Position numbers and translations under genes: made by a program
Shown: positions 1-64,000 of the stretch, piece after piece
How positions within the stretch are numbered: position 1 is the first letter of the stretch
Layout: each line of letters opens with the position of its first letter
DNA from: a virus
Virus record (IMG/VR): IMGVR_UViG_3300020049_009119
DNA: 64,000 bases
Strand: one strand, 5' to 3'
Notes under the pieces: model-generated
What the model was told of the DNA's origin: nothing
The model's input: only the letters and a program-made list of their open reading frames with translations
The model's database searches: none

Positions 1-61
1 TGATGAAATCTTGTGGGGCAAGTGCGGTGATTGCTTCGGTCATAAAATTCCTCCGTATTGG

Positions 62-1318
62 TTATGCAGCTTTCGCCGCCTTCTTCTCATTCAATTCCGC
101 CCACTGAATCAACAGCCCCGCCCACTGCTCCGCCTGCTCCGGCGTGAGTTCCTTGCGCGAATGGAACGGCCCGGTCCCTTCCCAGAAGTTCGCGTGCAAT
201 TCCGTCCGCCATTGATCAGCGGTGACGCCGGTGGATTCCAGACGCGTAGTGGCCACAAGCACGCTGAGCAGCGCAATCCAGCGCGCCGCCGCCGAATCAT
301 TCAGGTTCTTGCGGCTCTCAATTGAGAACCACTTTTTTAACTTGGCCCGCCATTCGGCTTCGGTAATACCAGCGGCTTCGGCGGCTTTGGTGGCATTTAC
401 AACGGCCAGGGCGGTGGCGGGAGAGCATGCCCACTGCTTCAGCCCCGCACCCGGCTCTGCCTTGGCCCGATATTCTTTCCCTGTCCACTCGGCCAGGTAT
501 TGGCTGAAGTGCTTTGCCCCCTCATCAATCCGGCTTCGCAGCAGGGCTTTGAACAGTTCCTGTTCTTCCAAATAGGCGGCGTCAGTCAAATGCCCGCCAA
601 TCCACGCCATCCGCAGCCAGAGCAGGTATGTGCTGGCCGTGTCGAATTCGTTATACGCAACAATCTCCGCCAGCTTTCCCGCTCGATACGCTTCCGCCAC
701 GCCACCGCCATGCACTTCGGAGATTTTGCCGGGGATGCCGCAGGCCGCGGCAAATTCACCGAGTTTCGGCTTCGCTCCGCCGCCTTCGCCAGCGAGGCAG
801 AGCATCAAATCAACGTTCGCATCGCTGAATTTGGCGAAGTAATCCGGTCCCTCCCACGGCTTATTGGGCCGCTCGCAATATGCCGGAATGGTCACACCCA
901 AGATCACGGCGCGCTGAAAAAGCGCCGTCTGGTCAAACCCAAACGAATTCCAGCCAACCACCTGCGCCTTGTTGCGCCCAATGAAGCTCAGCGTTCGGCG
1001 CACAATGTCGGCTTCGCTCAGTTGCTCGATCACGCCGTTGACTTTGGGCAGAGTGTGGAACTTGAGCGCCACCTTTCGCCCGCCGGGGAGCATTTGCGAT
1101 GTGCGGTAGAGGACGGAAACCGAAACCACCTTGTGAAACATTGCCTTCAGGAATGGCGTGGGGTTTTCCGGCGTTGCGCCATGCGCTTTGTAAGCGTGAG
1201 CAACCGCGTCTTCATCGCTCACGGTTGCGAGCAGAGAATATGCGCGCCGAATGGTTTCCACGTCCGGCACGGTTTCAATATCAATGACGGCGATTTTGTC
1301 GGCGGGAGTTTTGAACAT
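62..1318 (-). CDS. PolB-type 3'-5' exonuclease (DnaQ-like fold) with duplicated C-terminal module
   Basis: ExoI DIET, ExoII WNSFGFD, ExoIII YNEFD motifs. Confidence 0.8.
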   Translation of the reverse strand: MFKTPADKIAVIDIETVPDVETIRRAYSLLATVSDEDAVAHAYKAHGATPENPTPFLKAMFHKVVSVSVLYRTSQMLPGGRKVALKFHTLPKVNGVIEQLSEADIVRRTLSFIGRNKAQVVGWNSFGFDQTALFQRAVILGVTIPAYCERPNKPWEGPDYFAKFSDANVDLMLCLAGEGGGAKPKLGEFAAACGIPGKISEVHGGGVAEAYRAGKLAEIVAYNEFDTASTYLLWLRMAWIGGHLTDAAYLEEQELFKALLRSRIDEGAKHFSQYLAEWTGKEYRAKAEPGAGLKQWACSPATALAVVNATKAAEAAGITEAEWRAKLKKWFSIESRKNLNDSAAARWIALLSVLVATTRLESTGVTADQWRTELHANFWEGTGPFHSRKELTPEQAEQWAGLLIQWAELNEKKAAKAA

Positions 1319-1320
1319 GA

Positions 1321-2373
1321 CTACATTTCCTCCCCGACGAGTTCGGCGTCAATGACGGGCAGGTCCGCCGACACGGCATAGGCAACCGTCAGTTTCGAAT
1401 CAAGCGCCGCCTTTTGCTTTTCGCCCGTGCTCAGCCCGGCATATTTCGCATCAAACCACGCCTTGCCCGCGCGCTCGTTTTTCTTCAACTCAACGCAGTA
1501 CTTGTAGAGCGCGTCGTTCAGGGCAGAAGCGACTTCGCCGTCGGCCACGTCTTTTAACCACTCTTTATTTTCCGCTTTCTCGAAATCTGGATCGTCGTCA
1601 GGGTCTTCCTCCCCCGCTCCCAACAAGAGCGGTTCCGCCGTCTCGACCGCCGCCAGCGCCAGTTGCCGTTGCGCGGACAGGAATTTGACCGACCAGTCAG
1701 GGTCAACGTGAAGCTCCACCAGCCACTTTTTGACGTGCGCCCGCTTGCCGTCGCGTGGCGTTGCAATCTCGCGCTGAACGCGGGACAGGATGAATGGGAT
1801 TCGGCGCAGCCCGTCAGCCTGAAGCCCTTCGTAAAACGGCAACTTGCTATCGAAGAATCGAATATCGTGCTTGCTGTGCGTTTCGACCGTGACGACGCCC
1901 AATTCGTTCAATGCAGGGATGATTACCTCCAAGCGGCCAACTTGTTTGCAGCCTTTGTATTTGGCGTCTTCCGGCGTCATCGTCAGCGTCGGGCAGGGCT
2001 TGGGATCGGTGCGGTACTCGTTCCTGATGGCGTCATACCAGAGCACGCATGTCTCGCCGTCGCAGCGGTGCTCAATGCCGCCCGCAACGTATGCCTCTTT
2101 CCAGGCGGAAAAATTGTCTTCCGCGCGCGAAAACGGCAGAAAAACCGGGATGTGGCGCGGCTTGCCTGCGTCTTTTGCAAACGCTTCCTCAAACACTCGC
2201 GCAAGAAATGGAGCGCTTCCGTCCGGCTCAAATCGCCAGTGATCAAGCTCCTTGCCGAAGACTTGATAGTCGCCGCCGTTCTGCCGCTTCTTTGTTTCCT
2301 TCGGCGCGCCCTTGAACAACTTTCCAAGCCGTCTGGCCTTTGGAGCCAGTCCTGTTAGTCCGATGATTGCCAT
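1321..2373 (-). CDS. Gp3-like (recombination directionality factor-like) phage recombination protein
   Basis: N-terminus MAIIGLT...RLGKLFKG typical of the family; GGAGG RBS at 2382-2386; adjacent to exonuclease. Confidence 0.6.
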   Translation of the reverse strand: MAIIGLTGLAPKARRLGKLFKGAPKETKKRQNGGDYQVFGKELDHWRFEPDGSAPFLARVFEEAFAKDAGKPRHIPVFLPFSRAEDNFSAWKEAYVAGGIEHRCDGETCVLWYDAIRNEYRTDPKPCPTLTMTPEDAKYKGCKQVGRLEVIIPALNELGVVTVETHSKHDIRFFDSKLPFYEGLQADGLRRIPFILSRVQREIATPRDGKRAHVKKWLVELHVDPDWSVKFLSAQRQLALAAVETAEPLLLGAGEEDPDDDPDFEKAENKEWLKDVADGEVASALNDALYKYCVELKKNERAGKAWFDAKYAGLSTGEKQKAALDSKLTVAYAVSADLPVIDAELVGEEM

Positions 2374-2397
2374 AAAAATAACCTCCAATAAAAATTT

Positions 2398-2607
2398 CTA
2401 CACATCCCACCCATCAACCTGGGCACCCTTCGGCTGCGGGCGAATCATCCGTGCGAGTTTTCGATCCGCGCACGTTTCTGAACAAAAAATCTTGCCGTCC
2501 CGTTCGACCATTGCGGACGCCTTGACTTCGCCGGGACATCCAGCGCAGGCGATGCCGCGCACGTCGGGCATTAGTTCGGCGAGGTAGTTGATAAGGTCGG
2601 CGTCCAT
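2398..2607 (-). CDS. Small Cys-rich hypothetical protein
   Basis: CAGC...FCSETC motif; packed in operon. Confidence 0.55.
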   Translation of the reverse strand: MDADLINYLAELMPDVRGIACAGCPGEVKASAMVERDGKIFCSETCADRKLARMIRPQPKGAQVDGWDV

Positions 2608-2613
2608 TGCTTT

Positions 2614-2877
2614 TTATCTCTCGTGACTGACGTAAAAATGACTGGCCTTGTACGCCAGCAGTTTGCCAACTAAGCGATCCATCGTGCCGCCCGGCAGCGA
2701 ATCGCGCAGGGCGATAAAAATCTGCTCAGCTTCGGCGTCAAACACACGGCCAGCAGCGCCAAGGTCGGCGTCCTTTGGCATTTCGTGTTCGATGTTCCCG
2801 GCAATCAGGATTGAAGCGTTTTCAACCTTCCGCCCGCCGATTGGTGCTGCTTTGTGGACTGAGACTTCGTTCATCAC
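2614..2877 (-). CDS. Hypothetical protein
   Basis: GAGG RBS; operon packing. Confidence 0.6.
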   Translation of the reverse strand: MMNEVSVHKAAPIGGRKVENASILIAGNIEHEMPKDADLGAAGRVFDAEAEQIFIALRDSLPGGTMDRLVGKLLAYKASHFYVSHER

Positions 2878-3036
2878 TTCCTCGCTCTTCCTTCAAACCC
2901 CGGCTGCCACCATCTTCCCCAAAACAGCAACAGCCGGAATTCGTCAGTTCAGCAATCGTAAAAATCAAATTCCACGTTCTTTTTCCCCGGCAGCATCACT
3001 CTTCCCCGCGCCCTGCCGTGTAGCGCAAAGGGAATC

Positions 3037-3339
3037 TCAGCCCGCCAGACCAAGCGCGGCATACTGTTCGCGCTCGAAGTCAATGGCGTTGTTTCGGTGG
3101 TAGGTGTTTTGCGCGATCCGCTCGCGGTGGAGTAGCTGCCGCTGCTCAGCAACCTGAATCCGCGCCGTGAAGCGCTTGCCGGGCATCGTGCGATTTTCGC
3201 TGGCCGTTGAATCCGCATCTTCCTGCGGTGTCGGCGCTGGGTCGTATCGCTCGCCGCGCGCATCACAGGCAGCAATTTCGGCGCGAATGGCGCGCTCGAA
3301 GGCAGCAACGCGGGCGATGATTTCGGTGTGTGTGAGCAT
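3037..3339 (-). CDS. Hypothetical protein
   Basis: ORF track, co-oriented with operon; ATG at 3339 chosen. Confidence 0.45.
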   Translation of the reverse strand: MLTHTEIIARVAAFERAIRAEIAACDARGERYDPAPTPQEDADSTASENRTMPGKRFTARIQVAEQRQLLHRERIAQNTYHRNNAIDFEREQYAALGLAG

Positions 3340-3411
3340 TGGCGTGAATCCCAAAAAACGGGCGGTTTGCAGTCCCGCCCCAGGTTTTTACAGGCACTAT
3401 TTCGGCAAGCC

Positions 3412-3732
3412 TCAAAACACGCTAAAACCGCAATAGTGTTTGCAGCCGTAGCTGCGTGGACTCCGGCGCGTTGCCGGAAGATTGGCGGGGCGATCACTAC
3501 GCGGCCCTTGTGACGCAGCCTCTGCTTTGTCCCGCGCTCGCCCCCATAACTCGTTGTCAATCTCAAACCCGCCGCCGGTGACGCCGTTGTAGCTGTAGCC
3601 CGGCGGCGAGCGGTTGGTTCTCCATCTGGTTTCCTCAGTCGCGCTCCACCTGTTTATGGCCTCGTGAGCCGTGACATTGTTATGCGCGCTTTCAGGCATC
3701 TTGTCGGGATGCCCTGGAAATCTCGTTGTCAA
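3412..3732 (-). CDS. Hypothetical protein
   Basis: ORF track; 3' part overlaps structured element at 3360-3445. Confidence 0.4.
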   Translation of the reverse strand: MTTRFPGHPDKMPESAHNNVTAHEAINRWSATEETRWRTNRSPPGYSYNGVTGGGFEIDNELWGRARDKAEAASQGPRSDRPANLPATRRSPRSYGCKHYCGFSVF

Positions 3733-3906
3733 TCTTTCATCCCGCCGATCCGATCAGTCCCTCAAAATTGCCGGATTGGTGGGTGTGTGCTGCTTGCCTC
3801 AGCAGCCCGGTTGCACGCGGAAAACAATAGGAGGTTCAAAAACCGCGTGGCCGGAATCTCTGCGCCGTCGTTAGACCGCCTTCAGGCATAGGCGCAAAGC
3901 TCGTTC

Positions 3907-4158
3907 TCAGTTCGATCTGCGCGCCCCGTTGCGGTCGCGGCCCGCCAGCGCCTCGGCTCCCTGCTCCGACGCCGCCCGTAGCGATTTTGGGTATTGGGGC
4001 ATCTGGGGCGCGCAATTCCAATCCTGATGCTCGCGAAACCAGCGGGCGTTTTCCTCGGCGTTGCGGCGCGAGTCCTGCCACAATTCCAGGCCGATGAGAA
4101 CGAACACCAGGCAGGTAATCGCGCAGCCTGTAAACAGTCCCTGTTCAAAATCGTCCAT
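3907..4158 (-). CDS. Small membrane protein
   Basis: GGAG RBS; one hydrophobic segment LFTGCAITCLVFVLIGLELW. Confidence 0.55.
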   Translation of the reverse strand: MDDFEQGLFTGCAITCLVFVLIGLELWQDSRRNAEENARWFREHQDWNCAPQMPQYPKSLRAASEQGAEALAGRDRNGARRSN

Positions 4159-4497
4159 TGCCTTAATCTCCGGTTTCGCGCTAATCTTGGAACGGAAGCG
4201 AAACCGAGTGTTCCAGTCTGATCTCGCTTCCGTGGTTCGCTGCTCGGTCAACTGAGCAGCGAATCTGTTGATCCGGCGAGGCGAATCACCTGAGGCACCA
4301 TTTCCGATGATTCGCCCGCCTTCCTGCCTGAGTTTTCGTAGGCAACCCAAGCAAATCGAATCCGATTCGGGGAGATTCTTTTGCTTGTGTGTGTAAGTCC
4401 AAAATCATCTCAATTCCGCTCTCTACTCATTTTCCCGCCAGCCGTGGAGAGTCCCGGACAACTGGCGGTTCCTGCGCGCAATGGGATGCAGCGCGCA

Positions 4498-4650
4498 TTA
4501 CCAAGTCATCGCAGCCACTTCGACCGCGCTTTCAAACTGAGCACGCCGCCACGCAACTACTTCGGCGCACATTTCGCCCAGTTCAGCGACCGCCAATTTG
4601 ACGGCGGCGGCATATACGTCAACTTCCGGTTCGGCTCGTTCGTTACCCAT
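4498..4650 (-). CDS. 50-aa hypothetical protein (not in ORF track)
   Basis: MGNERAEPEVDVYAAAVKLAVAELGEMCAEVVAWRRAQFESAVEVAAMTW; GGAGGG RBS. Confidence 0.55.
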   Translation of the reverse strand: MGNERAEPEVDVYAAAVKLAVAELGEMCAEVVAWRRAQFESAVEVAAMTW

Positions 4651-4662
4651 TCCCCCGCCCTC

Positions 4663-4950
4663 CTATGCCGTGGCGCGTTCGCGCTCAACTGTTCCCGTGT
4701 TGCGGCCAGTGCAGCCGCCTGCGTTAATCCACGCCTTCACGTCCCGACCCCACGCCTGCTTGCCCACTGGCGAGCCAACCGTTTTCAAGTGGCCGTTGTT
4801 TGCGGCACGGTTGACGCTGGCGTAATCGCAGCCGATCAGCGCGGCAATCTCCGTCAGGCGATACAGCGCGCCATCTTCAATTGGCCGTTTGGCCTGGGCG
4901 GTAAGCAGTGCGTCGAGCTTGGCGTTGAGTTGTTCCAGGAATTCGTCCAT
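4663..4950 (-). CDS. Excisionase-like helix-turn-helix DNA-binding protein
   Basis: LYRLTEIAALIGCDYASVNRAANNGHLKTV; early operon position. Confidence 0.65.
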   Translation of the reverse strand: MDEFLEQLNAKLDALLTAQAKRPIEDGALYRLTEIAALIGCDYASVNRAANNGHLKTVGSPVGKQAWGRDVKAWINAGGCTGRNTGTVERERATA

Positions 4951-4962
4951 GTCGCTTCCTTT

Positions 4963-5199
4963 CTATGCTGCGAGCGGCAGTTGCATCCGGTCGTCGCGAA
5001 TGTCGGCGTACATCACAGGATCGTCGCCAAGCGCCAGCCGGTCAGCCTGCTGCTGGCGATGGTCACGGATCGCCCGGTTCGCAAATGCAACCGCATCATC
5101 GGCATTGCCGACGTTAAGCGCGGCGACCACTGCTGCCTGCCATTTGGCGGCGCTGTGCGCGTCGAGGGCGGCTTCGAGTTCGGCCATTGTGCGGATCAT
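4963..5199 (-). CDS. Hypothetical protein
   Basis: ORF track; operon packing. Confidence 0.5.
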   Translation of the reverse strand: MIRTMAELEAALDAHSAAKWQAAVVAALNVGNADDAVAFANRAIRDHRQQQADRLALGDDPVMYADIRDDRMQLPLAA

Positions 5200-5268
5200 C
5201 GTCGTAATCTCCGGGGCAACTCAGTTGGTAAAATCAGGCGGGAGGCACAGCCGCCGCGCGTGGGGCAA

Positions 5269-5595
5269 CTATTGCCAGCTTGCGGCCAACGCCGCCGCTG
5301 CTGGACTCACCTGTTGTTCGGCATCCATCCGCGCGCACTGGGCAGCGGCAAATCCCGCCAGCGATTCCGGCGTGACTTGCTCAAGCTCGCGAGCAGTGTT
5401 GGCCAGCTTCAGCGTGGTCAGGCTGGCATTGATGCATTCCTGCTTGGCGAACGTGCCGCTCAGCGCAAAGAGGATGTCGGCATCGCCCATTCCGGCGAAG
5501 TCCTTGCGTGTCAGGCTCAGCGTGCCGAGCAGGCGATCAACGCCGGCGTGCATCGCTTCGCGTTTGGCTTCCAGGTTGGTGAATTCGTTTTGCAT
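5269..5595 (-). CDS. Hypothetical protein, first gene of early leftward operon
   Basis: GGAGG RBS; downstream of promoter at 5636-5665. Confidence 0.65.
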   Translation of the reverse strand: MQNEFTNLEAKREAMHAGVDRLLGTLSLTRKDFAGMGDADILFALSGTFAKQECINASLTTLKLANTARELEQVTPESLAGFAAAQCARMDAEQQVSPAAAALAASWQ

Positions 5596-5635
5596 TGCTT
5601 TTTCCTCCGTTTGTTTTCTTTCTGGGGCGAGACGG

Positions 5636-5680
5636 AATGTACATTGACAATGTACGCCCTGTCAAGCAGCAATGTACATT
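5636..5680 (-). promoter_or_regulatory. Leftward sigma70 promoter overlapped by palindromic operators
   Basis: TTGACA (5665-5660) N18 TACATT (5641-5636); palindrome AATGTACATT at 5636-5645 and 5671-5680, partial AATGTAC at 5649-5655. Confidence 0.7.
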
Positions 5681-5907
5681 TTTTGCAAAGTTTTTTGGTC
5701 TACATTTACCAGGCTCTGAATCGAGACGCCGTAGAGCAGGCACAGTTTGGCAATCACGCTGGATGGCGGCTCGCCGCAATCGTTCTCATAGTTCCACAAC
5801 TGCTGGCGCGTAACGCCAATGGCACGAGCACTTTCGCTCAATCCTCGCTCGCCGCGAGCCTGACGGAGTTTCTCTGGATCAATCTTGATGTTCACTAACG
5901 CTTCCAT
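5662..5907 (-). CDS. Cro-like XRE helix-turn-helix regulator
   Basis: LRQARGERGLSESARAIGVTRQQLWNYEND...LCLLYGVSIQSL; divergent from cI-like gene. Confidence 0.85.
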   Translation of the reverse strand: MEALVNIKIDPEKLRQARGERGLSESARAIGVTRQQLWNYENDCGEPPSSVIAKLCLLYGVSIQSLVNVDQKTLQKMYIAA

Positions 5908-5913
5908 ACTGGG

Positions 5914-5956
5914 ATAATAATTTCACCTGTGCGTGTAAGTCAATTACCAATGTACA
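5914..5956 (-). promoter_or_regulatory. Promoter of cro-like gene with adjacent operator-like site
   Basis: TTGACT (5943-5938) N18 TATTAT (5919-5914); AATGTACA at 5949-5956. Confidence 0.55.
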
Positions 5957-6009
5957 ACAAAGACAATTCGCAATGCATTTTGCCGGTATACACTGATCGT
6001 GTACGTCCT

Positions 6010-6492
6010 ATGTCTACCCCTCAAAATCAATTCGGTGAGTGGCTGCGAGCGTGGCGAAAAGAAGCTGATCTAGGCCAGGCCGCTCTTGGCAAAAAGGTTG
6101 ACGTAACCAAGCAGCATATCAGCAACTTGGAGCGCGGCGAGGTCAGCAGTTACACAGGCGAGGCAATTCGTCCAAGTTTTGACCTGACGCTAAAGCTGGC
6201 CAGGGTGCTGAAACGGCCAATTGGCGAGGCCTGCGCAATGGCTGGATATGACCTACCCGAAGGCGAAGCGCAGCCCCAGCCGCAAACCGTGGAAGAGGCT
6301 CTTCAGCAGGCTGGCCACCTCTCCTCCCTCTCCGAATCCCAACTCGCGCTCATCCGCCCGCTGCTCGCCGCCATAGATCAAACCGTGGATGCGCTGACCA
6401 GACAAATCCCCGGCGGTGCAACGGTAAAATCCGTCGTGGAGGCGACTCCCGCCGACAACCCAATAGAAGAACCGGAACGGAAACGAGCGTAA
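6010..6492 (+). CDS. CI-like XRE repressor (no peptidase domain)
   Basis: FGEWLRAWRKEADLGQAALGKKVDVTKQHISNLERGE HTH; next to integrase. Confidence 0.85.
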   Translation: MSTPQNQFGEWLRAWRKEADLGQAALGKKVDVTKQHISNLERGEVSSYTGEAIRPSFDLTLKLARVLKRPIGEACAMAGYDLPEGEAQPQPQTVEEALQQAGHLSSLSESQLALIRPLLAAIDQTVDALTRQIPGGATVKSVVEATPADNPIEEPERKRA

Positions 6493-6622
6493 TTGCCTAC
6501 AACTTTGCTACCACAACCTCTGACAATCAATTATAATCTCACAGAATTGTAGGTTTGAGCGTATACTGTCTGCCCGCAATTCTGCGGCAGCTAATTGACA
6601 CAACACACAGGAGAACATCAAC

Positions 6623-6901
6623 ATGCAGCCTATTCTCTCCCCGGACGGGCGGGCTTCGTATCCGCCTGCCAATGGCGCGCACGTGACCGTGACCCTGATT
6701 AACGATGACGGCTCTGAATCGGTGCTATCAGGGACGACCACGGCTCAACCGACCAAGCGTAGACTGGGAATTCTGCTGGAAGGGCGCTTTTATTACGGCT
6801 ATGCCAATTCCTACTCCCCAGGCTACTACCGCCTGCTGATTGACTGTCAAATTAAAGTTGCACGGGCGTCTGACGTGCAACTCATCCTCCTGACCGGCTA
6901 A
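6623..6901 (+). CDS. Hypothetical protein in immunity region
   Basis: AGGAG RBS; followed by terminator. Confidence 0.65.
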   Translation: MQPILSPDGRASYPPANGAHVTVTLINDDGSESVLSGTTTAQPTKRRLGILLEGRFYYGYANSYSPGYYRLLIDCQIKVARASDVQLILLTG

Positions 6902-6931
6902 CTGTTTTACTGATTCTGACCTACTCTCAAC

Positions 6932-6962
6932 AAAAAGGCCCGGCAATGTATCGGGCCTTTTT
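6932..6962. terminator. Bidirectional intrinsic terminator
   Basis: AAAAAGGCCCG N9 CGGGCCTTTTT between convergent genes. Confidence 0.85.
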
Positions 6963-6964
6963 AA

Positions 6965-8146
6965 TTACCCATCCAGTAACCGCTCAATCTCCGAATACCC
7001 CAGCGCATCCCGCAACCCGTGCAGCACGTCGCGCGCGAATGCCCGCACTTCCTCTGCCGTCTGGTCGCCATGTGGCTGGAGCAGGCCACGCAAATGCGCT
7101 GCCGTGAGATTTGAATAGCGCAACCATTCCCCCGACTGGTGCGAATGGCCCGACGCCTGAAGCGCCAGCGTGAGCGGCACACCGGCGAGGATTGCGCGGC
7201 TCACAAACGCGTGGCGCAGGTCATGCAGATGCAGCCCCTCCACCCCTGCCGCTGCTTTCACGTTCCGCCACGCCCGGCTTATATTCCGCGCGCCGAACAA
7301 CGGCCCGTCCGTCCACGTATCCACCACGCCGCGAAGCGCCGCATCTACCCGCGCCGTCATTGGCACCACACGCGCCTTGTTCGTTTTTGCATTGATTGCT
7401 CGCAGCCGAATTCGCCGCTGTTCAAAATCCAGATCATTTATCTCCAGCGTCAGCAGTTCGTTTCGCCTTAGTCCCGTATCGGCGGCGACGATAATCAGCG
7501 GGCGCAAATAGGCGCGCGGCCCGACACACGCGGTCAGCAGCGCTATTTCTTCGCCGAATGTCGGCAGACGGTCGCGGGCAACCTCGCCGCTGGTATCAAT
7601 CAGCCTCCCCGCTCCTGGCGCGCTGAATGGATTGGCGCGCAATTGGCCGTTGTGAACTGCATAGTTGAAAACTGTTTTCAGTAGCGCCAGCGCCCGATTG
7701 ATTGCGGCGAGCGAACGCGGGGCGCCGGTTCGGGTCGGCAGATCGGCCAGGTGGAGCCGGTAGGATTCGAGATCGGAATGTTTAATGGTGGTGATTTTCT
7801 TGGCCCCGAAATAGTTTTCAGCGGCGCGTAGGAACGATTCAGGCGCAGTGAGTTCCCGCCGCCCGGCGATTTTTCGCTCGCCAACATACCGCGCTGGAAT
7901 GAGTTTCTTTTTTCGGTATTCTGCCGCCAGTTGCGCAAAAGTCATCTGGCCGGAGCGCAGTGTGAGCGGCTCGACTTCGTGCTGATTCAGTAATTCGCGG
8001 AGCAGCTTCTGCGCCTCGGTTTTGCTTTGCGCATAGCGGCGCACCACCCGCTCCCGCCCGGTTTCCGGATCGGTGGGATTGATGCGGGCGCACCAGCGAT
8101 TCCGCAGCCGGTCGAACTTTACCGAGCCTTTGAGTGGTTTTGCCAT
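6965..8146 (-). CDS. int: Tyrosine integrase with N-terminal arm-binding domain
   Basis: TGLRRNE (R), NAKT (K), HDLRH, SGH, LRY catalytic motifs; GGAGG RBS before MAKPLKG. Confidence 0.92.
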   Translation of the reverse strand: MAKPLKGSVKFDRLRNRWCARINPTDPETGRERVVRRYAQSKTEAQKLLRELLNQHEVEPLTLRSGQMTFAQLAAEYRKKKLIPARYVGERKIAGRRELTAPESFLRAAENYFGAKKITTIKHSDLESYRLHLADLPTRTGAPRSLAAINRALALLKTVFNYAVHNGQLRANPFSAPGAGRLIDTSGEVARDRLPTFGEEIALLTACVGPRAYLRPLIIVAADTGLRRNELLTLEINDLDFEQRRIRLRAINAKTNKARVVPMTARVDAALRGVVDTWTDGPLFGARNISRAWRNVKAAAGVEGLHLHDLRHAFVSRAILAGVPLTLALQASGHSHQSGEWLRYSNLTAAHLRGLLQPHGDQTAEEVRAFARDVLHGLRDALGYSEIERLLDG

Positions 8147-8269
8147 AGTGCCTCCTGTGCCGGATTGGTGTGTCGGATATAGTTGCACGCGGCGGAAACT
8201 ATCGGCAAGCGGCAGCAAGCGGAAAGGCGGGTTTTGTTGGACTTTTGACGCGAAGGCAACTGGCGGAAA

Positions 8270-8299
8270 TTGGGAGCAAGCGGCGCGGCTTGCTCCCAA
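8270..8299. repeat. Perfect 12-6-12 inverted repeat upstream of integrase (candidate attP core)
   Basis: TTGGGAGCAAGC ggcgcg GCTTGCTCCCAA. Confidence 0.6.
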
Positions 8300-8368
8300 G
8301 GCAAGACAGTGGGGTTTGCAGGTATTGAAGGCGCTGAACTTATGGCGATTCTGGCGCGGCTGTGCCGT

Positions 8369-8698
8369 TTATTGGGGCGGATTTGCCGTCTTCCGTGGCC
8401 GTTGCGCATTTTTCCGCACCGCCTTTGTCTTGCGCTGACTCTTCCTGCGCCCACCCTTCGCGCCACCAGCAGCCTTCCGCGCGCGATCCTCAACGTGATA
8501 GGCCCCGACGTGCGCCAGGCTGCGCAGGAGCCGTTCCTGCTCCGGTGACAGGCTCAGGCTGTCGAACAGCGATTCAAAGCGCGGCTCTTCCAATCGCCCG
8601 CGCAGGTGCATTGCGGCCATTGCGGCTTCTGTGATTTGGTCGAGCGTGGGCTTTGGTGTTACTGGAAATGGGTCAACCTTCATATTGCTTCGCCTCAT
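8369..8698 (-). CDS. Hypothetical protein with basic C-terminal tail
   Basis: Last gene of SNF2/IbrAB operon; tail GGAKGGRRKSQRKTKAVRKNAQRPRK. Confidence 0.6.
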   Translation of the reverse strand: MRRSNMKVDPFPVTPKPTLDQITEAAMAAMHLRGRLEEPRFESLFDSLSLSPEQERLLRSLAHVGAYHVEDRARKAAGGAKGGRRKSQRKTKAVRKNAQRPRKTANPPQ

Positions 8699-9215
8699 TT
8701 GCTGAACTTACCCAAGCTTTTGAAAACTGGTTTGTCTGAAACAGCGCGGCCAAGCCAGAAAGCTGCTTCAGGCGCAGTAGCTCGTCGGGGTCCATCCCGA
8801 TATTTTTGCATATCCATTCGTTGCCCATTCCGGCGTCGGAAAGCTCTTTCACAATATTGACCATCAGATCAATTGAATGCGTGCCGCGCGCGCGGTTGTG
8901 GCGGATCGTGCTTGCCATTCGGTTGCTGATGTCTTTCTCGATTACAACCACCGGCAGCATTCCTTTCTCCCGGTCGTAAATCTTTCTGCTGGTCAGCAAC
9001 ACTAGCCGCCGATGAAAGCCGTCTACGATCTCATAAACATCTTCTTCCGGCACGTAATAGCAGACGCAGGGCATCGTATAGCCGTCTTCCCAGATGGACT
9101 TTTCGAGCAGTTTAAGCTCAGGCGGCGCTACGCTGTTAGGGTTATACGAATTGGCGCGCGTCTTCTCGACGGGCACGGCGCGAACGCCATAAACAGGGCT
9201 GGTAAAATTACTCAT
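8673..9215 (-). CDS. ibrB: IbrB-like ParB/Srx N-terminal domain protein
   Basis: ANSYNPNSVAPPE...YEIVDGFHR...ASTIRHNRARGTH; GAGGAG RBS. Confidence 0.85.
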   Translation of the reverse strand: MSNFTSPVYGVRAVPVEKTRANSYNPNSVAPPELKLLEKSIWEDGYTMPCVCYYVPEEDVYEIVDGFHRRLVLLTSRKIYDREKGMLPVVVIEKDISNRMASTIRHNRARGTHSIDLMVNIVKELSDAGMGNEWICKNIGMDPDELLRLKQLSGLAALFQTNQFSKAWVSSANEAKQYEG

Positions 9216-9222
9216 TGACTCC

Positions 9223-10560
9223 TCATAAATCCGCATATTTGGCGAGCGCTGCCCGCCGTCGTTCCAGTTCATATTTGGTCTGGCCGAAGCCCATGAATTT
9301 ACAACTATAATCGTTTTTCAAAATCGTGATACACATCCGCTTATACGTCGGCACCTCGTTGAATTTAGTTATATCCAGATCGTCCGGGTACTCCGCGAAA
9401 CGGATGACTTCGGCCTGCTGCGTGCGCTGGCGTTTGTCTTTCGGCGCGCCAAGCTTTTCAATCCTGGCGCGCGGGTCGGCTTCAATCTCCCGCAACGTTT
9501 CCACCGTGACCGCTCCACCCATTTCCAGCCAGTACTTATGGCTGAAGTTGAATTTCTTCAGATAGAGACTGCGAATCTCATCCGGCAGCGTGGAAAGCAG
9601 GAATTCCATGTAGCTTTTCCAAGTGTGACCTTTTGGCAACTTGGCGTTCTTGAATCCCAACGCTTTCGTACCGCCATAGATGGCCGCGAAGTTCGCGCCA
9701 TTGACTCGCCCGACAAGCCTTGCCCAGGTGTCTGGCTCCAGCGCTCGGTAGAGTTGCAGCGACCCCAGCGCGCAATCATTGAACGGGCTGGCGACTCGCA
9801 TATCGTGTGGTTTCAAGCCCGCCAGGTGCATCAGGTCGTACAGCTTGTTGTAGGCATAGCCGAACTTTGCGTTGGCCGTCCACACGTCATCTACCGTCCA
9901 GTCGTAAAGCGGATAAGCGGCGTAAGTGCTCCCGGCGCGCATCTCGCTGGTCCATTTCCAGTCAGCCCACATCTTGGTCTTGTTGGCGATGGCGGTGTAT
10001 CGGTGCAGGCTTTCCTGCGAACGGATGCCCACCAAGGCGGCAGTCTTTCCCCCGCCACAGTTTTCCCGATACCAGTCCATGAACACACCGTCAAAATCGT
10101 AACTGTCCATGTTGAATGTGAACTTGTCACCGAAGGGGTGGTTGTCAAAATTAATCACGCCGGGATGCTCCGGCATGGGCCTGCACCAGATTTCCTTTTG
10201 TTCAGGGTGCCAGGGCGTCCAGTCGGTTTGAAACATGGAAGCCGCACATTGTGCACTGACCGGCATGCAGCACCAGTACGGTTCGATCACGTCCAGGTTG
10301 CTGGTCATCACTTGCGTCACGTAATCCGTGGTCGCCTGATACTGACCTTCGTAATCCAGGTGATAAACGCCGATCTTGCGGCCCGGATACTCGCGGCGCA
10401 GGAAATCAATAACGAGATTCAGCAACAGGCCGCTGTCCTTGCCGCCGGAGTAGGAAACATAGACATTCTCGAACTCCGCAAACAGTTTACGAAGCCGCAT
10501 CTGGCAGGCATCGTAAACATTCATCTCGATATAGATTTTTCTGCCGTTGCCTTCGATCAT
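9223..10560 (-). CDS. ibrA: IbrA-like PAPS-reductase/PP-loop protein with DUF3440-type C-terminus
   Basis: VSYSGGKDS PP-loop; VGIRSQESLHR; YPLYDWTVDDVW; MRVASPF; KRMCITILKND. Confidence 0.88.
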   Translation of the reverse strand: MIEGNGRKIYIEMNVYDACQMRLRKLFAEFENVYVSYSGGKDSGLLLNLVIDFLRREYPGRKIGVYHLDYEGQYQATTDYVTQVMTSNLDVIEPYWCCMPVSAQCAASMFQTDWTPWHPEQKEIWCRPMPEHPGVINFDNHPFGDKFTFNMDSYDFDGVFMDWYRENCGGGKTAALVGIRSQESLHRYTAIANKTKMWADWKWTSEMRAGSTYAAYPLYDWTVDDVWTANAKFGYAYNKLYDLMHLAGLKPHDMRVASPFNDCALGSLQLYRALEPDTWARLVGRVNGANFAAIYGGTKALGFKNAKLPKGHTWKSYMEFLLSTLPDEIRSLYLKKFNFSHKYWLEMGGAVTVETLREIEADPRARIEKLGAPKDKRQRTQQAEVIRFAEYPDDLDITKFNEVPTYKRMCITILKNDYSCKFMGFGQTKYELERRRAALAKYADL

Positions 10561-11978
10561 AAATCCATCAACCTCTCTTTCAATCCTTCGCCCTTCACTT
10601 TCTCCACCTCGCGCCGGAACGAATCCGCCACGTCTTCCTTGCTTGCCAGCGCGCGAAGAATCCGCTCGTCAATCGTGTCGGCGCATACGATGTCCCAATA
10701 AATCACAGGGCGGATTTGACCGATCCTCATGCTTCGGTCCTCTGCCTGCAATCGCTCGCTGAACTTGAATCCGTTATTGTAAAACACATGATGGCAGGAT
10801 TCGTTCAACGTCAGCCCGTGACCACCACAGGACGGCGTAGCGACGAAGAACCGAGCGTCCGCGCGGAACCTATCCAACTGCTCGTTACGCTCGCGCTCGG
10901 TCAGCTTGCCGTGAAAAAACGCGGCTGGCTGATCCGGGAATTCCGCCGCCAGCGTCCGCGCGATCCCGGCAATGTCGTAATAGTATTTTGCCCAGATGAC
11001 GACCTTTTCAGTCGCCGGAATCTCGCGCAGGATTTCAGTCAGCGCATCCAGCCGCCGGTGCGGAAACTCCACGCACTGAAGCGGCGCGCCCTCATCTTCG
11101 CGCCGTGACCAGAAGCCGGACGTGATTTGCTGCAAGGCAGTGAACAGCCGGAAAATCGCGTACATCGTCGCTTCGTAATTATCCGTGTCCAAGTCCAGCA
11201 ACTCCCGCTTGGCCTGATAATAGGCCGCTTCCTGCGCCGCTGTGCGGTAGAAATACCGCCGCTTGTAAATCTTCTCCGGCAAATCCAGGCACTCAGCCCG
11301 CGTCACCTGATACGTGTACGGTGCGATTTTCTGCGCCAGAACTTCCGTATTCAGCCCGCGAACGATTCGGCCCGGATACTTTTTCGAGTATTCCAGATGG
11401 TTGTTCGCGAAGCTGTAGAAGCTTCGATAGCCCAGAATCTTCGGCGACAAAAACCGCATCTGCGCGAACAAGTCCACCACGCCATTTGTCAGCGGCGTGC
11501 CGGTGAGGATCGAGCGATAGCGGGCAACGGCGGCGTATTCCGTGATGCGCGCCGTCCGCATGCTGCGATGCCCCTTGATGTACGTGGATTCGTCGCATAC
11601 CGCATAGGTGCGCTCATCCATTAGGGCATTTACGGTAAGCGCCACGCGGGCAGAGGAAGACATGCTTTCAATCCCCACGACATACCAGAAGGCCGGGGGC
11701 AATCGGCGCTCACTGGTGCGCTCATCGAAAACGTGGATGCTGTCTGGCGCGCAGTCCGTATGCTTCAGGATTTCATCGCGCCAGGTACGCTTGAGGCTGA
11801 CCGGGCAGAAGATGACTGCCTTGTTGAGCTTGTGGGCGCGCAGCTTGATCAATTCAATAATCACCCTCGTTTTCCCAGTTCCCATTTCAGCCAGCAGCCC
11901 GCCGATCCGTGTAGGCAGAAGCTTGGCGGCGGCAGTGCGCTGGTGGTGAAGGGGGGTTGTGAGGGTGGAGAATTGCAT
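10557..11978 (-). CDS. SNF2-family helicase
   Basis: AEMGTGKT, CDESTYIK, LTGTPL, GGHGLTL, QAEDRSMRIGQ. Confidence 0.9.
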   Translation of the reverse strand: MQFSTLTTPLHHQRTAAAKLLPTRIGGLLAEMGTGKTRVIIELIKLRAHKLNKAVIFCPVSLKRTWRDEILKHTDCAPDSIHVFDERTSERRLPPAFWYVVGIESMSSSARVALTVNALMDERTYAVCDESTYIKGHRSMRTARITEYAAVARYRSILTGTPLTNGVVDLFAQMRFLSPKILGYRSFYSFANNHLEYSKKYPGRIVRGLNTEVLAQKIAPYTYQVTRAECLDLPEKIYKRRYFYRTAAQEAAYYQAKRELLDLDTDNYEATMYAIFRLFTALQQITSGFWSRREDEGAPLQCVEFPHRRLDALTEILREIPATEKVVIWAKYYYDIAGIARTLAAEFPDQPAAFFHGKLTERERNEQLDRFRADARFFVATPSCGGHGLTLNESCHHVFYNNGFKFSERLQAEDRSMRIGQIRPVIYWDIVCADTIDERILRALASKEDVADSFRREVEKVKGEGLKERLMDL

Positions 11979-12292
11979 TAGGAGAATAAAAACCGAATAG
12001 AGCCAGCAAGCGCCGCATTACTGCCGTTCGCTTGCACTTCTCCGGCATTGATGAGTTGAACATCTTTCAGGCAGGCAATTCGCGCCTCAAACTCCGCCAC
12101 GTTTCCTTTGATAAGAATTAATCTCTGCGGTGAATTTGGGTAGAACTGAAACGCCTCCTGCATGTCAAACCATGGGATCGCGCCTGTCGCTCTTATTGGC
12201 AGCGCAGTGGCGTGCAGCATCAGGTTTTCTAGCCATGCTGGAACCAAGTCACCGTTGAGCGGCTTACTTTCGACCATCTGATTCCAATTCAT
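11978..12292 (-). CDS. Hypothetical protein
   Basis: Coupled between neighbours. Confidence 0.5.
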   Translation of the reverse strand: MNWNQMVESKPLNGDLVPAWLENLMLHATALPIRATGAIPWFDMQEAFQFYPNSPQRLILIKGNVAEFEARIACLKDVQLINAGEVQANGSNAALAGSIRFLFS

Positions 12293-12293
12293 A

Positions 12294-12944
12294 TCAATCC
12301 TCATCTAAAAATTCATCGGCAATCCCGCCGACTACCACCGCCGCTGCCATCGCTGGCGCAGTCGTCGCGCGCGGCCTCAATTCCACGCGCACCATTGCCA
12401 GGCGCTTCGCCCGCGCTTCGGCCAATAGCTTCTGCCCACTGGCCGTGAAGCGAAAATCGTGAAGGCTGGCAAAGTCTTCCACTTCCTCGAAATACTCCGG
12501 CGGCACGGCCACCCACGGCTTTGAATACCGCGATCCTGGCAGGGCGCGAGCTTTCAGGTAAAACTCTTCCCCGTATGCCCATTCGATCAGGAACCAGCCT
12601 GCATACTTGCCGCCCTTGCCGCTGTAAATCCAGCGCGTGTGCTCATCGGTGTAATCGCCTGCCGTAATGCGCTCAGCGTCAATGCCATCTGGCACGCTGA
12701 CGATGAAGCCAGTCGCCAGCAGCTTGTATGCCGCTTCAATCAGCCGGTCTTCTGCCGTGCCGGTCTGCGCGGTAATCTTCCGCTCGCGCCGCCACAGTGT
12801 CTCATTCCAGCGAAAGCGCATTTCGCGCGCCAGTTGCCGGAAGGCTTCGTTCTTGGCGGCGAACTTCAGGCAGAGCAGGTCGCCGGAAATGGAAAGCTCG
12901 GCGACCGTTTCGGTGACGGGTTGTGGTGGGCGAAGGGTGGGCAT
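12294..12944 (-). CDS. Hypothetical protein, possibly two HARP-like repeats, upstream of SNF2 helicase
   Basis: Two similar segments (FRQLAREMRFRWNETLW; FYLKARALPGSRYSKPWVAV). Confidence 0.55.
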   Translation of the reverse strand: MPTLRPPQPVTETVAELSISGDLLCLKFAAKNEAFRQLAREMRFRWNETLWRRERKITAQTGTAEDRLIEAAYKLLATGFIVSVPDGIDAERITAGDYTDEHTRWIYSGKGGKYAGWFLIEWAYGEEFYLKARALPGSRYSKPWVAVPPEYFEEVEDFASLHDFRFTASGQKLLAEARAKRLAMVRVELRPRATTAPAMAAAVVVGGIADEFLDED

Positions 12945-12948
12945 GGCG

Positions 12949-13305
12949 TTACGCCTTCACGGTATGCTTCACGGTATGGCTGGCCAGCTCCGATTCGATG
13001 CGTGCCCATTCATCGGGGGAGAAATCGTCGCTCCAAAAACCCTTCTCGCCAGCGTCTGCGCCCCAGCCTAGGACGAATAAGGCAAAGCGCGGATAAATAT
13101 GGACGACGCCTTCTTCGTCGCGCACGGTGCGCTTCTCCACGTCCGCGCCTCGATCTTCCATTCGCGCCCAAACCGTGCCGAGTCCCCTAAGGATGATCTG
13201 TTTGTAATCTTCGGCTTTCACATCGCTGCCGCGATAGGGCTTGAAGCCTCGAAATGTGGAACCGCTGGCAGTTGCCTGATAGGTGGAATTGATTGATGTT
13301 TTCAT
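12949..13305 (-). CDS. Hypothetical protein
   Basis: GGAG RBS; operon packing. Confidence 0.6.
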   Translation of the reverse strand: MKTSINSTYQATASGSTFRGFKPYRGSDVKAEDYKQIILRGLGTVWARMEDRGADVEKRTVRDEEGVVHIYPRFALFVLGWGADAGEKGFWSDDFSPDEWARIESELASHTVKHTVKA

Positions 13306-13313
13306 GTATCTCC

Positions 13314-13619
13314 TTATTGAATCGCGGGAACAACCGTCCCGCCGGAAACGAACGATTCAAATCGCGGCAACGGGCGAACCGCGCCGCCAACCAAATCCGC
13401 CGCAATCTGATCCGCACGGGCGGCAATGGCGAGCGCTTGCGGCTTTGCTTCCTGCGCCCAGGCAATGCGCCGGATTTCCTGACTCAGACTGGAAAGCTGC
13501 TCAGCGCGGTACTGAGCGGCGGGAACGGTGTTGCCGAGTTCGTCAACTTCCACCTGCGCCGGAAGTGGCGCGGTGAGGATGGCGTTGATTTTAGCTTCGT
13601 AGGAATTTGCGTTAGTCAT
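13314..13619 (-). CDS. Hypothetical protein, first gene of SNF2/IbrAB operon
   Basis: GAGAG RBS; downstream of promoter. Confidence 0.6.
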   Translation of the reverse strand: MTNANSYEAKINAILTAPLPAQVEVDELGNTVPAAQYRAEQLSSLSQEIRRIAWAQEAKPQALAIAARADQIAADLVGGAVRPLPRFESFVSGGTVVPAIQ

Positions 13620-13680
13620 TTCGTTTCTCTCTTAACTGCATCTCTTGTTCATTGTCCGGCCTTATTGCCTGACAGGTGAG

Positions 13681-13710
13681 AATATAGCAAAGGTAGCTTA
13701 GCTGCGTCAA
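13681..13710 (-). promoter_or_regulatory. Sigma70-like promoter of SNF2/IbrAB operon
   Basis: TTGACG N18 TATATT. Confidence 0.65.
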
Positions 13711-13886
13711 CCGAATTCTGATATTTTCTAAAATATTCTTTTCCGCCCTCACTTCCCCCCTATTAATCCCCCTCTCTCCATGTTATCGTTCGCCCGTTCC
13801 AATCTGATCTCGCCTCCGCTCATTTTTTCCACTGGGCGGTGATTTGCTATGCCGCCCGGTTTTCAACCACGGAGGCAAGAAATCAA

Positions 13887-14750
13887 GTGACAAAAGATCA
13901 ACTGATCGTAAAGCGCGTCCACTGGCCAAAGGTGGCAATGTTCGGCTTCGCCGTTGTGCTCCCCGCCATTGCCATTGGCATCAGCAATAAGCACGTTTTC
14001 CCGAAAGCGTTCGCCATTGCCACAATCGGTCTGATTGTGACCGTAGGCATCTGCCTGATCTCCACATACTTCTCTGGCAATGCCGAACCGAAAACCCGGC
14101 GCTACGCAATGTTTCACGATCTGGTGATTGCGCTGATCCTGTGCGTGAATTTCCTGTTTCATTTCCAGATTGCCCGCGAAGTGTCCGCCGCTGAGGACGC
14201 CCGCGAAGCACGCGAAAAAGCCACCAGCACGCGGGAAACAAACCTTGACCGCGACGTTCAGCGCCAACAGGCATTGGCCAAACTGGACGCGGAGCGAGTG
14301 CGGCTTGAGACGGAAAAACTCCGCGAGCAACGACGCGTGCTGGTGCAATTGCCGTCCAGTCAGCGGCGCGGCGTTGTTGCACCCGGCCAGACTGCGCAAA
14401 CCGCCATTGAGGACAAGGCCAATAAGAATGCAGCGCCAGAATTTTCCAGCGCCAGCACTCTATCTGCCGCGATGCCGCTGGCCGTGATTGGCACGCCGGA
14501 AGAAATTCGCGCGTCGTGGTTTGATTGGCTTTTCTGGGCGGCAGCGGCAGAGATTTTTACAGCCATTCTTGGCGGGATGATCCTGATGATGGTTTGGCGC
14601 TGGGACGTGGACGGTGATGGCATAGACGACAGTTTGCAGCGCAGCCGCCCGACTATGGCAATGTCGCCATCTCCGCAAGTCGCAGCTGCGAAACACGGCA
14701 GCACTACATTTACTTCTGGTGGCGGCAATTTTACCCCGCCCCGCTCGTAA
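13887..14750 (+). CDS. Membrane protein: 3 TM, coiled coil, TM, DxDxDG motif
   Basis: GGAGG RBS, GTG start; hydrophobic segments; WDVDGDGIDD. Confidence 0.7.
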   Translation: MTKDQLIVKRVHWPKVAMFGFAVVLPAIAIGISNKHVFPKAFAIATIGLIVTVGICLISTYFSGNAEPKTRRYAMFHDLVIALILCVNFLFHFQIAREVSAAEDAREAREKATSTRETNLDRDVQRQQALAKLDAERVRLETEKLREQRRVLVQLPSSQRRGVVAPGQTAQTAIEDKANKNAAPEFSSASTLSAAMPLAVIGTPEEIRASWFDWLFWAAAAEIFTAILGGMILMMVWRWDVDGDGIDDSLQRSRPTMAMSPSPQVAAAKHGSTTFTSGGGNFTPPRS

Positions 14751-14855
14751 CCGCGCAGGATCGGACGGGGCAGAAAACGGGAGCGCAGTCACCGGGGCAG
14801 GGGAGCGAATTACCTGCCCCGGAAGTTGAAAACAGTTTTCAAGAAGGAGAAATAA

Positions 14856-15011
14856 GTGGGCAACCAGATCAACGAACTGAGGGAAGCGGCGCTTCGGGAT
14901 CGGTTGCGGCTGATGACGCTGAGCCGCAACTTCTGGCGCTGGGGAGCGGTGGTGATGGCAACGGCGCTGGTGATTTCGGTGGGGGCGGGGATGAAAGGGG
15001 GGTGTTGGTAG
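14856..15011 (+). CDS. 51-aa single-TM peptide (not in ORF track)
   Basis: AAGGAG RBS, GTG start; FWRWGAVVMATALVISVGAG. Confidence 0.5.
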   Translation: MGNQINELREAALRDRLRLMTLSRNFWRWGAVVMATALVISVGAGMKGGCW

Positions 15012-15098
15012 GTGAGCAAAAACCGGAAGATGATCGTGTGGCTGGTGGTGGTTTTTCTGGCGGCGGTGGGAGTGGGGGCGTGGTGGATGAGGGGGTGA
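15012..15098 (+). CDS. 28-aa single-TM peptide (not in ORF track)
   Basis: SKNRKMIVWLVVVFLAAVGVGAWWMRG; GTGA overlap with next gene. Confidence 0.45.
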   Translation: MSKNRKMIVWLVVVFLAAVGVGAWWMRG

Positions 15099-15442
15099 GC
15101 GTGCAACCGGTGCCACGTCCAAAACTCAAATTGGTGCAACCGGTGGCACGAAAGAAAAAGCACTCTGCGCAACCGGTGGCGCAGGCAAAAAAAACGCATT
15201 CTGGTGCAACCGGTGGCACAAAGAATAACCCCAATGATGCCGAAGAGTTACAGCCGCCGCCAATTGCGGGTTGCGAGTGGCGATTCACCGGCTACGGGTG
15301 GGAACTTTGGAAGCGCGTGCCATCCGTTTCCGAGAGCGGAAAACGCAGCAGCAAGCGGACCTATTTGGCCTATTACTCACGCGATGCGGTGAAGAGGTTG
15401 CACGATGCAAATGAAAAAAAGACCAACGCTCGAACAGCTTAA
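15095..15442 (+). CDS. Hypothetical basic protein containing DNA repeats
   Basis: GTG start overlapping upstream stop; C-terminal W/Y-rich domain. Confidence 0.55.
   Translation: MSVQPVPRPKLKLVQPVARKKKHSAQPVAQAKKTHSGATGGTKNNPNDAEELQPPPIAGCEWRFTGYGWELWKRVPSVSESGKRSSKRTYLAYYSRDAVKRLHDANEKKTNARTA
15101..15219. repeat. Four 16-bp near-palindromic repeats with A-rich spacers
   Basis: GTGCAACCGGTG(G/C)CAC-type units at 15101, 15134, 15167, 15204. Confidence 0.85.
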
Positions 15443-15656
15443 AGAACTACCCAGGGAGCTTCTATTTTTAGAGGCTGCACAGATCGGCGTGGACGCGGCG
15501 ATTGCTGGCCAGTTGGCTCTGGAAATTGAGGCGACAAACTTAATGGACAATCCCGAAATCTCGCCTGAAAAAGTGGTGGCACTGAGGGAGAAATTAAAGA
15601 ATGCAGCCGGTGGCACAGAGGCGGCGAAGCGGATGGCGGAAGAGCCTGAAAAATAA
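15405..15656 (+). CDS. Hypothetical protein
   Basis: GAGG RBS; ORF track. Confidence 0.55.
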   Translation: MQMKKRPTLEQLKELPRELLFLEAAQIGVDAAIAGQLALEIEATNLMDNPEISPEKVVALREKLKNAAGGTEAAKRMAEEPEK

Positions 15657-15680
15657 TTTCAAAAAAAGGTGAAAAGGGGG

Positions 15681-15709
15681 TTGACTCAAGCGGCACGGTT
15701 GAGTATATT
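15681..15709 (+). promoter_or_regulatory. Strong sigma70-like early promoter
   Basis: TTGACT N17 TATATT preceded by A-tract (15660-15667). Confidence 0.8.
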
Positions 15710-15739
15710 CATCTCGCCCCAGAAAACACAAAGGAGATT

Positions 15740-18232
15740 ATGAAAATGACCGCCACCGAACGCAAAGCAAACCTCGAATCTCAACTCAGTGCTATCGCAG
15801 GCGAAACCGTTGAAGTGACCATTCGCGGCCTGCGTCAGTTCACGTTCAGTTTTGAATCCGTGAATCAGACGGCAACGAATGCAATTGTTAATTTCTTCGG
15901 CTCGCAAGCCGCGCTCACGATTGAGGCTGACGACGAGTGCGGAACGTTCATTTACGCTGAAGTCTAATCACCCCGCCCGCCGCTCAACCCGGCGGGCAAT
16001 CACCCGGAGGAAACACGATGGCAACCGAAATCCTGAAAATCATCCCCGTTCCTGAAGACGGCTTGGAAATCCACGTCGCGAAGATTGATCGCGGCTTTTC
16101 CGTTGCGGTCAAAGACACCGACGCCGACGAGTTTTACCCGTTTGGCAAAATTTTCCCCGATCTGGACCGCGCGCTGGCCTACACTGAGACTGCCAATGTT
16201 CCCGGCATTACGTCGGTGGTCCTATGAGCCGCCGCAACCTCGCATTCACAGACGCCGAATGGACCACCCTCGCCGCCCTGGCCAACCTGCCCGCCACGCT
16301 GCCCGGTAAAAAAGGCGACGTGCCAGTGAGCGACACCGAGCGCCTGCGGGCGGCACTGCGGCGGCTGGGGGAATTGGCGCGCGATCCAAAATCCGCCACA
16401 GAGCGGGAGCGGGCACTGGTGGCTGATCTGGTGCGATTGTTCGCCGTGCCGCGTGTGCGGGGTGGGACGCGCGCGGGCGGATTTGAGACAGGGAATCGGC
16501 ACAACCCACGGGCGAAGAAAGACAGAGAGGCGCAGGCGGCGTTGACTGTAGCACTGGATCGAATGCGCAGCCTGGGAGAACGCGATCACGATTATTGTGG
16601 ATGTGGGTACTGTGTTGTCCGGCGCGTGATGGGCGACAAGGAGGGAGTATGAGCTACTACAACGGAACATACGAAGAAGCAGCAGCAGCATTGCGATACC
16701 TCGCAAGTAATGAGCGGCCAAAATACGGGCAGCAACGGTTCAACGCAGAGCATTTATACCAACTGGCAGATGAGCTCGCCACCCTGCGCGCCGAGAATGC
16801 CGCGCTGCGGGAGCAAATTGCCCGCGTGGAATCTGAGTTTGCGCGGCTGCGGGAGAATCTGATTGCCGATGCTGAAGCAATGGCCAGTCACGGCAGCGGA
16901 ACGAGTGCCGACACGATTAGAAATGCGATTGACGCCGCCAGCGCGCGGCTAGGAATGGAGGTAGAATGACACCAAAACGTAGCTTCCTACTCTACCTCAC
17001 ATCGGCGCAGTATCGCGCCGAATACGATCTGGCGGCCCAGCGGATGCTCCAGGCTGAGGTACTGGCAGCCGAGGCACGCGCCGACCGTGAGCGCATCAGG
17101 GCGGAAGCTGCGGAGTCACGCCGGCGGCTGGATCACTACGAACGCATCCAGGGCCAAATGGCGGCTGGCCGCGCGGCGTTCTGGGGGTGGAAGGAGGAAA
17201 ATGAACGCTGACCAGGTAGCCGCTCGCAATCCGGAGCGGCTTTTGCTTTTTAATAATTATTCGCTTGCGCTTAGCCAAGCGCTTCGCTACACTCCATTTA
17301 GTCAAGGCAATCACGCCGAAGACGGAGCATAAGGAGATTACGAAGTGAAAACACCAGATCAGACGTGCGCCTCGCCTGCCGAACGCCGAGCAATTGCCGC
17401 GCGGAAGTTCCGCGCGCGCGTGGAAGAAGCATTGCCGGCGGGATGGGCCATCGTGTGGTTCGACCCATCTGAGCATGAAGTCGAACTGCTGCGCCCCACA
17501 GGCGAGACAACGATATTTCAGGGCGAGGTCAGCCTTGAAAAGTTTCGGGCCGATCCTGACGGCTACAGGACGCAAAACATGGACGCCCTGCGTCCGCGAC
17601 GAGAAGGCAAAACGGTTTTATAATGCGCTCAATCACCATCACATTCACGGGAGAGCAAGCGCTCTCCCTCACTCAAATTGCAATGCTCGCGCTCAATCTG
17701 GGCGATCAGCCCGTGATGTTCGACTATGAGCAGCAGCAGATGATCCGGCGCGCGGGCCAGGCGTGGCGTGAAGCCGTCGAATCTGGCGGTTCCAGTCCCG
17801 TCACTGCGTCGGAGGCAGGGAAGCGGGGCGGATCATCGCGTAGCGAGGCGAAGGTCGCAGCGGCGAAGAAAAACGCCGCGCGGCCTCGCCCTAATCGTAG
17901 GAAGAAAAAAACTGAGTTTTAATAGCTATTCGCACGAATACGCGCCGGATTGCCCGTGTGCGTGGTGCGGGGTGGAGCGGGAGAATCAGGCGTAAAAGGC
18001 GGGAGGGAACAGTTTGCGCAAACGATATTCACTGACCGTTCGCGGCCAGCGCCACACTTGGAGTTTTACGATTGACGCGCCGCCCGAACACGTCGCCGAC
18101 TGGCTGGCTGATGGGCTGGAAGTGGACGAACTGCTCAATACGGTGCCGGAGTGGGCAGTGCGAGCGGGGTTGCTGCGGGTGTGGGTGTTCTTACAGGATT
18201 GTTTTTACTGGCGGAAGCCATTTGGGAATTGA
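15740..18232 (+). other. Cluster of small early hypothetical CDSs: 15740-15967, 16018-16227, 16224-16652, 16649-16969, 16966-17211, 17201-17332, 17345-17623, 17623-17922, 18014-18232
   Basis: Co-oriented, mostly with GGAG/GGAGG RBS and ATGA or TAATG overlaps. Confidence 0.7.
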
Positions 18233-18269
18233 GCGAGAATGCGCCATCGGGCGCGGCGAGGGGGAGAAT

Positions 18270-18590
18270 ATGATCACCGTTGTTAATATTCGCACCGCAT
18301 CACCCGCAGCAATCTATATTGGCCGCGCAATGCCGCGCCGGGACGGTTCGCCACTGGGCAATCCGTACAAGCCGGCTGATCCGAACAATGAGGACGACCG
18401 GCGGCTGTGCCTGGCGCAATACAAGCGGTGGCTGTGGGAGCAGATGCAGGGCGACACGCCAGCGGCGGCGGAACTGGCGCGACTGGCAAAGCTGGCGCAG
18501 GAGCAGGATTTGGAACTGGCGTGCTGGTGCGCGCCGAAGTCGTGCCACGGCGATATTATCAAAGCGGCAATTGAGTTTTTGAACGCCTGA
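18270..18590 (+). CDS. DUF4326-like protein
   Basis: IYIGR...SPLGNPY...LACWCAPKSCHGDII. Confidence 0.85.
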   Translation: MITVVNIRTASPAAIYIGRAMPRRDGSPLGNPYKPADPNNEDDRRLCLAQYKRWLWEQMQGDTPAAAELARLAKLAQEQDLELACWCAPKSCHGDIIKAAIEFLNA

Positions 18591-18622
18591 GAAAAGAGAA
18601 GTTTTCAACGAGAGGAATTGAG

Positions 18623-18958
18623 ATGAGCGAGCCGATCACAGAGGAATGGTGTCAGGCTGTCGGGCTGAACAAGATGACATGGAATCCCCAAATTGACGGC
18701 GGTACGCCTGAGTATTGGGTGACAACGTGGCAGGGCAAGCGTGACGCCTATCGGGAGTGGGATTCGCGACTGGCCATCCGTTTTCGGTGGGAACCGGGAG
18801 AAGACTTTCGCGTGATGTTGACCGCACCAAATACGGGCGTGTGGTTGCATGGCGTTACGACCGCCGAGCAGTTCGCGCAGGTTTACGAGTTAATCACCGG
18901 AAAGCCATTTGCGCAGGCAGTGGGTGCGGCGAGGGGGAGCGAAGATGATGACGCTTAA
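18623..18958 (+). CDS. Hypothetical protein
   Basis: GAGG RBS within duplicated 39-bp cassette. Confidence 0.65.
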   Translation: MSEPITEEWCQAVGLNKMTWNPQIDGGTPEYWVTTWQGKRDAYREWDSRLAIRFRWEPGEDFRVMLTAPNTGVWLHGVTTAEQFAQVYELITGKPFAQAVGAARGSEDDDA

Positions 18959-19274
18959 CATGGGCAAGATTGACGAAACGCTGATTTACTACGACCGTCC
19001 GCTACTGTTTACGATCTTCGACAACGATGGCCAGGCGAAATATCTGGCAACGCTGGCCGAAGAGGCGGACGACGGCGGTGAGGTCTGGATATGCGCGCCA
19101 ATTTCAGACGAAATGCTGGCGGCGGTGAAAACTGGCGAGTATGACTTATTGATGGGCTTCGCGGGGCGTCCGGCAATTGCATTACGACAATCCGCAAGCG
19201 GCGAGCTTTCCGAGGAAGCGCTGGACGTTGTGCCGGATAAGTGGCTGCCAAGTGCGGGCGCGAGGCTTGGCTAA
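18945..19274 (+). CDS. Hypothetical protein (DUF6575-like)
   Basis: ETLIYYDRPLLF motif. Confidence 0.55.
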   Translation: MMTLNMGKIDETLIYYDRPLLFTIFDNDGQAKYLATLAEEADDGGEVWICAPISDEMLAAVKTGEYDLLMGFAGRPAIALRQSASGELSEEALDVVPDKWLPSAGARLG

Positions 19275-19306
19275 GAAAAGGGAAGTTTTCAACGAAGGGA
19301 GTTGAG

Positions 19307-19513
19307 ATGAGCAAGGAAACAAAGACTTATTGGCTACGTGAAGGTGCGGATGAGGCAGGTGGAGCGTATACCGTCTGCGTTTCTGAGGGCGCGGAGTATT
19401 ACTACGTGGACGGGCTGGACATCAATCAAGTGCGATTGCCGCAAGATCAAAAGACGCTTGCGGCAATCGCGGAATTGATTGGGAAGATTATCAATGAAGA
19501 CTATCAGCGCTAA
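19307..19513 (+). CDS. Hypothetical protein
   Basis: GGAG RBS within duplicated 39-bp cassette. Confidence 0.6.
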   Translation: MSKETKTYWLREGADEAGGAYTVCVSEGAEYYYVDGLDINQVRLPQDQKTLAAIAELIGKIINEDYQR

Positions 19514-19519
19514 ATGATT

Positions 19520-19547
19520 ACGTGCGTAAATGAGTCTTTATGACAAG
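19520..19547. promoter_or_regulatory. dif/res-like recombination site upstream of Xer-like recombinase
   Basis: ACGTGCGTAAA TGAGTC TTTATGACAAG: 11-6-11 with CGTAAA/TTTATG inner arms. Confidence 0.5.
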
Positions 19548-19618
19548 AGTAACAAAAACCGCCCGCACCCTATTAAAATATAGGGTTTTAGCGTTTTCCG
19601 TGTTATTATGTTTCCCAT

Positions 19619-20545
19619 ATGAATGACCAGTCTTTAGTTACTTTTCAGCCCGCCACAATGCAGTTGGTCAGAGCGACTTGCGATGATGAGTTAGTTGACA
19701 TCTGGATTAAAAAGCTGCCCTCAAATAACACGAAATCTTCCTACGCAAAGATTATTGCCGACTTCCGCAACGTCACCGCCGTTGAATTGCGCGCCCTGAA
19801 ACTGGAAGACCTGCTTGCCTATAAAGAATGGCTCGCCACAACCATCAACGGACGCACCGGCAAGCCATACAGCACGACCACGCAAGGCACACACCTGGCA
19901 GCGGTCAAAAGCCTGTTGAGTTTCGCGCATAAGTCCGGTTATTCACCTTTCAATGTCGGCAGCATTGTCAAAATCTCAAAGCCAGAAGAGAAGCGAGCGG
20001 AGCGGATTCTGACCGAAGAAGAAGTTTTGAAAATGGTGTTGGCGGCAGAGAGAAGGACGAAGAAGAACGGCAAGAACCGAAACGAATTGCTGATCCGCTT
20101 CATCTACCGGACGGCGGCGCGTGCTTCTGAAGTGGTCGGCCTGCAATGGCGGCAGCTTCAGCCACGCGAGAGCGGCGGGCAGGTGAGTTTCTTTGGCAAG
20201 GGCCGCAAGACGCGCTCGGTGCTTGTGCCTGAAAAGCTATGGAACGACCTGATTGCCACGCGGGGCGAGGCGGCGGACGATGCGCCAGTGTTCACGACCT
20301 ACGCGGGCGGAATCAGCCGCGTGCAGGTTTGGCGGATCGTCAAGAAGATTGCGAAGGTGGCGGGCGCAAGGAGTTCGGCGACGACGCATTCACTTCGCCA
20401 CGCGCACGCCAGCCACGCGCTTGACCACAATGCGCCGATTCAGTTGGTGAGTACGACGCTGGGCCACGAGAACATTGCGACGACCAATGTTTATGCCCAT
20501 GCTAAACCAGGGGAGTCGTCGGGAAGCTATTTGAAGGTGGGGTAA
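19619..20545 (+). CDS. XerC/D-like tyrosine recombinase (resolvase)
   Basis: SAM-like N-domain; TAARASE, GKGRK, HSLRH, LGH, TNVY motifs. Confidence 0.9.
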   Translation: MNDQSLVTFQPATMQLVRATCDDELVDIWIKKLPSNNTKSSYAKIIADFRNVTAVELRALKLEDLLAYKEWLATTINGRTGKPYSTTTQGTHLAAVKSLLSFAHKSGYSPFNVGSIVKISKPEEKRAERILTEEEVLKMVLAAERRTKKNGKNRNELLIRFIYRTAARASEVVGLQWRQLQPRESGGQVSFFGKGRKTRSVLVPEKLWNDLIATRGEAADDAPVFTTYAGGISRVQVWRIVKKIAKVAGARSSATTHSLRHAHASHALDHNAPIQLVSTTLGHENIATTNVYAHAKPGESSGSYLKVG

Positions 20546-20559
20546 GTAAAGGAGAGCAA

Positions 20560-22977
20560 ATGAGCGATTGTGACGTTTCAGCAATGGAAGAGTGGATGGC
20601 GCAGCCCGACATGCGAACCTGCGCCTGTGTATCCTTCGACGCTCAGCGGTGTTACGAGGTTCGGTACAACGTGGAATCTGAGGATAACGACGAGCGCGAA
20701 TCTTGTGAGTGCTCCTGTCACGATGATGAGGATGATGACTAATGCAACACGGTAAGCGAGTCCTTCACGGTTCGGGCTGTACAGAAACAAATAACGGACA
20801 GCATCTAATCGAAATAGACGAAGAGGCAGAGCGGGCGCACTGCGTTCAATGCGCCTTGATAATAGACCTGTCGCCGGTTTGTAAATGCGGCCATACCTGG
20901 CACGAGCACGCCAAGCCCGCGACCAAAATTAGTTGGGATGCGTGTAGTTTTCCGTGCTTGCAATGCGCTTGCTCGGAATACGATCAGGTTGTCGCCGGGA
21001 AGGAGGAAGTTTAATGCTAAGCCGATGTGATGGATGCCGTAAATCCACTTGCGACTGTGGCAAGCACGATATGATTATTGAAGTGCTGGGCTTCGATGCG
21101 AAGGTGCATTACCGCCGTGCCGCGAATGACCCTGACATTCTCGAAGCTCTGTCATCTCCTGGCTATGCCGTGCGCGGCAGTGTTGGTGCGTGGATGGTAA
21201 TTCAAGAGGCGGTTTGCGAGTCCAATCATTCGTTTGACATTCCGTTAAGAGTTGAGCGCGGGCGCTTTCTTGCGGGGCCGATTGGCGTGTCACCTGAAAA
21301 TCAAATGGACTTCTGGAAGCGCCTTTTTACTGAGAACGGATGCGGCGTGCTGGTTATCTAGCGCAACAAAACAACAATAATGATTCACTTTCTGATGGAA
21401 TCAATAGAATGAGAATTCACACCTGGAACGTACAACGCCGCATCTTTGGATTTACCGTCACAGCCCTGGGACTCGATTTTAACTTGATGCTGCGGACGTG
21501 GCGCTCACGCTGCTATTCGTATTTGAACGCAATCGGCAACCGTGAAAAGCAAATCAGCCAGGAAGGAATCGTCTTCGGAATAGTGGCGGGGTTGCTTGGC
21601 TTCTCTGTCGTATGGGAGGACGCTGATGAGCGTTTCGATGAAGGAACCGGCTATTTCATTGGGTAAGACAAACAGGAATTTCAAGGACGGAATAATTATG
21701 GCAATTGGGAAATCAAAAATCACATCTGAGCACAGAGAAAAAGCCAAAGAGGAAAAACTCTGCCTTTTTGAAATCTACGTTGACGCAAGACATGCTGAAC
21801 AGGCGTCCGCCGATAAGACTTGGCTTCAAGGTCTAAAAACGCTTTCCCTTGCCGGTGCCTGCACGGTGGCGGACGCTCATAAAATGATTGATACAATCTG
21901 GGGGCGCAACGAAAAGCGGAAGGCGTAACTATTTACCGCTAGCCCCCGCCGCCCCGCCCCGGCGCTCGGTGGCAGGCAGGCAACAAGGAGAATGAAATGA
22001 ACACAAACAAAGACGAACTTGCTTTTGCGCTATTCCGACGCGCCCTGATTGATAGCGTGGGAAAGCGGCGCATGGATTTGAATATCACCGGCAAGCAATC
22101 GCCCGTCTATGACTCCTATCGTGACGAATTGAATGAGCAAGGAATCAAAACGTCATGGTCAGCGGACGGGAAAACGCGAGCGTACTGGTATTCGCTGGCG
22201 GCAGAGGCGCTACGCCAACTGAACGGCGACCCTTTGACCGCACTGCCCAAGCCTTTAACGTGTTGGCAATGCAACGGAACGGGCAGATTATTTGTCGTTA
22301 CGGAAGAGGGGCTGCATCCACGCGCTGCAAAAGCGCAAGGCAAACTAGAAAGACAGGAATGCAATGCGTGTAACGGGACAGGCGCTCCGGGGATTGAGTA
22401 AGCCTATGCCCCGCACCGAAACCACCACAGTCCGCTGCGACCGCTGCCGCACCACCACCGCCATCATCGAGTACGTGCCGAGCGCGGGCTTCCTGGACGA
22501 GATCAGCGAGAAACTGCGGGCGCTTGGCTGGCGGGTGGCGGGGGGAGAGGTTTGTGGGGAGTGTGTGAGGGCGGAAGAAAAGGCAAGAAGGAGAACAAAA
22601 TGAGAGACGGACAACTTACACTTAAAGAGTTAAAGCAGCAGCTACGACAGCACGCTCCTGAAGCACTGGTCAGATACGACTTTGGCGAGCTTGTACCGGA
22701 TGGCTTTGGCAGCTATCGCGGCGACTATTCGCATCTTGCGCTCGGCTTTCGAGAGATGGACGGACGCAGTAAGAGCCAGACCGTTGCAGACCTTATCAAA
22801 GAGTGCGAAGAAGCGGACGGCCAGACCTTTCAAGGCTACAAAGGCCGCGACTTTAAGATGAATGGGCGAACGCCTGTTTGGGTGGCAAATTATGGGCATT
22901 CAACCGGAACCGTGATTGTCAGTGTGACGGGGGATGAGTTTATGGTGAGGCTGAACACTGCTTACCGGGATTATTGA
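20560..22977 (+). other. Cluster of small CDSs, several Cys-rich: 20560-20742, 20742-21014, 21014-21361, 21409-21666, 21698-21928, 21997-22401 (two CxxCxGxG motifs), 22406-22603, 22600-22977
   Basis: Co-oriented, RBS and overlap coupling; visibly lower GC in part. Confidence 0.7.
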
Positions 22978-23282
22978 CGGCCTGCCGATTCCCTGCCAAG
23001 CCTATACCACTTCTCCGCAATCTCCCGCGCCTTCTGCGCCGCCGCCTCGCTCATCTCCGGCTGATCCTTCATCCACGCCGCAATGGCCGCATGTAGATTT
23101 TCTTCCTCAGACTGGGTAACTACTTCCACACGATCCGGGACCACAATCCGCACCACTGGCGGCGGACAGGTGCGGACCACAGGCGGGCGGCGCCTCCCTG
23201 CTCGGTGCTTCTTGCGCTTGCGCGCTTCGGCGGGCAAGGCGAGCAGGCAGAGGCAGATGATTGTGAGGGTCAGTCTCACCAT
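22971..23282 (-). CDS. Exported small protein, last gene of tail operon
   Basis: Signal-like MVRLTLTIICLCLLALPAEA then basic and Pro-rich segment. Confidence 0.6.
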   Translation of the reverse strand: MVRLTLTIICLCLLALPAEARKRKKHRAGRRRPPVVRTCPPPVVRIVVPDRVEVVTQSEEENLHAAIAAWMKDQPEMSEAAAQKAREIAEKWYRLGRESAGRQ

Positions 23283-24943
23283 CAGCCCTCAATCACGCGA
23301 AAGCTATAACTGATCGCCTTCCGCGAATAGCCTTCGATGCGAATATCCGAATCCGTCCAAACCACGCGCCGCAGGCTGCGAATCTTGTCTTCGTAGATCA
23401 GCCGCTTGCCGGGGTGGTGGTCGTCCCAGAACGCCCGCGCCGCCTCAAACTCCGCCAGCAGCCGGTCGCGGAAGTTCAACTCAAACGCCTCGAAGGCTTC
23501 GTTGTTGTAGTCCTTCACACGGCTTGCTCGGCTTCGATCCTCTGCTCTGCTGACCAGCACGGACTTGCGCCGCTCAAAGCTGACCGTCTGGTTCGGGTCA
23601 TACGGAAAATGCTTCAGCACCAAAATCGTCGCCGTAACCGTATAGGTGCCATTGGTGGCGGTGACCAACGCCTCAAGCTGCGATTGGTTCGGCGCGGTCC
23701 AGGTGACAGTTGCGCCAGACGTGGCGCTGAGCGTGCCGAGGTCTTTTGTCCAGTTGATCGTACCGGGCATGTTGGTCGTGAGGGTTAGGACTTCGCCCAG
23801 TTTGGCCGCAGTGACCGCAACGCCGGTGCTGGTGGTAATTGTCATCACCGCCGGAACCGTGACCGTGATCGTTACTTCCTGATCGCCGTATTTCGCCAAC
23901 AAGACGGACGTTCCCGGCGCAGTTCCCGCCGTGTATTCGCCATTCGCAAAACTGCCGCCGCCGCTGTAGACCGACCAGGTGACGATCTTCGATGCGGCAT
24001 CGTCGTAATTGGTTTTGAATCGGTACTTCTCGCCCGGCTGAAGCGTCACGTCGGTCAGGCCCAGCACGGACAGCGGCGGGATGATCACCGTCGCCGTGAA
24101 GGTCTGGAGCGCTTGCGATGCCACCACGCAACTCAACGTGTACACGCCCGGTTGATTCCCTGCCGTGTATTGCACCTGCCAAACGTCCGTGCTGTCGTCC
24201 ACTGTGCCGCCCAGAGGCGTCCAGAGCGTATCCTGCGCGCTTTCCGTCGGGATAATGTCCCAGATGCCAGTCAGTACAGGCGTCGTGATCTTCGGTGTCG
24301 CGCTGTCTGCGGGTGGATCAAGGAAGATGCTGGCGCGCACCGGATATTCTGTGGGATCAGTGACTTCGTAGGTAACTTCCGTTGTGCCATTGATCGCCAG
24401 CCGGAAGATATTGCCGCTCACTTCCAGGTAAAACACGTCTCCCGCCGCCGTTGTGTGGCTGATCGTATCCAGCGGGTTGCCGTCGTTGTCATTTACCTGA
24501 ATTGAGGTCGGCGCGATAAACACCTGAAGGCCATTTGTAGGGATTCGCGCGCCAACGCCAAACAGGAACATCTGCAATTCTCCGCCCGTATCCGGCAGCA
24601 TGTCGGCGCTGATTGTCCACTGCACACCGGCAATGCCGGAATGAACGCGCGGCGCGATGATCCCGCCAAAGAGAGCCGCTGAATTGCGCGTCAGCGACTG
24701 ATCCGCTTCCAGGTCGGCAAAATCAATTTGATCCCAAAGCACTGGCGGCGGCGATGAGCGGAGCGTGAAGGTCTGCACATCGCCCGGCAGGACGGTGATA
24801 ATTTGCGGAAAGATTTCGGTCATTTTGGCCTCATTTCGTCGGATAACTGGTGCTTTGCGTTCGCCCGACCACGGACGCCATTGCGCGAACGCGCACGATG
24901 CAAAGCCGATCAGCGCGGCAAGGATAAAAAGTGTTTTTCTCAT
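23282..24943 (-). CDS. Tail protein: signal peptide, Ig-like repeats, C-terminal distal-tail (Dit/gpM-like) domain
   Basis: ATGA overlap with upstream gene; Thr/Val-rich Ig-like repeats (VTWSVYSGGGSFANGEYTAG); C-terminal 110 aa with Dit-like pattern (FELNF...FEAARAFW). Confidence 0.65.
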   Translation of the reverse strand: MRKTLFILAALIGFASCAFAQWRPWSGERKAPVIRRNEAKMTEIFPQIITVLPGDVQTFTLRSSPPPVLWDQIDFADLEADQSLTRNSAALFGGIIAPRVHSGIAGVQWTISADMLPDTGGELQMFLFGVGARIPTNGLQVFIAPTSIQVNDNDGNPLDTISHTTAAGDVFYLEVSGNIFRLAINGTTEVTYEVTDPTEYPVRASIFLDPPADSATPKITTPVLTGIWDIIPTESAQDTLWTPLGGTVDDSTDVWQVQYTAGNQPGVYTLSCVVASQALQTFTATVIIPPLSVLGLTDVTLQPGEKYRFKTNYDDAASKIVTWSVYSGGGSFANGEYTAGTAPGTSVLLAKYGDQEVTITVTVPAVMTITTSTGVAVTAAKLGEVLTLTTNMPGTINWTKDLGTLSATSGATVTWTAPNQSQLEALVTATNGTYTVTATILVLKHFPYDPNQTVSFERRKSVLVSRAEDRSRASRVKDYNNEAFEAFELNFRDRLLAEFEAARAFWDDHHPGKRLIYEDKIRSLRRVVWTDSDIRIEGYSRKAISYSFRVIEG

Positions 24944-26337
24944 GGCTCTAGTGCCTCTTGAATTGGTTTCTGCGCGTCGTCTGAATACAATTCCTGCCCC
25001 AGCACCAGCAGCGTGAATTCGCACTCGTCTGCGCTTTTTTCGGCGCTGTCTGGCGATGCGCTCAGCACCAGGCATTTTTGAAACGTGTAATTCAAAACAG
25101 GGTGAGTAATCGTCACGTAATCGCCCGGCAGGACATGCAGGCTCGTTCCGTCGCCGCGCAGTGTAATCGTTAGCGGGTTGTCGGATTCGATGCGAAGCTG
25201 CCGCTCCAATAATCTGAACGCCTGGCTGTAGTTCATATTCGGGAACGCCCGCTCCGACTTCACGATGCCGACTTTGGCAATCAACGCAGGCCGCTTGGCC
25301 ACCACCGAAACTTCAGTCAAAAACGGATCATCCAGGTCGCGGAACTTGGCCACCAGGTAATTCGGCCTGCTGCGAATATCAGACGGCGTTTGACTGACGC
25401 TCCCTGCGATAATATTGCTGCGCGTCCGGCTGGTTGGGTCGTAATGGAAATGGTGAACCGGATCGTGCGGCGCGGCAGTGACAAAGCTGAACTGCTCGCC
25501 GTCGTCCTGCCAGAATGCGCCCGCTGACGCCGTGATCTGGTCAAGCGCGCTTGCCAGGTCAACTGCGCCGGTAAAGACGACATGGCATTCAAAGCGCGCA
25601 ATATCTACCGTTGCCGTGCCATTATCCCAGCTAATTTCCTCTGCGCAGTCGTTCCGAAATTCGGTATAGCTTGCCCAGTTGACGCGGGCGCGGAAGAGGC
25701 TGAATGCCAGGTCTAAATCGTCCTCATAAAGCCGCTCGTAATGGGTGCGGATTCGGTCAACGGCGATGTCTGCCGGATTGACGGAATAGGCAAAGGTCAA
25801 TTCATTGCCGTGTTCGTCATAATCCCATACCTTTTTACATTTCGCCCGCCACACGAACTTATCCGGTCTGTCTTCCGTGCTGAACTTCTCCGGCAACTTG
25901 ACGGCCACATATGCCGTGCCACTGTAGGCGATGCCATCCGGCAAGAACGGATTGACCGGTTGCGTGGCGTCATTGATCGCCGTGCTGATCGTGCCGGGAT
26001 AGAAGAGCCAGCCGGGGCCAGACGCTACGGATTCGTCAATCTCTTCGCCCGCATACCAGGCCGTGACCACGCTTTCCCAAACGCCCTCCCCGCCTGCTTG
26101 AATGAAGATTGAGGACGGCGGCGGGCCTGCGGCGTATTTCGTGGCAAGCAGGTGGCCTTTTACCAGGTGTTCGCCAAAGGCGCAGGCCAGATCACCATCG
26201 GGGCCGGTGATAAGCTCTTCAAGTGCGGGCGCGCTGCTGCTTGCGCCGGTCGTGGAATCGCCGGAACCGCTGCCGTTGCCGGAGTCGCCGCCGGAAATTT
26301 CGGCCATTTTGTCGAGGATGTCAGAAAAAAGGCTCAT
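24940..26337 (-). CDS. Tail tip / baseplate hub protein (gpJ-like core)
   Basis: YSGTAYVAV, NPADIAVD, FECHVVF, GAFWQDDGEQF, VLPGDYVTITH. Confidence 0.75.
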   Translation of the reverse strand: MSLFSDILDKMAEISGGDSGNGSGSGDSTTGASSSAPALEELITGPDGDLACAFGEHLVKGHLLATKYAAGPPPSSIFIQAGGEGVWESVVTAWYAGEEIDESVASGPGWLFYPGTISTAINDATQPVNPFLPDGIAYSGTAYVAVKLPEKFSTEDRPDKFVWRAKCKKVWDYDEHGNELTFAYSVNPADIAVDRIRTHYERLYEDDLDLAFSLFRARVNWASYTEFRNDCAEEISWDNGTATVDIARFECHVVFTGAVDLASALDQITASAGAFWQDDGEQFSFVTAAPHDPVHHFHYDPTSRTRSNIIAGSVSQTPSDIRSRPNYLVAKFRDLDDPFLTEVSVVAKRPALIAKVGIVKSERAFPNMNYSQAFRLLERQLRIESDNPLTITLRGDGTSLHVLPGDYVTITHPVLNYTFQKCLVLSASPDSAEKSADECEFTLLVLGQELYSDDAQKPIQEALEP

Positions 26338-26340
26338 GCT

Positions 26341-29340
26341 TTACGTCCCGATCAACCCGTGACCTGCCGTGGCGTGCAGGTCGTCAATTAGTGCCTTCAG
26401 CCGCTCGCTCAATATCTGCACATGGTCGGCCAGCGCCTGCACCTCTGCCTGTGTGGGCGGGTTGCTGATCGTTGGCGCGCCATAGGTGGCGTAGGCTGTG
26501 CGCGCCGCCGTTCCACTTGCCGTTCCCCATCCGGTTTTTCGCGCACCGACTACTTGAAGATTTGTATGGCGAAGCGCGGTCCCGATAAAAACGCTCGCGA
26601 CTTCGGCGGAGGCGGAGCCGATGTTGATTGTGTTTGAAGTGGGAAGCGGGACAAGGTGCGCCCCTGAAACAATGCCCCAGGCGGCTGTGTTGTGGCCGTA
26701 GAGATGTAGGTCGTGATTGCTCACCATTCCCATAATTCCACGATCTGTTGATGGCGAGCCGGTGGCGATTGTGCCGATTCGCATATCAATCGTGTTCGTT
26801 GTGTCCGTGATGAATAGGTACGGATTGCCGCCCGCTTTCGCGATCGTGAAAGTAGTCCCGTCCCATGTAAAGTTGCTGCCACCTGAAAGCAGATTCGAGC
26901 CATTGCCTACACCGATGTAGGTATTTTGCAGGCTATTGACGGTCGGATAGGCGCTCAGCACGCGCCAGCCGGTGATTGAATAATCCGGCATCAGGATAAC
27001 CGCGCCGTAATTCTGACTGATCACGTAACTGCCGCCGTTAATGCTTTCGCCGCCCGCCGCGTTGACCGTGATGTTATTACTGGCCGCGTTGCCTGCCGCG
27101 TCGTAAATCAGAATCGGGCGCGGCGTGGCCTGCTCCCAGGTCGTTGACCAAAGCGTTACCGTTGCGCCCGCGCCAAAACTGCATGCAATCGCACGCGGGC
27201 CGGGATTGTTGTAAGTCTTCGCCCCAGTGATGGCATCGGTGGGCATAAAATCATCGCCGCGAAAGAGTTTCTCCATTCGCGTCGTCGTAGTGTTCCAAAA
27301 CTCCTGCACCTTGCTGCTGCTGCCGCTGATCGTTGGCCCCTGCCCCTGCGTCTTAACGCGCGGAATATCGTTCGCGTGAACAAAAGCCTGTTTGTAGTAG
27401 TAGCGCAGCCCGTTCGAGTCCTGCACGTTGCACTCATCATCAATCGAGGCGCGCCCAAACAGAGCAGGGAAAGCGCCCGCCGTGTCCAAGTCGCCTTGAA
27501 TGCCGACACTGTGCGCGCTCGTCACAGTTGCCGCCGTCGTAAAGCTATAGGCAGGCGTGCCGCGCGTGACCGTGTAATCCGTGGTCGTGCGACTCACCGC
27601 CGTCATTCGCTCGATATTGCCGCCTTCTTCAACGACCAATTCCCCCACCGTGCCGGACGGCGGAAAATTCAGAGTGTCGAGATTGCCGGTGATCGGAATC
27701 GTCGTGACGCTGTTATTGATTCCGGCGCTGAGCGTACTTGAGATGTGTTGCTTTGCGAATGTGCAGCGGCCAGAGAATTTCGCTTCTGAGTTGCGCAGTT
27801 CATAGACCGCGCCCTGATGGTAACTTTCAAAATTGCAATCAATGAAGTGCGCGAAGGCCGCGCCGTCTGACGAATCTCCGAATAACCCGTTTTTCTTGCC
27901 CAGCACGGCAATCCAACTTCCAGGCGGAACACTGTTGACGCCGTTGCAATTGATCAAGGTGATATTGCCCGCCTTGATCCTGAAGCCGACCGGGTTGGCT
28001 GAGCTGATCACGCCGGGATAGACGTTTTCCAGTAGAATGCCGGGCATATTGGCCGAATTGATTTCCACCGGATAGCCTTCGCAATCATCCACGAAAATAT
28101 TCTTGAAAACACTGGAAAACGTCGTGCCGATATACAACCCGCTGCCGCCGCAAAGCTCAATCGTCAGGTCGTGGACGTTGCAAAACAGCATGTCCGTTGG
28201 CCCGTCCACTTTTAGGCCGATTTGCCCGCTGCCCGCTGCTTTGTCGCCGCGAATCTTCAGATGGTGAATATTGCCGGAGCGAAAACTACCTGCGGAAAAG
28301 TCCAGGATCGGCGTATTGGCATCGCTCTTCAGGATCGTGAGCTTGTCGCCGTCGCCGAAAATCTCAACCTGCCCAGCCCCCGTCAATCCGCCCGGCACGT
28401 AATATTCACCCGCTGGCAAATAAAGCGCGCGGCCCGTGGATTCCGCCGCGTCAATCGCGTTCTGAATGGCCGTCGTGTCATCTGCTGAGCCGTCGCCGAC
28501 CGCCGCAAAGTCCGTAACTGCGTGGATGGCGTATTCGCGGCCCGCCGCCGATAAGTTCACGACCGTCTGATCATTCACCGAGTCATCCGAAACCGGCGCG
28601 CCGATGAACTGAATCGCCGTTCTTTGCAGGTAGGTGTCGGAACCGTCCTTGACCAACTGATTAACCGCCGGAACCGCCAGCCCCGCCGCACCCGCCACCG
28701 TCGCCTGGCTCTTGATATACGCATAGCCAGCAAAACGCGCCCGGTTATTCGTGCCAGAGTGCCGCGCTGAGCATCCGTCCGCGTGGTCAAGCAGGTAGTT
28801 GCACGTCAGGAAATCACTGGTTGAGCCGCATAACCAGCCCTTGAATCCGCCGACCACCTCAGCGCGGCAATTCCTCACCACCGGCTGTGACGCGCCGACG
28901 TTGAGCGCAGCGTAGGCATCGCTGACAAGCTGAAGCCGCGCCACATTCTCGTTTACGTCCACGCCGACAACTGCGCCGGTCAGGAGGTACTTGTGGAAGG
29001 TGGCCCCGCTGTCCACGTCGCGCCAGTAGCGGCCGAATCTCACCCGCGAACCGTAAAACGCCTCTGACGCGCCAATCAACTCAATCCCCAGCACCGTGTC
29101 CACGTTCTGCAAATCCACGGTCACGCGATCAGCGGCGCGCGTCAGCGATTGCTTGATTGCGCCGGTTTCGCGTAATTGCGCCGAGTGCTTCACGCCCGCC
29201 ACGGTCACAGGCGCGGTGGCAAAATAAAGCGTGCGCGGGCCGGTCGCATCATCTGGCAATGTCAGTTCCAGCGTGGAGTGCGTTTCGAGTGTGCCGCGCT
29301 TCAGCGCTTCGGCCAGGCCGGTTGGTAGCAGGCGAGACAT
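26341..29340 (-). CDS. gpL-like hub domain fused to pectin-lyase beta-helix tailspike/fibre
   Basis: N-terminal hub with four Cys (CRAE, WLCG, TCNY, GCSA); FAAVGDGSADDTTAIQNAID...LYLPAGEY; C-terminal coiled coil ending HGLIG. Confidence 0.78.
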   Translation of the reverse strand: MSRLLPTGLAEALKRGTLETHSTLELTLPDDATGPRTLYFATAPVTVAGVKHSAQLRETGAIKQSLTRAADRVTVDLQNVDTVLGIELIGASEAFYGSRVRFGRYWRDVDSGATFHKYLLTGAVVGVDVNENVARLQLVSDAYAALNVGASQPVVRNCRAEVVGGFKGWLCGSTSDFLTCNYLLDHADGCSARHSGTNNRARFAGYAYIKSQATVAGAAGLAVPAVNQLVKDGSDTYLQRTAIQFIGAPVSDDSVNDQTVVNLSAAGREYAIHAVTDFAAVGDGSADDTTAIQNAIDAAESTGRALYLPAGEYYVPGGLTGAGQVEIFGDGDKLTILKSDANTPILDFSAGSFRSGNIHHLKIRGDKAAGSGQIGLKVDGPTDMLFCNVHDLTIELCGGSGLYIGTTFSSVFKNIFVDDCEGYPVEINSANMPGILLENVYPGVISSANPVGFRIKAGNITLINCNGVNSVPPGSWIAVLGKKNGLFGDSSDGAAFAHFIDCNFESYHQGAVYELRNSEAKFSGRCTFAKQHISSTLSAGINNSVTTIPITGNLDTLNFPPSGTVGELVVEEGGNIERMTAVSRTTTDYTVTRGTPAYSFTTAATVTSAHSVGIQGDLDTAGAFPALFGRASIDDECNVQDSNGLRYYYKQAFVHANDIPRVKTQGQGPTISGSSSKVQEFWNTTTTRMEKLFRGDDFMPTDAITGAKTYNNPGPRAIACSFGAGATVTLWSTTWEQATPRPILIYDAAGNAASNNITVNAAGGESINGGSYVISQNYGAVILMPDYSITGWRVLSAYPTVNSLQNTYIGVGNGSNLLSGGSNFTWDGTTFTIAKAGGNPYLFITDTTNTIDMRIGTIATGSPSTDRGIMGMVSNHDLHLYGHNTAAWGIVSGAHLVPLPTSNTINIGSASAEVASVFIGTALRHTNLQVVGARKTGWGTASGTAARTAYATYGAPTISNPPTQAEVQALADHVQILSERLKALIDDLHATAGHGLIGT

Positions 29341-32300
29341 TATCTTGTCACCCCATTCCTTCGCCCCGCCCGTTGCGCGTTGGCTAAAATCTGTTGCCCG
29401 TCGTCCGTCTCTGCCGCGACCGCCAGCAGATCAACTGAATCATCCCGGCTCATGCTGTTCGTCACATAAACATTGATCACCGTTGGCCGCGCGCTCCCGC
29501 CGCCGGATTGCACCACGCCGCCGAATTGGAATGCCTGCCCGCCGTCAGAGGTCACCAAACCCGCGCCCGGCACGCCCGCTGCCGCAAACACGTCCGGCCC
29601 CGCCATTGATGCGATATTGCGCTGCTGCTGCACGGTGAGAACCATTTCCCTTGGGCTGAGCCAACTCAGCACCGTGTCCGCGCCGGTCGGCATTCCGGGC
29701 ACAATCCCGCCCGTGGCGAATTCGGGGACCAGTCGCAAGGCCGTTTTGCCGCGCAGTTTTTGCGCTTCGATTTCCGGCCCAACTTCGTCGTCAAACAGCC
29801 GCTTCAAGTCTGCCGTTTGGTTTTTGAGCCGTGATTCACGCACGCTTTTTGTTTTGAGCGTGTTGATTTGCTGGATGAATGTCTGGAGGATTTCGTTATT
29901 GAAAACCTGCCGCGCCTGCGCGCCGTCAATCTGATCGCTCGCCACCTGTTTGCGTAGATCGCGAATGGAATCAATGGCATCTTGGAGAAAATCGCCGCTG
30001 CTGGATTCATCCCGCTTTCGCTGCCGCGCGCGCCCAAGTAGGAAGATCGCGGGCAGGGCCGCTGCCGCCGCAATGGCGGTGATTGGGTTCGAGAACAACG
30101 GCGCGAGGAAGCCCAGGCCGGATAATGCGCCTCCTGCGCCGATAATGGCAGGCGCTGCCGTCAAACCAACGCCGAGCAAGCCGCCCGCTGCACCACCAAG
30201 TATTTTCGTGAGCGTGTCCGTTCCAAGCCCAGAGCCGAGGCCGACACCAAGCAGTGGGAGCAATCCGGCCAATGCGCCGCCGCCGGAGCCGGGCTTTAAG
30301 CCGAAACCAATTCCGCCAAATAGATTTTTCAGCCCCGCCAAACCTGCCGCGCCGCCGATTCCGCCCGCGCTTGGATTGATGCCCGACGTTCCGGGAAAGC
30401 CCAGGCCGTTGAACACGTTGCCGCTGAGTGCGGGCAAGCTGAGCGATGCGGGCGCAGAAGGCCCGCCACCGCCACCAAGCAAACGCTGAAAGATGCCGCC
30501 GATTCCGCCGCCTGAATTGCCGCCGCCAAGCAGTGCCGCCGCTGGATTGCCGCCTGCGAATCCGCCCGTCAGAATCCCGGAACCGGGAACGCCGGACTGC
30601 GACGATCCGAATAGATTGGCGATGTTCAGCCCGCCGCCGCCGCCTTGCTGCTGGTTGCCGCCGAAGATGCCTCCCAGAATTCCACTGAGATTGAAGCCGC
30701 CACCGCTTGCGGGCGCTGCACCGCCGCCGCCGGGATTGCCCAGTCCAAACAGTTGCGAAATCACCTTGCGCGTCAGGCTTTTCAGAATGTCGCCGATCAG
30801 GTCTTTGAAGAAGCCGAACTTCTGCGTCAACTTGTCAATGCCGCCATCCAGCACGCCGAGGAACTTATCTTTGAAGTTGCTTCCGATCCGCTCGAACGCT
30901 TCAGCCGTGGTTTCGGCTTCGCTGCGCAGTCCCTTGAAGAAGGCTTGTGCGGGGGTGAGTTGTTGGCCGAAGGTGGCGAGTTTCTGGATTTCCAGATTGA
31001 GCCGCGCCAGTTTTTCAGGGTCGGTTTCGAGCCGTCTTTGCGCTTCCAGTGAGCCAATCAGCACATCACGCAATTGCCGCTGAATCGCAAGCGTGGCTTC
31101 CTTGCCCTGCGCCTCACTGATCACGCCAAGCGCAATGGCTTGCTGAATCTGCACTTCCTGCTGTTGTACAGCGAGGTCTTCTACGCGCGCCGCACGCTCC
31201 AGGTCACGGGCGCGCCGGATTTGCGCCTGCGCCTCCGCTACGCGCGGGTCAATCGTTTGCGCAATTAAATCCGTGGGTAGTTGGCCCGATGCCTCGCCGC
31301 TTGGCAGCGCCAGTTTTTGCAAATCCGCCAGCAGTTCAATCTTTTTCTTCTGCGCCGCGTCCAGGAATCGCAACTGATTCTCCGTCTCCGCATCCGTCAG
31401 CGCCCGCGTTTTCAATTCCAACTCTGTGCGCAGCTTCAGCAATTCGCCCTCAAGCCTGATCTTCTCCGGCGTGCCAGCTTTTGCGGCGCGTAGATTCTCC
31501 TGCGTGGCCTGGATTTCCTGCTGAATGATATTGATCGAGTTCCCGATGCTCGACTGCTCAATGCCAATCTTCGTTTCGTAAAACTCCCGAATGGAAATTT
31601 CCTCATTGCTGAACCGTTCCTGCACCGCCTTCAATTCGCGTTGATTGGCGTCTTCGACCAGGCGCAATTGCTGGTCAAGGGTTTCTTTGGTGAAGCGGAG
31701 TTGCGCCTCGCGCAGTTGGCGCGCCTTTGATTCGGCAGATTCGCCGCCGCTGCCGCCAAGCTTCGCCCCTGCGCCGCGCGCCTTCGCCTCTTGCAATCGA
31801 AGGTTATTCCCGGCCAAATCCGCCGCCGTGATCTCTTCGCCGTCCAGCCCGCGCCCCTGGCTGGCCGCTCTTGCACTCTCCCGCGCCTTGTCGCGGTCGG
31901 CGAAATTGCCGCGCAGTTTATCCGCCGTCGAAACCACACCACGAATCAGCGCGACGGTGGAGGGGAACAGCCCGACAATTGCATCCTTGATGCCGGTCAT
32001 GATGGACGTTCCCAGCGATTCGCCAACCGCTTGCGCAATGCCACCGATGTTTAATAACCGCCGGATGCCGCTTACCACCACATCATAGAGCGCGAGCAAT
32101 GCGCGGTTCGGAACCAGAATGATAAACTCCCACGCCTGCCGCCACGATTGGCTGATCCGCTCGCCGAACGTCTCAAAATCGCCGCGCGCGAGCGCCAGCA
32201 TTGCCCGAATCAGCGGCCCGATGAAGTCTGCCGCCTCGCGTGTTGTCGTTTTGATCACTTCCCATGCGTTGCGGTAGATCGTGCCAATCGTCCCGGACCA

Positions 32301-33872
32301 CGTTTCAACTAGAAACTGAATCGCGGCCAAAACCGGCTGAAGAATCGCCAGCAAATCGGGCGCAATTTCGCGCCAAAACGCCCGCAATTCCGCGAACTGT
32401 GCGCCCACTTCCGTCAGCACGTCCCGCGTCAAGTCCCGAATGCCGCCGAAATTGGTTGCCCATGCTGCACTGAGCGCACCGAGCGCGGCGATGATCGGCA
32501 GGATGATCGGCGCAAGCGTGGCTAACATGCCCGCAATGCCCGCCGTGCCACCCGCGCCCGCAATCACGGTGATAATGTTGCCAAATGCGCCGAATGCCTG
32601 AATCAGTCCACCGATGGCAATGATCAACGGCCCAGCGGCAGCGGTAATGGCGGCGAAGATGAGAATTAACTGCTTCGCGCCGCTGGGAAGCTCCGCAAAA
32701 GCCTTTGAAAGCCGCTCGATAATCGGCACGGCACGCTCAACCAACGGCTGCAATGCCTCGATCAGCGCCAGCCCCAGCGGACGGAAAGCGACGGTCACGC
32801 GGTCACGCAATTTCTCGAACTGCGTTCCGATGGATTCTGTTACGCCTGCAAGTTTTGAGTTTGATGATGCGGCCTGCGCGAACGCGGCGAAGAATTCTTC
32901 CGTGGTGTCAATGCCCAGTTTTTTGGCGCTTTCCCGGATCGCGGCTGCGTTGGTTGCGTTGTCCACGCCGAAGATTTGCTTGATCAGTTCACCTGCGAGC
33001 GGCGATTGGCCCACCAATTCTTTCAGGTCGGCGCGCTCAAAGCCCTGCGTCACCAACTGCACGAGGTTGCCCGCGAATCGCTGCGGATCGCCAAGCGGAG
33101 AGACGGCGTTGAGCTTGCCGAGTGCAGGCAGGATTTTATCAATCGTGCTGACCGTCACATTCGCCACGCGAAGCTGCGCATCCAGCGTTGCGGCCAGCGA
33201 CGCCGTCAGGCCCGGCGATTTCTGCGCAGTGGCGACCAGTTGCGCAAAGCGCGCCTCTGCTGCCTCCGCCGATCCGGTCAGCGATTTCAACACGTTGACT
33301 TGCCGGTCAATATTGATGGCAGACGTTACAGCCGAACGGCCAAAGGCAATCAGGCCAGTGGTCAGGCCCGTCAGTGCGAATCCGGCTTGCTGGATTGATT
33401 CGCCCGCTTCCCGAATTGTGGAACTGAACCGGCGAAAAAACGCCAACGCGCCGGTATTATTCGCCGCGCGTTCCAGTTTTCGTTGCCGCTCGATTTCCCG
33501 TTGCGCAAACCGTTCGCGCAATACATCCAGGTCTGCTTGCTTCTTGGCTTCAATCTGCGCAAGTCGTCCGGCGGTTCTCGTCGCCTCCGTCTCAAGACGC
33601 GCATTCGCCCGCAGTGCTTCCTGTTGGAGCTTGGCCGCGTCCGCCGCCGCTTTCGCACCCGCTCGCGCACGGATCGCGTCAATCGTGGCCTGATTGCGGC
33701 GCACGGCTTCCTCTGTCCCGGCAGACAGCGCATCGCCGATTTTCTTTCCAGTGGCGCGTAGGCCGTCCGTGCCGGAATCCAGCGCGTTTTGCAGGCCGCT
33801 TTTCAGCTTCCGCGCAAAGGCGGCAATATCTGGCTGACCAAGTTCAACTCTGATTACAATCGGTTCTGCCAT
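29340..33872 (-). CDS. Tape measure protein (about 1510 aa)
   Basis: Long Ala/Gly-rich helical protein; tape-measure domain (FAQLVATAQKSPG...DLKELVGQ); FATGG motif; start MAEPIVIRV. Confidence 0.92.
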   Translation of the reverse strand: MAEPIVIRVELGQPDIAAFARKLKSGLQNALDSGTDGLRATGKKIGDALSAGTEEAVRRNQATIDAIRARAGAKAAADAAKLQQEALRANARLETEATRTAGRLAQIEAKKQADLDVLRERFAQREIERQRKLERAANNTGALAFFRRFSSTIREAGESIQQAGFALTGLTTGLIAFGRSAVTSAINIDRQVNVLKSLTGSAEAAEARFAQLVATAQKSPGLTASLAATLDAQLRVANVTVSTIDKILPALGKLNAVSPLGDPQRFAGNLVQLVTQGFERADLKELVGQSPLAGELIKQIFGVDNATNAAAIRESAKKLGIDTTEEFFAAFAQAASSNSKLAGVTESIGTQFEKLRDRVTVAFRPLGLALIEALQPLVERAVPIIERLSKAFAELPSGAKQLILIFAAITAAAGPLIIAIGGLIQAFGAFGNIITVIAGAGGTAGIAGMLATLAPIILPIIAALGALSAAWATNFGGIRDLTRDVLTEVGAQFAELRAFWREIAPDLLAILQPVLAAIQFLVETWSGTIGTIYRNAWEVIKTTTREAADFIGPLIRAMLALARGDFETFGERISQSWRQAWEFIILVPNRALLALYDVVVSGIRRLLNIGGIAQAVGESLGTSIMTGIKDAIVGLFPSTVALIRGVVSTADKLRGNFADRDKARESARAASQGRGLDGEEITAADLAGNNLRLQEAKARGAGAKLGGSGGESAESKARQLREAQLRFTKETLDQQLRLVEDANQRELKAVQERFSNEEISIREFYETKIGIEQSSIGNSINIIQQEIQATQENLRAAKAGTPEKIRLEGELLKLRTELELKTRALTDAETENQLRFLDAAQKKKIELLADLQKLALPSGEASGQLPTDLIAQTIDPRVAEAQAQIRRARDLERAARVEDLAVQQQEVQIQQAIALGVISEAQGKEATLAIQRQLRDVLIGSLEAQRRLETDPEKLARLNLEIQKLATFGQQLTPAQAFFKGLRSEAETTAEAFERIGSNFKDKFLGVLDGGIDKLTQKFGFFKDLIGDILKSLTRKVISQLFGLGNPGGGGAAPASGGGFNLSGILGGIFGGNQQQGGGGGLNIANLFGSSQSGVPGSGILTGGFAGGNPAAALLGGGNSGGGIGGIFQRLLGGGGGPSAPASLSLPALSGNVFNGLGFPGTSGINPSAGGIGGAAGLAGLKNLFGGIGFGLKPGSGGGALAGLLPLLGVGLGSGLGTDTLTKILGGAAGGLLGVGLTAAPAIIGAGGALSGLGFLAPLFSNPITAIAAAAALPAIFLLGRARQRKRDESSSGDFLQDAIDSIRDLRKQVASDQIDGAQARQVFNNEILQTFIQQINTLKTKSVRESRLKNQTADLKRLFDDEVGPEIEAQKLRGKTALRLVPEFATGGIVPGMPTGADTVLSWLSPREMVLTVQQQRNIASMAGPDVFAAAGVPGAGLVTSDGGQAFQFGGVVQSGGGSARPTVINVYVTNSMSRDDSVDLLAVAAETDDGQQILANAQRAGRRNGVTR

Positions 33873-33935
33873 TGCGTTTTCCTGCTCTGCCGTGAATAAT
33901 CCGCTGCCATCGGCCCCAAAGGAGAAAACTCTACC

Positions 33936-34511
33936 GTGAAAATCTTTTTGCTCACTCTCGCGCTGTGCGTCTCTGCCGCCGCGCAATCGCTGACCGCGAC
34001 CACGCCGGACGGCAAGCAAGTGATCCTGAATCCAGACGGCACTTGGAAATTTGCCGCCGCTGATTCGTCCGCCACGTTGTCAATCGAAGCCGCCTTGATT
34101 TATCAATCCGGCGACGTGAAACCCGCTGCGCGAACTGCCTTCTATCTGCTGGATGAGTCGCCGCTTGATATTCTGACCGCTGCGAAAGTGCAGCCGGTGC
34201 AAGGTGTCGGCGACTCCAACCCACAAACGCGCATCCTGTTCAACCTGGCGCGTCTGCAATCCGCCCGCTGCGATGATTGCCCGCGATTTGCTGCCGATGT
34301 TCAAAAAGCAATCGCGCCGCATACCGTGAAGGCCATTGCTACCGGCTTTGACGGCAAGGGCGTCTTCGATTCCGTCAAGCCTGGCACGTATCACCTGTAC
34401 GGCAGTTGGTCAGTTGGAGAGAACAGCGTCCTGTGGATTTCCAAGATTGAACTGAAGGTCGGAGCCACCAACATCAAGCTTGATCAGAACAACGCGGCGC
34501 TCGCCTTTTAA
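33936..34511 (+). CDS. Exported moron protein on the antisense strand of the tail operon
   Basis: AAAGGAG RBS; signal peptide ending VSAAA-Q; ATTPDGKQVILNPDGTWK (DUF3157-like). Confidence 0.8.
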   Translation: MKIFLLTLALCVSAAAQSLTATTPDGKQVILNPDGTWKFAAADSSATLSIEAALIYQSGDVKPAARTAFYLLDESPLDILTAAKVQPVQGVGDSNPQTRILFNLARLQSARCDDCPRFAADVQKAIAPHTVKAIATGFDGKGVFDSVKPGTYHLYGSWSVGENSVLWISKIELKVGATNIKLDQNNAALAF

Positions 34512-34939
34512 CGAACGCCCCGCGCCTGATTCAGACTCGCCGCCCGCTGTTTCCATTCCGCCTCCTGCGCCCGTTCGCGTGCTTCCGACTCCTGCTCTGC
34601 ACGCCGTGCAATTTGCAGCGCATCCAGGCAGGCCCACTCAATAGCGGTCAGGCCATCGGGATACTGAAACTGCGCGCCCGCATCTTTCAGTCGGTCGAAT
34701 CGCAGCGCCAACGCGATTGGCTCGCCCAGATGCGGCGGTGTCGGCAATCCGCGCGGCTTATTGCAGCGCAAGCAGATTTCGCGCGGCTGGTCGCCGTCTT
34801 CCGCTTCGATCTTGACGCCTGCTTCGTAGCATTCGTCCATGCGGAAACAGCCGGAGAGCTTCAAAGAGCGTTGGAAATCGAGTTGAGCGGTCAGGTGATC
34901 GCCCAACTCCCGCGTCAGTCCTGGGCTTTCTTCCTCCAC
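34508..34939 (-). CDS. Tail assembly chaperone, second (gpT-like) ORF
   Basis: Overlaps end of chaperone in -1 frame, just before tape measure. Confidence 0.6.
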   Translation of the reverse strand: MEEESPGLTRELGDHLTAQLDFQRSLKLSGCFRMDECYEAGVKIEAEDGDQPREICLRCNKPRGLPTPPHLGEPIALALRFDRLKDAGAQFQYPDGLTAIEWACLDALQIARRAEQESEARERAQEAEWKQRAASLNQARGVR

Positions 34940-35709
34940 AGTTGCGTCAACTGCGTCACGGCTTCAGTCTTCCATTCACCAAGAAAAGCCGCTGCGAACG
35001 CTTCACGTCCGGCTTCAGCAAATGTCTTTCCATCCGCCAGCACTTCCGATGTCAGGCTGTCGGCATCGGGCGCAACACTCAGAAGCAGTGCGTCGAACAG
35101 GTCGGAAAATGCCTGTTGGTTGACGCCGGATGTGGCCAGTTTGGTTTTGCCCTGCTGAACAGAACTGCTAAAGGTCGCCTTCTTCTCAAAGTTGCGCTTT
35201 TCCGATTCCGTCCATTCACGCAACCTCAGTTTGAGAACCGTCCATGGTGAATTTTGCGAGCCGATACGCAGACGTACTGCCCACTCGCCGCCGTCAAACG
35301 TCGCACTGCTTTCCTCCGGCAAAACTTCCGCGCTGCATTCGTACAGTGCCACGATTGCCATTTCCTTATGCGCGACGCGCATCCGTGCGGCCAGTTGCTC
35401 AGTGACGACCGCACCATCCTCAAGCCCCGGATAGCCGCTAACCGACTCCGCAATCTGATCCCACAGCCACGTCAAACCGTCAGATATTCCGCCATGCTCT
35501 TCCGTTGTTTGCGTGCCGGAATGGCGTTCTTGAAAGACAAGTTTGCGTTTGTATTCGGATTCCTGCTGCGGTGTTGGCCTGCGTAGCCTATGCGTCACTA
35601 CCAGCTTGCCTTCCTTGCCTGGCCAGGCGACCGGCAGTGGGATTTCAAAGGAGGTGATTGCCAGGTCGAATGCGGTTTTAGTTCTCTGAGTTTGCGTTCC
35701 TTCGGTCAT
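34915..35709 (-). CDS. Tail assembly chaperone (gpG-like)
   Basis: Position between tail tube and tape measure; AGGAG RBS. Confidence 0.65.
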   Translation of the reverse strand: MTEGTQTQRTKTAFDLAITSFEIPLPVAWPGKEGKLVVTHRLRRPTPQQESEYKRKLVFQERHSGTQTTEEHGGISDGLTWLWDQIAESVSGYPGLEDGAVVTEQLAARMRVAHKEMAIVALYECSAEVLPEESSATFDGGEWAVRLRIGSQNSPWTVLKLRLREWTESEKRNFEKKATFSSSVQQGKTKLATSGVNQQAFSDLFDALLLSVAPDADSLTSEVLADGKTFAEAGREAFAAAFLGEWKTEAVTQLTQLWRKKAQD

Positions 35710-35817
35710 TTTGATTCTCCTGTAAATCCCTGATTGATTGAATCGGCGCGCGGGCGGCTCAGGATTGCCGCTGCTTCCCCGCTGCTGTACAGGCGGCAGG
35801 TGAGCGCGCCGATCTCG

Positions 35818-36057
35818 TTACCATTTCCCCAGCGGGCAGGCTAAATCCGGCAATCGCCACTTGGTTCTCAAATCGCTGATTGCCCACTGCGGACAATCGC
35901 ACGCCCTGCAAAAAATGCCCGTCGCGGTCGTGATCTGCTCTGGGCAATCGCTGCATGCCTGTTCGCGCCGGATCGCCTCTGCTAGCGGCGCATCGCCGAA
36001 TTGCAGAAACGACCGCACGGCGCGCAGGAAAGATTTAAGCCGGGTCAATTGCAGCAT
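35818..36057 (-). CDS. Small Cys-rich protein (DUF6171-like)
   Basis: R..ACSDC...FCRACDC...CPLGKW. Confidence 0.65.
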   Translation of the reverse strand: MLQLTRLKSFLRAVRSFLQFGDAPLAEAIRREQACSDCPEQITTATGIFCRACDCPQWAISDLRTKWRLPDLACPLGKW

Positions 36058-36247
36058 CTTTTTTTTTCGCCTTGAGTGCGGGCGGTTCTGGCCCTGCTGC
36101 CGCTTCCGCAACTGCCGCAGCGGAAGCCGCTTTCGCCGCCCGTTTCGCCAGCCGCGCCGCTTCATGCGCCGCCGCCTCTGCGGGCGTGACGCTCCAGAGT
36201 TCGGCGAGAATTTCAGCGCGCGTTTTTGCTTTCTCTTCAGCCATCAA
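36035..36247 (-). CDS. Ala-rich hypothetical protein
   Basis: Follows tail tube gene; GGG RBS. Confidence 0.55.
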   Translation of the reverse strand: MMAEEKAKTRAEILAELWSVTPAEAAAHEAARLAKRAAKAASAAAVAEAAAGPEPPALKAKKKDAAIDPA

Positions 36248-36253
36248 TTCCCC

Positions 36254-37333
36254 TTAGTTAAACGTGCCGGTTGTCGCGTTCTGCACGGTCGCCGTAATCA
36301 GCGATGTGCCGGACGTAATCGGCAACAGGTCAATCGTGACGGCGAATTTGCCGTTACTGTCCACGTTCTGAATCCGCGTGATTTTGGCTGTCGGGATGAC
36401 GATTTTCAGGAATTGGTAAGTAGTATCCGGCGTACCGCCTGGATCAAGGTCGGCTCCGCGTGCGCCGAAGGTCACGTCAGTCAGCGTGACGCCTTCAACC
36501 ATGTCATCCCACTCATCGCCCGCGTCCGCTTCAATCGTGATCTGCGCGGTTACGGTGCGGTCACGGTGATGAATCTTGCTGTTGTAGGCCGCGTCTGAGA
36601 CGCCGCCGGTCGCTGTTGGGTCGCCCGCGTCCTGCGTGCTGTCGCCGGTGCAACGGTCATCCTGGGGATTCAGCGCGTTATCCAGTGTGATCGTCCAGCC
36701 GCGAACCGTGCAACCCGCGCCCAGGTCTACCGGAGCGCCGTTGTCGTAAGACAGATAGGCGAACGGGCGCAAGCAGGTAAACGCAGGCGCAGACGGCAAA
36801 GATGTGACGCCGTGCGGGTTCCAGTGCTTGCCGGAGCCGACAAGGTTAAAACTCGTCTTGATCGCGTTCACGCCGTCCTGACTCATCGTGGCCTGACCGA
36901 CGACCATTCCGGCATAGCGAAAAGTGTAGCCGCTGCCTTCCATTACGCTGATCGCGTTGAAGGACGGCAATTGCAGGCCGGACGATTCCGGCAACATTGG
37001 CGCGCCGTGCGTATGTGCGGTCGCGGCGATGATTTCCGTGTTTGTCACCGTGCCGCCAACTGCGCGCAACCACAGCCGCGCAGCCAGGTCGAAGTCCGCA
37101 TCGGCTGCGACGTTGATGCCGCTTGGCTCCCAGTACGTTTTGCAAAGCGCGCTGGCAAACTCGCTGCCTGCCCGCCCCTGATCGGTGCGGAATTCCTGAT
37201 TCGGAATCGTGACCAGAGGTGTGTCGTTGACGGCGCGCAAATAGTTCGCGCCGGTCGTATTGGAGTCATTGAACGCGCTTTCCCGCGTTTTGCCGATGTA
37301 GAGTTTTGCTGCCCGTTGTAGATACGATGCCAT
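36254..37333 (-). CDS. Major tail tube protein
   Basis: IGKTRESAFN N-terminus, Thr/Gly-rich beta protein; GAGG RBS; position. Confidence 0.8.
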   Translation of the reverse strand: MASYLQRAAKLYIGKTRESAFNDSNTTGANYLRAVNDTPLVTIPNQEFRTDQGRAGSEFASALCKTYWEPSGINVAADADFDLAARLWLRAVGGTVTNTEIIAATAHTHGAPMLPESSGLQLPSFNAISVMEGSGYTFRYAGMVVGQATMSQDGVNAIKTSFNLVGSGKHWNPHGVTSLPSAPAFTCLRPFAYLSYDNGAPVDLGAGCTVRGWTITLDNALNPQDDRCTGDSTQDAGDPTATGGVSDAAYNSKIHHRDRTVTAQITIEADAGDEWDDMVEGVTLTDVTFGARGADLDPGGTPDTTYQFLKIVIPTAKITRIQNVDSNGKFAVTIDLLPITSGTSLITATVQNATTGTFN

Positions 37334-37438
37334 AGAAACCTCGTGTTGTGGTTCGAGGTCGCTATGCGCTGTATTCAGCGTTGGCCGGATTCGTCGCCGT
37401 CACCGGGCCGCTTGCTCAGTTGGTAAAATTGAAAAGAA

Positions 37439-37558
37439 CTATTTCTGCTCAGACTGAAGCCGCTTGGCGTATTCAGTAACCGCCGTGCCGATACCCTTGA
37501 TCAGCCGTCCTAATTCTTCCAGAAACCAGATTGTTGCAGTGCTTGTTCCCTGACTCAT
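37439..37558 (-). CDS. 39-aa peptide (not in ORF track)
   Basis: MSQGTSTATIWFLEELGRLIKGIGTAVTEYAKRLQSEQK; ATGA overlap with upstream stop. Confidence 0.45.
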   Translation of the reverse strand: MSQGTSTATIWFLEELGRLIKGIGTAVTEYAKRLQSEQK

Positions 37559-38028
37559 TCGCACCCCACTTTCACGCCATCAAGCACGATCATGCCGCGC
37601 GCAGTGTGAATCAGTTTTCCGCCCGGCCCTTCGCTCGCCGGTCGAATATCGTCAAAGCTTGGCGGCAGCGCGAAGGTCAGCGGATCGGAGAGCGGTTGCA
37701 AAAAGGCGTCGCGCACATCGTCAAGCTCGTCAAGAAATTCCTTCTCCGAATTCGTCGTATCGCTGCCCGTCGCGTATTGCAGGAACGCCCAGACGGTGTA
37801 GCGCGGCGAATATTCGGCGTAATTCTGATAATTCGCCTTCAGCGTGTCCGCCGTCTTCGTCACAATCCAGCCGTGGATGCGTGCGCCGTCAGCCTCTGCG
37901 CTTCGCAACATTTCCCAATCACCCGCCGCCAGCTTGCCCAGAATGTCGCGCGGCTTGACGATGGCAGCAGGCGCAGCCGTGGCGATGATGGCGGCAATGG
38001 CGGCTTGGATTTCGTAGGAAGACGCCAC
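37555..38028 (-). CDS. Tail terminator-like protein
   Basis: Size and position in neck cluster. Confidence 0.6.
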   Translation of the reverse strand: MASSYEIQAAIAAIIATAAPAAIVKPRDILGKLAAGDWEMLRSAEADGARIHGWIVTKTADTLKANYQNYAEYSPRYTVWAFLQYATGSDTTNSEKEFLDELDDVRDAFLQPLSDPLTFALPPSFDDIRPASEGPGGKLIHTARGMIVLDGVKVGCE

Positions 38029-38031
38029 TGC

Positions 38032-38439
38032 CTAAAACCTCCCCAACTGTCCCGCCGCAAACCGCTGCTTGACGGTTTCGATTGCGGGCGCGATGAATGG
38101 GCGCGGAGCCAGTCTTCCCGGCACGCCGTCCTCCAAATAAGCCGCATATTCCGTATCAATCACCCGCTCTACCGTCAGCGGCGCAACGAAGCGCGGCAGT
38201 CCTTCCTTGCGAAACAGATTGCCACTCCGAATTGCGGGCGCTTGCCCTGGCGCAGACGCTACATACTTGCCGCGTGCTGGCCGTGGTCGGTAATACGTGC
38301 GGCCTGACTTCGGCAGACCGAAAGAACGGATTTCCAATGCGCGCTCGTAATGGGCGATGTCCATCAGAGTTGGGCGCGCCTGCTGGGTAATCGCGGCGCG
38401 GAAAAGATCGTTGTTGAGAAGGACGGTGTATGCGGGCAT
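38032..38439 (-). CDS. HK97 gp10-like neck protein
   Basis: SAPGQAPAIRSGNL; YAAYLEDG; LAPRPFIAPA. Confidence 0.8.
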   Translation of the reverse strand: MPAYTVLLNNDLFRAAITQQARPTLMDIAHYERALEIRSFGLPKSGRTYYRPRPARGKYVASAPGQAPAIRSGNLFRKEGLPRFVAPLTVERVIDTEYAAYLEDGVPGRLAPRPFIAPAIETVKQRFAAGQLGRF

Positions 38440-38840
38440 TAGTCTTCGTCCTCCTTTGGTGCGACACCTAAACGCCAAAGCCTGCACTCGCCGAAGGGCG
38501 GATAGAAGTGCTCTTTCACCAGGCTGTAGCGTGTCGTAGCAATCGGCGTTTCCAGTGTCAAAGAACTTACGCGCAGCAAATCCGTGCTGGTCAAACTGTC
38601 TTCTGGAATGCGAATTTCGTATTTCACTTCTGGCGGCAATTGCGTGCCATCAAATGCCCGGTCGTAGAATTTGAAGTGATCAATCCCGGCTGACTGGGTT
38701 GGCTCATTCGTTCCACTCAGTCGCTCAAAAAAGATCGTACTACCCTCTCCCAGTGAGTTCGGCCCCTCGCCGTGCTGCGTATGCGCCAACTCCTGCGCGA
38801 ATGTCACGTTATAGGCTTGCACGTCGCCAAGAACGCTCAT
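38439..38840 (-). CDS. Head closure-like protein
   Basis: Size and position. Confidence 0.5.
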   Translation of the reverse strand: MSVLGDVQAYNVTFAQELAHTQHGEGPNSLGEGSTIFFERLSGTNEPTQSAGIDHFKFYDRAFDGTQLPPEVKYEIRIPEDSLTSTDLLRVSSLTLETPIATTRYSLVKEHFYPPFGECRLWRLGVAPKEDED

Positions 38841-39331
38841 CAGGCGACCTCCAGCGAGGCGTAACGCTCTGCCTGTTTAATGCAGTGCTCATAGACCTGC
38901 TGCGTTTGCATGCCGCTACTGCCGTGCAGTGATGCCGCCATCGCCGCCTTCGCCTCCCACACCTGGCGCGCCGACCTCCGCACGTCGTACAAATTGTCAA
39001 AATCCGGCCCGTATTCCTGCCAAGTCAGAATCGGATCGCTTACGCCTTCGGTAATAATTCCGCCCGCGCCCTTCGGCCATTCCGGCTCATCGGCAGCATC
39101 GGCATCACTTGTTCCCGCCTGAATGCAGCGGTATTTGTGACCATTGCGAACTGTGGGCAGAATTACTGCGCCATAGATATACGCCGTCCCCACTGTCCAG
39201 ATCGTCGCCTTGATTGAGTTATCAAGGATTGTGTCCAGTGCCGTTGCACCAATCAGCGGCGGAACGTCCGGCTGCGCATACAGCCGGAGCAGTTCCATCG
39301 CGGATTCACGTTGTTCGGCAGCAGTGGGCAT
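38840..39331 (-). CDS. Head-tail adaptor-like protein
   Basis: YDVRRSARQVWEAKAAM; position after capsid genes. Confidence 0.6.
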   Translation of the reverse strand: MPTAAEQRESAMELLRLYAQPDVPPLIGATALDTILDNSIKATIWTVGTAYIYGAVILPTVRNGHKYRCIQAGTSDADAADEPEWPKGAGGIITEGVSDPILTWQEYGPDFDNLYDVRRSARQVWEAKAAMAASLHGSSGMQTQQVYEHCIKQAERYASLEVA

Positions 39332-39673
39332 TTATCGTTTGCGGTGGTGCTTTTTAATTACTTCTGTTTTTACCGGCTCCGGCTCTTGCCCTGGTTCGTC
39401 CGGCGGCGGTTCCATCTCCGGCTCAATTGCCAAAATCACCGGCGCTTCCGGTTCGGCAATTACCGCAGGCGTTTCAACCGCAGGCGCAGGTGGTGTCAGC
39501 AATCCATATCGCTCCGCCACTGCGCGCGGCAAGGTGCAACCCTTGGCGACCAATTGAGTCAGCTTGTTCGGGTCTTTCTCGCCAACCACATTGCCGTGCT
39601 TGTCAAGAAAAATGAACCGATCCGCCACCCAATCAGCCGCGCCCGGCGGTTCTGGTTTGATGATTGTCACCAT
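39332..39673 (-). CDS. Small Pro/Glu-rich capsid-associated protein
   Basis: Position; GEKDP...LVAKGCTLP...YGL motif. Confidence 0.55.
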   Translation of the reverse strand: MVTIIKPEPPGAADWVADRFIFLDKHGNVVGEKDPNKLTQLVAKGCTLPRAVAERYGLLTPPAPAVETPAVIAEPEAPVILAIEPEMEPPPDEPGQEPEPVKTEVIKKHHRKR

Positions 39674-39680
39674 CTGTCTC

Positions 39681-40172
39681 CTATGTCGTCCCTGTGAACC
39701 GGAGCAAATACACCGGCACAGTTACCGCGCCCGCCAGTGTTCCGGTTGCAGCCGCGCGAATCAGCAGCCGGTCGCCAGCAACCACGGCCAGGTTTGCCGC
39801 CGTACCGTGAAGGGTTAGGCTTCGCTTGGTGTTGGCAGACAGTGCCGTGCCGCCAGTGGCCTTTGTCGTGTTGGCATCGGTCGCGGCCAGCATTGCGGTC
39901 GAACCTGCACCGCCCTGCCCCAGATTGGTAATCGTCCAGGTGATATAGTTGGAATCGTGCGCCGCCAGCGCAGCCAACGATGAGAAATCCACACTGTCGA
40001 GCGTGCCGGTTTCTGGGACAATCACGTAGTTGTCGGTATTGTTGGTCGTGGCAATGGATGCGCTGACCACATGAATCGGCTTCCGCTTTGCCGCGCCGGT
40101 CAGAAGCGTCCGACTGAACGCATCCGCCGATCCATCGCGCCGTGCGCCCTCTGCTGCATCAAGATAGGCCAT
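39681..40172 (-). CDS. Putative capsid decoration protein
   Basis: Ala/Thr-rich beta protein after capsid gene; GAGG RBS. Confidence 0.55.
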   Translation of the reverse strand: MAYLDAAEGARRDGSADAFSRTLLTGAAKRKPIHVVSASIATTNNTDNYVIVPETGTLDSVDFSSLAALAAHDSNYITWTITNLGQGGAGSTAMLAATDANTTKATGGTALSANTKRSLTLHGTAANLAVVAGDRLLIRAAATGTLAGAVTVPVYLLRFTGTT

Positions 40173-40237
40173 AATGAAATCCTCAAGAAATGGGCGGCAG
40201 CGGTCGCCGCCCGCAGTGAAAAGCACTCAGCCAGCGA

Positions 40238-40600
40238 TTAAACTGCCGTCCAGGTTCCGATGTAGGAATTCACATTCCAATCACCGGCGACCACACACTG
40301 AATTTCCACGCTTTCGCCAACCGCGTTGGCGGTGATGTATGCGCCCGCAGACGACTGCGCGCCGGTAGACGGCAGAGCAATGGTTTCCGTGCCATTTGGA
40401 TCAATGCGCAGTTCCTGCGCGGCTCCGACGTGGAATCTGTACCACTGGCCAACTGTGGCGGCGGGCAGTGCGAAAACAACTGCACCGGCTGCGCCTTCTG
40501 TGGTGAACGTCTTGCCGTTGTCCGTCCCGGCAACAACGGTATAGTCGGCGGTTTTAATCTCTACGGGCCGCAGTTCCCGGCCATTCAAAGTTGCTGACAT
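40238..40600 (-). CDS. Putative capsid decoration / head fibre protein
   Basis: AGGAG RBS; FALPAATVGQWYRF beta-sandwich motif. Confidence 0.55.
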   Translation of the reverse strand: MSATLNGRELRPVEIKTADYTVVAGTDNGKTFTTEGAAGAVVFALPAATVGQWYRFHVGAAQELRIDPNGTETIALPSTGAQSSAGAYITANAVGESVEIQCVVAGDWNVNSYIGTWTAV

Positions 40601-40662
40601 AATCTTTCTCCTGTTGATGAGCGGGCCGAAGCCCGCTCCGGTTATTCACTCTGAATGCCCGC

Positions 40663-41982
40663 TTACGCGGTCAGATCGCATTTCACGAACGCCTTGGGGC
40701 GAATCAGCGCAAACGCGGCGCGGTATTCGGCCAACACCGCAACCAAGTTGCGAATGAAGAAGTCCGAATGGCTGTTGCTCATGCTGATCACGGTCTGCAT
40801 CCGCTCCCAGAGAATCGCCAACCGCCAATCAGCAACCACTGTGTAACCTTCGGTCATTGCTTCGGATTCGACTACCGGCAAGCCCCACAGCGTCGGGCTG
40901 CCCATCTGGGAAGGCCCGCCGTAGTAGTAGCGGTTCTCGTTGTCCTGGAGCAGATCAATTGCCTCCCAGTCGTTCGGGTGCATCACAAACGCCGTGGCGC
41001 GAGCGCGGCCCGTGACGCGAACTTTCGTCCGGCCTTTGCGGGTCGTGGTCAGCACGTCGGTCGCGAACGCCTGTGTGGTGATGCCGGTCGCATTCAGCAC
41101 GCCGCTAAAGTTCTGGCCAGAGCCGGAACCGGCAATCATCTGATCTTCCAATTCTTCCTCGATGCCGTAGCGCAGGAAGTTGTCAATGTAGGTACGAAGC
41201 TGCGCGGCATCGGCCAGGGCCTGATTCGTCACCGGCAACCAATGCGGGATTGTGCGAACCGCCGCCGTGACCGCTTCAAACGCCATTGCGCTTTCCGGCT
41301 TCGATCCCGTTCCGTCCGCCGCGCCGGTCGCTTCCGCGGTTGGCGCAGCCGCATTCGTCACGCTGGTTTCGCGCGCAAATTCCACGGTGTCGCTATTCGT
41401 CTGGCCAATTGTGATCAGGTCGCGCACGGTCAGGGGCCGGGCATAGCTGAAATCCACAATCGGCTTGCGGTCAATGGCGACCAGTGCGCCGCCCGAAGTG
41501 GAAGACGGAGCCGACCAACCGGATGCGCCCGTCACCAGGGTTTTCATCGAATTGGCAAACATGCCCTTCAGCGCCACGCGCGGCGATTGAATCTGCTGCG
41601 CGCTGGAGGGAGCGAAGCCGTCGCCAGCAATCGTTTTCAACCAGGCGGAGAAGGTCGGATCATCCAGCAGTTCTTCGCCGATGGATTTGAGTTGGCGTTC
41701 GCCTTGAGTTTGTCCGGCAGGTGCGCCGGAGAACGGCAGCGGATTGGACGGTGTTTTCTGCGCTTTGACGCGCTCGCCATTGCCGCTGCGAATGTCGGCC
41801 AGCCCTTTTAATTCGCTGGCTTCTTTTTCCAGTTCTTCGATTTCCTTGTTGAGCGTCTTGATGGTTTCGATTTCCACGGCGGTATTTTCGCCGCCGCGCT
41901 TGTCGCCATCGTCAAACAGTTGATTGACCTGATTGCTCTTCGTTGCAATCTCGGCCAGCAATTCTTGCAGCTTCTTAGCCAT
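40663..41982 (-). CDS. Major capsid protein, HK97 fold with delta domain
   Basis: SGGALVAIDR, AVRTIPHWLPVTNQAL, GSGSGQNFSGV, PTLWGLPVV, FIRNLVAVLAEYR. Confidence 0.95.
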   Translation of the reverse strand: MAKKLQELLAEIATKSNQVNQLFDDGDKRGGENTAVEIETIKTLNKEIEELEKEASELKGLADIRSGNGERVKAQKTPSNPLPFSGAPAGQTQGERQLKSIGEELLDDPTFSAWLKTIAGDGFAPSSAQQIQSPRVALKGMFANSMKTLVTGASGWSAPSSTSGGALVAIDRKPIVDFSYARPLTVRDLITIGQTNSDTVEFARETSVTNAAAPTAEATGAADGTGSKPESAMAFEAVTAAVRTIPHWLPVTNQALADAAQLRTYIDNFLRYGIEEELEDQMIAGSGSGQNFSGVLNATGITTQAFATDVLTTTRKGRTKVRVTGRARATAFVMHPNDWEAIDLLQDNENRYYYGGPSQMGSPTLWGLPVVESEAMTEGYTVVADWRLAILWERMQTVISMSNSHSDFFIRNLVAVLAEYRAAFALIRPKAFVKCDLTA

Positions 41983-43381
41983 TTGCACTTACTCCTAATT
42001 GTCGTGCGCGCCATTGATTGCGCAGGGTTGCTGAGATTGCCGCGCGCTTCTGTGCGTCCGTCGCCATCGGCGTGGAGTCATCAAGCAGTTTCTGAAGCTC
42101 TGCTTTGACTGCTTCCAGATTCGGAATCAAATCCGTAATTCGCTGACGATTCTTTTCGCTGAGAACGCGGCCTGCTTTAACCCGGCCTTCGTGATTACCA
42201 CGAAACCGGCTGCTGATCCCCCGCAGAACGCTCACCGTAAATTGGGAGTGAGTATCTAAATCCGCATCGGCAAGCGCCTTCACGCTGGCCTGTGCGTCTA
42301 AAATTGCTTTGAGATAAAACTCATCGTCGCCGCCATCTTCCATCCAGTCGGCGATTTGACCGAGCGCGTGCTTCATCAGAAGGCCGGTGTATTCATCCGT
42401 TGCCTCCTTCACCTTCGCTTCCAGGTCGAATGTGACGCCCGCCATCTGCGCGGCGCTCGCGGCTTGCGCCAGTTTTTTGATGATCTTGGAGTAGACGGAT
42501 TCAAGCTCCCAGCGGCTTGGCACGGTTTCGGCCAATGCTTCCTCGAACATCCCTTTGATGGTTTGCAGATGGTCGCGGCGAGTCGTGGCTTTCAGCACAT
42601 CGAAGCTGACATTCAGCACTTCGGCAAACGCTTTCAGCCGCGCATCAGTGGGACGCTCTTCGTTCGCGAGAATGGATTCGACTGCTTTGACTTCGATCCC
42701 GGCGCGCTTGGCCATTTGATTGATAATCGTTTCGCGCGTTCGCCCCCGGTCGTCTGCGAGGTCGTCAATGTGCTGGTTCAACTTTGCGGCCAAGCCAGTT
42801 GGCTTTTCTGGAATCGCAGGCGCGTCATCGTCCTCATCGCCTTCAACCACCGAAACAAACTTAATCGCATCCAGGCTTTTGATCGTAATGGCGCGGTTCA
42901 GCGGTTCGCACGGCGTCGGCGTCATACTCGCCTCGCCAATTGGCCAGCGCGTGATTTGCCCGCCTTCGGCTTTTTTCACCAGATGCCCCACTGCGCCGGA
43001 GGACCAGCCGATCTTGCCAGCCTTGACCAGCCCAAACACCGCCTTTTCGTATTCGTCCGCCATGTTCAGCACGGTTTCGGCGAAGATGCCCACAGTGTCA
43101 CGCTTTGTCTTCACTGGCGCGAAAACGTGATCGCGCAGCGCTTCAACTTCCGCCTGGGCGGCTTTGGTCAGTTTGGCCTTGACGGGCAGCGCCTGGCCGT
43201 GGTGAAAAACCGTGTCCACGCCGTCGCCGTCGCGTGAACCGAGAAAAGTCTTGCTGGTGAAGTATTCGCCGCTGAGGTCTTTCTGCGCGCCATCGTCAGA
43301 GAAGCGCACCAGATACCCGCCGACTTTGCCGTTCTCGTCCAGCGCCTTGATTGAACCGCCAAAGTAGATCAATGAATCCAT
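41975..43381 (-). CDS. Prohead protease with inserted XRE-like HTH and scaffold-like tail
   Basis: KDLSGEYF, FHHG, GWSSGA, IGEASMTPTPCEP; C-terminal AGRVLSEKNRQRI. Confidence 0.8.
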   Translation of the reverse strand: MDSLIYFGGSIKALDENGKVGGYLVRFSDDGAQKDLSGEYFTSKTFLGSRDGDGVDTVFHHGQALPVKAKLTKAAQAEVEALRDHVFAPVKTKRDTVGIFAETVLNMADEYEKAVFGLVKAGKIGWSSGAVGHLVKKAEGGQITRWPIGEASMTPTPCEPLNRAITIKSLDAIKFVSVVEGDEDDDAPAIPEKPTGLAAKLNQHIDDLADDRGRTRETIINQMAKRAGIEVKAVESILANEERPTDARLKAFAEVLNVSFDVLKATTRRDHLQTIKGMFEEALAETVPSRWELESVYSKIIKKLAQAASAAQMAGVTFDLEAKVKEATDEYTGLLMKHALGQIADWMEDGGDDEFYLKAILDAQASVKALADADLDTHSQFTVSVLRGISSRFRGNHEGRVKAGRVLSEKNRQRITDLIPNLEAVKAELQKLLDDSTPMATDAQKRAAISATLRNQWRARQLGVSANG

Positions 43382-43402
43382 CGTGCGTCCCCAAATAGAA
43401 AA

Positions 43403-43450
43403 AGCGCCGCGAGAAAACGACTTCATTTCTGAAATCTTTCTCGCGGCGCT
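43403..43450 (-). terminator. Long hairpin with GAAA tetraloop and U-tract just upstream of protease gene
   Basis: 14-bp perfect stem AGCGCCGCGAGAAA plus inner GATTTCA-GAAA-TGAAGTC, then TTTTT. Confidence 0.75.
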
Positions 43451-43508
43451 CAACTCGCAAATTGCCCACAAAACGGGCAGCTAAATTGTAAATTCGTCCG
43501 AAGCGAAA

Positions 43509-43739
43509 TTATGCCACAACTAGCCCGCCAATTGCATCAACCTTTTTCGCTTGACTTTGATGCGGATACCAGACGGAAAGTTTCCCGCATATCGGACAAT
43601 AGGGCTTCGTTCGGTCGCGAAATTCCAGCAGCAACTCCCGCCCGCCAATCACAACAGCGATCAGCAGGCGAACGCCATCCGTGCTGCCCAGTTCAGTTGG
43701 GCAGTGACGACAGTGGAATTTTGATTGCTGATTAATCAA
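43509..43739 (-). CDS. Com-like zinc-ribbon protein
   Basis: CRHC and CPIC pairs, 76 aa, between portal and protease. Confidence 0.6.
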   Translation of the reverse strand: MINQQSKFHCRHCPTELGSTDGVRLLIAVVIGGRELLLEFRDRTKPYCPICGKLSVWYPHQSQAKKVDAIGGLVVA

Positions 43740-45097
43740 TTCACCATCTCCGCATTATCCCGGCCATTTACCAACTGCGGCGGCATCTCTCCCGCCCCCA
43801 GTTGCAACGGTTGCGGGTCCGGCTCCAGCGCTTTTTGCTCTTCCGCGCTCAGCACAAAATAAACATCATCTTCCGGCCCCGAATCCAATCCCAACGCCTC
43901 CCGCGCTTCCGACCGCTTCTTGACGCCTTTTTCATAGGCCAGGGTTTCGCGCGTGAATAACTGCCCCCGGTCTTCCTGAAGCGCCGCAATCTCGCTCAGA
44001 TCAAAATCAAATCGCTGATTCGGCTTCAGTCCGAAATCCGGCCCCAGTTGGTGCGTTAGTTCGTCCTCGATATAGGACCACAGCGGGCGGACGTAGGTTT
44101 GAATGGAGCGCGCATCGGCGGAAGTGACGTTGTTATACGTGCTGCTGGTATCGGCCACGCCGAAGCCGAGCGTTTCTTTTGCAATGCCAATGACGGACGC
44201 AAAGCGGCTTTCGGGCAGGTGGCGCAGCATTTTCAAGTCCATCTCTGACGGCGAAAATCCCACTTTCGTCAACTCGACCGCGTTGCCACTGACAAATACC
44301 TTGCCGCGCTGATCGCCGGAAGTGGCGGCGATGTATTTTGATTTGATTTCTGCCGCGTTAAATTCCACGCCCGCCTGCCCCTCTTTCAACGACAATACCA
44401 CCGGCGGCGCGCCGCCCGCTTTCAACAATAGCCAGTGATAAAGTGGCACTTCATTATCCGCGCACACTTCGCGCTGCACGCTCGCCACAGGCGACAGCCC
44501 GGTGCGCCCCTGCGTTTTTGGATCAAGCCCATTGCGAAAGTGGATGATGTCGTCCGCCTCGATTCGCACAATGCGTCCGTCGGGCCGGTATTCGTAATAG
44601 CTGATAAATTCGCTGCCGTCTTCTGGCCAGATTGGCGTGATCATGTCGGACGGCAAATACCAGAGCTGCATCACTAGCCCCAGCCCATTCCGCATCTTGT
44701 AAAAATACACATCGCCGGGAGTGATCCATCCCAGCGCGAACCCCTTCCATAGATTTGCGCCCCCGTAGTAGGGATTGGGGCGTTTCATTAACTCAATTGC
44801 CGGATGACCGATGATGGGCGTTTCTTTGCCATTCTTATCAGCCTCAACAATTTGCAGCGGCGCGTCTGGCAACACGCGCCCCAGCCAATTGACCGCAGCC
44901 ATTACCAGTGATGATTGCACCAGGTCGCCCGCTTCCTGGGTGAAATTCACACTGGAATTATTGAAGTAGCCGGAGAACCAGTTGAATGCGGACCAGGTTT
45001 GACCGCTGCCGCCACCCGCGCCGGTGAAGCGAAAGGCGGCTTTGATAGCGGCGTAGGTGCGGCGAAGGAGGTTGGGCTGGTTGGTTGGTTGATCCAT
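43736..45097 (-). CDS. Portal protein (HK97 family)
   Basis: HPAIELMKRPNP, IIHFRNG, GLSPV, VELTKVGFSPSEM, RSEAREALGL. Confidence 0.93.
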   Translation of the reverse strand: MDQPTNQPNLLRRTYAAIKAAFRFTGAGGGSGQTWSAFNWFSGYFNNSSVNFTQEAGDLVQSSLVMAAVNWLGRVLPDAPLQIVEADKNGKETPIIGHPAIELMKRPNPYYGGANLWKGFALGWITPGDVYFYKMRNGLGLVMQLWYLPSDMITPIWPEDGSEFISYYEYRPDGRIVRIEADDIIHFRNGLDPKTQGRTGLSPVASVQREVCADNEVPLYHWLLLKAGGAPPVVLSLKEGQAGVEFNAAEIKSKYIAATSGDQRGKVFVSGNAVELTKVGFSPSEMDLKMLRHLPESRFASVIGIAKETLGFGVADTSSTYNNVTSADARSIQTYVRPLWSYIEDELTHQLGPDFGLKPNQRFDFDLSEIAALQEDRGQLFTRETLAYEKGVKKRSEAREALGLDSGPEDDVYFVLSAEEQKALEPDPQPLQLGAGEMPPQLVNGRDNAEMVN

Positions 45098-45099
45098 AG

Positions 45100-46554
45100 T
45101 TAAGCTACCTGCCATGTTCCTTTTGTTGCCAGTTTGTTAAACGCTCCACTGCTCGCATCTACCTGATCGTCATGCTTTCCTTTGGGAAACGTTGTCAGTT
45201 CATCCAAGTATTTTCTCTTCCAGTCACCTTTAACCAACTTCACGTTTTTTGCCTCACACTGCGCCTTGAAAGGTTCGGCGCGCTCTACTTTGTCTTTATT
45301 TACCCGGTCAGTTTGCACGTTAAAGCCTGCAAGCAGTCTGACAATCGTATCCGTGCTTTCCTTTGCCAGTCCCGGCGGCTGCTCGATCCAAATCGAAACC
45401 CGCCCATACTTTTCGCGGTCACTTTCCGCAACGGATCGAATCTTGTCGTTGCGCGGAAACGCCGTCCACTGGCCTCGCACTACGTCTTCAACGTAGAAGA
45501 ACCCGTCCGGGTCTTTAGCCATCAACACGCCAACCGTCCAGTCGCCTTTACCTTCATCCGCGCCCGCCTTGTCCCAGTAGCGCACCCGCTGACAATTGGC
45601 CGGAACTGCACTGACCGTCTGGAACCATTCTTCCTTGAAAAACATGCCCGACTTCGGACGCGGGCGCTGCTGGAATAACGCGCCCCAAAAGTATTCCCCA
45701 ATCCGCTTGGCGATTTTCTCCAGCTTCCCCACCGGCCTCCGCTCCGGGCAAAGCGCCCCTCCCGGCTCGCGCCAGTCCGGTTCCACCGTGCAACTCGCCG
45801 GGAATCGCCCCGGTTCAATCTCTTCCGCAATGGCAGGCAGATTTACAATGTGCCACCGTTCGCGGTCCTCTTCGTCTTCGGCGGTTTTCTCCTGCTCCAG
45901 TAACCACCCGCTCAGGTCGTCTTCATGCCAGCGGGTTTGCACTACTACTATTGCGCCATTCGGATCGGTATCGCTCCATGGCTCTTCGCGCGTGTACCAG
46001 GTGGAGTTCCACCAGTCTTGCAGCTTGGCGCGGATTGTTTCCGATGCCGCCTCTTCGGCGTTCTTAATCGGGTCATCGCACACCAGCAAATGTCCGCCCT
46101 TGCCGGTTGCCGGTCCGCCTGCACCCGCTGCCCACAATCCGCCGCCCCGCCCTGTTTCCCAATGCACCACCGCGCCCGCATCGCCCTTGATCGTGCCGCC
46201 CGCCGCTTTGTAGTTGTCGCGCGCGTTGCGGCTGAGTGTATAGGCCAAGTCGGCGGCGTAGCTGCTCATTCCCACCCAGCGGTGTGGGTAGCGATAGAGG
46301 AAATATGCGGTGAAGAGTCGGGAGACGGTTTCGCTCTTGCTGTGGCGCGGCGGTTCAAAGACCAAGAGGCGCTTAATGTCACCGTCGGCAACGCGCTGGA
46401 GAACGTCAATTAGCACTTCGCAGTGCTTGTAGAATTTGTACTTCGGGGCAACGCGGGTGATGAATTCGCGGAGGGAGACAGGCTCCTGCTCCGCCGCCAA
46501 TTGAGCGGCGTAGGCCTTGGCCTTGATCAGCATGAGTCCGTCGGCTGTTGACAC
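45100..46554 (-). CDS. terL: Terminase large subunit
   Basis: EPPRHSKSE, GKGGHLLVCDDPIK, QTRWHEDDL, WDKA, HDDQVDA; GTG start overlapping upstream stop. Confidence 0.95.
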   Translation of the reverse strand: MSTADGLMLIKAKAYAAQLAAEQEPVSLREFITRVAPKYKFYKHCEVLIDVLQRVADGDIKRLLVFEPPRHSKSETVSRLFTAYFLYRYPHRWVGMSSYAADLAYTLSRNARDNYKAAGGTIKGDAGAVVHWETGRGGGLWAAGAGGPATGKGGHLLVCDDPIKNAEEAASETIRAKLQDWWNSTWYTREEPWSDTDPNGAIVVVQTRWHEDDLSGWLLEQEKTAEDEEDRERWHIVNLPAIAEEIEPGRFPASCTVEPDWREPGGALCPERRPVGKLEKIAKRIGEYFWGALFQQRPRPKSGMFFKEEWFQTVSAVPANCQRVRYWDKAGADEGKGDWTVGVLMAKDPDGFFYVEDVVRGQWTAFPRNDKIRSVAESDREKYGRVSIWIEQPPGLAKESTDTIVRLLAGFNVQTDRVNKDKVERAEPFKAQCEAKNVKLVKGDWKRKYLDELTTFPKGKHDDQVDASSGAFNKLATKGTWQVA

Positions 46555-47063
46555 TAAATCAATCCCTCTGCTTTGGCTTTTTCGTAGCATTCCTGCGGGG
46601 TCATCTTTTTAACTTCTTCGATGGTGAGTGTGCCTCTTACTTCGGCTCTCTCCGTCCACTGCTTGTCCAAAATCGCCATATACTTCACGCCTTCGCGTAT
46701 TTCTTTCTTCAATCCCGAAATCGCTCGCACCACATTCGACAAATCACTCACTGTCAGCCCTTCTTTGATCTTTTCAACGCAGTCTTCAATGAGCGATTCG
46801 GTTTGAATGACTTCCTTTTCGATCAGGTCAATCTTCCTCTCCAGCGTCCGGTAGCCTGTCTCAATCCCCGCCTCTCGCTTCTCATCTGTCCGCTTCCGTC
46901 TCTCCACTCCCGCCGCCGCCATGTAATAGGCGTACTGCGCCGCCGTGGGATTGAATGGCTGGCTGAACTTGGCCGCGAGCGCCTTGGCTGCGTCCAGGTC
47001 TGTCATCTCGCCACTAATTGCCCATTGGTGCATGGCGGCGCGTTGGTCGGGATTCAACTTCAT
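46554..47063 (-). CDS. Terminase small subunit-like protein
   Basis: Immediately upstream of terL, helical 169 aa. Confidence 0.6.
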   Translation of the reverse strand: MKLNPDQRAAMHQWAISGEMTDLDAAKALAAKFSQPFNPTAAQYAYYMAAAGVERRKRTDEKREAGIETGYRTLERKIDLIEKEVIQTESLIEDCVEKIKEGLTVSDLSNVVRAISGLKKEIREGVKYMAILDKQWTERAEVRGTLTIEEVKKMTPQECYEKAKAEGLI

Positions 47064-47191
47064 TCGTCGTTGCTGCTCTCCGCCATCACTTCGTAATAAA
47101 AAGCCAATTCCGCGTTGCCCCACTTGCCATGCAGTGCGGCCAGCTTCGCCCAGCGCTCCCGATCACTCAGCTTGTAAATATCATTGCTCAT
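47060..47191 (-). CDS. 43-aa hypothetical protein
   Basis: GAGG RBS; overlaps neighbours. Confidence 0.45.
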   Translation of the reverse strand: MSNDIYKLSDRERWAKLAALHGKWGNAELAFYYEVMAESSNDE

Positions 47192-47532
47192 TTCACCGCC
47201 TCTGGTTTTTCCAAACTCCTCCCATCCCCGCTCACCGCACAATCCTTACATCCCTTCGCCGCGCGCAGATTCCCCAGCCACGCGGCCCGTTCGGTTTGGA
47301 CCAGGCGCAGCGCCAGCCATGCGGTCTGGTAGTGGCTGTGGACGATGACCGAAGATTCGCCGGTGGGCGTGTTGAGCAGATCATTGACTGCTGCCGTGAG
47401 TGCATCGGATGCGGCTTTTTCGCGCGCGGCGAACTGCGCCCATTGTTGCTGCTCGGCGTCGGTCAGGGCGTGGGGTTGCTGCGCAAAGATCGGCAACAAC
47501 CCCAAAAGAGAGATAAGAAAAATTGTTTTCAT
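47188..47532 (-). CDS. Exported small protein
   Basis: MKTIFLISLLGLLPIFA-QQ signal peptide. Confidence 0.7.
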   Translation of the reverse strand: MKTIFLISLLGLLPIFAQQPHALTDAEQQQWAQFAAREKAASDALTAAVNDLLNTPTGESSVIVHSHYQTAWLALRLVQTERAAWLGNLRAAKGCKDCAVSGDGRSLEKPEAVK

Positions 47533-47534
47533 GA

Positions 47535-47792
47535 TTACAGAAGCTTCGCCATGTTGGTCGCGTGGCCCGTGCCGAGCAGGGTCACAAACGCGTTTGCGGT
47601 ATCGAAGACGACTGACCCTACCATTTGTCTCGTGATGACATTGTCCGCTTCGTCTTCGAGGTCGGGCAGATCGTTCCCATAGTCCAGCGCGTTATATTCA
47701 CGCTGAAGGGCAACCAGATCATTGATAGCATTCCACGCCTGACGGTTTGCATCCCGGACAGCGCGGTAATAATTAGCTTCACGTTGATTCAT
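47535..47792 (-). CDS. Hypothetical protein
   Basis: GGGGAAG RBS; operon packing. Confidence 0.6.
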   Translation of the reverse strand: MNQREANYYRAVRDANRQAWNAINDLVALQREYNALDYGNDLPDLEDEADNVITRQMVGSVVFDTANAFVTLLGTGHATNMAKLL

Positions 47793-47826
47793 AAGTCACT
47801 TCCCCTTTGTGGGTTAAGAGATTGAG

Positions 47827-50145
47827 TTAATTGCAAAGCCGGACGCGCCAACGGGAAGAAGTCCCGTCATAGCGAAGCTCGGCACACTTCTTCGGCGTAA
47901 GAGTCAAATCCGCTGCCGTGCTGGTCAGGAAGCGATTCGCGGCAGTGCTGGCGGTTGTGCTGGATTCGTCTTGAATGACGATGTTGTTTGAGCCGACATT
48001 CCAGATTTCGGCGACCTGTCCATCTACGCCCGCGACAAGTCCAGTGAGATTGCGGGAGGCGTCGGAAGCGAGTCGGATAAACCAGCCCGTACCCGGACTG
48101 TAGTTGTTTTGATCGGCGGTGATTTGGGCGGGAGATGTTGCGGGCGATGAAATTGCCGATGAAGACCCAAAGGCGATGCCGCCCGTTGAACGGGTAATCG
48201 TGATCGGCGTTGACAGTAGCGAACCCGCATCGGAATAAGCTTGAATGACGTAATCGCTGCCTGTGTTGCTGCCGGATTCAGCAGTGATCGTGCCAACGCT
48301 AAATCTAGTGACCCCCGAAGTACGATATAAGATTCTTCGATTTGGATTGGCCGCGTTGCTGGTAAGGGCAAAACTGGGCGCATTGCTTCCTGCTTGGGTC
48401 AGAATACCTGTTGAGCTGACCAAGGATAGCGCAGTCGCCGACTGTCCAAGCTGCCAGTTGCTCCCGGTGTTATCTACCGAAAAGACTTGCGTTCTACCGC
48501 CCCCATTCACAGAACCCCACAGCGTCCAGTTTCCAGTCGGCACGACTGCCCCTTGAACGGTTTGTAATTCAGCGTCGAAATCCACATCCTGCGCCGCTGC
48601 TGTGGCGTTCGTCTTCCAGCCCGACCCATGCCAGCGCAGACGCGGGCTCCACTGCTGTGCGCCTGCGGCTGCGGCTGTAGTGTTCGTGAGTAAAATCCCG
48701 TCAGTAGTGGTTACACCGATGGAATCCCGCTTAAACGTCTGGGCGTTACCACTCCACGTATGCGCCCCAGACCAATTGTATGTCGCCGTCTGATCCACAC
48801 TCGCACTTGGCGTTGCCCACGTCCCATCCCCTCTCCAAAACGTCGAACTGCTCGCGCTTGTGCCGGAATTCAGATTGCCAACCGGCAGATTACCTGTCAC
48901 GCCGCCGGAACCAGGCGCCGCCAGATCAATCGCGTTGACGGTGACGGTGTTGACCGTGCGCGTCAGCCCCGTGCTGAATGTGATCGGTACTTCGTAATCC
49001 GTGCCCGCACTCGCTGCTGAAACCACGCCGCTGCCGTTGGCCTTCAATAGCCCATTGACCGTCCCAGCCCCGCCGTAGTTACTGCCAATAACACTGCCAT
49101 TCCACGTACCTGCCGCAATCGTGCCGAGCGTAGTCAGATTGGTCGAACCGGCCCAAGTGCTGAGCGCGGTATTTTCGACGTTGTTCAACGCGAGGTCGGT
49201 CTTCAGTTGCGCAATCGTGCGATTCGTCCACGCACCGGCTTTGCGCTGGAGAATGTCATCGTCGGTCGGCGTCAGTCCGGCAATCGCGGCCAAATCCGCG
49301 TTGTAGGCTTGTACATTCGTGCCAATCGCCACTCCAAGCGTGGTGCGCGCCGTGCTCGCGTCCGTCTCGGTGAGCAGGCCGCGCCCGAAGCTCGTTGTGG
49401 TGAGCGCTGCAATGCTGGTCAGGTCGCTATCCAGCGGCTGATAGACGCTGGATAGGTCAGGAATATCCGCCGCAACCAATGCGCGAAACGTTGGCGTGGC
49501 GGCCGCGCCAGAGCCGGGGCCGGAATAGATGCGATTGGCGGATTGGGCAGTGAATGCGGCCTGCTTCGCGTCGAGCGCGCTTTGCAAATCTGTCTGGTCG
49601 GAGAGTGTGCCGGTAATGCTTCCCCAGGTTCCAGCGCCGCCGCTGCTAATTGTGATCGTGGCGACGCCTGCGGTAGTTTCGGTGGCGGTCACTCCCGCGC
49701 CCGTAAATTTCAGCGTCGTTACCGGGCTGGCAAAAGCAACCGCCTCGTCATAAACCGTGAAGCCGCCCGTGGGAAAACTCACAACGGTGGTGAGATTTTG
49801 GAATAGGGCGCTGCTGGCGTTCGGAATTGTTTTGGCAGTTGCTCGGTTGCAATCGGACGACATGCCGGAAATCACAGAGCTATTCGGCGAACAAAACCAC
49901 GCGGTTGAACTGCGCGGCAGAGTTAAGGACCACGTTCCATCCACGGCACTGGTGGCTTCAAGGCGCACATTGGCGTTGATGTTGCTGCCCGATTGAGTGA
50001 CGCGCACCACGCGGATTTTCACGCCGGATTTGACCGCGCCGTCGAGGGCATAGACTGTACCGGAGATTTGCGCGGTAGATAGTTGAGCACTGGCTGAGAC
50101 GGCCAAGGACGCAAGGAAGATCAGAGTAATAAAAAAGCGTTTCAT
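47827..50145 (-). CDS. Tail-fibre-like protein with Sec signal peptide
   Basis: [21 protein letters not shown], then lambda Stf-like N-domain ([10 protein letters not shown]...DGTWSLTLP) and Gly/Ser/Thr fibre repeats ([31 protein letters not shown]). Confidence 0.75.
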
Positions 50146-50153
50146 AAGATTCA

Positions 50154-50438
50154 CTATTCAAACTTGACGACGATGTAGTCCTTCAACGCCGCCTCACCAA
50201 CAGCACCGGCAAGAATTGCAATCTCTGCCGGGAATATCTTGCGAACAATCTGCGCATCGGCGCGCTTCGTTCCGGCTTCCAATTCTGATTCCGGCGCGAA
50301 TTTGATCTGCATCCCTTGCTTGGCAATTTCACGACGGAGAAGCGACGGAATCGCCATCGTCACCGTGCGCTCAGTTACCATGTGGTACTTGAATGGCACG
50401 GCGTACACGTTGTCGAAAAGCGTTAGAACTTCGCTCAT
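50154..50438 (-). CDS. Hypothetical protein
   Basis: Coupled to fibre gene. Confidence 0.55.
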
Positions 50439-50663
50439 ATGACTTGGTAAAAAAGGCGGCGACTGCGTTAGACTCCCGTCATTCCCCAGCCGCCGCGCTC
50501 AAGTTGCCCGCTGCCTCACCCCGAAGCCCAAACCGCGCAGCGGGCCATCTCTCAACTGAAGGAACACCCCACGAAGGAAAATCATCAATCTGGCCACCAC
50601 CGGCCCCAGTGCGATACCCCCGTGCCCCCAGGAAGCGAATGCGGTGGCCAGAAATTAAAAGAA

Positions 50664-51484
50664 CTATTCAGCCTGTGCCGATTCCGGGTTGAGATACTTT
50701 TCAAGCCGCGTCAGTGCGTATTCGATTGCCTCTGCCGCCTCATCGTCCGCGCCGGTTGAGTTGGCGTCCTTACGGCGCAGCAGAATCGCGGCTGAGTTCA
50801 GGTTCGGAATCACAAAAGCTAAAATCCAGTCAAGTTTACTCATCGGATCACCGTCCTTTCTGTTTCGGTCGTGGTTGGTAATAGCGCCCGGCCAGCCCTG
50901 CAAACAGTAGCGCGGCGAAGGACGCCCAAAGGGTAAAAAGTAGAATGATGAAATCTTCAGTCATCGGCTTGCCGTACCGTCCAGCCAGTATATCGGACTC
51001 GGCCCCGACCATGTAACCTCCGGCGACCAATTCGGCAGCGGTTGAAACCACGGGGTTGTCGGCATTGGATTCGGCCAGTGAATTTGCGCCGGTTGTTCCG
51101 CGCCAAACGCTTCCTGCAAATCCGCAAGCAGCTTGCGCGCTTCTGCCGGTTTGATTTCGTGGCTTTCGCCGTTGAGTGTGATTTTGATCTTGAGCATCAG
51201 CAATTCCCCCTTGCGCGCGGCAGATTTCCGCGTGACATCGTTAGTGGGCGATGACTTCGCATCACCGGGCGAACCGGCTTTGCTTTGGCAATGGCCGGTT
51301 TCGGTTTCACTGCCTCTTCCGGTTCCGGTTCCGGCTCGACATATCGAGTGCGGCTGTAGCCAACATTACTCACTATCTTCGGCGGCGGGTCGGGCATTGA
51401 GCCAGTTCCGCAGTCGTGGCCGTCGTACCAGTTGCATCGGCACATTCGGCAGCGAACGATTTCTTGTGGATAGTCGAACATCAT
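50664..51484 (-). other. Four small CDSs: 50664-50843, 50848-50964 (single TM), 50961-51197, 51197-51484
   Basis: Overlapping start/stop coupling. Confidence 0.55.
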
Positions 51485-51492
51485 TGCTGCGC

Positions 51493-52584
51493 TTACCTCA
51501 CCATAAATCCCTGCGATTCGTGATACCCGCCCGCTGGCGCAAACACCCTCACCACCGCCCCAATCTCACTCCGCCACAAGTCCGCCGTGGGAATTCTGAA
51601 TGTCAGTTGTTCCAGTCCGGCAAAACTCGCACTGCCCACATGGACCGAGGGAAACACTCGGCCATTGCCCAGCCGTAATTCCGCCTGCGTCCCTTTCACT
51701 CCCGTCCCATAAAGCAAAAAGAAAACCTGCTCACTGCCATTCAGCGCGGGCAGATTGTTGAAGTAGTTGAAACCCCCGCTCGGATAAATCACCAGCCACA
51801 GGCTTGCCGCCCGGCCTTCGCCGTTGGCAGACGCGGTAAAAATCCCCGGCGCTTGCGGATTGATCTGAGCGCGGCCTGTGAAGCGCGCCACGCTTCCGCG
51901 AGTGCTGTTCACCACAACCGGAACTTCGGTCGGTCCTTCGGGCAACCAATCGGGCAGAAGGAAATTCACCTGTCCCGGCGCAACCGCGAGCAGTTCGCAG
52001 GCGCTGCCGTTGATTTCCACTGTGACGCCTGCAAGCGTGGTCGGGAGGCTGAAAGATGCCGCCTGCTCTGCGCGGTCAGTAAAGGTCGTGTTGGGATCAG
52101 GGAAAATGCTGGCCAATGATCCGCGTGATACTTGGCCGCGAAAGTTGGCGGAAGAGACAATCGAAACGCCTGCATTCGCGCCGCCACTGCACAGGCCGCA
52201 GCTTGGCGTGTGTGGGGCTGGGCTGATCCGGCTGGTCGTGGTGCAACTTGCGCCGGATTTCATAATCTGCGTCACTTCAAGCTGGCTCGACCACTGGCAC
52301 GTCACATCGTCACGCACGGCTTGAATTGCGCTGCCGGGCAGGGTTTGCCGAACGCCGTCTGCCGTCCATCGCACTTCGTAGCGGTCAATGAGCGTGCTGG
52401 ATTGGGTGTTGAGAAAGCGAATTGAAAGCCGGTTGCATGAGCCGGTGGCATTGACGCTGCCTTGGAAGATTGGTGGGGAACAGGTTTGCGCGCTCGCCAT
52501 CACACTCAGCGCCACCAGTGCCAGGGCGGCGAGAATGAAATAAACAGTGCCGAGAATAAGAAAATCACGCTTCCATTTCATCAT
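51493..52584 (-). CDS. Exported protein with FN3-like domain and Solibacter-type C-terminal domain (TIGR03437-like)
   Basis: Signal peptide ending VMASA-Q; SIVSSANF...GSLASIF...LPTTLAGVTVEING...APGQVNFLLP...APGIFT...LYGTG. Confidence 0.85.
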   Translation of the reverse strand: MMKWKRDFLILGTVYFILAALALVALSVMASAQTCSPPIFQGSVNATGSCNRLSIRFLNTQSSTLIDRYEVRWTADGVRQTLPGSAIQAVRDDVTCQWSSQLEVTQIMKSGASCTTTSRISPAPHTPSCGLCSGGANAGVSIVSSANFRGQVSRGSLASIFPDPNTTFTDRAEQAASFSLPTTLAGVTVEINGSACELLAVAPGQVNFLLPDWLPEGPTEVPVVVNSTRGSVARFTGRAQINPQAPGIFTASANGEGRAASLWLVIYPSGGFNYFNNLPALNGSEQVFFLLYGTGVKGTQAELRLGNGRVFPSVHVGSASFAGLEQLTFRIPTADLWRSEIGAVVRVFAPAGGYHESQGFMVR

Positions 52585-52948
52585 TGCGTTTGTCCTCTGC
52601 TTCAAACCGCGTCTTCCGTCCCACCACGCCAAACAATCCTTCGCGCTCAGCAATCCGTTGCAGTTCACTATCCAGCGACTGTCCCAATGTTTGTGCGCAT
52701 TGCACCAGCCCCACTTCCGCACATCGCTGCGCGTACTTGGCCCGCAATTTCAACGTGTCGCGTTCGTGCTCGGATCGGATCGTCTCGGTTTCGTAACCGT
52801 CGGCAATTCGATACGCCTCGTTGGACAACTGAATGCCGGGCTTGCTCAGCGCCACCAGCGCAGCGCGAAGCTTCGGCAGGTCAGCAATCGCACGTTTGCG
52901 GATCGCCCAATGAACGCCCATCAATGCAAGGAATCGGTAAAACATCAC
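52565..52948 (-). CDS. Hypothetical protein
   Basis: Coupled between neighbours. Confidence 0.55.
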   Translation of the reverse strand: MMFYRFLALMGVHWAIRKRAIADLPKLRAALVALSKPGIQLSNEAYRIADGYETETIRSEHERDTLKLRAKYAQRCAEVGLVQCAQTLGQSLDSELQRIAEREGLFGVVGRKTRFEAEDKRNDEMEA

Positions 52949-53361
52949 GAGTGGTGTTCCCGCGCCTCCAACAACTTGTCCAGCCGATCAGTGATCTTGT
53001 TGATACTGGATTCAATGCGGAACTCCATCCTGTCCATTTTCTTTTCGAGTTCGGCCATTGCCTCACGAGTGACGAATGAACCGCTGCGCTGCTCCCATTG
53101 CGAAATGCGCCGGTCGGTCGCGTCGTTGCGCTCTTTCATTTCGAGCCGGATTGCAGCGATTCCCGCTGACGCCTCCGCTTTTGCCGCCGCAACTGCCGTC
53201 GCTGCGTCGGTGCGTGCCGTGCTGATAATCGCGTCCACGTCTGCCTTGACTGCCTTTTTCCAGATTGACTGGAAATAGGCGAAGACTGCGCCGACGATGA
53301 GCGCAAGCCCTGTCCCTTTGATTGCTTCGATTGGGTCAACCAAGCGTTCGATCCTTTGCAT
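52945..53361 (-). CDS. Holin-like protein (1 TM + coiled coil)
   Basis: GTGLALIVGAVFAYF TM; C-terminal coiled coil; first gene of late block; possible dual start M-G-I-M. Confidence 0.5.
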   Translation of the reverse strand: MQRIERLVDPIEAIKGTGLALIVGAVFAYFQSIWKKAVKADVDAIISTARTDAATAVAAAKAEASAGIAAIRLEMKERNDATDRRISQWEQRSGSFVTREAMAELEKKMDRMEFRIESSINKITDRLDKLLEAREHHS

Positions 53362-53461
53362 AATTCCCATCTCCTTTGGGGGAGTTGGGGGAAATGTCCA
53401 CCCGGCACGGCGGCGAGATTGACAAACAACGTGGGCGAAGTGCAGCCCAGAAAAACGAAAA

Positions 53462-53501
53462 AGCCCGCCGGATGACTCATTGCTGAATCACCTGACGGGC
53501 T
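53462..53501 (-). terminator. Long hairpin with GCAA tetraloop and U-tract ahead of late genes
   Basis: AGCCCGTCAGGTGATTCA-GCAA-TGAGTCATCCGGCGGGCT then TTTTT. Confidence 0.75.
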
Positions 53502-53531
53502 AATTTTGCAGTTGCCTAATTTTCCCGAAGG

Positions 53532-55065
53532 CTAATTTTTCAATTCTTCCAAAAACTTCCGCTTCATTTGCGCCAACTCGCTGGCGCGCGCTTCCTGCTT
53601 TTGCAGCGATCCGCGACTCATTGCCACTTCCTGCCGAATGCTGGCGACTTCGCGAAACAAAAACTCAACGATCTCTCGCGCTGCTTGGCATTGCGGGCAT
53701 TCGATCCGCTCACTGTCGGATGCAATACTACCCGTTGTGGTGGTATTGGTGCAAATATATTCGTTTTGTGATACTGCGTGGTTCAAAGGTGGTGCTCCTT
53801 TGGTTGGGTTGCGTAAAAGCTAATCGGCTAACAGTCAGGGTCGGCGGTGCGCTGGTATTCCCCCGGCTCCAACTCATCCCCCGCCGTCGCCCTGCTCCAC
53901 TCTCCCACCACCTCCCTCAACCGCCGCCCATTCTCCGTGATTTCCATGCCGACGTTTTCGGCACAAAAGCCAGCGGCGAGAGTGGCGAGGGTGCGGAGAT
54001 GGGCGAGTTCGGCAGCATCCGCATCCATCCGGTCGAAGGTGTCGTCAAGCGTCATCTGCCCGTAGCGCTTGCCTTGTTCGATGAATCGCTCGAATTCCTT
54101 CTCGGTGGGCGGCGCGACGGGCTGGGCGGCGATGCGCTCACATTCCGCGCAGAAGTTCGTCACTTGCGCCGGTTGCCTCAGTTGCCAGCGGTAAAACTTG
54201 GCAATGGCTTTCCAGCGGGCGCGCCAGGATTGTTCGGGGGTTGTCATTTAGCCGCTTCCTCCTTCCGAACCTTGTTCACAATTCGCACCAGCCCCGCCAT
54301 CGGCGCCAGCGCAATTGCAATGGCAGTTCCAACCGATTCAATCAGGATGATGAATCCAACAAAGGTCCAGAAATCACGAAAGATGAAGTTTAAGATTTCA
54401 AGCATTTGCGCGTTCTCCTTCCATCGCCGCCGCCGCAAGCAACGCAGCAACGGTTTCCGCCCGCGCGCCATTACCCGCGACATGCATCCAAGAGCAATCG
54501 CCCGCCTTTACCCAAACGCGCGAAATCTCGCCAAATTCGACGGATATTTTTGCGCCGCGCGCGGCCACTGCCGACAGCAATTCGCCGGACTGGTTGCGAT
54601 CTGTGGTCGGACTCCAAGTGCCAAGCCATGTGACTCGTACTTGGTTGGCAGCGTCCAGCCAGCCGACTTTATGCGGGGGCAGGTCGTTCCAATGCCACCC
54701 CATCACCTTCTCCGCCGCCAGCCGGTTCAGTTCTTCGTCGCTCAGGTTGGTTAATTGTTCCAGATTCATCGTCCCTCCTTTGCCGCCGTCCACGCGGCCA
54801 GGGCTGATTTCATCTTTTCGATTCGCGGGCGCGATCCGGCGCTTGGCTCTTCCAGTTCCAGCACTTCGGCTAAAACTTTCGCCATTTCGCCCGCCGCTTC
54901 AAGTTGCCGATCCGCTTCATTCGCAATCTCTGCCGCCGCGTGGCGGGCGTCGCGGTGGCCGAATTTATAGGCCAATCGCTCCCGTTCACTCCAAGATACC
55001 TGATCAGAGATATTCGGTTTCGCAATCTGGGCATTCATTATCCGTTCGTGGTAATTGCTGCTCAT
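53532..55065 (-). other. Small CDSs: 53532-53786 (CPQC), 53828-54247, 54244-54405 (TM), 54398-54769 (phage ABA-sandwich-like), 54766-55065
   Basis: ATGA overlaps; ELNRLAAEKVMGW...WSPTTDRNQ motif in 54398-54769. Confidence 0.65.
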
Positions 55066-55481
55066 TGTCTTCCCACCTCCAAATATTGCCGCCACTCCCG
55101 GCGGTCATACGTTGCGTTCGCTCTCCCAATCCGCGCCAGTTCTTCCGACGCATCGGGGATGAATTCTTGCCACTGCGCGGCAATCGCATCAGTGATATTG
55201 AGTGCCTTCGCCGCCCGTCGGTGGCGCAGGAACATTCGTTTAGCCAACGACCGCACCGCAGGACTTGGGGCGGTGAATCGCACTGCGGGCCGGGTGGGAA
55301 TCTTCGCGCCGCGAATCAGTTTCGGCTTGGGTGCGTCCGCCGGAACCAGTGTGACAATCCGGCCATTGCGCTCGGCTTTGAATGCGCCGCGCAGCAGTCC
55401 GGCGCGGTTCCACAAAAACACCGCACCGTAGCTGACGCGGTGGCGCAGGGCGTATTCGGCGAGGGTGAGAGGGGGAGTCAT
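55062..55481 (-). CDS. Helix-turn-helix DNA-binding protein
   Basis: TLAEYALRHRVSYGAVFLWNRAGLLRGA...VPADAPKP. Confidence 0.7.
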   Translation of the reverse strand: MTPPLTLAEYALRHRVSYGAVFLWNRAGLLRGAFKAERNGRIVTLVPADAPKPKLIRGAKIPTRPAVRFTAPSPAVRSLAKRMFLRHRRAAKALNITDAIAAQWQEFIPDASEELARIGRANATYDRREWRQYLEVGRQ

Positions 55482-56476
55482 TTGGCCTCTATTTCCACCG
55501 CCACCGATTCAAGGTCATAGCCAAGACTCACTTCCTGCCCATCGCAGAAGGCAGTAAAGCCGCCGGAGCTTGATGCGGTTTCGGAATCGCAGGCGGAGTT
55601 GAGCAGGTCAGCGCAGAGCGTCCGCAGCCGTTCAATGTCCGGCACGGCCAGCTGTCCGTCAATTTGCCAGCGGTGGTTGATCAGAGTCATCACGGCGACG
55701 ACCTTGGCGAAGTTGAATTGCGCCAGGATGCGCGTGATTGCTTTTTGCTTTTCTTCGATTGTGAGTGCCATTTTTTTTCAAAATCTCCGTTTTTCGCATT
55801 TAGAGGCTCTAGGTTGATTTCACGGGTACTGCGCCCGCCACTTGCGCCGAATCTTCGCGCAGCGGCTTCGCTGGCGATTGTGCGCCCTATCCTGATTCCA
55901 TCCCCGCCACTTCCAATGACACTGCCTGACACTGCTCCACCGAATACACTGCGCCATATTGCGTCCGCTGCCCGACGATAATTCGCCACCCGCCCACAGT
56001 GCCCACGCTATTCAGCAGCCGTCCCAGCAGCGTACACCGCCCGCGCAGTGCCACCGCGCCGCCCAAATCCACACCGCACGCTTCGGCCAGTGGTAGGAGT
56101 GTGGCGCACGTCACGGGGCGGGGGTGGGTGTGGTGCCAGAGGGAGAGGAAGGTGAGGAAGGAGGTGAGTTGGGAAGAGGTCATGACGCCACCTCCGTCGC
56201 TTCAACCATTGCGGGTCTTTCGTTCGGCGAGTAGATGTGACGTAGGAAATTGCCCGTGCCTTCCGCGTCGTCAATGTAGTCACGGTTTTCGCCATCCAGT
56301 CCGACGATTCGCTCATCCCCGTGGCGGTCTACGATCACGGCAAAGCCGCACAGTGCAGAAACCCATTCGACGGTTTCATTTCCGTCAGAGTCTAATTTGC
56401 CGAATAGCGCATACCAGCCGGTTGCTGGAATTACGTGTTTGATTTTGTCGCTTGTGACCATCGTCATTACCTCCAT
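55478..56476 (-). other. Three hypothetical CDSs: 55478-55771, 55887-56183, 56180-56476
   Basis: GGAGG RBS and ATGA overlap. Confidence 0.6.
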
Positions 56477-56490
56477 TGATTGTTAGTAGA

Positions 56491-56782
56491 TGGGAACACT
56501 GGGCGCACGGTGGGAACACCTATGGGAACAGGGTTTGCCCTTTACTTCCAATAACTTAACCCTCTTTTTTACCCCTGTTCCCACTGTTCCCACCATTTTC
56601 AATAACCCATGTAAGGAAGTGCGTCGTGTTTTTTTTTGAGACGCATATTTTTTTTCTCTACATGGGGGTTGTGTTTTTGGTGGGAACAGTGGGAACAGGT
56701 ATTTTTCATATAGTTAAGTAATTGATTTAATTGATAAAAGTCTGTTCTCACTTGTGTTCCCACTGCGTACCCTTTGTTCCCA
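56491..56782. repeat. Putative replication origin with TGGGAACA iterons and AT-rich/poly-T tracts
   Basis: Nine exact TGGGAACA copies in both orientations plus one variant, directly downstream of the helicase gene. Confidence 0.8.
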
Positions 56783-56807
56783 CCATTTCAGGGATTGCTG
56801 TTAAAAT

Positions 56808-58886
56808 TTACTCAACTTCGTCAATTGCCTGCCGACGCAGGGCAATAAAGTGCGGCGACTCACTCCCGCCATCAGGTGAGCGAATTCTAAATTTCTTTGT
56901 AAATCGCTTCTGCTCGCCGCCCTTTTCAACCTCCAGCCACTTCGCCTCCCGCCACTCGCTCAAAATCCCCTCCGGGTGGAAGTCGTGCTTCTGAAGAAAA
57001 TCTTTAACAACGTGCGGATAGAAGGCGATGAATTCATAGTCCTCACCACGATCCCAGCGTCCGATCCATCCGGCGGCTGGCGCAGTGGGTACACCTCGAA
57101 TGTTTTCCTGCTCGCGGCCAATGAAGCGAAATTCATTCGCCCAGGCCCAACTCAGCAACAATCGCAGCGCCCGCTTTGCCCCGACCGGATCATCCGCCTC
57201 GCCGGAAATCTCTTTCCAAAGCTGCTTGAGCGGGTCTTCAAATGACCAGGGCAGATTTAGCGCGGTATGGACCAGCGATGCAGTTTGAGCAATCGCAGCG
57301 GCATAGATGGCCAGTCGCCCCGCCTTCGTTCCGGCGCTTTCGGTGAAGGTTTTGATTCGCGCCTGAAATTCCTTTTTCCATTCCGGCTGTTGGTCTTTAT
57401 TGAGAATCAGCCACTTTACGAACTCCGGCCCCGCGTGGCCAAAATTCGACTTCACGGCCAAATCTATATTTTGAACAATCTTTGCCGTCTCTGGCGTTTC
57501 ACCGCCAAACGGCGCGCCCTCGATTTCCAACACTCGCATGCGAGTGCCGCCATCGTTTGTAAAACTGGTAATTGGCTGTTCGCCGGACGAAATCAAGACC
57601 GTGTACCAGGTCTTCGTTGCCTGAAGTCCGCCGATTGAACCGCGCCCGCGTCCACGTCCTTCCGCCACGGAATAAATGACTTTGGCAATTTCTTCTGCCT
57701 TCTTCATCTGCTTTGTGTCATCCAAGATGAGCGGCAGGCCGGAGGCGATTGCGCTGGAGCGTTCAACGTAAACGCCGGTATTGTTCCAGGACTTGACCAC
57801 GCTGGCGGGTTTGCGTTCGTCCGGGTCGCCCCAGACCGAACCGGCGGCGCGCTGAGTTGTTGTTTTGCCAAGCGATGTCCGGGAGCAAAGATCAATGATG
57901 AAATTCGGACAGCCGAGAATTCGCAGCAGCGGCGGCACAAACGCGGCATAAACCGTACTGAGAACGCGCGGAAACGGGCGAATGCTCTGGATTGCATTGA
58001 TCCAATCCCCAAGACTGCCTTCCCGGTGATAGCCCGCAACAATCTGATCATCACCCGGCCCGGTGCCGCGAAACGTGATCATCCCGTCCGCCCAGGCCAT
58101 TGAATCAGCGCGCAACTCAACCTCCACCGATTCACCGTCTGGCTTGATGAATTCGCTGCCGATCAAAAACCCCGCTGCGCCGTTCGGCCCCTGTTCGCCC
58201 AGGTGCGTTGTCGTCCGTGCCACTGGCAATTCGGTAAAATTCTCCGCTTCCAGTTTGGCGAAGTATTCCACCTGCGCTTCACTATTCCCGGTCGTTACCG
58301 GAAAGCCCGCATTTGCCAGCCCGACCAGTTCTCGCTTGTTGGCAATCACGCCCCGGTCCACGATCTTGTGACGCCAGCCGTTGCCGCGCGACCAGGACAT
58401 GCGCACGCCTTCTGATTCCCCGTCCACGTCCTTTGTTCGTCCGGTGATGAGCAGCGCGCCGTGAGCGATTACTTCCTGGCCAAGAAAACCGGCGGCAATT
58501 GTCTGATCAGGCAGGAGCTTGTATCCAGGCGGAATGATCAAATCCCGGATTGGCGCATTCGGCAGGTAATCACACGCCAGCTTGCGCGCATCTTCGTCGC
58601 TGCCCACCAAGCGGAGCTTTGATTTGCTTTCCTTGATCGTCTTGGTAACGAGGCTTTCAACCTGAACCGTGCGCGAGCCTTTGATTGCCTTTAGAACCTT
58701 GATGGCCTCTTCGTATTCAATCCGCGCCTCTTCCCGGAGCACACACAGCGCCGCAATGATGTCATTCGCGAACGCCTGCGCCGGTTCTTCGCTCACCCGT
58801 GTATTGAGCGTCATGACCGTTGCACGCGCGGCGGCGAGCGGATCATCAGATTGAAGCGAGTTGATGAAATCGGTTTCGTTCGTCAT
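56808..58886 (-). CDS. DUF927-family replicative helicase
   Basis: SRTSLGKTT Walker A, LILDDTK Walker B, GRGRGS...TWYTVLISSGE, NFGHAG. Confidence 0.85.
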   Translation of the reverse strand: MTNETDFINSLQSDDPLAAARATVMTLNTRVSEEPAQAFANDIIAALCVLREEARIEYEEAIKVLKAIKGSRTVQVESLVTKTIKESKSKLRLVGSDEDARKLACDYLPNAPIRDLIIPPGYKLLPDQTIAAGFLGQEVIAHGALLITGRTKDVDGESEGVRMSWSRGNGWRHKIVDRGVIANKRELVGLANAGFPVTTGNSEAQVEYFAKLEAENFTELPVARTTTHLGEQGPNGAAGFLIGSEFIKPDGESVEVELRADSMAWADGMITFRGTGPGDDQIVAGYHREGSLGDWINAIQSIRPFPRVLSTVYAAFVPPLLRILGCPNFIIDLCSRTSLGKTTTQRAAGSVWGDPDERKPASVVKSWNNTGVYVERSSAIASGLPLILDDTKQMKKAEEIAKVIYSVAEGRGRGRGSIGGLQATKTWYTVLISSGEQPITSFTNDGGTRMRVLEIEGAPFGGETPETAKIVQNIDLAVKSNFGHAGPEFVKWLILNKDQQPEWKKEFQARIKTFTESAGTKAGRLAIYAAAIAQTASLVHTALNLPWSFEDPLKQLWKEISGEADDPVGAKRALRLLLSWAWANEFRFIGREQENIRGVPTAPAAGWIGRWDRGEDYEFIAFYPHVVKDFLQKHDFHPEGILSEWREAKWLEVEKGGEQKRFTKKFRIRSPDGGSESPHFIALRRQAIDEVE

Positions 58887-59839
58887 TTACCCGCCTTCAA
58901 ATAATCGTCATAGCCCTTGCCCTGCTCTGCTGGCCACGTTCTCACTTCAACCGCCAACCCCGCCGCCTTGAGCGATTCCGCCAGCCGCCGCATCTGTCCC
59001 ATTACCATCTCGTTCGTCCGCCAGTCCGCATCAAACGCAATCGCCACGCGCCGCAAATATGGGCAAATGCGCTTCAGTTGCTGCCCAAAGGAATCTGGAA
59101 ACGTGCCAACTGCGACCAGGCCAATGACAAACGTTTGCAGCTTTTCCGCAATCACCTCCGCCTTCAGCCCGCCCTCGGTAATCACCGCCGATTCGCCCTT
59201 CAGGTGCGTGAAATGCGCCGGCGCTCCACTGCTCACCCCATCAGGTAAATCCCTTGAACTCACCAGCAGATATTTTGGTTTTCCGAAATCCGCGCGAATC
59301 TGGAGCGCTTCGATCTGGCCAGTGGCGTTTCGGAGTGGGATGTAGAAACCCGCCTTGCCGGCAAAGCTCAGTACCCATCGCCCATCTTTGCGCCAAAATC
59401 CCGGCACGCCCTTTAGCTCCCAGCGTTGGGATAATTGCGCGGCAATCGCATCGCCGACCATTCGATTCGGCACAGTGCGGAATTGGGCGCGCCAGATGGC
59501 AGTGGTGGAAAGATGGCGGATGGATTCCAGGTGGTCGCGATGGCTGGCCGATAAATCGCACATCTCCAGCAGTGCGGAATAAACCGCATGGCGGCGCTCA
59601 ATGGATGCAAGCGGAATTTCGGGCGGTGTCCAAACGGCAGGACCGGCGGCGGTGGTATCGGTGTGGATGAATGCGCCGGACTTAGCTTGTTTGTCAGATT
59701 GCACGCGCCAGCAAAGCGTAATGCCTTCGGCTTGGCCGCAGCCCTGCCCTTGGCAAATCGGGCATTTGCGGGCGTGGTTCGACCGACGCAAGCGGGCGCG
59801 GATGTGCCCGTGATTACTACTTGGAAATGCGATTGTCAT
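58883..59839 (-). CDS. DNA primase (Zn finger + Toprim, DUF3854-like)
   Basis: CPICQGQGC; ITEGGLKA; IAFDAD; GKGYDDYL. Confidence 0.85.
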   Translation of the reverse strand: MTIAFPSSNHGHIRARLRRSNHARKCPICQGQGCGQAEGITLCWRVQSDKQAKSGAFIHTDTTAAGPAVWTPPEIPLASIERRHAVYSALLEMCDLSASHRDHLESIRHLSTTAIWRAQFRTVPNRMVGDAIAAQLSQRWELKGVPGFWRKDGRWVLSFAGKAGFYIPLRNATGQIEALQIRADFGKPKYLLVSSRDLPDGVSSGAPAHFTHLKGESAVITEGGLKAEVIAEKLQTFVIGLVAVGTFPDSFGQQLKRICPYLRRVAIAFDADWRTNEMVMGQMRRLAESLKAAGLAVEVRTWPAEQGKGYDDYLKAGK

Positions 59840-59989
59840 ATTGGTGCCATCGCGGCAGGTTCGCTGCCGAGTACTACTAATCAATTATTGCTTCGCTAAT
59901 ATCTTACTATAGACCATTTCTATTTACTAGAGACTATTTCATTTCTCGCGTCCTTGTTCTATAATTGAATAGGGCGCTATATTGCTTTA

Positions 59990-60184
59990 ATGAAGAGAGA
60001 GACAAAGATGATTTCACCGAAAGAATTTGCTGAACTGCGCGGCCTGGCCTATTCAACCGTGATGAGTTGGATTCGTGACGGACTACTGCCCGGTGTCGTA
60101 AAACACACGAAGCCGCTCCTCTGGTATGAGGTCCCAGTGGATGCGGCATTGCCCATGACAAGGGCGGCGCGGAAGAAAAAATAA
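59990..60184 (+). CDS. Small HTH DNA-binding protein divergent from primase
   Basis: SPKEFAELRGLAYSTVMSWIRDGLLPG; AT-rich divergent intergenic region 59840-59990. Confidence 0.75.
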   Translation: MKRETKMISPKEFAELRGLAYSTVMSWIRDGLLPGVVKHTKPLLWYEVPVDAALPMTRAARKKK

Positions 60185-60619
60185 TCACCCCATCCTCCCC
60201 TCTTCCCACTCCCCCACCGCCTCTTTCGCGCTCCGAAACATCCCCACCGCCAGCGATGGCGCAATTGCCGTCCCGCCGCCAACATTGGCCAGATCATCCG
60301 TGAAGCAATTGGCAAATGGTCGGAGAGCGGCGGCAAGTTTCGCGCCAATTTCCACACGGGACTGGAGCCGATCAATGGCCGCATTTTGCGCGGCGATTGT
60401 TGCTTTTAGATTCGCCGCCGTGGCGGAGGCCAGGGCGCGGACGATCTTTTGCATATCCTCCCGCAGCAGGCGTTCCGCGTGGCGCGGATCAACGCAGAGT
60501 GGGTTGATGTCGAGATTGGCGATTGCAGCGAGAGCAATGTCCAGCGGCGTGGAATGGGGAGTGCGGGAGTCGCCTTCGTATTGGTCGGTGCGGGGGCGGG
60601 AATCGTGTTCGGTGAGCAT
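60185..60619 (-). CDS. Hypothetical protein
   Basis: GGAGG RBS. Confidence 0.55.
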   Translation of the reverse strand: MLTEHDSRPRTDQYEGDSRTPHSTPLDIALAAIANLDINPLCVDPRHAERLLREDMQKIVRALASATAANLKATIAAQNAAIDRLQSRVEIGAKLAAALRPFANCFTDDLANVGGGTAIAPSLAVGMFRSAKEAVGEWEEGRMG

Positions 60620-60621
60620 GG

Positions 60622-61101
60622 TTATGCGGCCTCCGTTGCCGGTTCGGGCGTTGAGTTGAAAGATTCAATCAGTTGGCTAAGTTTGCTTTTGCTGGGTGGG
60701 AGGTCGTCGCAGGCCTCGAAATACCAAGCCAGAACCATGAATATGAAATAAAATTGGTTGCTGATGATGGCGCGCGGAAGAGCAATCAGCCCGACGAAGA
60801 AAATCACAATGCGAAAGGCGGCAAAGACTGGCAACTTGAGCACGTTGGCCGTCGCCTCGTTGCCTTCCAATGAGTCTTTTTTGCTGGCATCGTGATAGCC
60901 CTTGATAAACCAGATGATATTGAGCGCGATGATAATTCTGACGCCCCAGTCCGATTCCATTGCTTCCTTGATGGCATAAAGAACAGCCATCAGGAACGCG
61001 AATTGAGTCCAGTGGGCCGAAGTGATGCCAGCCACTCGCTGCGTCCAGTGACTGAATCGCTCGAATTTATCGAGAATGAATTGATCGAGTTTTTGTAGCA
61101 T
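60622..61101 (-). CDS. Multi-pass membrane protein
   Basis: Three to four hydrophobic segments; WYFEACDDLPPSKSK. Confidence 0.65.
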   Translation of the reverse strand: MLQKLDQFILDKFERFSHWTQRVAGITSAHWTQFAFLMAVLYAIKEAMESDWGVRIIIALNIIWFIKGYHDASKKDSLEGNEATANVLKLPVFAAFRIVIFFVGLIALPRAIISNQFYFIFMVLAWYFEACDDLPPSKSKLSQLIESFNSTPEPATEAA

Positions 61102-64000
61102 TTATACCGCCACTCCTTTCGCCTTCTTCTTGCTGTTAAACCTCTCATTGATCAGCACGCTGGCCTCGCCCGCACTGATCCCCTCAGCAAACCGAATCCG
61201 CATCCGCGTCATCAGCGCAATTTGTTTCTCACTGGCGGGCTTCCCTTCCCAGGCTTTGCCGAATAAAAGCGACTTGGCGAATGCTTCCGCCGCCGCCCTG
61301 CATTCCCCTTCCGTCGCACAAATCGCCCGAAAACTCTGCCCATCCGTGGCAATCCAGTTGTCGTCGGCCATGGGGCGGACGGTGATGGTGTGGTTGCGGA
61401 TGGTGAGAGTGGAGCGGGAGTTGGTGGAGGATTGCCAATGGAACGCGGGAGGGGCTTTCTTCGCGGGTTGCGGCAATTCCACCCCGCTGATCAAACTCAC
61501 CCTTCTCGCCTCAAACTCCGCCTCAATCCGCTCCCGCTCTTCCTGCTCAGCCGCCGCAGCCGCGCGTTCGCGCTCGCCAGCCGCAGTCAGATCAAGCAAT
61601 CCTTCGCGTTCCCGGAGTGGCTTTTCCTTGCCAGCCAATGACGCCAGGTTGACGAGCTTGTGGCGCTTCGTCACGCCCACCAAATCCATCACCAGGAAGT
61701 TTGGCTTGCTACTGGCGGCGATGGCGGCAAGGCGTTCTTCCGCTGTTTCCAGCCCTTCGATAACCCCATCCAGCACTCGCGTTCCACGTCCCAGGGTTTG
61801 CAGGTAGCGGCTTTTACTGGCCGTGAGCGTTCCAATCAGCAGGCACTCAGTGGTCGGCGAATTCCAGCCGGTATTGAGACACGCAACGTTCACCAGCACC
61901 TGCAATTGACCAGATTCATAATCCAGCAACTTCTTCCGCCGCTCGCCCTTGTCGGTCTTCCCGTCAATCGCCGCTGCGCGAATGCCGCCCGCGCGCAGAT
62001 GGTCGGCAAGCTCCTTTGCCATCTCCACACGCGGCACAAACATGGCAGTCTTCAAATGTCCGGCGTGCGTGCGCCATTGCTCGGTAATGGCCTCTTTCCA
62101 GTTGTCGGCACGGCGAATGAATTCAGCCACTTCGTTCTGATCGAGGTCGCCGCCGCGAGAATGAATATTTGTGAAGTCTGCGCCCTTCAATGAGAACTGG
62201 AGCGAAACCGGCTCACATAGCCAGCCCTCGCGAATACCGTCAATAAGGCTCATTTGGGCATCGGGCAGAAGTTCGTCAAACACTTCATCGAGGCCGCGAT
62301 TGTCCAATCTGAACGGAGTTGCACTGAGGCCCACGATGAGCGCATCGGGGCTTGCAACGTGATCAATAACCGCCTTGAACGCATCAAGGTTGAGGTGGCA
62401 GTTATGGACTAAGATTCCATTGGCAAAGTAGTTGTGGTGTTCTTCAACTCCGAAATTGTAGACATGACCATCTGGACACACTTGCTCAAATCGTCCGTCA
62501 CTTCCTGGTTCCAGAATCTCAATACTTTCCACCCTAACGCATTCAAGATTTCCGTTTTCCGGCGATCCAGAAACTTCCATTTCTTCAGCTTGTGCGTCTG
62601 GCCGTCTACTTCGATAGCAAGCTTCAATTCCTCGTTTCCAATATCCACCTTGTAGCAGTGAGGAAGGGACGGGAAGCGCCCCTTCACTGGCGCGGTGACA
62701 ATCACTGTTTCCATTGGCCAGCCAAGCGCTTCGGCTAGCGCTATCTGCTGTGGAGTAGGCTGGCCATTGCCGCCGCGTCCCAGAAACGTGCGCCCTTTCA
62801 TCGCTTTCACCATCTTGTCTATATTGGCAGGGTCGCGCATTGGATTGTTGGTAAGCATATTTTGCCGCCAGCGGTTGGATGTCCAGACCGCTTTGCACTT
62901 GTCCGAGCAATAAACGCGGCCCTTGCGAGCCTGCTGAAGCAATTTCGAGCCAGTCCCTGTCACCAAGGTTTCGCATACAACGCAATTCTGCGAAACCACT
63001 TTTTGCCGCTTCGATAAGAAGCTGATTCGGCTGCACTGTTTCGAGCAGAGTGGAGTCATTATCGAGTTCCATGTTTTCGGAGTAAAAGTACTGCCGCAGA
63101 TGGCGCAGATTTTCGGCTTGATTGGGTAAGCCTTCTGCTTCACTTGACTGGCTGAAAACGTGGTCTCCATGTCGAAGAGTGATGGCTGGAACATACTCAG
63201 ATACTGCCTTTGAATATATGGGATGATTTGGCGTGCAAACGATTCGCTTGCCAGTCGCTAAAACGATTTCGACTAATATTGACGCAGGTTTCCGCATTGT
63301 CTCAGTAACCTTGCGTCTTGTTATTTGATGCTTGGAGTGGCTGTAACAGTTGACCCAATCGCCAACTTTAATCTGCTCTATCGGCCTGCCATCAATGAGC
63401 GTCCCGGCTGGGAAGCATTCGTCCACGATCACCGTCTGAAACGATCCCGGCGCAAACATCGCCAGCCGGTTCTTCTTTCGGATCGTATGAAGGCTGGCAA
63501 TGACGATCCGTGCATTTTTCTGATTCAGCGACGCCTTCACAATGCCAACCGGAATGCCGGGATTTTCCGCCTGCACCGCCTTGGCGTTTTGAAAGACCAC
63601 TTCATCAATCGGCGCGAGGAAGAGCGCGCGGCCAAGATGTGTGCGGCGCTTGATTAGATTGGCCGCGAGGTAGGTTTTGCCCAGCCCGGTTGCCTGCTCA
63701 ACTATTGGCCGTTTCACGCCGCGCGCGGATGCGGCTTCGATGGCATCCAGGGCCTTGAGTTGGTACGGGCGGGGCGTTTTTGCCGCTGGTGCGACATTGG
63801 CCCTGAAGTCCTGTAGGCGATTCCCTTTCGCCCCATTACATCCCGCACAAAGCAATTGCAGATTCCACAATTCGCTCGCCCCGCCCTGCGCAACCGGCGC
63901 AATATGATCAATCTGCATCTTCCCCATTGCGCCGCATCGGGCGCACCGCTCACCGAACTGCGTCACCAAGGCTCCGTAGAAAAAGCCGTAGTTGTCGGCC
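61102..64000 (-). CDS. HNH-fused superfamily 2 (DExH) helicase containing an intein; 5' end beyond the window
   Basis: Frame open to window edge; HNH (CARC...IDHI...LCAGCN); QATGLGKT; DE-intein-CH; GLSATPFRLD; LNTGWN; YLQTLGRGTR. Confidence 0.9.
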   Translation of the reverse strand, partial: ADNYGFFYGALVTQFGERCARCGAMGKMQIDHIAPVAQGGASELWNLQLLCAGCNGAKGNRLQDFRANVAPAAKTPRPYQLKALDAIEAASARGVKRPIVEQATGLGKTYLAANLIKRRTHLGRALFLAPIDEVVFQNAKAVQAENPGIPVGIVKASLNQKNARIVIASLHTIRKKNRLAMFAPGSFQTVIVDECFPAGTLIDGRPIEQIKVGDWVNCYSHSKHQITRRKVTETMRKPASILVEIVLATGKRIVCTPNHPIYSKAVSEYVPAITLRHGDHVFSQSSEAEGLPNQAENLRHLRQYFYSENMELDNDSTLLETVQPNQLLIEAAKSGFAELRCMRNLGDRDWLEIASAGSQGPRLLLGQVQSGLDIQPLAAKYAYQQSNARPCQYRQDGESDERAHVSGTRRQWPAYSTADSASRSAWLANGNSDCHRASEGALPVPSSLLQGGYWKRGIEACYRSRRPDAQAEEMEVSGSPENGNLECVRVESIEILEPGSDGRFEQVCPDGHVYNFGVEEHHNYFANGILVHNCHLNLDAFKAVIDHVASPDALIVGLSATPFRLDNRGLDEVFDELLPDAQMSLIDGIREGWLCEPVSLQFSLKGADFTNIHSRGGDLDQNEVAEFIRRADNWKEAITEQWRTHAGHLKTAMFVPRVEMAKELADHLRAGGIRAAAIDGKTDKGERRKKLLDYESGQLQVLVNVACLNTGWNSPTTECLLIGTLTASKSRYLQTLGRGTRVLDGVIEGLETAEERLAAIAASSKPNFLVMDLVGVTKRHKLVNLASLAGKEKPLREREGLLDLTAAGERERAAAAAEQEERERIEAEFEARRVSLISGVELPQPAKKAPPAFHWQSSTNSRSTLTIRNHTITVRPMADDNWIATDGQSFRAICATEGECRAAAEAFAKSLLFGKAWEGKPASEKQIALMTRMRIRFAEGISAGEASVLINERFNSKKKAKGVAV
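62401..63417 (-). mobile_element. Intein (339 aa) inserted in the helicase DExH motif
   Basis: Block A CFPAGTLI, block B CTPNHPIY, blocks F/G VYNFGVEEHHNYFANGILVHN followed by Cys+1. Confidence 0.93.
62409..63194 (-). CDS. Zinc-finger + Vsr/DUF559-like endonuclease overprinted in +1 frame inside the intein
   Basis: CAIC..CSKQC and CVVC..YCSDKC; YKVDIG...LAIEVDGQTH...D..K..IL..LGWKVLRFWNQEV. Confidence 0.88.
   Translation of the reverse strand: MFQPSLFDMETTFSASQVKQKAYPIKPKICAICGSTFTPKTWNSIMTPLCSKQCSRISFLSKRQKVVSQNCVVCETLVTGTGSKLLQQARKGRVYCSDKCKAVWTSNRWRQNMLTNNPMRDPANIDKMVKAMKGRTFLGRGGNGQPTPQQIALAEALGWPMETVIVTAPVKGRFPSLPHCYKVDIGNEELKLAIEVDGQTHKLKKWKFLDRRKTEILNALGWKVLRFWNQEVTDDLSKCVQMVMSTISELKNTTTTLPMES

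Follow-up and report, generated by a model that had tools for sequence, protein, structure and literature searches.

A conserved signal-peptide leader precedes the ancestral start of a phage distal tail gene and probably yields cytoplasmic and exported forms

The DNA analyzed here is a 64,000-nucleotide viral sequence (IMG/VR record IMGVR_UViG_3300020049_009119), termed the window. It represents a long-tailed phage, with genes for terminase, portal, capsid, tail tube, tape measure, a tailspike-bearing tip protein and a gpJ-like protein, and it also carries integrase-family genes. The tail-tip region occupies positions 23282-34019 of the minus strand and has an unusual gene order that recurs in most related loci. 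The tape measure gene (29340..34019 as the listed ORF, although the real start is probably a later ATG) is followed by a tail-tip gene with a pectate-lyase-like tailspike part and no signal peptide (26341..29340), then by a gpJ-like tail-tip gene (24940..26337; phrog_31, E = 2.9e-15), and last by an ORF of 553 amino acids (24943-23282), which is the subject of this report. No signal peptide is found in the tube, tape measure or gpJ-like proteins of the window.

Elsewhere on the minus strand, the gene at 51493..52584 encodes a TIGR03437-like protein with a signal peptide. Its named relatives belong to Blastocatellia, Bryobacteraceae and other Acidobacteriota, and solely on this basis the host appears to be a member of the Acidobacteriota. 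A search of genome contigs produced five matches, all of them partial (31-230 residues).

The ATG at 24943 shares the sequence ATGA with the TGA stop codon of the upstream gpJ-like gene (465 amino acids), and this outer start is translationally coupled to that gene. A Shine-Dalgarno-like GAGG (24954..24957, minus strand; duplex energy -5.8 kcal/mol) lies 10 nucleotides before this outer start, within the 3' end of the upstream gene. The gene opens with a leader of 40 codons. Its first 20 residues (24884..24943) form a predicted Sec/SPI-type signal peptide, consisting of a basic n-region (MRK), an uncharged h-region with an 11-residue Kyte-Doolittle peak of 2.8, and an A-x-A motif with predicted cleavage between AFA and Q (residues 20/21); there is no lipobox. 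These features were scored by hand criteria, and the signal-peptide call combines this heuristic with conservation and pN/pS values. As a gauge of chance, 625 open stretches of 40 codons that begin with ATG were scored across the window, and just 5 of them satisfy this heuristic. The next 20 residues (24824..24883) form a linker that begins with Gln and contains a second GAGG (24832-24829), which sits 5 nucleotides upstream of an in-frame ATG at codon 41 (24821..24823). In the AlphaFold model, residues 1-40 are disordered (pLDDT below 50). A first-pass annotation of this locus had noted the ATGA overlap, a textbook signal peptide at ATG 24943, and a second in-frame ATG at 24823 with its own ribosome-binding sequence, and the n-, h- and c-regions and codon positions described above agree with it.

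The frame of the gene is also open upstream of 24943, giving a 597-amino-acid ORF that starts at 25075. This longer reading was rejected, because its extra part overlaps the upstream gene and is not conserved, the frame being closed in relatives. An out-of-frame mini-ORF of four codons (24820-24834, minus strand), whose TGA overlaps the inner ATG, is present in the related locus L039 and absent from L006, and it probably arose by chance.

Beyond residue 40 the protein is modeled with confidence (mean pLDDT 87). Foldseek searches with the full model were swamped by tandem Ig proteins, so residues 443-553, which with the stop codon correspond to 23282..23617, were modeled alone (pLDDT 91). The best match for this domain is lambda gpM (8iyk_M; Z 12.9, rmsd 2.3 Å, 107 of 109 residues aligned), and other matches include the equivalent proteins of T1 (Z 11.3), GTA (Z 10.9) and T5 (pb9; Z 8.9). 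A second structure search also recovered gpM (TM 0.79, E = 1.3e-4). The predicted structure contains an Hcp/tail-tube-like beta-sandwich with an E-loop and a flanking helix, as is characteristic of Dit domains. The phrog_14 profile is matched by 7 of 62 family members (best E = 7e-5), and the window protein itself matches no PHROG or Pfam entry. No family in Pfam, PHROGs or NCBIfam corresponds to the whole protein, the Dit domain has no sequence match in the PDB, and no match to the protein was found among GenBank phages.

N-terminal to the Dit domain are Ig-like all-beta domains (residues ~229-442; 23618..24259), with boundaries inferred from secondary structure, and a ConA-like/SPRY-type beta-sandwich (residues ~66-228; 24260..24748) that resembles GH16 enzymes, PRYSPRY domains and lectins (Z 11-13.7; TM 0.68-0.78). 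This sandwich is a putative carbohydrate-binding domain; the ConA-like fold is equally common to SPRY protein-binding domains. It had been overlooked in the first-pass annotation, which recognized the Ig-like repeats and proposed that the last ~110 amino acids are Dit/gpM-like, both of which are upheld by structure prediction and structure searches. Neither the window nor the related record G001 contains a second match to a profile of the Dit domain. Because only one Dit gene is present, it must supply the Dit protein of the virion. On the strength of the model, therefore, 24943-23282 is the sole Dit gene of a siphophage and encodes lectin-like and Ig-like domains ahead of Dit. In lambda, gpM assembles into a hexameric ring through which the tip is attached to the tube, and it belongs to the tail initiator (PMC10721106). 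Given the gpM fold and the single Dit gene, the window protein presumably forms such a hexameric ring in the virion.

The mature protein lacks both a transmembrane segment and a lipobox. The absence of a transmembrane segment rules out a membrane-anchored adhesin, and the surface adhesin suggested by the first-pass annotation is thus unlikely in any surface-anchored form. The mature protein contains one Cys, and the mature parts compared contain 0-4, which rules out disulfide formation as a rationale for export.

The gene has roughly 85 strong homologs. Most of 34 full-length homologs have a start at the position of Met41. At least 13 relatives whose DNA was checked lack the leader, and their genes start within a few bases of the upstream stop. 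Comparison with these leaderless relatives therefore indicates that ATG 24823 is the ancestral start. An in-frame leader with n-, h- and c-regions and Gln at +1 is present in six lineages for which DNA is available. Its length is 40 codons in the window and L039, 38 in L006 and L011, 39 in L007, 41 in L036 and L037, 37 in L014, L030 and L031, and 29 in the distant L043. The linker start Q-W-R-P-W is kept in three lineages, and the linkers of the window, L006 and L007 resemble each other at the DNA level (z 4-8). Frame disruption in homologs, which the first-pass annotation had named as evidence against its proposal, is seen in none of the six lineages. Assembled contigs from four runs reveal no joint and no indel in the leader region, although contigs drop rare variants.

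Four further cases (L042, P0005, P0029 and P0068) are counted as uncertain. The L042 leader overlaps the upstream gene by 53 nucleotides, fails the heuristic and has a weak inner site; its signal-peptide-like segment (8001-8053, plus strand) is overprinted on the last 53 nucleotides of the gpJ-like gene and reflects either independent origin or chance. Overlap with an upstream gene can by chance yield a hydrophobic in-frame stretch, as in L027, where the candidate leader lies within the upstream gene and was discounted. In P0029, P0206, P0207 and P0068 the Met is retained, but the leader ahead of it has W-C or G-C as its last residues where the others have A-Q; these are possibly lipoprotein-type versions of this arrangement.

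In a tree built from the mature parts, leader-bearing genes fall into separate clades. Constraining them to one clade is rejected by the AU test, with p = 0.0013 when P0005 is treated as leader-bearing (its contig has only 19 upstream bases, which are linker-like) and p = 8e-56 without P0005 among the leader-bearing rows. This scattered distribution allows for repeated gain, repeated loss or recombination.

The leader evolves much as the rest of the gene does. Its pN/pS values are 0.03/0.17 against L039 (0.02/0.30 for the mature gene) and 0.30/0.75 against L006 (0.20/0.61 for the mature gene); counts are small, at about 38 codons per pair. At 0.5 changes per site, 0.5% of neutral simulations still yield a signal-peptide-like leader, and at 1.0 the share is 0.06%. 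The similarity of these pN/pS values to those of the mature gene, coupled with the rarity of neutral survival, indicates that the leader is kept as a translated, signal-peptide-like sequence. Sequence comparison thus suggests that it is under purifying selection. The leader conservation that the first-pass annotation proposed to check therefore extends to six lineages, in frame and under selection, but not to most relatives.

The inner start is likewise retained. A start codon occupies the ancestral inner position in all six leader-bearing lineages, and in L007 it is GTG. Because an internal GTG is read as Val, the property conserved is start status rather than a Met residue. In leaderless genes the ribosome-binding site for Dit is provided by the end of the upstream gene, and in leader-bearing genes a separate site lies within the linker. 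Duplex energies of the inner sites in the six lineages, with the window listed first, are -5.6, -8.5, -9.3, -6.6, -5.9 and -4.5 kcal/mol. Compared with 474 internal ATG or GTG codons, these sites have a combined p of 0.013-0.019 when three related lineages are collapsed and 1e-4 when they are not, in samples that are small and partly related. The window site is modest by itself, in that ~10% of internal ATG or GTG codons have one as good (p about 0.1). In L006 and L007 the site is built from the Arg codons AGA and AGG, whereas the mature parts use these two triplets for only 2 of their 164 Arg residues. As a control, eight signal-peptide fiber-like proteins of the same phages, including the window protein at 47827-50145, were scanned over codons 16-75, and none has an inner start whose site reaches -4 kcal/mol.

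A possible source of the leader is suggested by L026, whose Dit (70% identical) lies within the leader-bearing clade. At the leader slot, L026 has a complete gene of the TIGR03437 family (5220-6011, plus strand; 263 amino acids) with a signal peptide. This gene overlaps the GTG start of Dit, and its 3' end provides a strong Shine-Dalgarno sequence for Dit. Its signal peptide resembles four of five leaders at the DNA level (z 3.5-5.0), whereas no resemblance to the linkers is seen at its 3' end (z <= 1.2). Relatives of the same gene lie directly downstream of Dit in L030, L034, L036 and L040. Because a TIGR03437-family gene occupies the slot in L026 and neighbors Dit elsewhere, the leader was probably captured from an adjacent secreted-protein gene, and the L026 arrangement is likely an evolutionary intermediate. 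Alternatively, a domain may have been inserted into the L026 leader. Both histories leave room for selection to have acted later on the fused form.

The conserved leader in front of a kept ancestral start is a real arrangement, and it probably specifies two forms of the protein, one inside the cell and one exported. We consider it probable that the gene provides a cytoplasmic form for the tail and an accessory, exported lectin-Ig-Dit protein. The sequence comparisons thereby support the suggestion in the first-pass annotation that one gene may make both a virion isoform and an exported isoform. Initiation at ATG 24823, directed by the Shine-Dalgarno sequence in the linker, would produce a cytoplasmic form of 513 amino acids. 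This form would assemble into a hexameric ring between tail tube and tail tip, with the lectin-Ig arms outside. Re-initiation at ATG 24943 by ribosomes that have just terminated at the upstream stop would produce a precursor of 553 amino acids, which would be exported through Sec and cut by signal peptidase I before Gln21. The product would be a soluble periplasmic form of 533 amino acids that is released at lysis. We infer export and cleavage from the leader sequence and from selection on it. The absence of the leader from most relatives implies that the exported form is accessory.

The exported form would most likely bind something outside the cytoplasm. As a decoy, it could cover glycans or receptors on a host cell undergoing lysis and thereby keep progeny from being trapped. 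It could instead serve as a dock for the exported fibers of these phages, one of which is encoded in the window (47827..50145, minus strand); this fiber-like protein carries a signal peptide but lacks an inner start preceded by a Shine-Dalgarno sequence. However, the leaderless L008, L009 and L034 still encode signal-peptide fibers, which implies that exported Dit is not needed for fibers. In phage lambda, side-fiber N-domains bind the gpV/gpM junction (PMC12617516). The fiber N-domains here, encoded at 49759-50085 in the window, have weak matches to T5 p132 (E = 0.048) and, in one member, to phage_tail_N (E = 0.014), which serve as leads only. A more elaborate scheme is morphogenesis in two compartments, in which fibers would fold in the periplasm and not attach to the Dit/tube junction until lysis, and some lineages would export Dit as tail-less, lectin-armed rings (fiber scaffolds or released decoys) with the internal start supplying the virion. 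We regard this scheme as speculative and somewhat unlikely.

Three other explanations were weighed. The leader might be a vestige of a secreted-protein gene that was inserted between the gpJ-like and Dit genes and then internally deleted, such that only the inner start matters and the exported product is waste. The L026 locus, where a complete TIGR03437-family gene with a similar signal peptide and a strong Shine-Dalgarno sequence for Dit fills the exact slot, is consistent with such a history; one deletion would yield signal peptide, linker and new site together, and the patchy distribution of the leader fits as well. However, the window, L006 and L007 have the fused leader in common, and it remains in frame and signal-peptide-like while synonymous sites are near saturation, an outcome with less than 1% neutral survival. 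An in-frame deletion would also be needed separately in each lineage, and the linkers do not resemble the 3' end of the L026 gene. A vestigial leader is thus unlikely.

It is also conceivable that both starts are used and the exported copy has no job. The leader would then maintain coupling to the upstream gene and divert surplus Dit, of which six copies are needed per virion, from the cytoplasm. This proposal accounts for selection on both the signal peptide and the inner start without an outside function, and it accommodates the coupling of the outer start to the upstream stop and the ability of leaderless relatives to manage without an exported form. However, the dose could presumably be lowered more cheaply, through a less efficient ribosome-binding site or a short ORF in another frame, and the linker is conserved at the sequence level (Q-W-R-P-W in three lineages), so we judge this proposal quite unlikely. 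Finally, only the outer start might be used. In that case, all Dit would be exported and the tail tip finished outside the cytoplasm, or the leader would not be a true export signal and would be cleaved or tolerated in the cytoplasm. The fiber-like proteins that have a signal peptide and lack an inner start suggest that some virion-type parts are made only as exported forms. Nevertheless, Dit lies between tube and tip as part of the tail initiator (PMC10721106), its partners (tube, tape measure and gpJ-like protein) lack signal peptides, and the inner start and its site are conserved even through the change from ATG to GTG. Exclusive use of the outer start is therefore highly unlikely, and production of two forms remains the reading that we favor.

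The C-terminal domain of the window protein is similar in fold and nearly equal in length to lambda gpM and the T1 distal tail protein (8iyk_M, 9l9p_H; PMC10721106), and in both lambda and the window it is encoded alongside tape measure and gpJ-like genes in the tail-tip module of a siphophage. In contrast to gpM, the Dit domain here is C-terminal to ~400 residues of lectin-like and Ig-like domains. Its gene comes after the gpJ-like gene rather than after the tape measure gene, and differs further in its signal peptide and its two starts.

In the evolved Dits of phages that infect Gram-positive hosts, the extra module is usually inserted within Dit. Evolved Dits with carbohydrate-binding modules have been described for skunaviruses and streptococcal phages, where, as proposed for the protein here, a Dit ring domain is combined with a putative carbohydrate-binding module that would aid adsorption (PMC10688798, PMC7533335). 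The window protein is an evolved Dit in the same sense, to judge from the lectin/CBM-fold domain in its model. The accessible parts of those reports, which concern phages of Gram-positive hosts, describe no export signal or second start. Very large evolved Dits also occur among the relatives: in P0065, P0066, P0077, P0081, P0082, P0091, P0093 and P0095, the Ig-Dit module is C-terminal in proteins of 1600-2300 amino acids.

A similar gene design is found in Enterobacter cloacae Tli, where a signal sequence and downstream in-frame starts are proposed to give periplasmic and cytoplasmic proteoforms that differ in function (bioRxiv 10.1101/2023.03.28.534661), and in other dual-location candidates (reviewed in PMC13515050). 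The Dit gene has in common with this design a conserved in-frame inner start codon whose ribosome-binding site is above background. However, the known candidates are bacterial immunity or effector proteins, and none named is a virion structural protein. A possible functional analog of the decoy is the T5 protein Llp, which is periplasmic and prevents superinfection as well as nonproductive adsorption to the debris of lysed cells (PMC9586334). Whereas Llp is dedicated to its task, a small lipoprotein that acts on FhuA, the exported Dit would be one isoform of a tail protein and would carry a putative lectin domain, and no sequence or fold relation between the two was seen.

Tail parts of tailed phages are assumed to be built entirely in the cytoplasm, and a selected export signal on a core ring protein of the tail tip is therefore unexpected. 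In the literature searched, which largely excluded subscription papers, we found no report of a signal peptide, or of a signal peptide paired with an internal start, in a core tail protein. The Dit gene also offers a natural control for the puzzling signal peptides of Acidobacteria phage fibers. The fiber at 47827-50145 has the same signal style as the Dit leader, with Gln at +1. It is a peripheral protein without an inner start, whereas Dit is a core ring protein that keeps its cytoplasmic start. If such signals do take proteins out of the cytoplasm, a signal-bearing part that is needed there should keep a second start and fibers should not, as is observed.

Gln at +1 is invariant in the leader alignment (A3), and it recurs at this position in many further signal-peptide proteins of these phages. 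Gln following the SPI site is the Q-rule of Bacteroidetes substrates, where the host has a glutaminyl cyclase (PMC5837995). The leaders here have this Gln, but the apparent host phylum, Acidobacteriota, is unmentioned in that paper.

Signal-peptide fiber-like proteins with a common N-terminal domain are encoded in the window, L008 (12934-15921), L009 (13427-16042), L030 (7892-10705), L034 (10911-13433) and L043 (7039-9681), and none has a Shine-Dalgarno-preceded inner start. The fiber gene is upstream of terminase in the window and in G001, and follows Dit in the others. Two small minus-strand genes lie after the window fiber gene (47188-47532 and 47535-47792), the former encoding a protein with a signal peptide, Gln at +1, and CxxC near its end. 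Directly after Dit, a gene at 22971-23282 (minus strand) encodes a protein of 103 amino acids whose N-terminus resembles a signal peptide and runs into a strongly basic segment; it is conserved in L006, L011 and L026 and matches no family. In one subclade, four small genes (132-159 amino acids) separate the gpJ-like gene from the tape measure or tailspike gene (L030, 2080-3798; L034, 4684-6390; L040, 4936-6612), an insert that is absent from the window.

Follow-up and report, generated by a model that had tools for sequence, protein, structure and literature searches.

A contiguous intein in a phage SF2 helicase gene with a putative homing nuclease gene overprinted in the +1 frame

Introduction

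Published inteins already include examples in which the endonuclease gene is out of frame or antisense (Gorbalenya, 1998, as cited in 10.1101/2025.01.02.630785 and 10.64898/2026.09.14.751524). One of them, the cyanobacterial dnaX intein, has an out-of-frame endonuclease on the same strand (Gorbalenya, 1998, as cited; Phillips, DeSimone and Gogarten, 10.64898/2026.09.14.751524). The locus described here resembles the dnaX intein in being contiguous and in having an endonuclease ORF that overlaps the inter-block region on the same strand but in a different frame. In the dnaX intein the read-through of this region is predicted to be disordered, and here it has no confident fold; in both systems the endonuclease frame has a low ω, against a high one for the host frame (here as measured on relatives). 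The two differ in their components: a LAGLIDADG enzyme in a frame called +2 in cyanobacterial dnaX, as opposed to a zinc-finger and DUF559/Vsr nuclease in motif II of SF2 helicase genes of phages and prophages.

The non-canonical inteins of actinobacteriophages (10.1101/2025.01.02.630785) are likewise phage inteins with an endonuclease encoded outside the intein frame. Their Vsr-like gene is antisense and their same-strand case is endonuclease VII-like, whereas the Vsr-like gene here lies on the same strand; they reside in polymerase, capsid, terminase and thymidylate synthase genes rather than in helicase genes. These layouts were called rare, whereas in the large family described here the nested layout is the norm. 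In fractured genes (Dassa et al., 2009; PMC2677866) a Vsr-like gene also lies between the N and C parts of an intein, and the 3' end of the nuclease gene also overlaps the downstream intein coding region, but there are two host ORFs and a split intein, whereas here a continuous host frame runs through the nuclease gene. The same authors stated that inteins were not known to contain Vsr-like enzymes. The I-Bth0305I/EDxHD family (Taylor et al., 2011; PMC3239194) is similar in the composite E/D/H/D motif of its catalytic domain and probably in the Vsr-like fold of that domain, I-Bth0305I being the top structural match of the nuclease model, with a weak E-value. I-Bth0305I, however, is a group I intron product that carries NUMOD/HTH DNA-binding modules in place of the two Cys4 fingers found here, and by sequence the catalytic domain here is nearer to DUF559. 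An out-of-frame endonuclease ORF within an insertion that is open in the host frame is also found in the ShiLan insertion (PMC11855218), which has an HNH nuclease and lacks a splicing domain.

The general design is thus known, and the published cases use other nucleases or the antisense strand. Literature searches on inteins with DUF559, overprinting or phage CP-T1 returned no published description of the present family.

The helicase gene and its intein

The window (the whole stretch of DNA analysed, 64 000 nucleotides of IMG/VR virus record IMGVR_UViG_3300020049_009119) ends within a helicase gene, which contains the following features.

61102–63999, minus strand: host gene, a phage-type SF2 helicase (ORF and Pfam domains), continuing past the window end
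63418–63453, minus strand: N-extein side of the insertion site, with GAC GAA last (Asp-Glu of motif II); about 39 nt are the same in the intein-less allele
62401–63417, minus strand: contiguous class-1 intein, 339 codons long and read in the helicase frame (Pfam Intein_splicing and catalytic residues)
63148–63417, minus strand: N-terminal splicing (Hint) part, intein residues 1–90 (AlphaFold pLDDT 96–98)
62551–63147, minus strand: nuclease gene as read through in the helicase frame, intein residues 91–289 (open; pLDDT 42–66)
62401–62550, minus strand: C-terminal splicing part, blocks F/G (VYNF..HNYFANGILVHN), intein residues 290–339 (pLDDT 90–97; conserved in relatives)
62359–62400, minus strand: C-extein side of the insertion (homing) site, with TGC CAC first (Cys-His of motif II); about 39 nt are the same in the intein-less allele

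Profile searches of the helicase frame identified ResIII and Helicase_C domains together with an N-terminal HNH domain, and a 984-residue protein on record as P0121 is identical to the helicase. The minus-strand ORF runs from 61102 to beyond 63999 and is uninterrupted across 62401–63417, so that a single open frame spans the whole intein, as opposed to the two host ORFs with half an intein each of a fractured gene. The insertion point lies between Glu and Cys of helicase motif II (VIVDE/CH). The intein comprises residues 185–523 of the 955-codon host ORF, begins with CFPAGT directly after VIVDE and ends with ILVHN before CHLN. It matches PF14890 (Intein_splicing) with 45.2 bits against a cutoff of 35.8, in a split match covering intein residues 23–339. 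The catalytic residues are present (C1, T62 and H65 of block B, the terminal H338-N339 and the Cys at +1), and 54 relatives all share C1, H65 and N339. An earlier note on this DNA had described a contiguous intein within motif II with the helicase frame open throughout; the Pfam match and the catalytic residues bear this out, and the coordinates that it gave for the intein, the ORFs and the insertion all hold on re-checking. The intein is expected to excise itself by splicing and so regenerate an intact helicase.

The AlphaFold model of the intein is confident at its two ends only, and the helicase-frame read-through of the nuclease DNA has no confident fold. The proposal that the in-frame stretch between blocks B and F is read-through of an alternative frame is in line with its low pLDDT and with its neutral evolution in relatives. 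The GC content of the intein is 49.9%, compared with 58.5% for the exteins and 57.2% for the window, and falls in the lowest 0.6% of 1017-nt windows; the insert is therefore relatively AT-rich, as had been claimed.

The overprinted nuclease gene

The second frame of the intein contains the following features.

62409–63194, minus strand: overprinted gene for a putative homing endonuclease, 261 codons, shifted by +1 from the helicase frame (DUF559, E = 1e-13; 146 homologues; pLDDT 87.5)
63033–63107, minus strand: first Cys4 zinc finger of the nuclease (C30, C33, C50, C54; Cys columns conserved in alignment A1)
62895–62984, minus strand: second Cys4 zinc finger (C71, C74, C96, C100), resembling FCS/YacG-type fingers
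62445–62717, minus strand: Vsr/DUF559-type catalytic domain, residues about 160–250 (D184, E195, D197, H201 and D210 invariant)

The TAG stop codon of this ORF sits within the Leu-Val codons of block G, 8 nt short of the intein end, exactly where the earlier note had placed it. Profile searches of both frames, which that note had called for, gave Intein_splicing in the helicase frame and PF04480 (DUF559) in the +1 frame (51.6 bits, cutoff 20.6). The five catalytic residues are invariant in 28 sequences and fall inside the stretch aligned to PDB entries 3hrl and 3r3p; together with the PF04480 match and the conserved cysteines, they substantiate the predicted two Cys4 fingers and Vsr/DUF559 catalytic pattern. 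Compared with known structures, the family profile is nearer to the DUF559 structure 3hrl (3e-12) than to I-Bth0305I (0.05). The best PDB matches of the AlphaFold nuclease model (pLDDT 87.5) in a Foldseek search are I-Bth0305I (3r3p), DUF559 3hrl and Vsr (1vsr), with probabilities of up to 1.0 and weak E-values of 6.5e-3 to 0.14; no PDB match had E < 0.001. The nearest homologue of the nuclease (52% identity) is a free-standing gene adjoining an uninterrupted helicase gene. As expected for a homing endonuclease, the gene in the window lies within a predicted self-splicing element, whose insertion site is conserved and whose host gene is of an essential type.

Relatives and the intein-less allele

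Well over a hundred loci share the nested layout. With an identical frame offset, it occurs in all of the 80 best viral loci and in 67 of 80 prokaryotic-genome loci, and its junctions are conserved as DE/CFPAGT and ..LV[HS]N/C. Cultured phages carry it too: in Vibrio phage CP-T1 and Pseudomonas phage MR14 the annotation is 'helicase' only, and Vibrio lentus phages also have the element. In unrelated SF2 helicases the nuclease is tied strictly to the inside of inteins that occupy one conserved type of site. None of 120 helicase matches contains an in-frame endonuclease version or PF04480. Eight loci were excluded from alignment A2 because the automatic C-boundary had picked a spurious KN/T. The correlation of nuclease, Hint and extein distances among relatives is weak evidence only, and some of the tblastn matches span only the catalytic domain, which inflates identity. 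The zinc-finger/DUF559-in-intein family is thus common and not unique to the window; with out-of-frame and antisense endonucleases in inteins already published, the novelty of design that the earlier note had implied is not supported.

An intein-less allele, predicted as ...GACGAA/TGCCAC..., is present in two metagenomes (runs X1 and X3), in which contigs skip exactly 1017 nt, from 62397 to 63415. This precise empty site is a presence/absence polymorphism of the kind expected for a homing endonuclease. As the flanks of the intein-less allele are about 10% divergent, it represents presence and absence among relatives and not an observed homing event.

Selection on the two frames

Selection was measured on relatives, not close copies, of the window's intein, in nine independent pairs. 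In these pairs dN/dS is 0.08–0.30 in the nuclease frame, below 1 as had been predicted for the +1 frame, and 0.7–1.9, about 1, in the overlapped helicase frame. Substitutions at the three nuclease codon positions number 246, 237 and 518. The helicase frame contains no stop in 67 unique loci, against about ten expected per locus. This expectation comes from shuffling the synonymous codons of the nuclease gene 5000 times: about ten helicase-frame stops are expected and none is observed, and as none of the 5000 shuffles is free of stops, a chance opening of the helicase frame is excluded. In relatives, therefore, purifying selection acts on the nuclease frame, while the overlapped helicase frame is neutral except for the avoidance of stops. 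The locus accordingly shows a continuous host frame and an ORF between the splicing blocks, and its relatives the selection pattern, of an intein with an out-of-frame endonuclease.

Expression of the nuclease

No strong Shine–Dalgarno sequence precedes ATG 63194, as the earlier note had remarked: only a weak AAGG lies upstream, 12 nt away. The candidate starts are ATG 63194, ATG 63170 or a GTG further in. A scan of 62300–63999 for promoters and terminators gave no promoter-like site upstream of ATG 63194 and one downstream of the nuclease start, and shuffled sequences give as many. RNA folding around the start is not significant (z = −1.0). Among the listed runs that contain the stretch, none is recorded as RNA; run X7 is labelled RNA-Seq but is probably DNA, and is represented by contigs only.

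The earlier note had left room for +1 ribosomal frameshifting, which would make the nuclease as a fusion of N-extein, intein N-part and nuclease instead of from its own start. In the window no stop interrupts the nuclease frame over the 21 codons before ATG 63194, which together with the weak ribosome-binding site would suit such a fusion. Frameshifting is nevertheless improbable, because in most relatives a nuclease-frame stop lies 0–6 codons before the nuclease's own ATG; in addition, several relatives have AGGAG or AGGAGG 6–9 nt upstream of it, and near the start in the window there is neither a slippery motif nor significant RNA structure.

Proposed mechanism and alternative explanations

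We consider it probable (roughly 85%) that the insertion in motif II (DE/CH) of this phage SF2 helicase gene is a composite selfish element consisting of an intein and an overprinted putative homing nuclease. Translation of the helicase frame would give a precursor in which some 200 residues of unstructured read-through link the two Hint parts (residues 1–90 and 290–339), and the class-1 intein would splice itself out to restore the helicase. The 261-residue endonuclease would come from a gene with its own start in the +1 frame of this strand. Its two zinc fingers presumably recognize DNA, and its Vsr/DUF559 (EDxHD-like) domain would cut intein-less helicase alleles at DE/CH. Repair with the intein-bearing copy as template would carry the intein and the nuclease jointly into such alleles; with splicing encoded in the helicase frame and the endonuclease in the +1 frame of the same DNA, the unit would move as one. 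The core of the earlier reading (a contiguous intein, splicing in one frame and a Vsr/DUF559 endonuclease in the +1 frame) is supported by the domains, the selection and the empty allele.

The offset between the frames could in principle be an artefact of two compensating indels that pushed an in-frame endonuclease domain out of frame, a general possibility for a metagenome-type record such as the window. We reject sequencing or assembly error and regard it as extremely improbable. An independent contig from another run spans 62320–63502 with two substitutions and no gaps, further runs cover parts of the intein region without indels, and the same offset recurs at the viral and prokaryotic loci described above; the shuffles likewise leave no room for a frame open by chance. 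The frameshift might instead be real and the element in decay, with the +1 ORF a relic of a formerly in-frame endonuclease and the intein a mini-intein with a junk linker. The lack of a strong ribosome-binding site in the window copy and of RNA records among the runs would fit such decay. This reading is rejected as well and is most unlikely: the nuclease ORF is full length with a confident fold, all of its invariant zinc-finger and catalytic residues are intact in the window copy, the nuclease frame is under strong purifying selection in relatives, and PF04480 is in frame in none of the 120 helicase matches.

A functional nuclease might also serve a purpose other than homing (for example, phage–phage competition or degradation of host DNA) and merely be housed in the intein. 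DUF559 proteins are mostly uncharacterized, and the nearest homologue is free-standing. We give this little weight, against the strict association of the nuclease with intein interiors at one site type in unrelated SF2 helicases, the precise presence or absence of the whole unit, and a modelled fold whose top match, with a weak E-value, is a proven homing enzyme, I-Bth0305I. The frameshifted fusion considered above is similarly unlikely.

Implications

The composite-element reading invites a wider one, which we put forward only tentatively and with some doubt: the overprinted layout may be both obligate and ancestral in a single large family of mobile elements, probably monophyletic (Hint plus zinc-finger/DUF559, always +1, with the stop in block G) that has spread over unrelated SF2 helicase families (ResIII/DEAD, SNF2 and XPD-like) in phages, bacteria and archaea, and the overlap of frames may be functional. 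If so, the overlap could, for example, tie translation of the nuclease to that of the host gene, or make loss of the nuclease without loss of splicing difficult.

Recent preprints describe inteins with out-of-frame endonucleases as rare; in the window's family they are the rule, in several helicase families and many phyla, and annotation pipelines overlook the nuclease gene every time. The nearest relative of the nuclease, free-standing beside an uninterrupted helicase gene, supports the idea that inteins gain mobility through invasion by a free-standing endonuclease gene. Because cultured phages carry the element and an empty allele occurs naturally, direct tests of splicing, internal initiation and homing are feasible. 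The family also provides a natural case of long dual coding, over about 0.8 kb, in which selection maintains the sequence of one frame and merely keeps the other open.

Overprinted nuclease in the helicase intein

The helicase gene contains the following features.

61102 to beyond 63999 (window end), minus strand: helicase, a long ORF
62401-63417, minus strand: intein of 339 codons, within motif II, between its E and C
62409-63194, minus strand: nuclease ORF of 261 codons, in the +1 frame on the same strand as the helicase
63817-63945, minus strand: HNH domain (Pfam E 4e-11) fused at the helicase N-terminus, distinct from the intein-borne nuclease

The helicase has Pfam matches to the N-terminal HNH, ResIII/DEAD and Helicase_C, and an identical protein is present in record P0121 (984 aa). 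The intein corresponds to residues 185-523 of the 955-codon helicase ORF. At the N junction VIVDE is followed at once by CFPAGT, and at the C junction the last intein residues, ILVHN, are followed by CHLN. The Intein_splicing match in the helicase protein is split over a long gap, and the in-frame middle of the intein has no Pfam family matches. The GC content of the intein is 49.9%, compared with 58.5% for the exteins, which places it in the bottom 0.6% among windows of equal length. The nuclease ORF begins just past block B, near intein residue 74-75, and terminates at a TAG codon 8 nt short of the intein end. It matches DUF559 with an E-value of 1e-13 (51.6 bits; cutoff 20.6). In a 28-sequence alignment its two Cys4 groups retain all eight Cys residues, and D184, E195, D197, H201 and D210 are invariant. 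This is the layout described in the earlier note, a contiguous intein carrying an overprinted putative homing endonuclease: coordinates, junctions, +1 ORF and low GC were all found again.

The layout could in principle have resulted from compensating indels. This explanation, for which the earlier note had proposed a read check, is excluded because an independent public-metagenome contig covers 62320-63502 with two substitutions and no gaps, and further independent contigs, each over part of this area, show no indels. The open helicase frame was also compared with chance by shuffling the synonymous codons of the nuclease gene 5000 times and counting helicase-frame stops. None is observed where approximately ten are expected, and none of the 5000 shuffles was free of stops; the third frame contains 20 stops, matching expectation.

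Selection and predicted structures

Nine locus pairs, with no locus used twice, were used to estimate dN/dS. The values are 0.08-0.30 for the nuclease frame, 0.7-1.9 for the helicase frame over the same DNA and 0.6-3.4 for the third frame. Substitutions at nuclease codon positions 1, 2 and 3 number 246, 237 and 518, respectively. Across 67 unique loci there are no host-frame stops in the overlap, with approximately ten expected per locus. The dN/dS values and stop counts therefore show purifying selection on the nuclease sequence; in the overlap, the helicase frame is selected only for remaining open.

The nuclease-frame model, built from the 28-sequence alignment, has a mean pLDDT of 87.5. 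The top-ranking PDB structures for this model are the homing endonuclease I-Bth0305I (catalytic domain), DUF559 protein 3hrl and Vsr, with high probabilities and weak E-values. By sequence profile the nuclease is closer to 3hrl (3e-12) than to I-Bth0305I (0.05); for its N-terminal part, zinc fingers of the FCS and YacG type are weak hits. The helicase-frame intein model (54-sequence alignment) reaches a pLDDT of 90-98 only at residues 1-90 and 290-339, compared with 42-66 for residues 91-289.

Intein-less allele

The intein-less allele predicted in the earlier note is present in contigs from two public metagenome runs of different studies, X1 (freshwater) and X3 (wastewater), in which 62397 is joined to 63415 and exactly 1017 nt are missing. 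The junction is ambiguous by 3 nt because the intein and the C-extein both start with TGC. Divergence from the window is about 10% in the flanks of this allele, but both flanks are identical to it for about 39 nt next to the junction (62359-62400 and 63418-63453). A conserved recognition site, a conversion tract or constraint on the codons of motif II could account for this identity.

Relatives in viruses and prokaryotes

We found 146 nuclease homologues in the protein collection, many of which end in a shared tail (...TTTT.P.ES) that is the block G motif HNYF.NG shifted by one base. More than 100 helicases align over the entire intein, middle included, at 30-37% identity, and all of them lack an in-frame DUF559. 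With the nuclease alignment as query, viral contigs yielded 277 relatives; in the best 80 the nuclease ORF is always nested in an ORF of 600-2200 codons (80/80), and the host frame is without exception the nuclease frame plus 2. The relatives' host frames read ..DE|CFPAGT on the N side and VYNLEVE..HNYFANGILV[HS]N|C on the C side; in a few, the insertion point lies 2-3 residues downstream (DExH| or DExHx|). Their host proteins span the SF2 families ResIII/DEAD, SNF2 and XPD-like. At an SNF2-type locus (L046:161-4189), a LAGLIDADG_3 match lies upstream of the overprinted-nuclease intein, and this host protein probably carries a second, canonical intein. Nine loci (L036, L145, L146, L151-L155 and L159) form a sub-group of the same element ending in ..HPS[FY]SVNG.LVHN|S(S/G)ILK; the +1 residue here is Ser, and either the host protein family or the insertion site is different.

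Among 80 loci examined in prokaryotic genomes, one genome per species, 67 show the same nesting, in Chloroflexota, Proteobacteria, Verrucomicrobiota, Planctomycetota, Firmicutes, CPR and one archaeon. In a Dehalococcoidia genome (L163:238-3330) the DUF559 catalytic domain is in frame inside a 1031-codon open stretch; it represents an in-frame fusion or else an unrelated protein with a DUF559 domain. Cultured phages matching the nuclease are Vibrio CP-T1 (gp10), phage 24, Rostov M3, Pseudomonas MR14 (gp44) and about 30 Vibrio lentus phages, and the only annotations beneath these matches are helicase, P-loop NTPase or coil-containing protein. Nesting was confirmed in the two that were checked, CP-T1 (L087) and MR14 (L088), where the gene is annotated only as 'putative helicase'.

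Translation of the nuclease

In the relatives, the nuclease ATG lies a few codons ahead of the first CxxC, at intein residue 45-116 (mostly 75-100), a nuclease-frame stop is often found 0-6 codons upstream of it, and AGGAG or AGGAGG occurs at 6-9 nt in several of the loci. These features favour independent internal initiation, rather than frameshifting, as the probable route of translation. The start signal in the window is weak (AAGG 12 nt ahead of ATG 63194); the nuclease frame is open for 21 codons upstream, and a second ATG is present at 63170. Upstream of ATG 63194 no promoter-like site was found, and no significant RNA structure near it. Among the listed sequencing runs that contain this stretch, none is recorded as RNA; we infer that the nuclease is expressed.

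Origin of the nuclease

P0001, the nearest homologue of the nuclease at 52% identity, is encoded by a free-standing gene. The stop of this gene overlaps (ATGA) with the start of an adjacent helicase gene, which is uninterrupted and has DEAH at motif II. The adjoining helicase is of the same type as the window extein (31% identity over 569 residues). Such pairs are seen at L001 (425-1327 and 1324-2916) and likewise at L002-L006. A published proposal derives such inteins from the invasion of a mini-intein by a free-standing endonuclease gene, and the P0001 arrangement fits such a gene entering a mini-intein, or leaving one. Distances between nucleases correlate with those between Hint domains (Spearman 0.55, Mantel p of about 0.002), and nucleases of 55-60% identity occur in exteins of 10-15% identity; both signals are weak because some matches are partial.

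Relation to known systems

Contiguous inteins with an endonuclease gene out of frame or on the antisense strand have already been published; bioRxiv 10.1101/2025.01.02.630785 and 10.64898/2026.09.14.751524 cite Gorbalenya (1998) for such inteins. A cyanobacterial dnaX intein carries a LAGLIDADG gene in another frame, with the same selection pattern as the window's family (bioRxiv 10.64898/2026.09.14.751524). Actinophage inteins contain antisense LAGLIDADG, antisense Vsr-like and same-strand endonuclease VII-like genes (bioRxiv 10.1101/2025.01.02.630785). In Dassa et al. (2009; PMC2677866), Vsr-like genes lie between the halves of split inteins, and the authors state that Vsr-like enzymes were not known in inteins. 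Our literature search found no description of helicase inteins overprinted with a same-strand Vsr/DUF559 gene. The earlier note implied a unique new class, which the element is not, given the breadth of nesting among the viral and prokaryotic loci and the published general design. The feature in the window is real, selected and well explained, and the element belongs to a large unannotated family.
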